In this document: in pieces, positions 1 through 64,000 of the stretch | How the letters are laid out: the number at the start of each line of letters is the position of its first letter | How positions within the stretch are numbered: the stretch's first letter is position 1 | Origin: Glaucostegus cemiculus | Lineage: Eukaryota | Length of the DNA stretch: 64,000 bases | Assembly: GCA_976551045.1 (NCBI GenBank) | Contig: CDPCPM010000418.1 | Span: 3,224,001-3,288,000 of the forward strand | Reading direction: 5' to 3' | Program-made: the position numbers and the translations under genes | The notes under the pieces: model-generated | Told to the model about the DNA's origin: nothing | Seen by the model: only the letters and a program-made list of their open reading frames with translations | Database searches by the model: none

Positions 1-2876
1 GCCTTAAGCTGTGGAACTTCTCCTCAGCCCTTCTACCTCTCCATTCTCCAAGAGGTTCCTTGAAAACTGCCCCTCTGACAAAGCTTTTGCTTACCTGTCC
101 TGATGAACTAGGTTGTACTAGACTTGCCCCATTTCAGGAGTCACTGCCCACTCAGCCCAACCACTCACCTGGGCCATTTGAGGAGAACCAAAGTAGATGA
201 CCCTCCAGGATAGTCTTAGAGGTGACTCATCCTCATGTGATGTCACCTGGATGTCTCCGCCTGCAATATCTCTGACAGGCAGTGACAGGAGGTATAGTTG
301 GGGAAATGTCTGACATTTAAAACTGATGCATATAATTAAAAATATGGTTCACTAAGGTAGTTAGAAATCAATAAAACATTAAACCAAATTAAGAAAAATA
401 ACAATAAAAGAACTACCTTTCCGATTCCTGGTGAAGGACCTGTATCCCTTTTTGAAATGTATTCATTTCAACATATGATAAGTCTGGCAGTCCACCGGGA
501 TAATGCTGGGGAATCCTAACAAGACTGGGATCTGCCACTGGCCTCCCACATGGAGCAGGGGGATGGATGAATCTGTCACTCAGTAAACCCTGGTCTGTGA
601 AAATCCTGAACTTTCCTCTGTCTGAATGGTCGATTCCCAATGGTTCCTTATGGAACTGCCAGCCACAGCCAGGAATATCTTCTTATAATATTTGATGCTA
701 AATCCTGCTTGTTAATGCTCCCATGAATTCCCTTGGGATGTTTAACTGCATTAAAGGCGCAGTATTAATACAGTTGCTGTTGTTTGATAGAAGGAATTTG
801 TTGGTGAATTGTGATTGCTTTCCTAGTGGGTTTTGGTTGGTCTGTTTTACTTTGTTGACTTTGCTGGAATTTATTGATGACTCTGTTAGTATTTTAATTG
901 GCTTATTGATGAATTTTGATGGTCATCTAGTTAAAATATACTATAAAATAACCTTGATCAATGTCGCTGGACTGATGCAGGTTAAATCTTACAGGTGAGC
1001 CAAGGGCATGGTTTACAAGAGCAATTGAAAAGAGATGACACACAGGATGCAGTAGCCAATAAATCAGGCAGCGTAATATTAAGCCAATGAGCAAGTCACA
1101 ATGACTTTTGCGGTGGGAAGAACTCATGTCAACATGAATATGCTCCAGATAAATAAGTCCTTGTTTTAGTTTCCCTTATTTAAAGAAAACCACCATTTAA
1201 AACCTATTGATAAAAAGAATGCATCTATGGGGTGACAGTGTGGTTTTAGAGAAAATTTGGAATATTGATTTATGAAAAATTAACCACTTATGATGTGGTT
1301 TAGGTAATCCACAGGCAATGTACAACATCCTCCATGTACCAACTCTAGGTGGGTATATTCAGTATGGATGGAGGGAGAAGTGATTTAGATTTGACGTTGC
1401 CTTTATCTTCCTTGATGTGGCCATGTCTTTGATCTTTCCTACTTCCCAATTAATTTCTTTTTTCTGTGTATTAAGTTGGTCTGAGTCATACTTGCTTGTG
1501 GTAACTTCATCATGCTTTTCATCTCTTTTGAATAAAGGTATGTAGCTCTCATTTAAGGAAAGAGGAAACACAAAGGAGACATGACAAATATCGATGTGTG
1601 AGCTAAAGAACATGCAGGATTGGGAAGGAGACAAAATAATGTTAACCCCTTCCTCTTCTCAAAGTCCACGTACAGGTCATTTGCCCTTCCATTGATGGGC
1701 TCAATGCAAAGCTTAAAAGTTGCACCCATCTAGGTCCCAAACTCTGCAATGGGCTGGTGTGAAGCACTGAGCTGGCATGGATATTTTGATCTGGACCAAA
1801 ATATCTGCTCCTCTCTGCAATCATAGGTCTCATATATTGTAGCAGAACTCTACTTCACCATGTCAGTACTTGACTGAACAACTAGGTTACACAGGTGGTT
1901 TAGGGGCCCCCAGGTTTGCCTCCACAGGAAGCTCCTCAGTCATCCTAATTCCCACACTAACTCTTATGACTGCCACAACTCCTCAGGGGCGACTTTGGAA
2001 ACTGTAGCTCCACCCAAGGAAGCTCCTGCATAGCTGTAGGCATGTTTCTACAGTGTCCAAGGTCTGGAATCCTGTGTCTGCCTTTCACTGAGTAATCGCT
2101 TGCATGACAACAGTCAATCTTTTTTAAATATTGTACCTCAAGAAGATAAACTCCATCATCTGAGTTCTTTGGAAGAATTCCAATAATTCAACTGTACAAA
2201 ATTTAAGTCAAAGTATTAGGATGCAGAACTTTCTTCTGGCTTTAATCTGGCTTTTATCCCTATGATGTTCATAAGCAGATTCAAACTGCTTGCATCGAAT
2301 TTAGTTCCAGCTCTTACTAAATGAATACTTGGCATTCTTAACAAAGAGCCCAATGTCATTCTGCTTTCTGGTACTCGATAGATCATGGTTAGAACAAGAA
2401 AAATAATAAAAGAATTGCAACAAACATCAGGTTGGTTCAGATGAAAGGTTATTGACCTAAACACTGGGCAGTGATCTGGTGGGCTGGAGCTGGCAGTTCT
2501 GAACCATATTACTCATGTTTAGACAGGAGTGGGATTAGAACTTCCACGCATGTGCTGTTACAAATGGAAGTTCAATAAGAATAGTGGGAGGCAGGAGCAA
2601 GAATAGCAGAGTGCCAGAGTTGTTTTACCATCCTTCCCTCTAAGCTCTCCACCTTGGGGTTTTTTCTAGTGCCAGTGAGTTGTTAGAAAGGTGACTTGGG
2701 TAATAAAGAATAACTTACATTTCATGGTGGCTTTAACATAGTAATTGCTTCATGGGAGTCATTTTCACACAAAATATAACATAAAACCACGTAAGTAAAA
2801 AATACACAGGCAACCAAGAGTTTTCCGCTGTTAAGAAGCATTGTAAAAGTGGAAGAAGATTTAGAAAGTTATGCTT

Positions 2877-3030
2877 AGATATTCATCCCTGGTGAGTAGC
2901 GCTAAAAGCACAATATATTGGCATCAAAATTCATTCCATTGACTTCATTGGAATTAATTTCAGAGGGAAAATTCAACTGATTGAAATGACTGCATAGTGT
3001 TTTTAGCACTACTGATTGAGGTGAATTTCT
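2877..3030. mobile_element. Old MITE-like element with ~35-bp imperfect terminal inverted repeats
   Basis: agatattcatccctggtgagtagcgctaaaagcac versus the reverse complement of gtgtttttagcactactgattgaggtgaatttct; lies inside an L2 remnant. Confidence 0.5.
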
Positions 3031-6000
3031 TGTTAGCTGAGAGGGTTAAGGAGGGAATTCTAGAATTTGGGTCCAACGCAGCTCAAAGAGTGAAATAAAT
3101 TGGGGATGTGCAAAACTCTACATTGAAGGAGTAAAGAGATCCTGGAAGACTGTAGGCTTGGAAGAAGTTACATATGCTTTGTGCTGAAAATATTGCCAAA
3201 GAAATAAAACCATGCTTAATACTGTCACACTGGAAATTCACATCAGTATGCTAACACCATTAAGATGCACGGACAGAACAGCTCTTGACATCTTTCATGT
3301 ATCCAAGAAATAATGGCAGCTCTCCCACTGTCACTTGGTTACAAATGACACTTTGACCTCCACTCATGTGAATAATGCTACAAATTTCACTTCCTTCCTT
3401 ATATCCATGAAGTTCAGGGTAGTATTTTAGTCCTATACTCTAAATGAGAAGGGATGCAAATTCAATGCTACCATGAAATTCATTTATTCCCATTTTCCTT
3501 ATGCTGTGCTCTGGTAATGATATAATATAAAGGTTTATGTATCATGTTTAGGATATCTCAGAGCATGTTCTGGAAAATGGAGTACTTTTGAAATGAGGCA
3601 GCTATTGTAATGCAGGAAAAGCAGTAGCCAATTTGCACAGACTACGCTCTCACAAACACAGTGTGATAATGAACAGATAACCAGTCTGAAGTATAATTGT
3701 TGAACAGGACTCTTTTCAAAAGAGTGCCTTGGATTTCTTATGGCACTTGTGAGGGGCCAGTGGATCCTTGGTTAAACAGCACATCTGACATGGCAGTTAG
3801 TGTCAGCTTAGATGTTTGAGTTCAAACCTCTGGAGTGGGATGAACCCATAACCACCTGATAATCTACAAAAGCTTTGGTGGAAAAGGTCATTTGAAAAGA
3901 GTGATTGACATTGTCTCATCAAAAACATTTAACACGAGTGTCATTTTGGGTACTGGGCATGAAGCTTTGAAAACAGACCATCCACATGAAAAAAACATTC
4001 GATAGACCTTTAAGGGAAAGAGTCAGAAAATGCAGCAGTGCAGATGATAATTTTCTCACTGAAATTTTCACAAGGACATTGCCCTTTTAAGAAAGGAACC
4101 AAAAACCAAAAATGACCTAAGTTAAAGACCTCACATGAACTGTGCAAAGAATGTGTTTGTGTGATATTCTCATCTGATATTTTGTTGGAGGTATTAACCC
4201 ATTTAAAATTCCATAATGGCCACAGACTAATTGCTTGACTATGCTCCTTGGCACCGAAATATTAAATATTTCATAATTATGTTTTATTTACATTATAATC
4301 ATGTAAAATGTAATTCAGTAATGTTTATTTTCCACTGCAGCCTGTCCTGATGATGTACAGGAAATACGTAAAGTAACATGAAAACCTGGAGCATGTTCAA
4401 AGCTGAAGGCATCAGTGACCCCAACAGAAGTGGCTGTCACAGGGTTATGAAGGAAAGGGCTGTCACCTCCTAGCCCATTCCTCTCCATTCAGGTGAAATA
4501 AAAAGGAAAATAGATAAGGCTGGAAAATGAAATGAAAGCACAAGAAATAAGAACTGCACAGCAGACTGCAGTGTCTGAAAAGAGAAGATGCAGGCTTTAA
4601 CAAAGGGTCTGCATTTGAAACACAAATCTATCATTTCTCTTTACAAACAAGGACAGACTTGCTGTGTTTTCTCTTTTATTTGTTGTTCTTGTTTTTACAA
4701 ACTCGTTCAGTTCACAGTGGCAATGTCACACTCTCTTTCTTGCCAACACTGTGTTTCTTTCTTTTTTACCTTTTGATGTCACCTCTCTCTCTTTTCCTTT
4801 TGCTTTTATTTTCCTGCCTCGTCTTGAATCCTCAGCTTTCTCCGTCTCATTTCATCCTTTGTCATTTCATTTTCCTCCACCTGTCTTAGGCTTGTTATAT
4901 GTTTGCTTTCTCCTCTCTTTTTACCTATACCTCATACTTGCTTTCTCTTCCACCGTCTCACACTCTTCCTTCTCAACTGTATTAACCTTTTAATGCTTAA
5001 TGATGACAGCAGATAGCTCATGTTTGCTGATGGGCAGATAATGCATTTCTGTGCTCTATGTTGATGTTTTCTGTCAATCTTTAAAGTCTGAAATTGTGAT
5101 TTAAAAAAATAACATTCATAAAGAACTGGCTAGGCTAGACGTAACAGCCATTATTGTAACATGGAGTCTAGTACGTTGAGAATTGATAGTCAAATTCAGT
5201 TTCACTGCTAAAACTATTGCTAAACTTTGGCAAATTGTTTAAAATATCTGCAATAAATTAACATTCATATTTGGAAGTTACCATGGATAAACCTTGCTAC
5301 CAGACTAATGTGGGTACCAAATATATATTTAACTCTTCATTATGTTTGTTGAGATGACTGGCATTGTCCCTGGGGACACACAAAATCTTTGATAATGAAG
5401 GTAGTGGTAGAAACAAGTTGTCCGGGCACTGGGTAGGTATTGGTGGAAGGATCTGTCAATGAGAAGAGATCCTCAATAAATTTTTCAATGGCTAAAAATA
5501 ATCCTTGAATGACAGGACAGTTTTGCAGAGGGCAAGTTACCAATTTTACCGTAATGACCATCACTGTGATCTGGGAATAAGTTGCCTTTATTTCCACACC
5601 CCAGAGAAAGTGTTGCCAACCCTTCTCTTGAATCTAGCCAGTCTCAGTCCACTGATTAGCTTTGAACCATATTGATTACTAGTTGCTTGCCAACATCTAC
5701 TTCTCCTGGCTCAGCCATATCATTACATCTAGTGTCAGTTTTTGCAAGGAATATACATCATTGGAACATGCTTTTTGGTCCAGTTGCTGCTGCTTATACC
5801 CATCATTAGTCTTTCAGTTGCCTCTGTTACATTTGGGCTCAATTTCAGCTCTTTCCAAGCTGAGTTTCAGCTACATGCTTCAACTCTTCCACCATGCCTG
5901 CTCCCTAGCTTTGCTCTTATCCGCACCCATCTCTACTGGCACTCTCTGTAGTGTCAGGTCCATGGCTGATCAGTATGAAGATATTACCTAGACTGGTAAG

Positions 6001-6207
6001 TGAATAAACCACTTGGAGAGCGGTTGGTACTGATGGAAAGGTCAACAGCTTCAGAATAGAGCATATTAGAGTTGAGGACCTACAACTGTAGTGTTTAGAA
6101 ATTATCAGCAGTGGTTTACATTTACAGCACCAACCATGACTCTAGGGAATCTCAAAGTGTCCAACAGTTAATGAAGTATTTATTGGTCTGTGGACATTGT
6201 AGTAAAA

Positions 6208-6400
6208 TGGAGACACTAGAAACTGCAGATGCTGGAATCCCTGTTAGAGAAACTCAGAGGGCTGAGCAGCATCTGTGGAGGGGAGAGGAATTGTCAATAT
6301 TTCAGGATGAAATCTGGCATCAGGACTGAGAGTGGAGAGGGAAGAGAGCCAGTATAAAGAGGACAGGGGAGTGGTAGGAAAGGTCCTGAGGTGATTGGTG
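6208..6400 (-). mobile_element. Older Penelope-like copy
   Basis: agacactagaaactgcagatgctggaatc...gagcagcatctgtggag resembles the other copies. Further degenerate copies lie near 23480-23600, 25510-25635, 30361-30465, 35985-36035, 38225-38340 and 62260-62360. Confidence 0.55.
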
Positions 6401-6503
6401 GACTGAGGATTAGCACTGCTGTAATGTTGGAAAGACAGTGAAGAAAGAAGGGAATGAATAGTGAGAATAGAGTTGGGAGAAGACTGAAAGGAGATGACCA
6501 TGG

Positions 6504-6625
6504 CTAGTTTTAAGAAAGTGGTTGGAAGAGATTTAACATGAGATGGCCCCAACAAGGTGGCCCCTAGTTTTAAGAAAGTGGTTGGAAGAGATTTAATATG
6601 AGATGGCCCCAACAAGGTGGCCCCT
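6504..6625. repeat. 60-bp tandem duplication, two copies, one mismatch
   Basis: ctagttttaagaaagtggttggaagagatttaa(c/t)atgagatggccccaacaaggtggccc at 6504 and 6564. Confidence 0.95.
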
Positions 6626-7539
6626 GAATCAGTAATGGTTGATGGCTGTGGAATGGAGGAGAGTCACTGGTGGCTAATGTAGTATCTCGATGTTAATGGA
6701 GTGGAGTATGCTAGCGGCAGCAGTGGGTGCAGTGTCAAGGAGGTGCTCAAAATCAGTTGAGTAATTATGTCCTAGAAAAGATGGCACAGGCATGATGGGC
6801 TGAATTGCCTCCTGTGATTTCAGACCAAGAATGCCATACACTTTTTTTAAACAGCTTTATCAATTGGTTCAACCAAGTACCGCCACATATCGACACATCT
6901 CCAGTTGTGTTATTTGGGATCAGATTCTGCAATTCTAACTACTTATAACTGATTCAAGGGGACTGAAAACTTAAATTGTGTTTTATTGCATGGGATTATC
7001 CCGGAGATTTCATTGGTGTTTTGGGGACTGTATACAATTATTGCATCCACTTCAAGCTGCAAATCACTGACCTTACAAATAAACTACACACTCATCCATG
7101 TTACCTGCAATAATGGGACATGGTAAAATTACCATAAAACTTGATATATTTGCTGCATTTGCAGAAGAATGATTTATATGCAGGTGCAATATATAATCAA
7201 GATGCAGTACTGAAAAATAGAATCAAAATAACAATTTGCATAAGGGAATATCAACTGTAAGTAAGTTGCCTAGTCACACACTGATAACTGTGGAAATATG
7301 CTGCAATAGTTCAGTTATCATATTTATCAAGATAAGTGCACTCCACTGTACTTCAAAGTGGCTCAGTGCTTAAATAAATGCTTTGAGAGGTCTTTATACA
7401 AAGCTGCTATATAAATTAGAAAGGAAAGAGAGGCACTGGAGTAGGTGCATAAAAATTAAAAGTGAAATTAGAACTGATATTCTTATCAGAAAATTGAATG
7501 GATTGGATATCTTTTTACTTGAAAAGACTGTGGGTTCTT

Positions 7540-7713
7540 TGCTTTTTAGTTCTAATTGTGTTCTTTCTTGTAAAATGGTTTATAATTTATGTCTAATTTA
7601 TGTTTTTCTTGTGAATGCTGCTTATCTGATGCTATATGTTTGTGATGCTGCTGCAAGTAAGTTTTTCATTGCCCCTGTACTTGTGCATATGACAATAAAC
7701 TCGACTTTGACTT
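7540..7713 (+). mobile_element. 3' UTR/tail of the same LINE family as 60480-60714
   Basis: tgtgatgctgctgcaagtaagtttttcattgc...atgacaataaactcgactttgacttt; a more distant relative lies at 39085-39218. Confidence 0.75.
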
Positions 7714-8394
7714 TAAAGATCAGATGGTCATTTCTAAATCCAGTAGGATGAAGTTCCTCATCTTGAGATTGTAAGGATGAGGCAAGAAGCACATTAGCAC
7801 AGGAGTATTAAAGAGGTTGTTCAGTGCATAAAGGAGAAAATAATAGGTGGTCTGTTGCTGGGGTGGCATAAAGGTCCCATGGAGCATTAACACTAACATG
7901 GATCATATGGGCAGAATGGCCTGTTTCTGTGCTGTATATTCTGAGCATTCTGCATAAATCCAAATACCCAAACAGGTGAAAAATTGAAACTGCGAATGTC
8001 AAGGTCATTCTCGGACCTGGATATTTGCCAGTTTACTTGATGATCCATCATCCCTCACTCTTGGTGCTCTATATCATCAGGACAATAAGCACCATCTCCG
8101 AAAAAATTCCAAGTCTGGTAACTCACAAACTCTGAGCATGAAATTTCCTTGACTTTCATGACAGCAGGCTGACAATGTTCCTTAAAAAGGTTAAAGGTTC
8201 CTTGGTACAGGAAATAGAAAAATATAACCATTAAATGGTTGAAGATTGGATCACATGATTGGGCAGACAGAAGTAGTTATTCTGCTACCAGTACTTATCT
8301 GTGGATGTTTAACTCCTTGTCTCTAACATCCAAGTGAATTTCTCTTAACTGTTACTTAATACCATCCAGAGACATATTTATCTTATTCGTTTCA

Positions 8395-8548
8395 ATTCGA
8401 CATTTGGAAGGGTACATGGACAGAAAAGGCTTGGAGGAATATGGGCCAAATGCAGGCAAATGGGACTAGCTTGGATAGGCATCTTGGTCACTGTGAATGA
8501 GTTGGGTTGAAGACCCTGTTTCCATGCTGTATAACTCTGTGACTCTAA
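8395..8548 (+). mobile_element. CR1 LINE 3' end
   Basis: atatgggccaaatgcaggcaaatgggactag...ctgtttccatgctgtataactctgtgactcta. Confidence 0.8.
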
Positions 8549-8852
8549 TTAATGGACCTAGGGAACTGAACGGCTCTTTGACAAAGAGGAACTTAACAGA
8601 GTGAGGGATGAAACAACTGTTTTTTCAATGAATCAGCACAGGCTTGATGGGCCAAGTGGCCTCATTTTGCACTATAAGTTTTGATGATTCTCTCTGTACT
8701 TACCTCTTGCTGGGATTAGATGGAGAGGTGCATTGAAACAAAGAAAGCAACCATAGTTGCTGATCCTGATTATCAACCACTGCCTTTGCAGTAAAGCCTG
8801 CAAGCAGTCAGGATGAAGTTTGCTAAGGATAGCCTTCATACTTTAATAACAT

Positions 8853-9025
8853 GATAGAGTCATAACAGCACAGAAACAGACCCTTTAGGCCCACCACGCC
8901 CATGCTCATCATGATGCCTACCTATATTAATTGCACTTGCCTGTATTAGGCCCATATCCCTCTATGCCTTTACTATCTAAGTACCAGTCCAAATGCCCTT
9001 CAAGTGTTGTAATTGTATCTGCATT
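8853..9025 (-). mobile_element. CR1 LINE 3' end (reverse)
   Basis: atagagtcataacagcacagaaacagaccctttaggccca...catatccctctatgcc. Confidence 0.7.
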
Positions 9026-9539
9026 CACAGATAAACAATGTCAGCCTGCACGAGCTGTTGTAGAAGCTCTGGCGAGAATAACTCTGCACACCAACAAGAG
9101 TCAACACTTTCAGGGACAGAAGACAGATTAGTATGGTGAAGGAGAATGAAAGATACATTTCTGTCTCGCAGCCTCCAAGTAGAAGTGGAAACCAACATTT
9201 ATTGTTAAATGTGCTGTTATTATTAGCGGTGCTTTTTCAAATTCTTGCTGATTTTCCTACTAATAGCTATGGATTTAGAGGCAAAACTATTTGCCAGTCC
9301 TAGATGATTTTCAATTCTGAGAGCACTATGGCACATCAATTCGGAAGTAATTGACCTCCAATGGTTTACAAACCAAGTCACTCTGCATACAGCACTACAC
9401 TAGTCCCAAATTCTATGGTCAATGCACTGCAGCAACTTTTCTCTCAGTCTTCCTGGAATAGAAATTTGCTTTACTAGGCAACCTCCCCTTGCTCTTCTTT
9501 GACCCATAGTCTTTCCCCATTCTTTCAATCTGGGGACTC

Positions 9540-10080
9540 TTGGAATAGAACTGAAAGCAGAGACATTATGTCAAATTTGTATAGAACCATAGGTTAGATA
9601 AATCCTGGTCTCTATAGCAAGAAAAATAGAGACACTAGAGAAGAGACAACAGAGATTTACTAGAATGATATCAGAAATGACCAGATATAATCACTGTCAA
9701 GAAAGATTGAATAGACGAAGGTTATTTCTCTACTGAGTAGATCATTTCTCTACTGAGAAGTGACCTGATAGAGGGCTTCAAGACTATGAAAGGGTGTAGG
9801 TAGAGTCATGCTTCTATGGATGAGGCATTAGCCATAGACCATAAATATTTGATAATCAATAATAAATCCCAACAAGCAATAAAAGATGATCATTAGAACG
9901 TAGAACCTGCTACCATGAGGGATGATTAAGGCAAACCGTCAAAAAAGCTAGCTAAACATGTGAGGAACAACGTAATTGGAAGTTATGCTTGTGGGGTGAG
10001 GAGAAAGAGGAAGCTTATGTGGACCATGTGCACTGGCATGAACCTCTTAGACTGAATGGCCTGATTAAATACTTCTGTAA
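9540..10080 (+). mobile_element. Degenerate CR1 fragment
   Basis: agagatttactagaatgata...gtgacctgatagag...ctgaatggcct; small internal duplication at 9724-9757. Confidence 0.65.
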
Positions 10081-10689
10081 ATTTTGTAAAAGCCCAAGCC
10101 AGTCAGCAACTAAACATGCCGTCTGCAGCCTGGTTCTCTTTGATCATTAGTGGTGTCTCACCATCTGGGTGGTCACCTTGAGTTCTCAAGAAAGGCAAGG
10201 AAATGTAAGATGTTGAATGAGGTTAGGTGAAGTTATTCTCTGTGGAAATGTCAATTGAAAATCATGATATTCTAACTGAGTTGCAGTGCACAAAAGGGGG
10301 TTTTGTTCTGTAGATCTGTAGCCAAATAAAGAATCAGGGAGTAACATGAAAGGCATTGTTTGTTACCCACACCTTATACTTACAGTTAACCTGAGAAAAT
10401 GTCAGAGTGTGAAATGCATGTTGAGGTCAGCTCAGGCTTCAGACAGTTACAGAGTCTCCTGATACAGATTGGTGCCTAGTCCTAAATCGGCTGTGGGTGA
10501 CTTCACATAAGGTATTATTTTTTTGAACCCCCTTAGATTGTTTCTTCCCCCAATTACATAAAAAACCTTTTATCCTCTTTCCATTGTTGTGAATTAAATG
10601 GTTCTGGAGCACAAAGGAGCCAATTTACAAGCATACAACAGTTCTAATCCTTAAAAAAGAACAAAACTAGTGACACAAATAGCAGATCC

Positions 10690-11200
10690 ATAGAATCCCA
10701 CAACAGAGATCCACTAAGCCCATCCTGCCTGTGCTATGGTAGTGAGAACCACCATTACTCTTGATGAAAAACCTGCTCATTCCCCATTGTTGTGCAGAAC
10801 TTTTGTGTGTCCAATTCCTTTTTAAGCTTTCTTATATTTCTGTAGCATTCCAAATCAAAGTACCACGCTGATTAAAATAGAAAATCCCCCCTCATATACT
10901 TTTTCCAATTACTTTAATCTGCACACCCTGGTTACTTATCTTTCCTGGCAGTGGGAACAATTTCTCCCTACCTTTTCTATCAAGACTCCCTACAATTTTG
11001 AACACCTTTATTAAGCTACATCATAAGAACTCTCCTCCAATGAGAACAGTCTCAACTTCTCTGGTCTCTCTGTTTAATTCAAGTCCTTCCCCCAGTACAT
11101 TTCAGGGAGCAACTATTGCATTCAAGAGCCTTGGTGTCCTTTCTATAAAGTGTTGTCCACTAAGACTGGGCATAACTTCTAGATGAAGATTAACTAGTGA
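10690..11200 (-). mobile_element. Degenerate CR1 fragment (reverse)
   Basis: caattttgaacacctttatta...gtccttcc, reverse CR1 C-terminal pattern. Similar reverse pieces at 13940-14290, 37010-37250 and 56560-56830. Confidence 0.6.
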
Positions 11201-12614
11201 ATTACAAAATTTTATGCATAATTTCCTTGCCCAGTGTTTTTACTTTTACTGGCAAAGAACCATGATTTTCCTTGATGGTTTTGCTGATTTATTCTGAAGC
11301 TTGGAAGATTTGTACCTATGTAATCAGCAAGGTTTGGATTTGACTTTTTTATCTGATCTGGAAATGTTGAGAAAGCTGGCCAGGGTTTACTGAACTATCC
11401 CAGTGGCAGACTGAGGAGAGCCAATTGTGAAGGGAACCAAAACAGAAAGGCAGATCATAGTTCAGTTCAAGAGGAAGTCCAAGGCCTAAGCGTCTGTAAG
11501 TAACAGGGATATAAGGAGATAAATTCCATTTGGAATCCTGCTCCTTGACCCTGTCCAGTCAACACCAATGGGGAAGGGCAAGAAGGATTGGACTTTGCAA
11601 TCACCTAACCCAAGACTGAAGAACTCATAACTGCAACCAGCAAAGGGCCAGAGCTTACAGCATAAACTAAATTAACATATCCCAGAGAAAAGGAGAGAGA
11701 GCTGAGGTGGGAGAAATAAAATAAAATAAAATGTGATTTGGATTGGCTGTTATTGAACAGCAGTGGATACTTGATTTTCTACCTTCTCATTATCACATTA
11801 CTGTTAGCGAGAGCTTGCTGTGTGCAAGTTGGCTGCTATGTTTCCTGCAATGCATCATGTCCAAAAGAACTTAATTGGCTAATAAGTGCTTTGGGATGTT
11901 GAGCAAAAGACCATAAAAAGGCAAGAATTTCCTTTTCACAAGTTATTGATTCCATGAGTTCACAAACAGAAAGGGACTATGGATTGGCTGACAACTGTGT
12001 TCACCTAAAATAAGGTTCAGAGTTCCAGCAAGAGGAGCTACTGGCTAAGTGAAACCAGTTGAAATTAAAACTGGGAAATCCAAGTGGGCTGGAGATTTGG
12101 AGGTGGTGCATGGAGAGTTAATAAGAAGCTGAACAAAGCTGCCTTATTCACAGTACATTGTCAAGGCAACATGAGACTTCCATCCAACATAAAAATAAAG
12201 ATTGAAACTATATTTTTGTTCTTGGATGGGCAGTCCCCTTCTGCACACAACAGAACACCCTGGCTGTGAGCAACTAACTCAGACTTGGGAGAGTTTAACT
12301 CTGTCAGTGTCAATGCTGCTGTTCTTAGTTCATATGATCACTGAGACACTGGGGCACACTTCAATAGGGCCTCAATTATTTAGTACAAGAGCCACTTAGA
12401 CTGTCTCCTCCATACTTAATTCAACAAAAGCAATTCCTCCTTTTCTCAATGGCTGGTTCCTTGGTAGTTGGTGGAGGGAGAAGGTGGTGAGGAAGAGTCA
12501 TTGTTATATTGCCTACAAATGACTTGAAAACAATAAAACAATGGCCTGCACGATAAAGACCTACAGCAGTGCAGACAATTCCAGATGTATACCATGGTAA
12601 GAGAAAAGATAAAG

Positions 12615-13240
12615 GAAACTTCCATGTAACCAACAACAATTTGTATTTGTATAGTGCCTTTAATGTATTTTTACACCCAAAGATGCTTCACAGATGTGCT
12701 GTCAAAGAAACTTCAATGTTGAAACACATGGAGGATTTTGGAACAGCTCAGCTCAACAGCTCCTTGGCCAAAGAGGTAGGTTTTGAACGGTAAATTAAGG
12801 GAGAGAGACTGGGGAAGTGGAGGTATAGGAGGGGATTCTGAAGCCGAGGACTCTGGCAGATGAAGGCATGGGTAACGTTTACTACATCTACTGCATATGA
12901 ACCCGTAGTAGAAGGTTTAAAAATCAGAGATGTTCAAAGGGCAAGATCTGGATGAGAGCAGAGATCTTAAGGACTGTGATGTTGGAACAAATGACAGGAA
13001 TAGGAAGGGGCAACATTAGGGAAAATTTTGAAAAAGAGGGTAAGAATTTCAAAATGGAAACATTGCTGGACCAGGAACCAATGTAGGAGAGTGCAAAGAG
13101 GAATGATGGGTGAATGGGATGATGCAAATTAAGGAACGTGCAGAGAAATTGAACAAATTTGATGTTATGCAGACTGGAAGGTGGGAATCCTGCAAGAGAA
13201 GTTTGGAATGGCCAAGACTGGAGCAAGAATTTTGGAAAAC
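12615..13240 (-). mobile_element. L2-clade LINE 3' fragment
   Basis: aacaacaatttgtatttgtatagtgcctttaatgta tail, then ggccaaagaggtaggtttt. Related L2 ends at 1-100, 2705-3170, 35390-35660, 38500-38825 and 53700-53920. Confidence 0.65.
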
Positions 13241-14439
13241 CTGATTTATAAGCAAATATTTCATTTCAATAACCGGGACTCAAACAGGACTTCACTCTTC
13301 CTTGCTTTCTTGTAGTGACTGTGTTGGGAGTCTAGTTTTGGCTTGCTCACTTATTGTCATTAATGAACAATTGAAGAAAGGTGAAACTTTCCCTTTAGTT
13401 TCACATGGGACGTTAATTTTCATGGGTCATACTGAAAGCTGTTTGTTTATTCGTTAGGTTCAGATACAGAGTGCAAGTGAAATCAGATAGATTTGGACTT
13501 GAACCTCCTGCTGGTCCCCCAGCTTCCTCCCTGGCAATGAAAAAAACTCGTATCAAAGCATTGGTTCGTTAACACACAACCCTGCAGCAAGTACAGAATT
13601 GATTTGGCCTGATCCTAGAATTCAATGTTGGTGTAATACTCTTGAGCTGTAATTAAATCTTAATCTCCCAGCGTTACTTGATGATCCAGAAGCTCATTGT
13701 CTCTTTATCCAGCAGACGGGACATCTACCCGGCATGAAAGCAGATGCTCTTCGAGTAACCCTTCAGGAACAAAGCAGTCCAGCTTCAAGCAGCTATTGTT
13801 TTGGCTGGCAGCACTTCCTGTTTCAATAAATCTATGCGTGCGCACACACAAAACATACTCTCACACTCACAGACAAAACTGTGCTGACACAAACAGATAT
13901 CACAGACATGAATATTCACACTATTTTACACTGACAGATTCATGGAACTGTCATGGCAAGGGAAGAGGCCATTTGGCCCATTCACTCTATACATAAAGCA
14001 ATCTATTCCATTCCGTTTCCATGCTCTCTCCCTGTTGCCCTGCAGGTTACTTCGGCTCAAGTGGTCATCCGATTCCATTGTGTGATGAACAGAACTCGAT
14101 GCAATGCTCCAAGTCATGGCCTAACCAGTGTTTTATGCAGGTTCAGCATAACCTCCCTTGCTATTGTCTTGTATGGAACTATATATGAAGTCGAGAATCC
14201 CATATGCTTTACTATCTGTTCTCACTCCACATCCTGCCACTTTCAAAGATTTATGCACATATATATCCATGCCCCTTTGTTCCTGCATAATCTTTAGAAC
14301 TGTCCCATTTAGCCTTTGTAATCTCCCTTTGTTTTCACTTTTCTGTATTAAATTTCATCTGTCACTTGTCCGTTTGCCTGTATTCTCTTGTAGTCTATTA
14401 CCATCCTTGTCAATATTTACAAGTCTATTTATATATGGA

Positions 14440-14625
14440 CAGACTCATGCACACAAACCAACACACAGTCAGAGACATAGACAAATACACACATTCAGAC
14501 ATACATAGACAGTCACACACACTCAAGTGTTCTCACCCACACATTAACAAACACTAAAACAACAGTCATATGCAGTTGCACACCCATTTACAGAACACAC
14601 ATACATACACACACACACACACACA
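14440..14625. repeat. Degenerate CA-rich low-complexity tract
   Basis: acacac/acatac repeats; similar tracts at 40595-40720, 43707-43750 and a GAGTGT-rich tract at 48230-48530. Confidence 0.7.
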
Positions 14626-15352
14626 GCCCATGGAAAGCACATAATGGTTTCTTTTAATAGGAAAAGAGAAGTAACACTTAACACTTCTGAAGCACCACCA
14701 CCTCTGAATGAGCAACGAGGACATGTGATCAAAGAGCAGGGAGACTGCCACACACAGAGAGAGGGTCTTCAGAGAGAGCCACTTCCACTGCGTTTCACAA
14801 ATAATACCCTCGATAAGTACGCTTGTCACAGAAGCTGTCTTTCATTACATACAACACTTACTTTTGTGATTAAAGAGATTTTCTGTCAATTCCCGCAGGA
14901 GATCATGACACCCTCAACTTTGAACCATATGGCTGGAGACTGTAAATCAAAATTCTTTTTTAAGTATTTTTTTAAAAAGTAAAAGTTTCAGGAAAGCAAG
15001 AATTATTTGTTTGATGGTTCAGACTAACAGTTCTTTAGTTCTCCCCAAGTCCGTTATTTTTAACACTTAGAGCGTAAGAGGAGAGAAAGTTTGGGTAATG
15101 AGAGGGATTCCTGCGACTTCGCGGCTCAGAAACAGAGTCTTTTCCTTAAAAATTGTAGAAATGTTTTTTGCATCTTTCTCTCCTCTCCTGAAGGCTTGAA
15201 GGGAATTGTTGAGGAATTTAACATGGAACGATTGCCATTCAGCCGCTTTGAGCTTGTTAGACTGGAAGAAGAGGTCATTCACCCCCATAAACATGAGGCC
15301 ATTCCGCCCCTTTGAACCTGCTACATGGTACCACAAAGAGCCTCTGGACTTG

Positions 15353-15515
15353 GAGATGCTGGAATCTGGAGCAATACACAAAAAGTTCTGGAGGAACTCA
15401 GCAGGTCAGGCAGCATCCATAGAGGGAAATGAACAGTCGACCTTTCGGGCCATGGATTTCCCTCCATGGATGCTGCCTGATCTGCTGAGTTCCTCCAGCA
15501 CTTTTTGTGTATTGC
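15353..15515. mobile_element. Fold-back Penelope-like short element with 14-bp target-site duplication
   Basis: 60-bp inverted arms 15371-15430 and 15456-15515; direct repeat agcctctggacttg at 15339-15352 and 15516-15529. Confidence 0.8.
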
Positions 15516-16577
15516 AGCCTCTGGACTTGTTACGTAGGACATCCAGTCTTTTAGTGGCTATTCCAAAGGCAGGAGTGGGTTGTTCATCCGCTTTATGTCT
15601 GTTGCTCAGAACCAGAAAGAAGCCATTCAGCCCTTCTGGTCCTTAACACAAGAACAACAGGTCCCTTCAACCCAGTTACATTAGAATAGCCCGATTCTAA
15701 CCTGGTTACGTCGGAATATGCCTGACCTGTGTCTCAGCTTCAGTTGCCCTCCTTGGTTCTGCAGCCCTTGCCTAACAAATACCAATCTTATTTTTGAAAT
15801 TGCCCAGAACAATAGCTTTTGAAAAGATTCCATATTTTTCCCACCCTTTCTGTGAAGCAAAATGCTCCTGGACATAACCCCTTGACCAGACTAGCTGTAA
15901 TTTTGGGATTCCTCGGGTTCCCGCGTCAATATCTGCCCTCACTTTCATTATTCCAAAAGAACATTTTACCTTGACCGGTTCCAGACCATGACTACTGCTC
16001 CGATATTCCACCAATGATAGCAATATAGGGCGTTAGAATGCGTTATTTTTCTACTGTCTTTTCTTTTATATAAAGCAGAAACGAATATAACCTTCATGCA
16101 AAAACTTTGCCACCTCTACACGTTGAAGGGTTATTGAGTATTTCAAGAAAACGCAGTAACACTGAAAAGAACAATGTTTTATAATATCAAAGCGGAGTAG
16201 TAAAGCCAGACTTGATGTGATGGAGCAGTTGATTCGTGGAAGAACTGGCATAATCCGCTGGTATTTAAATCTTATAAGCAGGTGCATTGCTGATAGAGGG
16301 GAGAGGGAATGTCTTGAAAAAAAGGTTTCATTGTTAAGGGGCTCTGTATGTCCCCAGCCAGAAAAATATTTTTTTTTCCCAGTCTTGCAACTGCTGTAAT
16401 GGAGGAGACAAGATTGAGATAGGTGGGGTGTAGAATTTGTAATATTCTGTTAAACTCCGAGTCCAGTTGTGCAATCACAGCGTTGGTTAACATCTACAAA
16501 GAGCGGTAATCAGGAAGGCAGGTAAAAGAGAAAAAAATAAAAGTAATTTCTCCCCTCACACACTGTGTGTTCCTCAC

Positions 16578-16674
16578 CAGCAACTAATGGCCTCTCGCTT
16601 CCCGGTGACTTTGATAAGCAAATACACAGGTCTTAAACCAAGCATTTTATTATAAGCAGCATAAATTGCCTCGA
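16578..16674 (-). ncRNA. Candidate host exon (97 nt)
   Basis: Acceptor TTTTTTTTCTCTCTTGCTCGCCCTGCAG| and donor GCTG|GTGAGG; contains AATAAA at 16646-16651. Confidence 0.5.
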
Positions 16675-16765
16675 CTGCAGGGCGAGCAAGAGAGAAAAAA
16701 AATCTGCTATCAATAAATAAAGGTGGCCGGTGTCTGGGTAGCAGCGACTCAACAAATTCTCTCAC

Positions 16766-16782
16766 CCGTGGAGCTCCGTCCT
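16766..16782 (-). ncRNA. Candidate 17-nt micro-exon or start of a downstream host exon
   Basis: TTTAATTTTATTTCCAG|AGGACGGAGCTCCACGG|GTGAGA on the minus strand. Confidence 0.45.
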
Positions 16783-17664
16783 CTGGAAATAAAATTAAAT
16801 AGGAGGGATCCTATGTAGAGAGCCCATACCGTCTATAAATACATTTTAATCTACATACAATGGAGCCGAGTGATTCGAAGGTCCTCTTTTTAAATAATGG
16901 CCATTTTTCTCTCCTGCATTCTCTGTCAAGTGCAGCTCCTTCGTGATGAATGAGCAGGCTGCGATAATAGCCCCGTTGGTTTCCATACCAACCAGACAGT
17001 ATTGCGCCGTGCTCTGCATTTTTCAGCTCAAAATGAAACCAGAGCATAAAGGGGAGGGGAGGGTGGGAGGCGGGCTGGCGTTGGGGCTGAAAACAGTTCT
17101 TTTAGCTTAGTAGCTCTAGGTGAAATGGAAACGGTCGGTGTTTCAATCGCTTCTGGGGATTAGAAAGGAAACATTTAGCAAATCAACAGAAAGATTCCCT
17201 CTTATAATAATATAAAATAAAGGATTAAAGAAAATGTAGCACAGATTTTTTTTAAACAAAGCTTTTACTAATGACCGAATATGTCCATTACTGATGGGCT
17301 GTGATGAAGCCTGTAAGGGAGATCATTACTTAGGGTGTGAAAAATTTATTCGGGTATTTAAAATGAATAAAACAAGCCTGGGGGGGGGGAGTGGGTCGGG
17401 TGGGGACGGGCCCAATAAAACATTGCGCGACCTGCTAGGTTTTACCTGAGGTTTTAATTCATTTCAGAGTCGAATTCCATCAGGAAAAAGACAACTGAAT
17501 TCTACACTGAGATAGATTGGTGGTTTGTCTCTGAATGTGTATAATTAATCTAACCATGTTCCACAGGCGATTAACCCATTATCGAACAAAAAAAAATCCC
17601 AGCCCTATTTCCGCCTTTTTCTAATGATTCACTTGGTTAATGAGGGGGGAAGAGGAAAAGCAAG

Positions 17665-17693
17665 TGACAGGACGTCTTAACATCAATCATAAA
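17665..17693. promoter_or_regulatory. MEIS plus PBX-HOX composite site
   Basis: TGACAG (17665-17670), atcaatca (TGATTGAT on minus, 17682-17689) and overlapping tcataaa (TTTATGA), within a TAAT-rich block. Confidence 0.4.
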
Positions 17694-19652
17694 TTAAACA
17701 TCATTAGGCTCATTATCCCCATCATATCGTAATTTTAGGGTTAATGGGGTAATTGGCAACACCCCAGCGTCTCACTATTCCAACTGCCACCCCACCCCAA
17801 ACAATAAAAACCTCATGATCACCATTAAAACCCCGACGAAGTGTTTGGGTAGATGTATAAAGCGCAGGTACAATCTCACTCCCACAACAGCCCCCTTTTT
17901 TTGGCTCATGCGTCTTTTGTCTCTATCGAGCTGTCAAATCCCACAGCGCACGTTTGAATCGACCTTTCTCTTTCCGCAGCATCCCGATGCTGCCTTAATT
18001 AATAAACGAAAAGGTGAACAACCGGGGAGGGGAGCAGAGTGTGACTCCCTCCACACCAACTCTCCCTTCCCCGGCATCTCACCTGCATGGCGCTGCGGCA
18101 GGGAACGGTCGGCGTTTTCTGCGCCGTGTCAGGCGAAGGATAACGGCAATGAGTTCCCCTACACCCCACCCCTCCAAAGACAGGACAAAATAATGATCAC
18201 AGTGACTTTACAAATGTGCACCAAAGATTTCGCTCAAGTCGCAGACTTGACAGCGGGGAGTTTGTGTTTCTCCCAACCGTGACTCCGAAACAACACACTG
18301 GTTAGTCTTTGTAACCTACGGGAAACGAGGCCTGAAAGAAACAAATTGTCAAACCCATGAATCCTTCCCTTAATCGTTATATGATTTGGAGGTAGGTAGT
18401 GTTACATTTCATTGGTTATTCTTTCTGGCGGGGCTTTTTCCCCTCATTTTGCACGTTCCCGGGACCTCCAAATGTTGGTGTAGAACTCTCTGAGCTGGGT
18501 TTCTGCTGTAGAGATCGGTATCAATAAGGCCCCACTTGTTTCTGCTGAACTCCCCCCTTTAAAGACAGCACTAATTGATGTGTCTGGACCAGTCTAGACT
18601 GTCGGTGATTGACCCAACTAGCAATTATGCTATTCATTTCAATGCACTTCACTGCTGGGGTAACCTGCTTGTGTTGCAGAGGGCGAATGCTACCTTTTCC
18701 ATTGATTAAACCCTCCTCCGGCCCACACGGGAGACTTCTTTTCACCACATCACCCAAACTCCGTGCCCCTTGCTCATATTTACCGCCCGTTCATTTTCTC
18801 TTTTCAGTCCTCTTTCCCTCACCTTGTAAAGCGGGCCAGGTGAGAGTCCTAACGTGGAGAGAAGCAAGTTTGTCAATTGATAATTCTGAGCTGCAGTGTT
18901 TTTTTTAAATATATATGTTTTCATTTATTTTTAAAGTTGCTTCCTCCCACTCAATTGCACCAATCACGTGGGCTCACGCCCCCTCCCCTTTCTCCGCAAC
19001 CTCTTGCAGCCTGTAACCATCCGAGTATTCTGACTTCCCCTGCATTGCCCCGCACCCTCCTCTGCCTGCCCCTTGGAGTTCCCCTCTCAACACCACCTCT
19101 CTCTGAAGCACCTACCTGCAAACCCTAGGGCACCTGTCCTCCTATCTCCTCATGTGGGCGGTATAATACTTCTTCCTGATTGCCCTCCTGTGTAGCATCA
19201 TTTGGACATTTTACCTCGTTAAACCAATGATTAAATGCAAGTTGTTGCGGCGGGTCTCCCGACCCCTCGGTGGCGTAGCCCCCGGGTGACAGCGCAGTGA
19301 CTGATGTGGTGACGAGACAGGAGGAGTTTATTTGAAGGGAGGGAGGGAGAATGTTTGGAGAGCTCTTTTATCATCTTACCTGACAGGGAAAGAAATTTGT
19401 TCTCTGCTCAGTATTTTGTATCCTTTTTACCTCAACATAACCCCCTCCCCTCTCTATTCTCGGGCACATAGAGAGATGAACAGGACTAAATTTATGAGCA
19501 TAATCCCTTTTGTAGCCAGGTCCTGTTACAGGGGTCACACTGGCAATAGGGAACTTCCAATTCCTCACAACAGTTAAACAGAGAATTTCAGGCGTTCTCT
19601 TCAACCAAGACTCGAGACGAACATCAAACCCCACACACGGAATTATTTCAAA

Positions 19653-19677
19653 CTGTCAATCATTTTATTTGATTTAT
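19653..19677. promoter_or_regulatory. PBX-MEIS/PREP decamer next to a PBX-HOX octamer
   Basis: ctgtcaatca (TGATTGACAG on minus, 19653-19662) and TGATTTAT (19670-19677). Confidence 0.45.
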
Positions 19678-20023
19678 TTATTTTTGATAACAAAACCCCT
19701 CGGTATAGTTACACAAGAAAGGAGAGGCCGGCTGAGAGGTTGCAAGGACAAATCCCACCATCTTGTCAAACACTTGACAGCATGTGTGCAGAATGAAAAA
19801 AAAAGTTAACGAATATAATTCCTCTTCCTCGCAAATCTGGACATGCCTTTGTTCAATTTTAAACAGAAATTTTCATATCAGCTGACGTCTGTAAGATTGT
19901 CATCTGACATTGTTCCATTTATCCACACCCCCCACCCCCGTCAACCCACACAGACACACCTCAGCACCAAAACTTTCTCTTTCCAAATGTCCTCCTATTT
20001 TAAGATGTCAACGCACAGCACAC

Positions 20024-20085
20024 AGCTCCCAAGAGCCTAACCCGTGGATTAAGGAGATACACATCACAAGTTAGGGTCTCAGGGA
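20024..20085 (-). ncRNA. MIR125B1: pre-miR-125b, miR-125b-1 type; 5p 20064-20085, 3p 20024-20045
   Basis: Minus strand TCCCTGAGACCCTAACTTGTGA (miR-125b-5p), an 18-nt loop, then ACGGGTTAGGCTCTTGGGAGCT (as recalled for miR-125b-1-3p). Basal UG at -14/-13, apical UGU and CNNC (CATC) at +17 are all present. Confidence 0.97.
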
Positions 20086-20717
20086 CTGAGAGGTGTGCAA
20101 CATGTTTTATACACATAGTTAGATATATTAAATATATTCAAACACATGCAGAATAAGTCGCAAGGAATCTATTTTGCGGAAAGAATTCTTCTTCTTCGTT
20201 TTACACCGACATCACCTCCTCATCCCTCAAACCTGCCAATCACACCAACTCTCACCTTGCCCGCATCTTTAACCAGTTCTACTTTGCAGGAATAAATGAA
20301 TTTTAAATCGGTTTACCCAGTCAAAGAGAATATTGCTTCGAGAAGAGAGACAGAAGCAAGGTTAGAAATTGGACATTATTCGTTCTTGTCGGTGCCTTAG
20401 CTCCATTTTAACCAGCCGGGTATTTATGGATGACATTTTTTTGGGGGGGGGGGTGGGTAAATCTCTGGAGAAGTGTCCCTTCCTATTCTCGCAGCTTGTC
20501 GAGGGCTGACTGTTCATCCTGTTACGATGAAATATGGGAGGAAATGAATAGGAGAAGGGGAAGAGACAGGAGGCAGAGCCTGCCAAACAACTCACAGACG
20601 GGGGGAAACTACCCACCCCGAGCCCATAAATATCAGGTTTAAGAAGCAAATGAGAGGCAGAGGAGGGCAGTGGTGGGAGGGAAGTACGTGATAACCAAAC
20701 ATCACTTCAGAACTCAC

Positions 20718-20810
20718 CCATTAGCACTGAGCACCACAGTCTGCAACCAGTCCCGGGAAGGAGCGGAGAGAGAATTTAATAATAAAAAAAACCCAAATCT
20801 CAGAACTTGA
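20718..20810 (-). ncRNA. Candidate host exon (93 nt) just upstream of miR-125b
   Basis: Acceptor TTTTTCTCTCTCTCTCAACAG| and donor ATGG|GTGAGT. An alternative internal acceptor TTGCAG| would give a 23-nt exon, 20718-20740. Confidence 0.55.
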
Positions 20811-21268
20811 CTGTTGAGAGAGAGAGAAAAACCGAAATCCTGATTGTCGGTGACCCCCAAGTCGCTACTAGCTTCTCGACAAAATGGTAAGCCAGGGAGA
20901 GACAGCCCTTCGCTCGCACGGATGATACAGTCTCTCCTGATTCTTTCTCTCTTTAAAAAAATTTCTCGGCAGCCACCTTCTCCGCTGCTTCCTTCGCTAT
21001 GTATTTTCCAAACCCCTGTCACTGGGGCCTCAATGCATCAGCTGCCTGTACCAAGCCAAGGCCAAATTAACAACTGCAGTTCTGATGTGTCATATAGTAT
21101 ACACAGGGGGGTTCTGGCAGACATGCCCCCCCCCCCCCTTCCTCCTTGTACATATCCTGTTCTATCCTTGTGTCACTCTTGGTCAACGGTGGCTAAAGGA
21201 ACAGGCACTTTCGGTGAACTTTGTGCCGACAGGAACGGCTCAAAAATATCTTACAAAGAGAAGCAACC

Positions 21269-21270
<2 letters not shown>

Positions 21271-21308
<38 letters not shown>
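21271..21308. repeat. (CA)n microsatellite
   Basis: Perfect CA run. Confidence 0.95.
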
Positions 21309-21311
<3 letters not shown>

Positions 21312-21607
21312 TGTCTCTATTTCTAGCATGGCCTCAGTTTCCCTTTCCCTGCCTCCTTAATTTTAAAACAACACAAATTAGACGATCGAACTAGCCCGAC
21401 TCGAACACCTTCGGATGGGGAGAGGGAGGCAGCGAAGAGATCGGTTCCGGCAGGGCCTTTTCAGTAGAGATCCGAATTACTGTCCATTCAAACATAAAAT
21501 TAAAAAAAAAACATTCATAACCCCGGCCTCACAAACCAGCAACCAGAACAAGCTTGCATATCTGAAACGTTAAATTGCATGCATGAATGTCCTGCTTATT
21601 TCCTCAC

Positions 21608-21885
21608 CTCTTCAGAACACATACACGCCAGAAAATAATCCTCTTCTCCAGTCTTCCCCACAGCATCGCCAGACCGACATCATAAGGACTGTCTTTAAAC
21701 TTAACCATGTAGACATTGCACTATCGATGCGGCTGGCTCGCTCTTTTTTTACAGCGCATACAAGTCTGGAACTGGCTCTCCCCTCGCCTTGCAAAGGAGG
21801 CTGCTGATGGACGACAAACGCTAGGCACTAATCAGTGACATGCAGAAGTGTGTGTGCAGGACCACACTGCCCCCTCTCTCTCTCT
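21608..21885 (-). ncRNA. Candidate first/alternative exon of an internal miR-125b transcript (5' end uncertain)
   Basis: Donor GAAGAG|GTGAGG at 21608 in CpG-rich sequence; possible TTTCCAG/CAG acceptor near 21885. Confidence 0.45.
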
Positions 21886-24800
21886 GCTGGAAAGCTTGGA
21901 AGTATTTCTCCTTTGTCAGGCTCCCTCTCTCCACCGAGTCAGATAAAATGCTAACAGCACAGGCAGAATCAGAAATCAATACCGCTCTGATTACCGCTGC
22001 TCAGTTCTCTCTTGCAGAAGGGGAAGATGGACAGAGAGGTGGGGAGGTGAGGGGAGGGTTGTGTGTGGGGGGGGGGGGGGGGGGGATATCCATTATAACA
22101 GCCTCCGCTCGTCAACACTGCACGCTGTAGCGCTCTAATACCAGATTCACCCTGTCAACCTTACTGCATGAGAATGGGGGCAGGGACGGGGGAAGTAGAT
22201 AAAAAGATCATCTCTAACGGACTGATAATAAGGACCAACATTATTCAGCGGGGGTCCTGGATGATCATTAGATAGTAGGAAATGCAAATAAGTAGATTTG
22301 ATTCATCCTGATAGGTGGCTGAGTTACTGAAACCAACGCAGTCTATTTCAAGCCAATTATTTCAATAACAGAAGCCCAACACAATAAGAATTGGTTAAAT
22401 GGGAGCTGGCAAGTCTTGCGGTTATCCGCAGGGGAGGGTTGCGGGGGTAAGGACGGGCTTTGACATGACTTGGAATTGGATGGTTAGGTCGGCTACTCTC
22501 AAAGGCTTCTTTTTGGGTCGGGTGGGATTATGAGCAAGATTCACTCGCGGGCAGAAGGGTTACAGTTAGAGCTCTCGCCAGTTTGCCATCAATGCAGCTT
22601 TCCATTTTTAAAATGTACTGCATCACCTGTGGAAGAGAAAGGTGGGTCTCTGTGCGTTTGTGTGTGTGTGTGGGGGGGGGGGGGGGGGCGGCGAGGTGGA
22701 GAGAGCCGGAACCTAAGCAACTGCATCATCAACAGGCACTGAAGAATCAATGACTCGGCACAGACAGATATTAAGATTCCGGCTACATTCCTTGGGAAGC
22801 GATCTGTCAGGTGCGGATGGCAGTATCGTGCCTTGCAATAATGTTATCCTTTGTACAGGGCTGAAACAAAGAGGATGAGAGAACTCACCGACATCATCAA
22901 AGTAAAAAAAATATCCCGCTCCCGCAGCCAAAGCCTTCACTTTGACAACTTAACCCCTTCACTGACGCTTCTCCACCGGGCTTTGAAATGTCCCGACCCA
23001 TTTCTAGGTTGTACATCTTGTCTCTGCGTATAATTCTTACAGAATTCCCAAAATAATTTCCAAGATCGTAGGGATGGTTCCTCAGATATTGGCAGGCCTC
23101 CACTTCCTTGTCCAGATGCCATTCACAAGCTCAGACTGATCGCTAACAGGGTATTTGCACTTCAGGGACATCACACAGTCGACCGATCTGAATACATGTA
23201 CTCTGGGCCTGAAGAAACTAATCTTACTCCAGGATAATCTCTGGGTCATGGTGGACACTACAGGATGAATAACCCAGAGAACACAGCCTCAGATTCCACT
23301 AGGACAAGTTGAGAATTTTGCATTCAGTTTCAGTTTCCAGAAAAATAAAACTGATAATAGTAATGATGAAGTCAAAAGAACACATTAGTTCACTTACGTG
23401 CTTTAGGGTAGGGTATCTGATGCTCTAACAATTCTGGCCATGTTCAATAATGACCGTACTTCTCACTTGCTCCTGAAAGCAAAATATGCTGGGAATCTGA
23501 AATAAAAACAGAATATGCTGGAAATACTCAGCAGGTCAGGCAGCCGGTGCGGAGAGAAACGGTGTTATAATGTTTTGGGTTGATGACCTTTGAACAGAAT
23601 CAGAAATGGGAAATGACTTCTAGGACATAGAGGAAGTTCTGGGATGTAGAAGGAGGGATTGAGAGAAAATGAGGTTTGAGAGAGAGGCTAGAATGTCTAC
23701 TAGCATATAATAGACTTTCACTTTTGTTCTTGCCTCCCTTTTTCTGCTTCAGAAATACTTCATTGACTGTGGAGTACTTTAGCCATGAAAGGAGCTATAG
23801 AAATGCAAATTCCTTTTCTTATTTAAGAGAAGACTGTGAGTGCAATTAACCTTTCTAGGTGCTACATATTTATAAATCTTTCTTTCTTATACTAACACTA
23901 AAATGCCTGACCCTCAACTGCTCTAAATGGCATTAAGACCACTAAATGGCTCAGCACCACCTTCTCAATCCAACAAGTGTTGGCCAATAAACATTAGCCT
24001 TGCCAGTGATGGCTGCATCCCCAGAAAGAATGGAAATGTAGCACTTGGTAAACCAGGATGCTATGCACTGAACACAAGGTTGTCTGACTGAGAGACCTTC
24101 TGAATCATTGCTTATCACGATGACATTATTCCCAGACAGAGTGGAGCACCTGCCAATCAAGTCTGGTAACCACGATGCTTAGCCGACAGGGATTAACTTT
24201 GAAGATGTATGCAACTATCCTCCATTCACAGTATTTCACTGGAGAAATTACCCTAATTTTATTTATGGAAGTTGCTATGGCTTCTAAAGTTCTGTTTCCT
24301 TCCTACTTTAAATAGACTTTGTTTTCTGAGTAGATTGAATTTTGGCCATACAATAGGTGAACCTAAATGTGCACCCACCCACCTCCAAAACTTTGCTCCA
24401 TATTGTGTCCTCAGTTGACATCATGTCAAAGTAATTGAGGGAACTGACAGTCTGGCCATAAACAGACATTCTCCCTAAACATAGGAATCTAGATCTGAGG
24501 ATCTGGAACTTAAGCCAAGCCGGTTAAATTCAAATTTAGGAAACATTTGTTTGCCCTAAGGCTTGTAAGAATAAGGAAAACTAGCCCATTGACACAGAAT
24601 CAACTGTGGTCTTTGTAAAGGAGATAGACAGTAATGATGGGGAGATAAAATAGCACTGAAGGGATATCAAGAAAGAGTGAGGGATTGAGGTTAAAAAATA
24701 AATAACAACAGCCATGGCCAAAAAATGTGAACCTTGATGGCTGACTTCTCAGCACTCTGTTCTGATTAAAGTCATAAAACAATGGCTAATATCTTCTCTC

Positions 24801-26759
24801 CTCCTTGGACCAGAAGCCCAAATGTGACAACTCTGCTCCAGGTGACAGGGTGGAGTTTCATTACTATTTGTCTCAGGTTTTTACGAGTTTGAATGCAATG
24901 TTTCAGAGCCAATCTGGTGTTGGGACAAGAATCAGAAAAGCCAGCGAAGAGACAATCAAAATGAATAGAAACCAAAACAAGCTCACACAAGACCATTTGG
25001 GTATGCTAGAATTATAAGAAACGTTGCAGTAGCTTCTAAGTGTTATTATATAAACCAAGGGAATAGTAAAAAGAGTTATAACTGACAGAGCTTTGCTAAG
25101 GGTGAGGTGTGCAACAAAGAACATTTTATTCAAAGCAAATCGAATGTTGATCTATACTGTCAGACCTGTGGAAGGATTGTGTTTACATAGCACCTTTCAA
25201 ATCCGTAGGCTGATCCAAATTGCTTTACAACCAATGAAGTACTTTTGGTTGGTAGGAAATGTGGATGAGAACTTATGCAGAGCTAGTCAGGAATGCAGGT
25301 TTATGGAAAGTTGAAACGAACTTTGATTTATTAACCTGTTGCCCAGCACAGACAGAAAATACAGTAATAGGTACAGAAATGGCTAAACTGGAAAATTTAT
25401 ACTGTTCTATCAGGGCTGAACAGGGGCTGATGATTATCAAAAATCACATCTGGGAGTGTTAGCAGGAGGAATTTCTCACCTAGAGTGATCCACACTTTGA
25501 ATGGACCCAGGGAGACCAGTGGAGCTGAAGTTCCTCCTGATAGGTCATAGGGTTGAAACGTTATCTCTTTCCACTGATGCAACCTGACCCACTGAGCTTT
25601 TTCAGCACTTTCAGTTTATATTACAGAATTCTGCATTTGAATTGGTAAATGAATGCAATAACTTGTCAAATTATTTGTTGTTAAGGAAATGGGGCAGAGG
25701 AAGGGAAGAAGCTGATGGATCAACTGACCTTCGTCATCTTCATCTGTCCCATGAGCACGCAATGATGAGTGCCAGGGGTAATAAAAAGAGGGCATAACAA
25801 TTACGTTCTGAAAATTAAGAGGGTATTCCAATAGGCATTGTTTCTTGACTGCAAATACGTTTCTTTGACAAATGATTTGTATTAATTTGGAGTAGGAGTG
25901 AATCATAGAGTCACAGAGAAATACAGCATAGAAAAAGGCCCATCAGCTCACTGAGTTCATGCTGGCCATCAAAGACCCATTTGATCCTATGTTATTCCCA
26001 TTTTTTACTCTCCCCACATTCTCAAGACTGAGGAACTGAGTATTTTCCAAGTTGGCTGTCAGCTTTAGGCACTCCCTGCATAAATGCAGGAGATTTTAAG
26101 TTCATTTGTCACCTTTCTCTATGAGTATATCTGAAACCCACTCTCAGGAGAGCATCTCTAACAGCACCTAGGAGATTTCTCTGTTTCCCATCCTTGGACT
26201 TCTCTGAGAGAGAGTGTTAGGATGGTCAAGGAGTAGAAGATATCTTCCTGTAGTACAGCCCTTGACCACCTGAAATTGGATTGAGATTGCCCATGCTCGA
26301 ATCACTTTGTCACGTGGGTTTGGAAGACAAAGCTTTTAGCTGCACCGTGGAAAATAAGAAACTATTTGGGGTGAGAGAACAAAAGGGGTCAAGGGAAACA
26401 GGTAGGGAAATTATCAAAAGTTAGTGAAACAATTAAAATTGCCAACAAAGAATTAGGATTTATTTCTGGGAGCAGTAGAATTCAAAAGTAATAATCTTAA
26501 GTGAAAATCGTAAAAGTCTTTAGCATCCTTGTGAACCAATTTTTTCATTTATTTTTGCATTTTTGAACTTTTGAATCAAATTTCCTTAAAATTATTGAAA
26601 CATTATGTACCCCTGTAAATTTTTGACACATGCACTGGGGGTGGGGGTGGGTGGGTGTTCATTCTTCCCACACTGGGAACTGCTGACATAGGGAACAAAA
26701 CATCAAGTTACACTAAAGAACTTCAAGGCCCAGCCTCCATACTAATGAATCACTTGAGA

Positions 26760-27215
26760 AACATTTACAAGGATGCTACCAGAACCAAGAGTGTTATAGA
26801 TAACGAGAAAAATTGAATAGATTGAATCTTTATCTTTATGATGAAGAAGCCTTCGAAGAGACCTGATGGTGTTCTTTGAAATTAATTGTGTGTTGGACAA
26901 GGTGGAAGTTGCATGTTTCTGTGCATGAGAGAGTCCAATGCTAGTGGTCATCAACGCCAAATAGTTATAAATCCAGTTGGAGAATATGAGAAATTCCTTT
27001 CCTCAGAATGTCAAAATTGGTTAGCCTGGGAAGTGGCTGAAACAAATAGATTAGAAGATTTCTAAAAAGAGACAGGATAATTACATGAAGGAAAAAGGAA
27101 CAGAAAGTTATGATGAATGACAGATAAAGCAGAAGAAATTGGAAGAGACCCGTGTGGAGGAACAATACCAGTGCAGACCAGTTGGGACGAATGGGCTGTT
27201 TCTGTTCTATGCAAC
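26760..27215 (+). mobile_element. Degenerate CR1 fragment
   Basis: atttacaaggatgctaccaga...gagacctgat...gaatgggctgtttctgttctat. Similar forward pieces at 29600-30045, 39220-39620, 54660-54950 and 57500-57880. Confidence 0.7.
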
Positions 27216-28399
27216 AGATGACTTTCACAGCTAACAAGGAAGGAAGGCTTCTGCCCAATAATTCAGATCATATTTAAACTCCAAGTCCCACTTCAAGATG
27301 ATCTGACTTCTAACGTCCCAGATGTTCCAACTTCAAACTACCTCAAGATCCCCTGATGGCTTGACTTGAAAACTGGTCCCATTGATTTGCTCGGCCATTT
27401 ATTTCAGACTGAATAAAAATTGAGCTGAGAACAGCGTGCCAAATGAGACCAGCCTGAGTGCTCTCCCTTGGTTGCTTTCCTTTGATATTTAATGCAACCA
27501 GGTTTCATTTGTTCCTGGTTATGTTTGCAAGTCACAGGGCTGGCTCCTGTGTAATGTTTCCAATCACTGATCCTGTAGCAAAGTGGGTAACAATGAACAC
27601 TCCACAGGTCCTAATTCACTGATGTTAGTGATTTGAGGCACTCATCACAAATCCAGTATCAACCTCTCTATCTGCAATTGAGTTGTAGGGACAGGTTTAA
27701 GAATGGCATTGTGGGTAAGCTATATTAGGTAGTGTAACAGGATGGTTCCAAATCAGAGAAAGTTGATGAGAAAAGGAAGATAACGAGCCAGGATTTCCAG
27801 TGCAGTGCATAGTTGGTATAGTTTGTAGACACTGGGTCAGATTAGGATCGAGCTTGACCGTAATGATCCTTAACTGACCAAGTCTGACAATAGATGAATA
27901 GCCTCTCAGCTGAGGTACCAGAGGGTTATTTACCCTCTCGTGCTCTCTCCCTCTTCTTTACTCTTCCCTCAGAGTGGCCACCTCAGATTCATAATGTCAT
28001 TGCAACACAGGAGGCCTTTAGCTCAACTGGTCCATGTCTGTTTTTGACACAGCAATCCACTCTGACCTATATCTTCTCACTCTGTCCCTGTAGCCCTGTA
28101 TGTTTATCCCCCTCATGTGCCCATCCAATTTCCTTTTGAAACTGTTGATCACCTCCAATTCTACCACCCTCATTGCCAATCTAACATGCCCATTCTTCTG
28201 ACACCTCTCTTTCTCAAAGCCTATCGGAAAGACATCTTGTCCTTATCCAAATGGATTTCCTTGTGCCAACAAACCCACACAGAGGGCCAAGATAGGTAGC
28301 CTGGATCAGGAGAATCCTACTAGAGTTTGGACTTTGCATAGCCTACATGCTAGGAAGAGAGAACAACAAATTAAATGGGCAATCCACAGGCATTGGCTG

Positions 28400-28800
28400 T
28401 GGTTGTGGGTGATGGGTCAGGAGATTCAAGTCCCACTAAAGAGACTTAAGGTTAAAACCCAGGTTAACATTCTGTCAGGGAGGACTATGTGTCAGAAGTG
28501 TTCTCCTTGAGATAAGATGTTAAATTGAAGTCCTCATCTGCTCTATCTAAATAGAAAAAAAGTCCTCTAATACAGCTTTGAAGAAGAGAAGGGAGGTTAT
28601 CTCTGGTGTCCCAGCTCAATACATACTTCAACCAAAATTCCTCATGATCATTAATACAGTGCTTTTGATGAGACATTGCTTTGTGCAAACTGGCTGTTGT
28701 GTTTCTTGAAGTTCAGCAGTGTTGCACATTGAAGTACTTCATTGGCTGCAAAATGCGCTGAAGTTGTGAAAGTTGTCATATAAATGCAATCATTTCTTTT
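28400..28800 (+). mobile_element. Deu-domain SINE (SacSINE1/AmnSINE1-like), near full length
   Basis: tRNA-like head (gattcaagtccca), Deu-like core (agatgttaaattgaagtcc...tgaagaagag...ggtgtcc) and tail gaagtacttcattggctg...atataaatgcaatcatttcttt. Confidence 0.7.
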
Positions 28801-31159
28801 TGTTTTATATCTGTTACAGAAATAGTTTGCAGGTCTGTAGATGAACACTCAGATCTATATGTAAATGATTATTAAAATTCATTACAAATTATCTTAACAT
28901 GGGATTCTTTTAGAAGAATTGGAATCAGCTCCCCTCACCTCATTATCTTTTAATTCATTAAAGTCAATTTAAAGGACAGAGTGCTAGTCATCTTAATTGA
29001 CATCAATTGACTGATCGGAGTGGGGAGGAGGGGCAGTGGAAATAAGATTTCAGTCCATTTTGAAATAAAACAAGTTCTGATGCAATGCTGCAAAATCTAC
29101 AAAAAAATGGAAAATATAAAAGGCAGAAATGTCATCACCCACCTTCAAATAATTATCAATCTGTTCAGTTTAAATGGAATCGAAACTCTATCTTTTTCAA
29201 ACAAATTAAATAAATGGCACAAAACCACTATTGGTAGAGATCAGGTGTGACTATTATTCAGATGTAAGAGGATATGTTGAAAACAGTGATACTTTTCCCC
29301 AGTTCTACCACCTTCATGGGCAGCCATTGGCTACCTTAAAGTCCATTCTTCTGGCAAGTATCTTCCCAAAGCCAATCCAAAAACCCAAATGAGTTTTTTT
29401 TTGGTGCCAATAAACTCCGCTAAAGGCCAGGAAAGATGGTCAGAACCGTGAGAATTCTATGAGAATCTGGATGTTGCCCAGGTCTCATCTCACGTTTGTA
29501 GCACATAAAGCAGACCATTATGCTTGAGTGGTCTATGCTGGTGTTTTGTTTACATGCCTTGTCCCATCTTATTTCTTTTCATCCTATCGGCATTGGATGC
29601 AAAGGATGAAGTTTTCGTACAGATTTACAAGAAAGTTACAAGTGATGAGAAAATTAAATAATGAGAAGAGATTTGTAAAGTTAGAACTATTCGCCATCGT
29701 ACGTAGAAGGTTAAGAGATGACTTAGTAAAGGACTTCAAGACGATGAGAGATTTCAATGGATAGATGTTCCACCAGGTGAGTGGATCAATAGGTAAAGAT
29801 CATAAAACTAAAATTATTCGAGCAGTGATTAGGAGAAATGTCTTTACTTGGCTAGTTGTTAAGGTTTGGAATGTTCCAACTGAAAAGTTGGTAGATGCTG
29901 ATTATAAGAGTCTAAAATGGAGTTGGATGGGAACTGACAGTAATAGAGACAAATGTAGGGGAATGGGGCAAGGCATAACCTCTCCCTCAGAGCTTAGACA
30001 TGATGGGCAGAGTGGATATCTGTACTGTTGGTTTCTTGATCTCTGATACACTGTATTCCTTTTGTTCTCACGTATTCATCCAGTTTCCTCCTAAATACAG
30101 TAATGCCATTCACCTCAGCCTGTCCCTGAGGCGCTGAGTTCCTCATTCTAATCACTGTGTCCATCCCAAGTGATGTTTGCCCCAGTGTAGAACTGGAATG
30201 ATGGCAATCTCAATTGAATGCAGCATCTTATATTCCAACTGCCCTCAGGACTCAACATTGAGTCAAAACTTAGTCTCTATTCTAGCACAGGCATTCCACT
30301 TGTTCTCCTGACCAAGTTCCTTCACTGTAACTTAAAATATGTTTAATTTCTAACTTTTCCTACTTCTAATGGAAAGTCATTGACCTGAAACCTTAACTGT
30401 TTCTCTCTCCACACGTGTTTCCTACCCTGCTGAGTGGTTCCATTATTTCCTGTTTTATTAATTTCAACTAAAATTGGATGGAGATTTAATTTCTTGATAA
30501 AGCTGTGGGAGATCAGTGCTGATGCTTGACAACAAGACTGGGTTCCTGGTCTCCCTGGGACTTGAATTCACTCGTCTTCCATTAGTGTTCCATCATTTAC
30601 CCAATGCACACTACTTTGCATAGAATTTCCCACAAGCCAGCCACCTATGTCTATGGAGGGTCCGGAAGAAATTCCAGTTCTGCACCAGTGACAGAGCCTG
30701 ATGCAAACTGTGATATGTCTACTCTGGTTCCAATTTCCTTTGTGGAATCAGTATTGCTGAATTGCTGAAAGAAAAGTGATGTCTGGATGACAGCTTTGGC
30801 TAGATGTTAGGTATCATCATGTGACCGCTCATTGCCCTGCTCTCACATCCTCACTCTTTGCCCATTCTTGTAGCACCCCATCTTCCCAGGGGCAATCATA
30901 AAGCAGTCTCTTCCTTATCCAATTCATTTTTTTCCTTACTCCCAATAACTAATAAATAATTTTTCTCATTAAAATGAACATCCATTTTTTGGCCCTATGA
31001 CTTTACACCCCCCAACCCCCTAACCCCCATACATTAAACCTGGAGGGGGTGCAAAACTTCTCTTAGTGGAAATGAGTACTCAATGGTGTGTAGTTCTGTG
31101 TTCCCAATTGCCACCTGCTGGTTTAAAGCAGTAAGTACCTTCTGAGCGAGTTAACAAGG

Positions 31160-32040
31160 ATACGAGTCCATCTCATTTATCTGTTGTATTGCCTTTTGCC
31201 GTATACATTAGGAAGGGTGTAGTATGGGAGTGGTGGTGATCCCAGGCAGTGGATGCCCTCAGGTCAAAGCCTCCCTGTGTGTGGATGACATCACCCTCTT
31301 CAGCTCAGATCCACTGTTGGTCTGCAGATTGATAAGCATCCGCGACCAGTTTGAACTGGCCTCTAGGGCTAGAGAGGAATTCAGCAAAGCAAGGCCACGG
31401 TCTTTGGTAACTGGTCTGATTGATCCTTTATTCCCTTCATTGTCTGGTCAGATTACCTGAAAATGCTGGGAATATGGTTCGCAGGGTGGAGTCTATTAAT
31501 CAAGGTGAAACTGAAACAGGGATTTTGGGAGCATCGCTCTCAGTTGTGGGTATGAGCCTGGTCATTGAGTGGGAAGTGTTCTCAGTGCTGCTGCAGGTGT
31601 CATATGTGGGGTCTTTACCCAGATCCTGCATTGCTGCGGTCACCTGAGCTCTCTTACACTTCATCTGGAGATTAAGAATGAGAGATACATTGGATACACT
31701 TCTCCTGTTCTCCCTGGAAATTTGTACATCATGTCTCCATGTTCTCAGCATGGCTACATTTTTGTGTGGCTGCATGAAGCTGTTCCTATACTCTGGGTAT
31801 GCAAACACCTAGTGTCACTATGTGCTGATGTTCTACCTGCCCTCATTGTTGATGAGAATGGACCTGGTCACATTGCAGTGGATCATTCTCTTTAACAGGA
31901 CCATAAAAGAACTATCAACGTCCTAATAATAAAATATACATATTGTAAGGAAATGGACTGATGTGTCTTGTATTTGAATATAGACATATGACTATATAGT
32001 ATTTTGGAAATTGTATAAAAATATCTTTGGGTTAAAAACA
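31160..32040 (+). mobile_element. Degenerate Tx1/L1-clade LINE, RT fragment plus AT-rich 3' end
   Basis: ORF 31224-31460 gives QVKASLCVDDITLF...QFELAS, a decayed YxDD region, followed by frameshifted ORF2-like sequence. Confidence 0.65.
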
Positions 32041-32052
32041 ACAAGAATATGT

Positions 32053-32214
32053 ATGGAGACACAAGAGGCTGCAGATGCTGAACACAAAATGCTGGAGGGA
32101 CTCAGCAAGTCAGGCTGGTCCAGATGAAGGGTCTCGACCTGAAATGTTGACTGTCAATTTCCCTCCATAGATGCTGCCTGACCTGTTGAGTTCCTCCAGC
32201 GTTTTGCGTGTTGC
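32053..32214 (+). mobile_element. Penelope-like short element with inverted 5' part, hammerhead-like core and 12-bp TSD
   Basis: TSD acaagaat(a/g)tgt at 32041-32052 and 32215-32226; core cagatga-agggtctcgacct-gaaatgtt at 32121-32148. Confidence 0.75.
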
Positions 32215-33459
32215 ACAAGAATGTGTGTCCCCAATTAGCCTGACCCACTGTTTCATTCACATACATTCCACAAATAATACGTTATGGTGGTGCCAGCCCT
32301 TCGGTTTGCAATGATAGAAAGGTTCTAAGCCTTAAACCTTTCCTCATGAAACATTTGCAGTGGCTTCACCAAGCTTCAACATGTCCCTCAGTACATGGTC
32401 ATACACCTTGGACTGTACTACTCTGCAACACTTGGTTGCGGACAGTTCCTTGCCTTGGAAGATCAGTTTTGGTAGAAGTGTTGAGTTATTAGTAATGAGG
32501 AACCAAGGGTGAGAGAAAAAAAATGAGAGAAGAAGAATATAGAAGGCAGATGGTAATCAAGCTTATGTTTTAAAAGCCTATAGATTGGAAAAAGAAAGTA
32601 AAAAATTTGCACAGTTTTAATATTAAGGTATAGATGGTGATTCTATTTTTAGATTAGTAATATAGTGGCCTAGACTAATAATGCAGGGATTCAAGTCTCA
32701 CTCTGACAATTTGAGATTTGAATCCAGTTTAAATCCATCTGTGGTAATCATACCATCGCTGTATTATTGTAAAATCTATCAGGTTCACTAATATCCTTTC
32801 GGGAAGGAAATCCATCATCCTTCTACAGTCAGGTCTTTATCTGATTCCAGTCTCTCACCAACTTGGTTAATGATGGTCTTGGGGCAACTAGGGATTGGTA
32901 ATAATGCTGTGTAAATTAAAAGAATTCATACTGAAAAACAGAGTTAAACTTTGCTAAAATCTCTGTGAAGCCACTTTTTTGTTCTCAGTATCAGCACCCA
33001 ACACTTCCAGGTTAGAGCTAAGTTCAAGCCAATCCAAATCTTTAAGAATTGTAGAGGAGAAGATTCTGGGTTCAAGTCCTTGCAAATGGCTTGTAAGTCC
33101 TTGCAAGTCCTTGTAAATGGAATTAAGTGAAAAATCTGCATTTACTACCTGCTTTTGATTCCTCGGTTTTGTCAGTCATCTGATTCCAAGACCAAGAACT
33201 CATCAGAACGTTGATTGAGCGGTGATCAAACCAGCTTGTAAGCCCAGTAACCCAGTCCTATTTGTGTAATTATTTCTTACTCACTGATTTGTCCTGAATC
33301 AAATTTCTTGGCTGGAGATTTGGAAGGAAACTGTTCATACTACTGTTGCATCTTTGGTGAATCAGATCAGAGGAAGACTGTAGGTGGAAATGAAAAAATC
33401 ATCAGCATGCAGGTGGCCCGGTGACACGCTTCCATCCAGGAAAAATTTCTAACCTAAAC

Positions 33460-33830
33460 AGACCTGCATCTAGACAGCATCTTTCATGACCACAGACATC
33501 CCGAAGTGCTTTAAAGCCAGTGAAGTACTATTAATTGTAACTCCTATTACGATGTAGGAGACATGACAGGGAAACTGTACTCAGCAAGCTCCCACAAACA
33601 ACAATGAGAGTATGGCAAAGGGATATTGGTAAAAGGACAAACATTGGCCAGGACACCAGGGAGAACTCTCTATTTCTTTTCAAAAAAATGCTATGGCATA
33701 TTTCACATCCACCTGAGAAAGCAGATGGTGCCTCAGCTTAATGTCTGATCTTTAAGCTGGCATCATTGACAGAGAGCATGTACTCCTTACATGGTGCTGC
33801 ATCAGTCTGAATTGTATGTTCAAGCACTTG
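33460..33830 (-). mobile_element. Deu-domain SINE (reverse)
   Basis: cattggccaggacaccagggagaactc...cacatccacctgagaaagcagatggtgcctcagcttaatgtc. Other copies at 3545-3860, 11785-11935, 34450-34700, 34990-35125, 35750-35945, 50590-50875, 52830-53040, 54955-55125, 59215-59600 and 62800-63110. Confidence 0.7.
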
Positions 33831-36800
33831 CGCTGGTGTCAGCTACCTTACATACACAATGTGGAAATTAATGGGGATATGGAATTAAACAACATGCAGC
33901 TCAGAGACTCTATGACATATGGCCCATGGAGACAAGAGCTTTCCCCTTTAAATAGACATCCTTACGTCTTTGTTCTGTCTCCAGTGATTTTGAAACAAGA
34001 AAATGCTGTTCTACATTAACCTTATTTCTTTGGTTTAAAATTAATGAGTGCGCAAAATGTTTCTTTGGGGTGAATTGTCATATTAATAAACTTTAAAAAT
34101 TTCTGTGACTCCCTCTAAGAGCTGCTCACTCTTTGTAATGTGGCCCTGTTTTATACTTTCCACTAAACCCACTGTGCAAAAATAAATGGATACGGCAGTT
34201 GATTAATGTTTGACTCTCTGCAAAATGCTAATCTGTTAATTGATCCTTTTAACGGCTCCATTTAGCTCCTCATCACTCACCCAGTACTCAGACTGAAACA
34301 CTGCAGCTAAACATCCATGAGATTTAAAGGCACAGCCTCATCTAATGAACATTTGGGGCTTTCTCTACTGAGGCGATATCTTTACTGTTTATTCCTGTTC
34401 AACTTCATAAAATGGATCAGGGCATTGATCACTGGCAGGTGGAGGACACTCTGGGTTAGTCCTGATGGGAGTCTTGCATCTGAGTCAGAGATTGTGTGTT
34501 GATGCCCCAGTCTAGGGCTGTACTGCTGGAAGGCTGCAATATCAAAGGCACCAACTTTTAGAAAGGTATACGGAGTTCCATGGCACTTCAAAGAAGAGCA
34601 GTGGTGTTCACACAGTGCCCAATACTTATCCTTCAACCAACATCTCCAAAGAAAAGGGGATGCTTACTTCTGTACCTCATCATATGCCACACATTAGCTG
34701 CTGAGTGTTTCAAAGAGATTCTACCAACAGTGCAGCAAACCTGCTCCACTTCCTCTGTCCATTTCAGGTTTAGAGCTGGAAAGACAGTAGCGTGATGGCT
34801 AGTTAAACATGTGCAACAAGGGTCAACTTCAATGGGAGCATGAGGCAGGTTTACACTTTGCCTGACTGATCCTTCCATTAAAACCAGTCAGTGTGGTGCA
34901 CAACTGGTGATGGATCATAGATGTTGAATTTTACATCTCAAGGAGAATGAAGGGATATGGGAGATTGAGCAGGGAAGTGGAAAGAAAATCCTTGCATTTA
35001 TATAGCACCATCCACTGTGACTAAAGTATCATCACAGTTGCAGTGTTGAACAACACCAAAAATGTGCATGGCAAGATCCTGCAAACACCAATGTAATTAT
35101 GATCAGGTAATCTGTTTTGTAATGTGTGCTTTGTTTCGGGGATTTGTATAGTACGCTAGAGATAAAGCTCCTGCCCATCCAGATGATGACATCTCTGAGA
35201 GTGTAGAACTCCCATAGTAATGCCTAGATTTTCTGGTCAATCTTTCAGATTCAACATGCAGCCAACATCATTCCTCACCTTTTAGTTACGCAGGGACAAC
35301 TCTGTAAAGTAAGGATAATTCCTTCTACTAAATCATTTTATTAAGCAAGTCCTGCATTTATTTTCCTCTGCTTTCCTTCAGTTCTACCCTGTTCTGCATT
35401 GCTGCCCTCTCCACCTCATCAGTTGTGGCTTTGCCTCAGTGTTCCATGCCATAAACCCTGGGATATCTCTGCTAGACCTCTCTAACTCTCTCCTTCTCCA
35501 TAATGACTCCCCTTAAAACCTCTGCCTTCTAGACCAAGCATTTGGTCATTTGCACCAACCTCCTTTCCTTTGGCTTTGGTATCAATTTTTGCCTGACTTT
35601 GTTGCAGTGGGTCAGCACTGGATGCCTTATTGAACTAAGGCTGCTACATAAATGAATGAAATTGTTGGAAGAAGGAGGCTCCATAGAACTGGTTGAATAA
35701 TCTCACATCTCACAGCAGAAATCCCCCCATCTCATGGCATCGTGGTATCTAACAACTATTAAAAAATATTCAGATAGTCTGGATCTTTATTTTATTGCTT
35801 ATAGGATCTTGCTGTGTGCAGATTGTCTGCTATATTATAAAACAAAATGGCTACACCTCAAAAACAATTAATTGGTTGTGAAGCACTTTGAGATGTCTGG
35901 AGTGTATGGGGGGTAGGGGGGGCTATACAAATGTATATTTTTTCTCGTTACTTTTGACCAAACGAACAGAACATTAAAGTATTAAACTATAGATGCTGGA
36001 AATCTGAAATCGAAACAGAATATCCTGGAAGTACTAGGATTCTAGCACTATAAAAATAATTTAAATAAGTGACACCAAAAAGAGTTCCATCAAAGGCTCA
36101 TTTGCTAGGATGCCTTCTGTAGCTTGGGTGGAGTTTAGAATCTAGCATTAGCCTCTTTGCTGATGCAAATGCCCCACTAACAATTTCAGCAGCTGCAATA
36201 TATTGCATTGGATAGATTATTAAAAATCAGTGTTTCCAGCAGAGACGTGGCTAGCCACCAACCATCTCCAAACTTAGAACATGCAACTCAACAGATTTCA
36301 ACGAATGTGGATTTTCTGGTAATTAAGTTTGTTTTCTGGCTGGGAATAACAAATGAGCTGTGTACCAAAAGCAGAGAGCTTTTTTTTTTATTTGAGTACT
36401 TCAGGGCACATGAAAGAGGTCTTCTAACCTCTTCTATCATTCTGTATAGTGGAGTTAGTTCACAGCTCAGCTATGATCTCAGTGAATGGTAGAGCAGGCT
36501 CAAAAGGCCAGATAGCCTGCTCACCTTCCAATGTATTTTCATAGCTTAATGTCGTACTCATTCTCACCCATCCTTCCTGTCCACAACAGAAAGATGGAAT
36601 TAATATTTGTCACAGAAATATGGTTTGGAACATTCATTCGTTCTTCCATCTGACACCTCAGACTCTTGTCCTCCAGGGAACCTTGCTCTCCCAAAACACC
36701 CCAGAACCATTATGTCCCTTAGAGTTATTAATAACCTCATAACCATCATTATCAGTCTAACCTCCAATCAGACACTGATCCAATTAAATTAAGTTAATTA

Positions 36801-39800
36801 TTATACAATAATATATTGTCATTTAGTTATCCTGTGCCAATTTAAGCTCAGCTTCCTTCACATATAATGGACTGGGTTGTTTAAACTCTGAGCCGGGGTG
36901 GAAAATGGACAGTGGCAAATTATCTGCTAATTATGTGGCCCACACCACCTTTCCTTCTGTGGATGTCAGTGGAAAAGAAAAGCAGGCATTTTGCATAATA
37001 AGTAGCTTAAAACAGAAGCAGAAATGGGCCACAAGTGGCCCACGCTTACTCCACCATTCAATGAGATCAGAGCTGATCTTTTTTTCTCAACTTTATTCTC
37101 CTGCTCTATTCTCATTTTGTTTGGTTTTCTTAGTGCCCAAAAATCTATCCTTCCCAACCTTGAATATACTCAACATCTGAGCATCCACTTTCTTCATGGG
37201 TAGAGACTTCCACGGATTCAAAACCATCTGAGCATAGGAATTTCTCCTCCTCTCGGTGCCAGGAATTGAACCCATGACTTACAACTCTCTGCTAGACTGA
37301 TGCACTATCCATTGCACCAGGCTTGTTTAGCAATCTAGATTACCAGCACTCCAGAACCTCAATTCAGAAGGATGTTCCTGTCATTTTATTTCGAGTATGC
37401 TGCAGTCTGGGCGAAATCTGAATTTTGCCTTCACTGATGTCCTGCTCTGGGTACTAATGCAATAGGGTGTTCAGGTTGCCAACACCAACAGTACTTTGAC
37501 ATCAAATGAGTGCAAACTTTGAACCTGGAATTCCAATTAAGATGTAATAAATCCACTTAAAAGTGTATTAGTTAAATTGTGGCTGAAGATGTAATCTATT
37601 TCCATGTATTGAACACAGATTCAATCTGATTTCTATTCACTTTTGGGATACTTGTAACACTGGACAACTATTGTCTAAATGAGCGCCTTGCCACTTCAGA
37701 GGATCACTTATAGAATCACAGAACTGTGCAGCATGGAAACAGGCCATTTGGCCCAACATGCCCAAGCCAACCAGTGGGCGCTCTTCCTGGGGACTTTGCT
37801 CGATTAACCCAGAATGTCCAGTAACTTATGACCAATATTTAGTCTCCAGGGATCTCACCCAAACTTGGGCTGGTGAGTGCATAAACTCAAACCTTAATGG
37901 CTGTAGGATCCAATCAGCATACGCACACCTGCCAGAGGGCACCGTACGTAGGCCAGTTGGAACCAGAGGCCCATAGCCTGTGAACTCCCTGAAAATACTG
38001 CCAAGGCAGCTAAGGGTTGACTCGATGTTGTCATCCTTGAATGGTTTCATTTCTTGAAGAATACTAGTGAATCAGTTGGGTTTTCACAACAATGCAATGG
38101 CACTGTTTAGTCATTGTAGTCACTTTTACTGACATTAGCTACTTATTCTAAAAGTCTTTTTTAAAATGAATTCAAATTATAAAACAACCATGATGAAATT
38201 CAAATTTACCTTGTGGAAAAAACAAAATAAATCTGAAATAAAATCAAAAAATGGTGCAAATACTCAGAAGGGCAGACTGCATCTCTGGAGAGAGGAACTG
38301 ATATGTGTGCTTCCAGAATTTTCTTTTTTTTTAATTCTTGAACACGCATTCTCAGGATGACAGGTGTTGCATCATTAACCTCTCCTTGAACACCAGTTTG
38401 AAATATATTTCACTTCATCTGCTAGGCAGGGATGAAAACCGATGAACAGGATTTCAGTTCCACACCTTTAATAAACACAGAGGAGCCAATTTTCCTCGAG
38501 TCACAACCTCCCCGCCACCCTGTCTCTGCACACTGTGACATCCTCTAATCCTCCAAGAATATTATACTGCTCCAATTCCGACCTCTTGCACACCCCTGAT
38601 TTCTTTCATTCTGCTGACTCATGGCTGAGTCACCAGCTGCCCAGGTGCTAAAGTTTAGAACTCCTTTCTTAACCCTCTCTGTCTTTCCACCTTGGTCCCT
38701 TCCATTAAATCATGGTTTAAACCTATCTCTCACCCACTGCTTACAGCAGATTCTCTTTGACAATGCTATGTTAATCCTGGGTTGTTTTACTTACTGTGAA
38801 GGCACCATATAAATGTAAGTTGTTGCTGCTGTGGTTCATAGTGCTGGAAACCCTACAGTCCCTCATCTCCTGGGATGTACATGGGACATGGTTGTGGCTC
38901 AATTCTATCCACAGCTCCACTCCAACACAACCAAGGGACAATGCCAGGATTGTTTGTTGAGAAACTGTTACATCTATCCTGCTGGTTGCTTGATACAATG
39001 ATAATAAAATTAATTAATCAATCCATTTCTGTCAGATACATCTGCACAGACGATACCAAAACTGACCAGGTGTGCAAGTTATGTATAATATATATTAATT
39101 TAAGTTTGTGTTACCTTATGTTTGTCATACTTGTTATGTACTGTGCTGTTGCTGCAAAAAGCAAATTTTCATGGCACTTATACCCTGTATATGTACGCAT
39201 CTGACAATAAACTTGAAGCATGAATTCCAGTTACGAGGAGAGATTGGCTAGGCTTGGATCATTTTCACTGGAACAGAGGAGGAGGAGGCTTGTGAGGTGT
39301 ATAAAACTGTTAGGGTGCTGGACAGGGTGAACAGGAAGTACTGATTTGCCTTAGCAGAGATAATCAGGGGACACAGATTAAATGTAATTGACAGGAAGGT
39401 GATGCTCAAGAAAATATTTCCCATCTCAAAAGTGGTGGGGGTCCAGAACTTTAAGCTAAAAGGTGGTAGAAGTAGAAGCCCTCATTATAGTTAAAAAAAA
39501 ACCTGCCATTACTTAATCTACCAGCGATATAGGTTAAAAAGGTTTAGATAGTTCTTTTTAGCCAGCATAGACAAAATGGCTTCTTTCTGAGCTGTAAATT
39601 TCTCAGATTCTGTGATTCTATCTATGAGCTGAAAGTAAATTCAGGCAGCGGCAGAGGTAAACCATCCTGTGATGCTGAGATTTGGGGACATTTAGCATAA
39701 AGGCAACTAGTTCCTCTCCAATATTACATACTCAGCACAGGCATGTCTCAGGATTTTCCATGGAATTATTGGATAGCAATCAATAGAGTAACTCTGGTTA

Positions 39801-40262
39801 TTACTCCCAATATCCCTTGCCAAAAAGCTGGAATCCACTTGATGGCCTTCTGGTGATGGCTTAGAATTTAGCACACATTGAGTTTCAGACTGAGTGGCAA
39901 AGTGATGGTTTCTTAATCTACAGGATCACTGGTTGGACTGAGTGAAACTGTGCAGTGAGCAAAGAAGAACACCAGTAAACTACAGTTCTGTTTGAAAAAG
40001 AATCAATGGACAGAAAGACCGCAGGGGACAAAAGGTTAACACAATCGTCTTAAGCATCAAAACCTTTCTCTGTAAGAAATGTAAGTTTGAGAAATGTGTT
40101 TGTGCCCATTATCTTTCCAGCAGATACTTATAGTCAGATTGATGAGCTTCATCCCATGAGAGTAAATCAAAAAGCTTACCATTTTCTGAGTTATGTTTTA
40201 TTTTCTCTTTGGGTCGACTGTCTGTGCCTTGCTTTCTTGCTGCTGTAGTATGTGTGCCCCAA

Positions 40263-40329
40263 GGAAAGCTAGGAGGTTGTACAGTTATCTCCCTTGGTAT
40301 AATTCTAAACTATACAACCTACTACCTCA
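40263..40329 (-). ncRNA. MIRLET7A2: pre-let-7a, let-7a-2 type; 5p 40308-40329, 3p 40263-40284
   Basis: Minus strand reads TGAGGTAGTAGGTTGTATAGTT-TAGAATTATACCAAGGGAGATAA-CTGTACAACCTCCTAGCTTTCC: exact let-7a-5p, a let-7a-2-like loop with the LIN28 GGAG motif, and a complementary 3p arm. It lies 1.3 kb downstream of miR-100. The paralogue number is less certain than the family. Confidence 0.96.
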
Positions 40330-41572
40330 GCCTGGGCGCACACGGTGTTTGGCTCCGTCGACCCCTGCATCAGAGGCTCAAAGAGAAGTTGGGTTGAGTA
40401 GAAAGTTGTTGCGAGAAGAGGTCAGGGATGACTCAGAGTGGTGTTGGAGGAGGAAAGAAGGGAAAGATTGCATTGCTCCAAAGTCTGAGCTTACTCTATA
40501 TACCTACAATATCTAAAGGTGTGACTGAATGACATATGCAGACCCTGAGAAGGACATACATTGAGAAATCCATAAACAGGACAACAGGACATTGTTACAG
40601 ACAGACACACACACACACACACACCTTACCAATGCACACACCTCGCTAACACACACATAAAACTCTGAACACACACATACCAAATGAACACATATATCTA
40701 TAAATACAAACATACACAGACCAGTTAGTACTCAATAACTTCAGTCCTAATTTTAAGAAAAAGACTCATTGATAAAAGTAGCTATCAATAATGTGAAGTC
40801 TCTACCCCAATCAGGCAAGTCTTATGGCCCACCAAATCACTTGTTCACCACTCCCACCTCTCCCAGCTGCCCTGCCTAAAGGAAATCTGATAGTCTCACT
40901 GACGTTCGGTCAGAGGTATTGTGCAGGCAGCTCTCGGAACACGGTATCAGTAAGGTGTGGGTGCCACAGTGAATATGCAAAACTCATTTTCATTGTCCAT
41001 TTCTGACTAAATGGCTATCCTAAAATCTGTTCCTTATTTTTTACCATTCATGGCTAGTCCCAGGTAGAAACCACATTTCATACTGATTCATAAAACCCTA
41101 TCACACCCATAAGCTTTTTGGGCCACTATTTCCAGAAGGGTAAATTAAAGACTGGGTGAAATGGTTAATTTTGGCAGGGAGTTGCCAGCTGGGAGGTCCA
41201 CATCATCACTGACTCATGGATTGGGACTTCCACATTCCTTGCCCCACCCTGCTACAAAAAACACATGATTTAAAGTTGGCCCAACTAGCTTCAGATTTGA
41301 GGAGTTTTGCCTTGAGCACAACATCGGTCAGGCAAAATGACCTGTCAAATATAATGTCATTCTATTTTACTGGTTTTCATCAAGACATTTGCTGTTGCAA
41401 CCCAGTTCTTGTACACCAACATACAAAATATGGTCTTGGAGAGCAAATAGTAGCCACCAGCCCCTACCCTGGGACCCCCTGCAGGCAAACACTCTTACAG
41501 TATCTCACATTGAGAATTGCCACTGGGAAATGACACACGTCAATGGCTGGTTGGTTCTTTACCATGTAGACA

Positions 41573-41630
41573 CAGACCTATAGACACGAGCTTGTGAGAT
41601 ACTTGAAACACAAGTTCGGATCTACGGGTT
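41573..41630 (-). ncRNA. MIR100: pre-miR-100 (miR-10/99/100 family); 5p 41609-41630, 3p 41573-41594
   Basis: Reverse complement of 41609-41630 is AACCCGTAGATCCGAACTTGTG (canonical miR-100-5p). It pairs with CAAGCTCGTGTCTATAGGTCTG across a 14-nt loop; flanks (CTGCCACT.../...TGTCT) resemble mir-100 flanks. Confidence 0.97.
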
Positions 41631-42059
41631 AGTGGCAGCTGGCTCTGCAATCTCCATTCTTTCTGGCTTCTCTTCTTTCTCTTTGTCGACTTCATCAACT
41701 TCTCCAATATGTCACTAAAGCTATTAATGTTCCTCCCTTCCATTTCCTTTCTCTAACCATCCTTTCCTCCCTCTTCAACAAAGAACAACAGTGAGTTCAG
41801 AAACCAAAGTAAAAATGTAGTGTTGAGGTAAACATGTCCTAATCTAGAGTTTTCTTCTCACTTATTGCAATTTTAAATTTACATACATCACTTTTTCTCT
41901 CAATCAAATCATACCAAAAGAGGACAAAAATGTTTTCAATATTAACTATAAAAATAATATTAAACCCAAAACACCAACATTGAAATCTGGCTGCTCTTGT
42001 ATCTACGCAGGGTCGTCTGTTGGCTCCCAGCTTCAACTCCTGGCATAAGGCGACGATAC

Positions 42060-42111
42060 CTCAGGAGACGGCATTGTATTTCGCTAGGCCGAAACCTCTG
42101 GAGTTTGAGGT
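42060..42111 (-). ncRNA. Candidate host exon upstream of miR-100
   Basis: Long pyrimidine tract ending TTGTTGCTTATACTTCAG|; moderate donor GAG|GTATCG. Confidence 0.4.
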
Positions 42112-42511
42112 CTGAAGTATAAGCAACAAAAAAAAGGAAATAAAAAGTTTGTAAAGGCTTAAAGCAAATAATTCACTGCTTTAACTGCCAGCATCAGTAA
42201 CTTGGTAGAATTAAATGCAACAACACTTCAAGATTTCTAAGACATCGAAATTAAAACTAAAATAATTTTATCCTCCAATCTTCCAGATTGAAAGTTAGAT
42301 GGGTATGTGTTTGTATGTACATAAAGTTTCTTCATTAAAATTAGTAAAATCTTAGAGATAAAGACATATAATTGAGTGAAAAATATGTTCTCATCTGAGT
42401 ATAACTGATTGGGAGAATTCTGGAAGGTTTGTTTTGTACCATAGCAGGCTCCTTGGCTGGCAACCCAGCCTCCTTCTGCATGCCAAGCTTGGACACAGTC
42501 TTTGTCCTGCT

Positions 42512-42513
<2 letters not shown>

Positions 42514-42568
<55 letters not shown>
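42514..42568. repeat. (CT)n microsatellite
   Basis: CT run with one phase slip. Confidence 0.95.
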
Positions 42569-42569
<1 letters not shown>

Positions 42570-42628
42570 TTCACCCCCACCTTCATTCTTATTCCCAAAA
42601 AAATGAAGGACTTTTACTTGAGACTTAC

Positions 42629-42684
42629 GGCTTAAGTCTCATAAACAGACACACTCCCATTCAACGAAAGATTCCGAAAGGGAT
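42629..42684 (-). ncRNA. Candidate host exon (56 nt)
   Basis: CATTTCAG| acceptor and consensus CC|GTAAGT donor. Confidence 0.35.
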
Positions 42685-42699
42685 CTGAAATGTCCAGTT

Positions 42700-43145
42700 G
42701 GACTGTGGTAGCACACTACCCCACCCGCTTCCGATAGCAAAACGGTGCATGGAAAACGTTCTGTTTAAATGCAGAAACATTCACCTCACCTTTCTCCTCG
42801 CTCTCCGTTGGAAGGATGAAAAGAATAACAAAAATATAAAATTTTGACATAAATCCAAATGCAGGGCAATTGTTTTGGAGGATGGAAGGGATTCAAATAG
42901 ATCTTTACCTCAGCCCTTCCCGCTCCAATTTCCCCTGCACCCCCTTCACTCACCATACTGTACCCACCCATCCCATTTCACTCCCCTTTGTTCAGCATAG
43001 GTCCTGCCTCATTTTAAGGCACGCTGCCTTTTATGACAAGAAGGCCTACCCTGAAGGTAGTACTGCCAACGTGTGCGCGTGCACACATGCGCGAGCACAC
43101 ACATATGCACGCATGCACGCACACACACGCACGGATGCATGTGTG

Positions 43146-43187
<42 letters not shown>

Positions 43188-45250
43188 TGCTCTGAGCAGA
43201 ATCTAGTGTAATTCCATATTACAGAAAAGAGGGAGGAGAAACAGACACCAGCAAAGGAGGGGGGAAGGGGTGCTGGAATCCATTCTGTAATCCATAAAGG
43301 TCACCCAATAGACTTTTATCCTACGCAAATGGAATCGGTTTCCCCTGTAACTGAATTCACTGACTGCATAAGCCAGCTGTTTCTTCTTTCTATCTAAAAA
43401 AAGTGGCAATTGCGATTCTTTTTCCTGCTTGACTGAGGATCAGGATGGGAACGTTTGCCTTGATTTTTCAACAAAACAAAAATAGCAAAACAAAGGACAA
43501 GTACGAATTGTCAAATGAAAGTGAGTTTAGGAGTGGGACCCATCCATTCCAACGTTGCCCCAGCCAAGGAAAGCAGGCATGAGGCAATGCCCAGACACTG
43601 CACATTCTTATCCACTTCAATGACAGAACCACTTGGTTAATGGACAACCGTCAGCAGAGAGAGCGAGCAAAAGACTTGCTGCCTCACAAAGACTGGAGAA
43701 TATACGCACATGCACACACACGCACACATACACACTCACACACACACTTGCACAACGCAGACAAACTTGGCTATTCAATTGTAAGTAAACTTTTTTCTTT
43801 TTGTTGGTCTTAAGCATTAAATAAGCATGAAGGGGTGGAAAGAAAGAAAGAGGTAGAGATCGCGAATGAGAGAGTGAAAGAGAGAGAGCGCGCAAAGGGC
43901 TTATTGTGGATCTTGGCACAATACATGAAGCCTAACAATCTGAATTTCAAAATCAGATGGTACCCTGTGAATCTTGAATGCAAAGAGAGGACAAAACTGC
44001 TTTGAAATGCAGTTCTGGTGCCAAGTAATTTTAACACTTTCGAGTCAAGAGGCCCAGGTCAGGAAAGCAATAGAAAAGATAGGGTGAACACAGGCAACCG
44101 TGTGTAGATGTTTGCACCCTGCCAGAATGAACAATATGAAGTAACTCTAGCACTGTAAAGATATTAACAGTTGTCCCGCTTTACATCCATAACTTATCCG
44201 TTCAAACCGGAGACTTTCCGTAAGCCCTATAACTTGAGAACTACATTCAAAGTAACCACTGCCGTTTCATAATACAATGGCGAAGGGGAAACAGGAACGG
44301 GAAAACGTTCGAAAACGCAAGTCAAAACAAACAAAAATAAACCCCAGTTCCCTCAAAAATGACCTGGGCACATTGTGTCCAAGGCACTGTTGTCTTTAAC
44401 TCACCAGGAACGTCCAAACATTCCCAATATTGTTTTACGCTGCGCAGAGGGGGGTGAGAAGCTGGGGTCTTTTTGGAAGAAGGGCCAAGGATTCATTCAG
44501 CGATTGTCCAGTCGTGGTCGATGCAAACAGATAAAAAGAAGGCTTCTTTTTACCAAAATAAATAAGTAAATAAAGCGATTATAGTGAACCCACAGCTTGT
44601 AGAAAAATATTAAAACAAAAATTAACGTCAACTGAAACTAACCTCCCAACCCCTAAAAGCAACACCCCCCAAAAAGTCGTCTAGAGTCCCAGAACTGTTG
44701 TTCTGGTCTCTGGTTTAACTGCGCATCAAGAGGCAACATCTGTTTGTAAAATCGCCAACACTGAGCCTTTCGATTTTTTTTTTGGCATGCGTTTTAGAAG
44801 CAGAGAGCCATGACAGGGAGGAGAGAGTATTCACAAGCAGCTCGACAGCACCACAACGCCTTTCATAATCCCATTTTTTTCTCCCTCTATCGTTCGGGTT
44901 TAACAAGCGGCCTCTTCCTATGAGTTAACAGCTGGATTGGAGGCACAGAGTTCCAACATACCTTCACCCAGCAAGGACAAGGCAGTTCCTGAAGGAGCTC
45001 TTTTCCCCCCTCTCTCTTGCGAAGTCAACGACTAATTTTTATTGTATGTGTGTACGCACAGAAGGGGGTGGGGGAGTGTTTGGGTGCGGGGGGGGGGTTG
45101 CGGTTGTGGCACAGTGGAGGGCTGATGCATCTTTGCACAGTCTTTTCAGTACCAACTGAGAAAAGAAGGGGGGTTTGTGGGGTGTGAGGTGGGGGCGGAT
45201 AAGGTCAGAACTGAATGATTAAAGTCTCAAGGGCTTTGCCAACTCTGTGG
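42700..45250 (-). promoter_or_regulatory. Putative upstream promoter/first-exon region of the tricistron
   Basis: CpG-enriched with no recognisable interspersed repeats. Strong minus-strand donors end candidate exons at 42790 (AAG|GTGAGG), 44405 (CTG|GTGAGT) and 44962 (AAG|GTATGT). G-tracts and microsatellites present. Confidence 0.45.
43069..43190. repeat. Alternating purine-pyrimidine tract (CA/CG/TG mix ending in (CA)n)
   Basis: acgtgtgcgcgtgcacacatgcgcg...gcgcgcgcacacac...acgtgtgc. Confidence 0.9.
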
Positions 45251-45254
45251 CCAG

Positions 45255-45630
45255 AAGCAGAAAGAGATGCAGAGAGAACGATGAGTAACTTAGAAAGACA
45301 GAGAGACAGAGAGAGAAGGGAGGGACCATGATGACATGATAAAGACAAAGATCGAGGCAAAGAGAGAGAGAGAGAGAACGAGACAGAGAGAGAAGTGAGA
45401 CTGGGAGACAGAAAGCAACAGAGAGAAAATGGAGAGGTGGTGAGAGAGAGGAAAGGGGGAGAGGGCAGGATGGAGTGTGGAAGGGAGGGAGGGATAGAAT
45501 GTAAAGGAGAAATGAGAAAAAAGAAGCAATGAAGAGATGAAAGGTAAGGTAAGAGGGAGCAATAGAGAGAAGAAGTGGAGAGAAAAGGTGATAAAATAAG
45601 AGACAATGGGAGGGAGGGAAAGAGGAAGAA
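45255..45630. repeat. GA-rich low-complexity polypurine tract
   Basis: Strong A/G bias with (GA)n patches. Confidence 0.85.
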
Positions 45631-46012
45631 ACAATAATATACATGCTATGTGCATCAGAGCCGGCCTTAATTATTTAAAAATAAATATTGGGGAGCATTT
45701 CTCATGAGAAAGAGAGAGATGCTGCATAAAATATCTAGTTAAATGAATATACACTCTTAAAATGCCCTCATACAGAACAAATGCATACAAAATAACCAGG
45801 CATGTTACTATGGAGACTTGTGTAAACTCTTGAGCACAGGCATGAATCTTGGCCTTTCCCCCATATCCCATCTTGCATTCTGCTCACGGATTACTGCGGC
45901 AGCACTACACCAATCATGGACATTAATCTCCAGCTTCAAATGTGCTGACTGGGAAGGAAGCAGCTCGGGATCATTTTTCAAACTGAAAACCTAATTTGCA
46001 GCATTGCACAGA

Positions 46013-46014
<2 letters not shown>

Positions 46015-46094
<80 letters not shown>
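46015..46094. repeat. (CA)n microsatellite
   Basis: Long CA run with one interruption. Confidence 0.95.
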
Positions 46095-46097
<3 letters not shown>

Positions 46098-48539
46098 AGT
46101 ATGAGAAAGTGAATCAAAATAAGGGACTGCTTAGGCAAAGGTGGGGGGGAGGGATTCAAACTGGAGTACAGTGTGGGGACATACCACCCTCCCCTCTCCC
46201 CCACCCAGCCCTCTTCTCCACATATCTGATTACTTTATCACCGGAGGTCTCTCACCAAATCTTCCAGTGCCCAGGTCTGCTGCCAGGCAATTGAGATGTC
46301 AGAAGAGCCACCAGCTCTCATGCAGCAGTGGTGGACATTTTAACAGGCAGGAACAATGAATTGTTCATACCCTTACAGTCTAGCCAATGGTTTGAAGACA
46401 GCGACACATCTGAAGGCAACATCAGCCAAGCAAAACACCAGACAGTGCAGCATAAGCAATTCTTCAATTAGTAGGGTTTTTTTTGCAAGAGAATACAGAG
46501 AAACTAACATTTTAGATTTTGGAACTGTAGTGATTTTGTTTACATTTTCTGTACATTCCATCGCTGTAGTCCAAATCCCATGGCATATCCAACAGCATGA
46601 TTAACAGAAGGCAACAGCATGTTTAGGTATCCAATTAAACTTCACACACATTACTTGCGATGGGGTAAAATGAGTACCACTGTGCTGTGTTAATGCATTT
46701 GAGGGAGGAGTGTTGCCAGAGAACAATTCCAGCCTCCAAAATACTGGAACATTCACAGTCAAATAATACAGAAAAATGTCCTCTCTCTTCCCCAACATCC
46801 CACCCCTTCTCCAGAAAACAGGAGCATGCTCAAATTTCAGGAATAAAACTGTTCACCCTCTAACAATTTTTGAGCTCACTCTGGCCCCCAACTGTGTCTC
46901 CCTCACCTCATTTAGCTTTGCATGTTAGATTAATCTTCATATTAAAGAAAATTACATCACTCTCGCTCTCACATACACAATACAAGCACATGCATTTAAT
47001 TTTAAGCAGCCACTCCATGGCTGTGGCCTTAGATCCTGTGCTCTGATAACTCGATCCAGCGCTGACTGAAATGGGTTAAAAAAAATTTGAAGAGAGAAAA
47101 AAAAGTTGTCTGGAACCGAACTCTTGCCTTCTGTGATTTAACAGCGAAGAGCGCAAGACAAGCTGGCTGCATAGCAACCTGAGATTGGCAGGCAGCCAAC
47201 TCATTTCACTAGCAATTGATTGTGGCACTTAGCCATCAGACCAGGGCCTCAAAGACCAGTACCATCATGCATCTGACATTCACAGCCTGGCCCTCTGCCA
47301 AAGATAAATTCTCTATTAAAAGAGAGAGAGAAAGAGAGATGGAGAGCTGCTAAATGCTGATTTAAAATGAAAGATAATACCTGGCCAGCCAGCATCGAGA
47401 TGTCTGTGCTCTCTCTTTCTATATGATTTTATATCTTTTTCTTTTCACTTGTCAGCTTGCTTCACATGACTTCAGTTTTGTCAGTATGTACCCTGGCAAA
47501 TAAACCACTAGACTAAGCATTAGACGGCGCTCTGCTATGCACTGTTCCCTAACCTTAGTTAACTCTCCTCCCACTTCTCTGGCTCCAGCCCTTTGCGAGC
47601 CGGAGGAAGTGGGGTGCTGAGTGCAAATGCTGATCACCTACGGTGCAAAGTGACCTCTGAACTTTACTCCCCGCTCATTAAATGAAATTTTAAAGCAGCA
47701 TTAGTACTTCAGTTGTTTCTCCGTTTGGGGAACCAGTGCCAATTCCTATTTAAGACCCTATTTTTGCAAACAATTCTGATCGAAGAGTTTTTGATTCAAA
47801 AGATAAATCTCATGCCAAGCGATTAGATTTACAATGAACTTAGTTGATGCAGCCATATTTCCACACCTTCTTGTAGGTTTTAACAGCTGGTCAATCCTGT
47901 TTCTAGCACAGTTAAATCTTCCGGTCCTTAACATTTTATTTTCTCTATATAGTTTACATTTCAACCAGTTATAAAATTATAACTACTTCCTCTCTAATAA
48001 TCTTTTCAAAGGATGTAGCTTTGTTGGATATTAAAGGATGTTTGCTGCACTAACAATGTTCTGTTTCAAGCACAAAGGTGGTTGAAATCTGTCACCGTGT
48101 TATTGCAATATCATTGGATCCAGCCCCTGTCTTTCTCCCAAACCAAAAACACTTTTCCACAAAGAGGACCCCTTCGAACATCTAAAGTGGTCCTGACAAA
48201 GGGGAAAAGACAGCAGAACTTGCCATTATATATTAGTGTGAGTGTTAGCCTGATGGAAAAGCAAGCTGAGTGTGAGAGTGAGTCTGGTATGAGTGAGAGA
48301 TCAGTGAGAGAGGGTGCCTGTCTAAGTGTAAGCTAAATGTAAAAGTAAGCCTGACACAGGTATGTGAGAGTGAACCCAATCTGTGAGCTGAGAATAAGAC
48401 TGACCCTGTTGTGATGTGTCTTATGAGAATGAGCCCATGCGAGTGTGAGCTGAGTGTGTTAGCTTGAGATGAGGGTGCGCTGATTGTGAGAATGAAACTG
48501 ATGTGAGTGTGAGCAGTGTGTGTGTGTGACTCAGCATTT

Positions 48540-49575
48540 GCTTTTGTGCATAAACCTGATAGAATTTTCTAAAATGATGACTAAAGTACAGGATCAGCAG
48601 AATGTCAATGGAAGCTCTTAATATGGATCTCCAGAAAGCATTTGATAAAGTTCCTCATTGGAGTCTGTCAGCTAAACAGAGCTCTCAGAAATGCAGGGAA
48701 ATTATTGAGTTGCTGTCTAAGTGGCAGGAGGAAGAGAGCAGAGGCAATGAGCAGGTACTGTAGGCTCTGACTACTGGTGATTTGCAAGGATCTATTTTGG
48801 GGCCACAACTTCTCAATGTAATAATTAAACAACAAGAAGATATTAATAGCTTGTGTATAGACAAAACTGAAGCAAATAGACTACAGTTCTATTTAAAAAA
48901 TGAAGAACTTCCTAAATGTTGAAAACTTAGAAGCCACAGGAGTTCAAAGGAACCTCAGGGTCCCTTACAGAATCATCAGTATCTGCAGAAAATAATCAGT
49001 AAGGCTTGTGGAATGTGAGTCATTCTATCTTGAGGACTGGAGTACAGGTGGGTAGAAGTCATGCTGCAGTTATATGAAGTTTGGGCTCTGTATCTTAAGG
49101 TCATGTAATCCTTGGAGACGTTGTCCAGGGTAACAGGTTACCCAGGATCCATGGACTAAATAACAAACAGAGATTATAGAAATTGTTGCTTTCCTTGGAA
49201 TTTAGTGAATCAAGTCATCATTTTATTCAAATTTTCTATAGCTTTATGGCAATAGATGGGGTGAATGGAAAGAATCTATTTCCAATGGTTGGCAAGTCTA
49301 GGACTTGGGGGATTCATTGAAAAATTAAAGCCGTGCTTTTCAGGAGTGTAGTTAGAAAATATTTCAGCACACAGACGGTGGCAGTGATTTCGAACTTCCT
49401 TCTGCAAATGGCAAATTATATGAGCTCATTTGTTAACTGCAAATCTGAAACTGATAAATTTTGATAACCAAATATATGAAGGGATGGAAGGGCATATGGA
49501 GTTCAGTCACAAGTCAAACATGATCTCACTGACTGGTGGAACAAATCTAAGGGACAGAGTGACTTCCAGATCCTA
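48540..49575 (+). mobile_element. Degenerate CR1-clade LINE (RT to 3' end)
   Basis: atggatctccagaaagcatttgataaagttcctcat encodes MDLQKAFDKVPH; then a QGSILGP-like motif and CR1 C-terminal/3' sequence. Confidence 0.8.
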
Positions 49576-52500
49576 TGTCCTTCAGCTCTCCCTTCATTCT
49601 TCTTCCCAAGTCAACACTGAGAGGTGGGCTTTGTTTTCCAATCCATTTTGTTTCCACCAATCCAGGATGTATGGGAAATGACTTAACAAAAAGGGAGACA
49701 GCAAATAGACAAGAAATGAGATCAGCAGGGATTCCTGCTCCTGATCACTGTCCAGTAAGTCCTCTTTCTGAGTGAGTCCTCTTTCTAGTTGGATAGAGAT
49801 AAGTCAATGAATGACTCACCTCAAGACTTCCCAAAGCCTTTCCATCAACAACAACACACCAGTCAGGAACGTGTTGTCTGGATGAGTGAAGACCCAATAA
49901 TGCTTTAGATGTGCAACACCATCTTGTCCACTTGATTGGCAGCTCATCCACGACCCTAAATATTCACTCCATCCACCATCAAAGCACCATGGCTGCAGCG
50001 TGTACCACCTACAAATGCACTGCAGCAATTCATTGTTGGAATCTTACAAATTTGTTACCCCCTACCACTAAGATGATTGAGGTCAGCAGGAGTATAGGAG
50101 CTGCACAACTTTACTTCTCCTTCAAAGATACTTACCAGCCTGGCTTGGACAGATATTGCCCGCATCTTTACCTTCACTGAGTCAAAGTACTGACACTTCC
50201 TACCTGAAAGCACAGTGAGAAGATTTTCGCCATTTGGGCTACCACGGTTCATGAATAGGAACCGCAACCTTCCTATTGCTAACAAAGGAGCCTTTGGTAA
50301 CCACGCCTCATCTGGGGGTGGGCTAAGATGCATAGCAACTAAAGGAGAGTGCTAGAAGAAATTTATCGGTCCATTGATGAATAGGTAAATCTGGATTTTA
50401 TTTCACAGCTATTGATTCCTGGTAGTACAAAAACTCCACGTGGGATGATATATTGAGGGAATACTGCATTATTGGGAATCCTGGGGTAAAAATCCATCTT
50501 TGGTCACATACATTAAATGTTCACTGCTATAGTAAATGGAGCTGGAATATGGACATAGTTCTACCTGCTGACATCTGGGCCTCCTCTGCCCTTTCAGCTG
50601 TGTGTAAAGGTCCCAGGGGACCATTTTGAAGACAAGACAGAGGGGTGATGGATTCTTCCTGGTATCTCAATATTATCCCAATAAGATCTCAGTATCTTCC
50701 AATATTAATTCCTCAGAACAATAAATTATCCTGTCATTATCACTTTGCTGTCTGTGGGAGCTGGCTACTGAAATTTGTACAGTGACTGTACATGGAAGTA
50801 CTTCATTGACTGTAAATTGCTTTGGAACGTCCTGACATTGTCAAAGGTGTGACATAAACATAAACTGTTCTTTTATTACAAAAGGGTGGGAATTATGACA
50901 GGAGCCCTGCACAACATAGTTTTAGTTAATTATATATTGTGATACGACTTGCTTCATTGTTAATTTAGACATTTTATGTGACTATTTCTTCAGGTATTTT
51001 AAAGATTTGCATTTACATATATAGGTTAATGCATTTGGAGTGTCAACTTTGGGTTATATGCTGGAGTTTCTGTAATGTGACTTGAACCCATAACCTTCTG
51101 ACCTTGAAGAGAGACTACTGCCCACTGAGCCACAGTTGCCACAATGAGTTTTACTGATGGTTGTTCATTAATGGATCGGAGGAGAGTTTGGGTGAGGTGT
51201 AAAGTTGTCATCAAGTATCTTTCATGTTTAGGGCCTCAGGAATTCTTTCTGGCTCCATTTACCACAATGGGACTCAATCAAAGAGTTTGAACAATACCAC
51301 AAATTGCACTAATGAAGCCAGTGATGATTAAAAGCAGTTGCAGAAGCCAAAAGCTGGATCAGTGCCCTCCCAGAACCCATTTGGTCATGTTTATTGCACT
51401 GAAAAGCTCTCCAGAACTTCCCTAACATGCCGCATTGGTTTACAGCTTGATGTTTCTGGAGAAGCAGGGTAACAGATAGAGTTACGGAGTGAGGGAAGGA
51501 AACATCCGAGATGAAGATTTCAAATTATGCTCCTCTATCTCAAGTAGCTATGTAAAGAGCTAAGTAACGTAAGGAAACTTGACCTCACTGCCTATTCCTG
51601 CGCTGGTATGCTGTGCTCAAAAGACAACCAGAAAGACAGTCATTCAGAGATTTTACAAATTTTACAGAAATGGCTGAAATATACCCTTGCTTGAGATCTA
51701 GTAGCTCATCTCAGGCCCCTCAGCTGCATCATGGCAACTTGGACAAGAATTGACCTGCTCCCCTCATTAGTGAGACACAGTGGCCTCTGAGACCTGTGGA
51801 TATCGGCCCAAAGCAACTTCACTCTCTTGTGTCTTGCAGGTGGAATGAATGCGGAATGAAAGGTTACAGTTGATTCATGCACATTTTCCAATTGTAAAAC
51901 TGGGTCAGCTCTTCGTTGCCCAATTTAGTCCAACAATTTCCCAGAATTTGGCAAATTAACTACCCAGAGTCCCTTCAAAGACAGTCTGAACATTCCAATG
52001 GAATTTGATTCCACCATTCTTTACAGGCTCCTTAGTGGCAACCTGTGTCTACTCTAGTCACAGCATAAGTGGAGGCCATATAATCCATCCAACCTGAACC
52101 GGTTCCTTAAAAAAGCTGTCCAATTAGTCTTGTCCTAAAACCCTCCATTTTTCTCCTTGTTTGTAGTGCTCTGAGTCAAGCCATCGTAATATTTCCTTAT
52201 ATGGCACAGAGGTCAAACTCCTGCTGAAATACACTCCCATGAAGTGCCTTAGTACGTTTTACCATGATAAAGGCCCTATATAAATGCAATCCACATTTGT
52301 TTTATTTCTTCTTAAAATTGAAACTTTTCACCTTAAATTAAACAGAAAACATTTTGGAAATTCACATATTTTAAATGACTATCATTCCTATTTCCACCCA
52401 CCGGCTTACTGGTAGAAGAGAGAACAAAGCTCATATCTCATCCACTTTATGGTCAATGAGCTAACTTATGTTACTGCTACAAACCCACATGTGAGAATGG

Positions 52501-55254
52501 GGAGACTCCTGGAGGTTCACAGTATCTGTCGAACAAACAGTGATTCTGGGACAGAGGAGGAGAAAATTAAAGAGCTGTAATTAATGATGACTCCAAGTAC
52601 CTCTTTGCTGTTCCTCTCTTTACCGTAGATGGAGTAATAATATGGACCCATAGTATCTTTTGCCAAATTGAAATGTCAGGTTGTATTGAGATTCTTCACA
52701 TCATCAACAGTCCAGCCTAGGTCAGAAAGCTCTGCAGGTCAGCATACGATTGAGTCTGACGCTTTATCACAGTAATGAAGAGATTTTGGAGGGAAGCCCA
52801 GTTCATCTTTCAGGTGAAGTGTTAAGCCTAGACTTTTCATACTGGACAGATGGTGTAAAAGATCCCACACCACAAGATCCAAGTTTTCTAGCTTGCACTT
52901 ACCCATCAAGATACAGATGACCTGTGGGATCTTGCAATATAAACAAGCAGCAACATGTCCAACATTGACCATATTTCAAAAATTATTAATCAGCTGTTAA
53001 ACACTTTGGCACATCCTAAAGTTATGAAAATGCAATTTTTCTTATTTGATATCTGGCTTGCTTCATTCTGAGACCAGTAACATGCAAAATGCCAGGGAGT
53101 AACTTGCAGGAACTTAAAATTTCCTAGTGATAAGTTATCAACTCTGAAACTCACCAGAGTTAGAAGCTTCAGAATAGACAAATGGAGAAGTTGTTCTGGA
53201 TTTGATTTGTCCCACCCTGACCTATACAATTTTCCAAAATCCCAGAAGAGCAGCAAATAATCATCTTTAATTTCCATGTCGATTCCTTTGAATTGGGTAA
53301 AGTAGAAGCATTAAATGGAACGGTGCAACAAAGGAGCTGATTTGCATTCAACTTCTCATACCTTTTCAAAGGATTTTCTAACAGGCACCATTTCCGGTAA
53401 AGTAACATATATTATTTTCAAGGTCAATGAATGGATGCTAATCCACACAGAGCAGTAGTGGCACAAATTTGATTCCTGAGATTGCCAGGAGTTTGGAAAT
53501 TTGAACATTGATTTGAGCATCACTGAGTTAAAGAGCATAAAATAAAAGCCTGAACTCCTGTTTGTGATTACTATTGAATGGCCTGGAAATAAAGGTTATC
53601 CCTTGCCCTCTTCCACAGCTTGCCAATATTCACTGTCCAGCTCTATTGGAACAGGGGTGAGGTACTGCATACCAACAAATACCCGTATGTGTAAATGCTT
53701 CCAGTAACAACTCACATTTCTATAGGAATTTAACAGAGCCAAAAAAATCACCATGGCACATCACAGCAACATTATCAGACAAAATCTGGCACCGAATTAC
53801 ATAAGGATATCTTGGGGAAGATTATCAAAAGGGTAGGGTTTAAGAAGCATCTTAGAGCGGTATGGAAACAGAAAGGTTTAAGAAGGGAATTCCAGAGCTT
53901 AGGGTCTCAGCAGCTGCAGGCACGACAGGGGAAGAGAAAAACTGAAAGAGAGAAAGAAAAGCAGAGTTTATCCCATGTGTGGGTCACCCCCATCACCCAA
54001 GCCTATTCTTTACATCAGCTTAAAGACAAAAGAATATCTATGTTGGCACAAACTGGCTGTTACCAAGAGCAGATAGAATACAGGCACCTTAAGCATTAAT
54101 GACTGTGTTCATGGTCACTGAAAGCTAGTGCAAAAATGTCCACAGTGCAGGGGTTGGTTTTTGGGGGCAATTTTTCTCAATTTTCAGTCTTGGAAGGTAG
54201 AGATCAAAGTAAATGGGAAAGCATTAGCCAGCCCATCTTTCTGGATCATTTGGCTGCTTTCTTTCTCTAATTCTCCCACTTCCCATTTCTTGCTGATACC
54301 ACAGGAGGGTTTCATTTCATTACAGTATTTCTCTTTAGTTCACATTCACCACCCATTAACTCTTCCTCCCTCCTGCCTCCTCCCTACAATCACTACCCAC
54401 ACTCTTGCCTATTCATTTCCCAACCACTGAAAAGTGTGGGTGTTCTTATATTAAATGTAACTTTTCTCTTCCTCCCACTGATTGCTTCATTTCAAGACCA
54501 CTGGCATTTAACTGCTTCTCTAGTTACTGTCTTCTCCAAATTCCAATATTCTCCCCTTTGTTCAATGTGTGGTAACTTGCAGCTATTGGAGTGTTATTCT
54601 GCACCCAGCTCACCTATTTGCAGAGCACAACAAATTAAACTGTCTTCTCAGGTAATAGAACCCAAGGCATAATTCTGAAGAACCATGGGGTACAGTCTCA
54701 GAAAAAGATAGTGACCATTGTGAATGAGTTTAAAAATTTCCTTTACCTGAGGGGAGTGCATTGTTGCAGTTCTACACTCCAGAGAGCCATGGATGCTACA
54801 TCATTGAGCTGAGAACAATAGACTTTTGTGCACCATGGGAATCAAAGGACATGCGGATTGAGTGGGAATCTCAACAGAGGATCAACCAAGGTCATATTGA
54901 ATTTTAAAAAGTCTTGTGGGGCCTACTCCTGATTCTATTTTTCATGTTCTAAAGTGAATGGAGTTCCTCCTCATGTCCTAGCTAATATGTATCCTTCAAC
55001 CAACATCATAAAAAATTGTTTTTGACAATTATTCCATTGCTGTTTCTGGGAGCTTGCTGTGCATTGCTTGCTGCATTCCCTCTTTTACAACAATAAATAT
55101 AATTGAAAAAGTACTTTGAATTTGCAAAATTAAGCTCTGAAGTCTTTTCTATATCTCTTCATGGTTTATAACCTACTCACCGATGCCTAGTTTGTGTTTA
55201 GCTGGGACTACTTGGCTCTAGACCTTGGTTCAGACTAAAGGGCTGAAATCCAGA

Positions 55255-56050
55255 GGTGAGGTGAGAGTGACTGTCCTTGACACCAAGGCAGCATTTGACT
55301 GAGTGTGCCCTGGTTAATTGAAGTCAAAGGGCATTAAAACACTTGAACAGTTGGAGTCATACCTTGTATAAAGGAAGATGGTTGAAGTTGTTGGAAATCT
55401 ATCATTCCAGCCCCAGGACAATACTAAGGAGTGTCCTAGGCCTGACCATTTTCAACTGCTTCATCAATGATCTTCTGTCAATCACGAGGTCAGAAGTGGG
55501 GTGTTCGTTGATGATTTCACATTCCATTCACAATTCCTCAGCAAATGAAGCAGCTCATGCCTGCATGCAGCTGAACAACATTTGGTTAAATATTGGGGAT
55601 GAGTGTAGCTCCAACAGATCTAGTAAGTTCAACACCATTCAGGATAAAGCACCCCATCAATTACCCTTAACATTCATTGTCTTCACTACGGACACAAATG
55701 CATGCAGTGTGCATTGTCTACAGAATACACTGCAGTTCTCCGCCCAGGATACTCCAATAGCACCCCCAAACCTGCAGCATCCACCATCAAGGGCAAAGGT
55801 AAAGATGCATGAAAACATCACCACATGCAAGTTCCCTTCCAAGTCAGGCACCATCCTGACTTGGAAATATATCATCCATCCTTCTTCACTGTTGGGTGTA
55901 AATCCTGGAACTCCCTATCCAACACCATTGTGAGAGTATCTTTACTTTAAGGATTGTAGCAGTTAAAGAAGGTGGCTCACAATCATTTTGTCAAGGGCTA
56001 TTAGAGATGGGCAATAAACGTTGGCCTTGCCAATGAAGCCCAGATTCCAA
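55255..56050 (+). mobile_element. Degenerate LINE (CR1/L2 group) RT fragment and 3' end
   Basis: SVLGLTIFNCFINDL motif in ORF 55343-55933; tail gggcaataaacgttggccttgcc. Related pieces at 49830-50300 and 23930-24030. Confidence 0.75.
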
Positions 56051-59000
56051 TATTTTTTATATATAACTAGAAACTGTTGTACCAAGGAGTGTATAAAGGT
56101 ACAGCATAAGTGCTCCAGAGATAACCGGGCGCCATTCCAGAGGAAAGCTAGAAGATATATTGGGAGATGTGTGGTTGGCATTAGGATCCATCAAAAATAG
56201 GATGGATGATGGTATGCCTGCTGATTCCAAATATATTTCATCTCTGAAGTCACAGAGACGATAATGGATACACCATTTGAAAGAGAACTGTGTCAATGTA
56301 ACAATCTGCCCAGTGGTATAGCACAAGTGGCCAGATACACTCCCTGTCCAAGCAAATGGCAATTGTCTATACTTCCCATGCTCAGAATCAACCATCTGTC
56401 GAAACCTGCTGAGGGCATGATCAATGTCACTAATACTTACTGGATCATTAGATGCTTACAATCTCCCTTCTGTGGTACACCTTTCTGGGGAAAAAAGGGA
56501 TAAATGAGGTGAGATGAGAGAACAGCTGATCGGGGTAGAAAAGATGGAAAAGAAGGATCAAAGAATGATTGAAGATAGCACAGATGGAGACCATTTGGCC
56601 CATCCTATATGTGCCAGCACTTTGAAAGAACTATCCAACAGATGCCACTGCCCTTACTCTCTCCTTACAAGCCTGCAAGTTTTGCCTTTATCCAATGCCC
56701 TTTAGAAAGTTACATTGATTCTACTTCCACTACCCTTTCAATAATTCACTGAGCAAATAAAAGTCTTATTCTCTCTCCTCTGGTTCCTTTACCAAAAAAC
56801 TTAAATCTGCATCTTCTGATTAGCAACCAGAAGCTAGGGGGATGAGACGGCACAGGTCTGGGTTGGATTCAGAAGACATTAAAGCACATGGCATGGTGAA
56901 AGACGGAAAAAATGCTGGCACAGAAAGAGTTGAGCAGTAACAGAAAGGGAAAAGCAAAATCATTAGTCACATGCAAGATATGATTAATCATTAGGTCATC
57001 AGCCCAAAGATATTGAAAAATAGATTTTTACTAACTGAAGAATGATCTCTATGATCAACTGCACTCAATTTGAAGTACAATTACCTTTTAGCATTTTACT
57101 ATATGTTTTGCTTTAATTGTATTTTCTAGTATTAGTACAAATTCTCCTGGTGTTAGCTTTCAGTTTAGAACAATCTGCTATGTGTTCTCCTCCAAAGCCA
57201 CAAGATTACAGGCTCAATCATCAATGGTGACTTTTTCTCGACATCGGTGAAGGGTCAGCAGTAGCTAATTCTGTGGGGAATGAGTCGATCTTGCTCTAGC
57301 CAATGAAAGCTTCCAATACCCATGCTCATTTCGTCTATCCAAAGCTAAGATTTGAAGATTTTTTTTTCTCTTCTTCAGTTGATTTATTGCACCAGATCTT
57401 TAAATATCACTAGAAGGCCCCATTGTGTTCAATTGTGGACAGGACACTTCCGGAGGGGATGTCAGGGGGATTAGAGAAGTTATTTTTAGTGGGGTGAGTG
57501 TTCTGGGGTGATAGATTTGAGTTACAAAGAGAGGCTGAAGACAGAGGAATTGTTCTAAGAACAGTTAATGTTAAGAGGAGATTTAATAGAGGTCTCCAAA
57601 GTCATGGCAAAATAAGAAATTGTTTCCACTGATAGAAAAGTTAGTAGCCACTAACATAAGGTTAAAATAACCAGCAAAGGAACAAAGGATGGCATGAGGA
57701 AAGCTTCTTTTATATAATGAGTTGTTATGATTGGGAAGCTGAATCAATAATAAGTTTCAAATCTTCAAATCTTAAAAGAGGACCCTGGGAAAGGAGAATA
57801 AGGTGAGGCTCATTGAACAGCTCTTCCAAAGAATCAGCACACATAGAGTGAGCTAAGTTGCCTTCTGCATTGTATGATTCAAAATCTTCTCTTGCAGAAG
57901 TCAATACCACAAGCACCAGGTGTCCTCCAGTCTTTTGCCTATACTTTATGTTTTGAGCCATAGAATTTTGAGTCTTGAAATGTTAGAGATTTATGGCACA
58001 GAGGGATACCTTTGGCTGTAACGAACTATTGAGAATAATGTGTTTTTCAGTGCTCAGTCCAAAACCTTGAAGGTTATGGAGTTATGGGGTGCCATTTGGT
58101 CGTCTTTCAGTAACAGGGTGAGTAGCATCTGTAATTGGTTCAAATTTGTCCTCATATGATCACTTAACAGTGATCAAGAACTTTGGTTCATTTTGCTCCT
58201 CCATCGTCCAGGAACAGAGGCCATTGTGTGTCTTCGAGCTGATGATATCAGTTAAAACAGCACAGATCAGAAATTAGAGGGTAGTCACTGAATAAGCTAC
58301 TTTAGCTTCCTAGTCACAAACACAGATATTTAGACATTAAGGTGTCGACTCAAATCCATTGTCTAGCAAACACTGGCAGAGCACTGTCTGCTGCTCAATC
58401 AGGAACACACTGCATGGCCTAAAGAGAAAGCAAAACCCAGTTCAAACGCCCATTATTGGAACTCGAACAAATTCTACAGTGCTTTAATTGGCTAATTATA
58501 GGCTTGTTAACTCAATTTGGAAACAAACCAGCAGAAATACAAAGGCTCCAAAAATGTTGAGTTTGATAAGCTGAGCTTGTTGGTTTGAGGAGCAGCCCTG
58601 AACTCCTATTTCCTTCCCCACAAACCTCACGGGGCACAGAGGTTTGGTTACAAGGGATTCATGTTGCAAGTGACTCAGAGATGACTAAAGCATTCACATC
58701 ATTTTTCCTCAAGCTACAGCCACGCATTAAAGAATTTATTTCTTTATTTTTCTTTTCTAATGTCTCAGCCTGTTTCAGTAAAGACTCTGGTGCCAACTAC
58801 CCATTAAACATTGTCTTCAGTCACGAGCCATCTGAGCAATAAACTGAATGAGCTGTTCCATTAGCAGCAGCTCCATCAATGCAGAAACCTCCGGGATTTG
58901 AAACCCCTAGCTCCCCTTGCGAGCAGAGATCACAAGATGAAACAGTTGTGTACCACAAATTTTAAAATAAATGATATAATAAATTGTAGAATAGTTACTC

Positions 59001-59361
59001 ATGACAAATCTGATCAAGGGTTTCAAGTGGTTGATATGTTATGAATTAAACGGAAATATGATTGCATCATCGCTTCACTGATCAACCTGATTTGACCTTA
59101 GATTTTTATTTCAATATCATAAAAAGCAACAAAAGAATGCAGATCAATAAGGGATATTGGATTTGGATCACATATTAACCTATTAGCTTACATAAAGAAC
59201 ACAAATTTTAAAACACTTTCCCAAACCTTAGGGCACTTTGAAGTCTTTACAACCAATAAAGTACCATTGAAGTATCGCCACTGTTGTAACACAGGGAAAA
59301 CTACACCAATTTCATGCACAGCAAAGTCCAGTAAGCAGTAACATGATAATTGAATTAGTGA

Positions 59362-59455
59362 GCGACAAACAATCCGCTGGAGGAACTCAGCAGGTCGAGC
59401 AGCATCTGTGGGAAGAAAGGAAATGCTGATGTTTTGGGTCGAAACCCTACATCAG
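59362..59455 (-). mobile_element. Penelope-like short element nested in a Deu-SINE
   Basis: TSD aattg(a/t)attagtga at 59348-59361 and 59456-59469; minus-strand core CTGATGT-AGGGTTTCGACCC-AAAACATC. Confidence 0.7.
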
Positions 59456-59709
59456 AATTGTATTAGTGATGTTGACCGAGGGATATATATTGGCCAGGGC
59501 ACTGGGAAGATCTCCCATGATCACTTCCAAATAGAGGCAGAGAGTCTTTTATATATGCCTGAGAAGGTTCAATGCTTCAGGTGAAAGGTGGCATCTCTTT
59601 CAGTATGGCACAGGGCTCTGGTACCTTCCTTACTGTAGGTCCAAAATCTCACCTTTACTGTGATGAGTGAAAAGACACTTTTTATTTTATGAAGTTATTA
59701 TTTAAACAT

Positions 59710-59865
59710 TTCAGAGACATGAGAGACTGCAGATGCTGGAATCTGCAGCAAAAAGTTAACATGTGATCTGGTCTAGATGAAGGGTCTCGACCCCAAATGT
59801 CAGCTGGATATTTCCCTCCATGGATGCTGCCTTCTGCTGAATTCCTCCAGCAGTCTGTTTTTTGC
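59710..59865 (+). mobile_element. Penelope-like short element, same family, 10-bp TSD
   Basis: atttaaacat at 59700-59709 and 59866-59875; same termini as the 15.4 and 32.1 kb copies; core tagatga-agggtctcgacccc-aaatgtc. Confidence 0.75.
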
Positions 59866-60194
59866 ATTTAAACATACTAATTGTATAAAGGTTTTAATTT
59901 TAAAGTATTAAAATGATTTAACTGCTTCATTGCTTTTTAATAGTTTCTGACATTTTTTGCAAGTTTCCGAAGGTCAGGGGTGTGGCTTGGCCTGTTGACA
60001 AAGTTTCTTTGCGTTTTTTCATGAATTAGGCTAATTCTGGCTGCCCAATTGGTGACACAGTTCAGGCATGGCCCTGCCACTATGCAAAACCTTGCTATTT
60101 AAGATTGGGTGCTGTTGACACCAACTAATTCAGAAAACTCAAGTTCTTACTTACCATACAAGTCAGCAGTGAGCTGGGTCGTTGGCAGCACCTG

Positions 60195-61180
60195 CACCAG
60201 TACATTAAGTGAATGGGCAAAACTGAGGCAAATGTTTTCAATTTAGACAAATGTGAGATCATCCTCTTTGGACCTGAAAAGGATACAAGAAAGTCCTTTC
60301 TGAATGATGAAGCAGGAGAGGTTCAAAGAGATCTAGGCATTTATGTACATGGAATTTTAAAATGATCATTAAAATCTCTAAAAGGCTAGTGGTATGCTGG
60401 ATTTGATATGTAGAGGTCCAGAATACAAGCAAGTAGATGTTGTGCTATAGTTACACATATGCTGTAGCTATACTTAGTTTTCTTTGTCTTTTTACATTTT
60501 TTTCTTTGTTCTTTTTCTTTGTTTTGTTCTAATTGTGTTCATTCTTTTAAAAATTATGTGTAATTTATGTATAATTTATATTTTTCTTGTGAATACTGCT
60601 TATCTGATGTTATATGCTTGTGATGCTGTTGCAATTAAATTTTTCATTGCACCTGTGCATACATGTACTTGCGTATATGACAATAAACTCAACTTTGACT
60701 CTGACTTCAACTTTAACAAGACGCTGCTTGGACCATTCCTTGAGTACTATAAAGAGTTCCTTGAAAGTGCAGTACACATTTTCGAGAATGGATACAAGGG
60801 TTAAATTGCAAGGAGACATTACACTAATCAAATTTGTATCCCTGGAATTTAGGTTAAGGGTGATTTAATTGAAGTTTTCGTGATATTAATGAGAACAGAT
60901 AGAGTTGAATGAGAAAAGCATTCTGTTAGTTCTGGAATCTGCCCAGCGGGGTACTGGCTTTCAGGAGTGAAGTTAGGAAGTACTCAGTGGGGAGAAGAAA
61001 TTTGGAACTCTCTTCCATGACTGTTTTGTTAAATTGTTAGTTTAAAATCTGAGATTGACAGATTTTCAGTAATGAAAATTGTTAAATGATATGGAGTAAA
61101 TTTAGGCTTATGGAGTGAGATTGCAAAGCAGCCATGATGTCACTTCATGTCAGAAAAGGTATAACGGTTCAACGAATCTA
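60195..61180 (+). mobile_element. Degenerate CR1-clade LINE interrupted by another LINE 3' end
   Basis: gaatgggcaaaa...aaatgtgagatc, KTLLGPFLEYY-like segment and tggaactctcttcc; interrupted at ~60460-60715. Confidence 0.75.
60480..60714 (+). mobile_element. 3' UTR/tail of a non-LTR retrotransposon (clade uncertain)
   Basis: Highly similar to 7540-7713; ends in aataaac plus (actttg)-like tandem tail. Confidence 0.75.
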
Positions 61181-62514
61181 TTGAGGTCCCTATGCTCCTA
61201 TGGTGTTGTTGAGGTTTTCATTTCTCCTCTGCTTTATAATTCATAGAACAAGTAATGCCTACAATTTATATGGTGAAATCAGCTGCTGAATTACATGACG
61301 GATCCTTCAGAAAATAGAGAAAATCATGCAGAGAGTGATACGCATCTATTACAGCTACAACAACTGGGATTTATATAGCATCCTTAACATTTGCAAAACA
61401 CGTCAAGAGTCATGGAGTTATACAGCACAAAACCTGGCCCTTCAGCCCAACTCAACCATGCCAAAGGAACTTCACAGTTCTGTTAGGGGACGAATATTGA
61501 CTCTGAGACAAGGTGGTTTAAGTAACCTTTAGGAACTGTGCTTAATCAAGCTTGTAACTATACTGCAGCAATCTGTGCCTTTAGGTACTGTACTCTAATA
61601 GTCTGTGCAATCAAGAGCTGTACCCCAGCACTCTCTAGTTTAGAAAGTATAGCCCAGTGATCTGTGTCGTGAGGATCTGTACCGTAGTAACAATCTGTGA
61701 GATTAGTAACTATGCCCTGCCAATCTATGCATTTGGGAACTGAATTCCCTTGAGGCAAAACGCCTTAGGGGCTTGTGTGGAGCATTTGGAAAGGAAACGA
61801 AAATATTTTAAAATTTAAAACACAGATCTGGGAAAATTTGAGAAGTGCTTCAATGACCCGTGGCTGTGTAGGAGGAGGCTGACATTAACTTCAGTCTGAC
61901 TCACTTCTACACAAACATATTTCTTTTATAAAATAGTTGTTCTGCTACCACCAGCTTCCTCTTCCTTTTCCTCTTTAAGGAGAATTCAATCATTTCTAGG
62001 CCCTGAATCACTTCCTGTCTTGCTTGAGTAAGGGATGTGCATTAAAGGGCCATTGCCATCATTTCATGATAAAGTTGGCTAAAGCCTAGCCTGTGCCGGG
62101 AAGCCTTGCTATGTTCTTAATACATTCTTTCTCCTGTGGTGATGTTGTGGTCTGTATAACTCCTCCCTTCCTCAATCACTGCCAGCTTAAAATATTTGAA
62201 TGTTGCTAAAAAGTTTGGTCAGATGGTTTAGAAGAAAAAAACAATAAACAGCTGAGATAACAACAGAAAATGTTGGAAAAACTCAGCAGATTAGGCAGCA
62301 TTTGTGCTATTTTTCCAACTTTTTCTTCTTTTCCTTCAGATTTCCAGCATTTGTGTTTTTATCTGATTTTCAATGAACAGCTCAGGGGTTAGAGTCAGAT
62401 ATCCAACAGTTGATCTCAACTGAAGAGGCAGTAAGAGGTTCTCCAACCCCACTGGGATTCCTGGGTTTGGGGTACAAAAAAAATGAGCCAGGTTTTCTGT
62501 CTCTTCAATCCTGC

Positions 62515-62770
62515 ACCGACAACTTGAGAATGAATTTCTTCTCACGGAGGATGGTGACTCTCTGGAATTCTCTGCCCCAGCAGGTGGTGGAAGCTGGATC
62601 ATTCAATGGATTTAAAGTGGAGGTGGATAAATATTTGATAAATCAAGAAATAGAAAGGTATGGAGAAAGAGCATGGAAGAGCTGAGGCCAGCATAGATCT
62701 GCCGTGATCATGTTAAAAGATGGGACAGGCTTGAAGGGCCAGATAGCCTATTCCTGCTCCTATATTTTTG
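62515..62770 (+). mobile_element. CR1 LINE ORF2 C-terminus and 3' UTR
   Basis: ORF reads NFFSRRMVTLWNSLPQQVVEAGSFNGFKVEVDKYL, typical CR1 terminus; ends gcctattcctgctcctat. Confidence 0.85.
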
Positions 62771-64000
62771 TGGTCTTGTGTGTATACAGAATCATGGCTG
62801 GCATTCTCAGAGGTGCAATGCCAGAGGTGCAGTCTTACAGATGAAACTTTAACCAAGGTGTCCATCTGCCCTCAGGTGGATGTTAAAGATACTTCAGAGC
62901 TCCTGGTCAATGAGTTTTTCTCAAGCAATATTACTAAACACAGATTGTTTATTTATCTCAGTACTGTGTGAGAGAACCTGGTGTGCATAAACTGGCTAAT
63001 AGATTTATTATATTACAACAATAGCTGGGCATCAACAAAACTTGACTGACTGTAAAGATCTTTGGAGTGTTGAGGTTACAAAACTAATACAGAAATACAA
63101 GCCTTTCTTTATTGAACATTGTGAGTATGAGTAGACCTTTAAAAACTGAGTGTATAAAGCGGTATAACATAACATATGTTGTACCAGTTACTGCTGTTGA
63201 GTTTGAGAACGGCTTCCTTCAATAAAGGGCCCGCTGTTGTTAGCTTGATCTCATCTTGGGACTTATAGCAATAAAAGCACCCATGGATGAAACACTGAAA
63301 ACAAATTTGGGATGTTGTTGCTTGTGAGAGTGAAAGAAAATGGATATCTAGGCTGCGAAAATAGAAAAATGGGCTCTCTATGTCGGAACAGGCATAGTGA
63401 GAATGGCAGGAAATGCAAGTCTGAGAACCACGAGTTAATTTGGCCATTTGCTCTGTCTGTGGAGTGTGTAGAACTATTTGTTGAGGTGTGCACCTTGACT
63501 GGTGATGAGGTGAAAGGTACATATCATAAGAAACAATAACACATGAGGAGGGAAGTGATAATGTTGATGACATTAAGACTGGAGACAATTAAAACACTGG
63601 TGAATCTGTCTGTGACACAAAGCACACAAGAGGTCTCTCACAAAGACACTGTAAAAACCTTAAAGGAGAAATTCAGAAACTACATGCAATACGGCTGGCA
63701 ACTTAATCTCTTCAGAAGACGAATAACCTTCACTTGGTAATGAGTTCAAGCAGGAAGATTCACAAGGATCGCCTGCTGATCCTTGTAAGAGTCTGGAGAT
63801 GTCATAAATTGACCAGAAAGTTTTAGATAAGAGTTTCCAACAAAGTGGGGTGACACAAAGGCAAAACGTGCTTGGAGATGGAAGCTAAAGCTAAGTTTGT
63901 GCAGCTACGAAAGGCAATGATGGAAAAGAAAGGCCTCAAGAACAGAGAACAGAAATGAGAGGAAGCAGTTATAATCTGGCACAGTGTACCACTAAGGAAG

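What the first reader, a model, noticed from the sequence alone, without database searches (positions are those of the whole stretch)
20024..41630. Intact miR-100 / let-7a / miR-125b tricistron hidden in an apparently gene-less window
Seen: three complete minus-strand hairpins in the ancient bilaterian order, spaced ~1.3 kb and ~20 kb. Known: this is the vertebrate MIR100HG/MIR99AHG architecture, with miR-125b set far downstream. The system is not new, but it explains the window and an ORF-based annotation would miss it.
Basis: partly seen in the sequence, partly recalled or inferred. Interest (0 to 1): 0.7.

Follow-up and report, generated by a model that had tools for sequence, protein, structure and literature searches.

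The report
Known miR-100/let-7a/miR-125b microRNA cluster
This is an ordinary, intact copy of a well-studied cluster of three microRNA genes, likely the counterpart of human MIR100HG in what is probably a shark or ray; the one small addition is that the third gene lies 20 kb from the others in CpG-rich DNA that likely holds its own promoter.

Summary
Three minus-strand hairpins start at 41630, 40329 and 20085, with gaps of 1,301 and 20,244 nt. Each folds better than all 200 shuffles (z -4.1, -5.0, -4.5). Rfam passes two (mir-10, let-7); miR-125 scores only weakly there.

SORL1 lies 267 kb downstream. A second cluster (miR-99a type) lies beside NRIP1 on another contig. So the window most likely holds the MIR100HG orthologue (cluster D), not MIR99AHG. 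The genome is probably a cartilaginous fish, judged from many dispersed immunoglobulin clusters.

RNA reads from a relative cover the let-7 to miR-125 gap thinly, about 9:1 in the orientation expected for minus-strand RNA. This fits a long host transcript but does not prove one. Drosha/Dicer processing could not be tested.

Two small additions. miR-125b sits in a 7 kb CpG-rich domain, more conserved where tested, probably an internal promoter. Both paralogous clusters already have a 20 kb gap, which a 2012 study placed in tetrapods. The scan earlier found the paralogous miR-99a cluster in another genome. Already known; low interest.

The parts
41567..41637 (-). miR-100 hairpin (mir-10 family); 5' arm 41609-41630; predicted precursor 58 nt (41573-41630)
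   Evidence: Rfam RF00104 66.9 bits; z -4.05; 18 of 22 arm bases paired, apical UGU present, no basal UG, CNNC at +20
40260..40335 (-). let-7a hairpin (let-7a-2 type by synteny); 5' arm 40308-40329
   Evidence: Rfam RF00027 70.8 bits; z -4.97; UG at -13/-12, one base off the usual place; CNNC at 40248-40245, about 16 nt past the 3' arm (read by eye)
20024..20085 (-). miR-125b predicted precursor (miR-125b-1 type); 5' arm 20064-20085
   Evidence: z -4.51; 19 of 22 arm bases paired, basal UG at -14/-13, apical UGU, CNNC at +17; 5' arm identical to the C318 copy; Rfam only 24 bits
16001..23000 (.). CpG-retaining domain centred on miR-125b; candidate internal promoter and host-gene exons (inferred)
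   Evidence: Seven consecutive 1-kb tiles with 23-36 CpG, o/e 0.46-0.67; 18 of 440 flanking tiles reach 25 CpG, median 6. 20.5-23.5 kb differs from a relative's contigs by 2.0-3.2% against 4.1-6.7% for 23.5-35.9 kb; 16-20 kb was not compared
42001..45000 (.). CpG-retaining zone 0.4-3.4 kb upstream of miR-100; candidate promoter of the long host transcript (inferred)
   Evidence: 18-30 CpG per kb, o/e 0.43-0.64; no transcript start tested
20200..35900 (-). Part of the let-7 to miR-125 gap, thinly transcribed in a relative; likely intronic host RNA
   Evidence: In 12 of 30 bins taken as single-copy, summed depth 21.3 with first mate on + against 2.3 on -, three RNA runs of one study

Best explanation
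[quoted passage not shown] Shown: the hairpins, their order and strand, SORL1 downstream, and a paralogous miR-99a cluster beside NRIP1. Inferred: RNA polymerase II makes a long host transcript from the CpG-rich zone above miR-100 (or further upstream) that carries all three hairpins in introns. A second start in the CpG-rich domain just above miR-125b likely gives a shorter transcript with miR-125b alone, like human linc-NeD125. [quoted passage not shown] In human blood stem cells the three jointly damp TGF-beta and raise Wnt signalling (PMC4003278); targets in this animal were not tested.
For: Coordinates, folds and Rfam hits. Processing motifs, all three present for miR-125b. A Vps10 exon at C418:2976722-2976883 best matches sortilin-related receptor (E 2e-29, against 1e-6 for sortilin) and lies 267 kb downstream; SORL1 is named as a MIR100HG neighbour in PMC6057987. 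Exactly two miR-99/100-type and two miR-125b-type matches in the genome, forming two same-order clusters. The other cluster is 750 kb from NRIP1, the human MIR99AHG neighbourhood (PMC8719081). Strand-biased RNA over the gap. Human polycistronic transcription and a miR-125b-1-only host RNA.
Against: No small-RNA reads were examined, so cleavage and arm ends are untested. The RNA evidence is from a relative: roughly 37 against 4 read pairs by a rough conversion, with library orientation assumed. Six to nine of the 12 single-copy bins per run have any plus-first-mate depth, so continuity is not shown. Upstream-side synteny is not shown. No host exon was found among the 145 best of 3,682 candidate frames in 440 kb. 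JHY maps to C239. The HSP70 search gave only one exon on C418, of the HSP105/110 type, whereas JHY and HSPA8 lie near the human locus (recalled). miR-100 lacks the basal UG and its CNNC is at +20. miR-125 passes no Rfam cut-off.
Confidence: 0.9

Rival explanations
1. The hairpins are genuine, but miR-125b is a separate transcription unit here. Only miR-100 and let-7a share a primary RNA, so the cluster is linked but not tricistronic.
For: Depth in single-copy bins is higher just above miR-125b (mean 0.92 at 20.2-23.3 kb) than further upstream (0.27). A strong CpG domain surrounds miR-125b. Human has a miR-125b-1-only host RNA.
Against: Same-strand reads continue in distal bins of the gap. Human data support one common start for all three. 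Higher divergence of distal bins from the relative could lower mapping there.
Confidence: 0.12
2. The locus is not the MIR100HG orthologue but MIR99AHG, or a fourth genome-duplication paralogue that kept ancestral-like sequences.
For: Both clusters in this genome carry the same let-7a 5' arm, so mature names do not separate them. Upstream neighbours known from human were not found on C418.
Against: SORL1 is linked to this cluster and NRIP1 to the other. The other cluster carries the miR-99a-type arm. Cluster D was reported in elephant shark (PMC3384580).
Confidence: 0.04
3. The hairpins are silent relics, or the functional strand is the plus strand (mir-3596-like antisense microRNA).
For: Rfam's top score in the window is mir-3596 on the plus strand; plus strands also fold.
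Against: mir-3596 is the antisense of let-7 loci by definition. mir-10 scores 66.9 bits on minus against 37.5 on plus. Processing motifs fit the minus strand. RNA reads favour the minus strand.
Confidence: 0.02

Closest known systems
Human MIR100HG cluster miR-100/let-7a-2/miR-125b-1 (cluster D of Hertel et al. 2012, PMC3384580; Emmrich et al. 2014, PMC4003278)
   Same: Three hairpins in the same order on one strand, miR-125b far downstream, SORL1 as neighbour, no protein-coding host.
   Different: let-7 to miR-125 gap 20.2 kb against 46 kb in human. Host exons not identified here. Upstream human neighbours not found on this contig. No BLID-like frame was looked for.
[quoted passage not shown]
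   Same: Same architecture; its counterpart in this genome is the C318 cluster, with gaps of 2.7 and 20.7 kb.
   Different: That cluster, not the window's, has the miR-99a-type arm and the NRIP1 neighbour.
linc-NeD125 (MIR100HG isoform hosting miR-125b-1 only; PMC9544809)
   Same: Implies a start between let-7a-2 and miR-125b-1, where this window has a CpG-rich, more conserved domain.
   Different: No start site or exon is shown here.
Compact ancestral mir-100/let-7/mir-125 cluster of protostomes, and mammalian cluster A (miR-99b/let-7e/miR-125a)
   Same: Same three families and order.
   Different: Those are compact (a few hundred nt apart in arthropods). No cluster A member was found in this assembly by exact patterns, which does not show absence.

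Membership tests
Bona fide microRNA gene (MirGeneDB-type criteria) | About 60-70 nt hairpin with at least 16 paired arm bases | tested here: met
   miR-100 18 of 22 paired, 58 nt; miR-125 19 of 22, 62 nt; let-7 long stem. The threshold of 16 is recalled.
Bona fide microRNA gene (MirGeneDB-type criteria) | Reads from both arms with homogeneous 5' ends and 2-nt offsets | not testable with these tools
   No run is listed as a small-RNA library and no listed holder is on record as RNA; the hairpins themselves were not covered by a read lay.
Bona fide microRNA gene (MirGeneDB-type criteria) | Processing motifs (basal UG, apical UGU, CNNC); optional features | tested here: inconclusive
   All three in miR-125b; apical UGU only in place for miR-100; CNNC in place and UG one base off for let-7 (motif set, usual positions recalled).
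mir-10 family (miR-100) and let-7 family | Rfam score above the gathering cut-off | tested here: met
   66.9 against 47.5 bits; 70.8 against 53.5 bits
miR-125 (lin-4-like) family | Rfam score above the gathering cut-off | tested here: not met
   Best relevant hit is mir-10, 24 bits. RF00052 found nothing in the genome and nothing in its controls, so that model was not shown to detect miR-125.
miR-125 (lin-4-like) family | Conserved 22-nt miR-125b 5' arm in a hairpin at the third cluster position | tested here: met
   Arm identical in both clusters while loops and flanks diverge. The name miR-125b rests on the recalled mature sequence.
Mixed let-7 cluster (mir-100/let-7/mir-125) | Three families, same strand, this order | tested here: met
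Cluster D / MIR100HG orthologue | SORL1 as downstream neighbour | tested here: met
Cluster D / MIR100HG orthologue | UBASH3B-side neighbours upstream | tested here: inconclusive
   UBASH3B was not found by the family search or in 440 kb upstream; JHY is on another contig.
Cluster D / MIR100HG orthologue | One primary transcript carrying all three hairpins | tested here: inconclusive
   Thin strand-biased reads of a relative over 15.7 kb of the 20.2 kb gap; no molecule spans it.
Cluster C / MIR99AHG orthologue | miR-99a-type arm and NRIP1 neighbourhood | tested here: not met
   Both belong to the C318 cluster

The most novel reading that the evidence does not exclude
The long let-7 to miR-125b gap, with a CpG-island promoter that lets miR-125b be made without its partners, is not a tetrapod innovation. 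It was already present in the ancestor of jawed vertebrates, and perhaps before the duplication that made clusters C and D, because both clusters of this probable cartilaginous fish have a gap of about 20 kb.
Probability: 0.45. Interest if true: 0.3.

Novelty: already known. Interest (0 to 1): 0.12.

Why it matters
It explains the window and should be annotated: three of the most conserved animal microRNAs in a region with no protein gene. The system is textbook, and cluster D was already reported in elephant shark. The only point of wider use is evolutionary. If the host is a cartilaginous fish, the uncoupling of miR-125b from miR-100/let-7 (long gap, probable own promoter) is older than tetrapods. 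That would amend one statement in PMC3384580.

Tried and rejected
Rfam lin-4 (RF00052) search of the genome: no match, controls also silent, uninformative. The first miR-125 pattern was one base too long and found nothing; it was corrected. A miR-125a pattern found nothing, which is no proof of absence.

Sequencing-run search: no RNA holder listed.

A BLAST of the window against 70 kb around the C318 cluster gave collinear matches at the three hairpins; the rest read as simple or interspersed repeats, so no shared non-coding element was seen. An energy-ranked hairpin scan of 8,522 windows was a poor test: miR-125b came 17th of the 26 listed, and miR-100 and let-7 were not listed.

Search for UBASH3B: the two short His_Phos_1 hits checked matched other enzymes; the three long hits were not checked. 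The 145 best of 3,682 upstream frames gave a reverse transcriptase, DUF7041 and one sub-threshold hit. A direct IgNAR match was not obtained: one exon was MHC class II alpha, another IgH-like. Weak Rfam hits near 43.1 kb (IRES_L-myc, mir-297 and others) fall on a CA-rich repeat and were rejected. No earlier scan note lies near this window.

Full report
1. Observation. Each 86-89 nt stretch folds into a long stem with z -4.05, -4.97 and -4.51, and 0 of 200 shuffles fold as well. Rfam passes mir-10 (66.9 bits) and let-7 (70.8 bits). The miR-125 hairpin passes no cut-off; its best relevant hit is mir-10 at 24 bits. The lin-4 model found nothing in the genome or in its controls. Plus strands fold as well. 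The top Rfam score is mir-3596 on the plus strand, the family listed as antisense to let-7 loci in PMC3384580 (passages).

2. Anatomy. Predicted precursors are 58 nt (miR-100; 18 of 22 arm bases paired) and 62 nt (miR-125b; 19 of 22). miR-125b has basal UG at -14/-13, apical UGU and CNNC at +17. miR-100 has apical UGU only, with CNNC at +20. let-7 has UG one base off and a CNNC about 16 nt past its 3' arm (the last read by eye). The motif set is that of PMC6943042 (passages); the usual positions are recalled.

3. Which paralogue. The window is G000:C418:3224001-3288000 in a 2.85 Gb assembly. Exact patterns found two miR-99/100-type arms, seven let-7 arms and two miR-125b arms. They form two mixed clusters: this one, and one on C318 with a miR-99a-type arm and gaps of 2,690 and 20,651 nt. 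The C318 hairpins also pass Rfam or fold well. A Vps10 exon 267 kb downstream of the window's miR-125b matches sortilin-related receptor far better than sortilin. SORL1 is named as a neighbour of MIR100HG in PMC6057987 (one passage). NRIP1 lies 750 kb upstream of the C318 cluster, as NRIP1 and MIR99AHG share human 21q (PMC8719081, passages). An HSP70-family gene lies just beyond it, where human has HSPA13 (recalled). The window is therefore most likely cluster D of Hertel et al. (PMC3384580, section 8 part 1 of 2). Against this: UBASH3B was not found, JHY is on C239, and the only HSP70-family hit on C418 is an HSP105/110-type exon 1.7 Mb upstream (it resembles HYOU1, recalled). The upstream side is either broken up in this assembly or rearranged.

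4. Host clade. A C1-set search gave 150 scored matches of 747 candidates. Many are evenly spaced exon sets repeated on contigs C97, C117, C615, C628, C868 and C900, with a long array on C50. One such exon is IgH-constant-like; the shark protein UrIg2 was third among PDB hits, after two human Ig chains (PMC12227049, passages). Multiple IgH mini-clusters are characteristic of cartilaginous fish, with a mixed form in lungfish (PMC6795676, passages). The host is probably a shark or ray; this is an inference, not a direct identification.

5. Transcription. Three RNA runs (one study) and one contig set from a relative were laid on 20200-35900. The relative's contigs cover nearly all of the stretch. 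Substitutions are 2.0-3.2% at 20.5-23.5 kb and 4.1-6.7% at 23.5-35.9 kb. I kept the 12 of 30 bins with contig depth under 25 as single-copy and dropped 18 that hold repeats. In those 12, summed RNA depth is 21.3 with the first mate on + against 2.3 on -, roughly 37 against 4 read pairs. In most stranded libraries this means minus-strand RNA. The listed joints lie at repeats, and no spliced host exon was identified. Depth is higher next to miR-125b (0.92) than further up (0.27). This fits unspliced host RNA with an extra start near miR-125b, but coverage is thin, the species differs and the orientation is assumed.

6. Promoter-like DNA. CpG counts show a 7 kb domain at 16001-23000 (23-36 CpG per kb, o/e 0.46-0.67) centred on miR-125b. 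A second zone at 42001-45000 lies just above miR-100. The median of 440 flanking 1-kb tiles is 6, and 18 of them reach 25. The C318 cluster sits in generally CpG-richer DNA and shows only a mild rise near its miR-125, so the pattern is clear for one paralogue only. In human, the three microRNAs share one start (PMC4003278, passages). A host RNA with miR-125b-1 alone also exists (linc-NeD125; PMC9544809, passages), and a miR-125b-1 promoter element has been assayed (PMC2879527, passages).

7. Mechanism. Shown: hairpins, order, strand, linkage. Inferred from established microRNA biogenesis and the human orthologue: Pol II host RNA, Drosha/DGCR8 cropping from introns, Dicer cleavage, 5' arms loaded on Argonaute. 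Inferred from CpG, conservation and depth: a second promoter for miR-125b. Not tested: cleavage sites, targets, tissue.

8. Novelty. The cluster is ancient and well described, and cluster D was already detected in elephant shark. The same paper says the let-7 to mir-125 distances increase substantially in tetrapods. Here both clusters of a probable cartilaginous fish have about 20 kb, which suggests the gap is older. Paper searches (listings only, apart from the papers named) showed no statement on this distance in sharks or rays. I did not see that paper's online distance table or MirGeneDB, which may hold it. A bioRxiv preprint (10.1101/2021.09.01.458616, passages) treats Let-7-P1 + Mir-10-P2/P3 as one ancestral cluster and includes elephant shark. 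An earlier scan note on another genome (e1-9365002) reached the same kind of verdict for the miR-99a paralogue, including an own promoter for the third gene; I had seen the CpG pattern before reading it.

9. Verdict. Observation confirmed, interpretation supported and narrowed to MIR100HG, already known, interest 0.12.

Noticed in passing
window 18001-18085: GC-rich hairpin 2 kb downstream of miR-125b, z -4.8 (minus) and -5.3 (plus), no Rfam match; the 700 nt around it matched only itself in the genome. It was picked from 8,522 scanned windows and is built from purine and pyrimidine runs, so chance is likely.
   Followed up: partly
window 15406-15490: Near-perfect long inverted repeat (z -7.6) made of two pieces of an interspersed repeat in opposite orientation; a repeat-derived hairpin, not a known microRNA.
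   Followed up: partly
G000:C318:2649723-2649744 (L008): The let-7 of the miR-99a cluster has the same 5' arm as let-7a. Human let-7c differs by one base there (recalled), so that change may be younger than this lineage.
   Followed up: no
whole genome G000: No member of the third mixed cluster (miR-99b/let-7e/miR-125a) was found by exact patterns; loss, divergence or an assembly gap.
   Followed up: partly
L097:700-1900 (G000:C418 about 3508700-3509900): CpG-rich non-coding zone about 243 kb upstream of miR-100 in a gene-poor stretch; could be a distal host-gene promoter or an enhancer.
   Followed up: no
G000:C239:3850152-3853128; C354:6086958-6108080; C418:4993807-4993968: JHY and two tandem intron-containing HSP70 genes lie on other contigs, while an HSP105/110-type exon lies upstream on C418; gene order around the cluster may differ from human.
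   Followed up: partly
L117:7011-8801 (G000:C418 about 3715000-3716800): Retroelement piece with reverse transcriptase (RVT_1) and DUF7041 matches.
   Followed up: no
G000:C172:1987010-2241697: Array of about ten intronless HSP70 genes, some with stop codons.
   Followed up: no
window 6504-6625: Exact-like tandem duplication of a 60-nt unit, 98% match.
   Followed up: no
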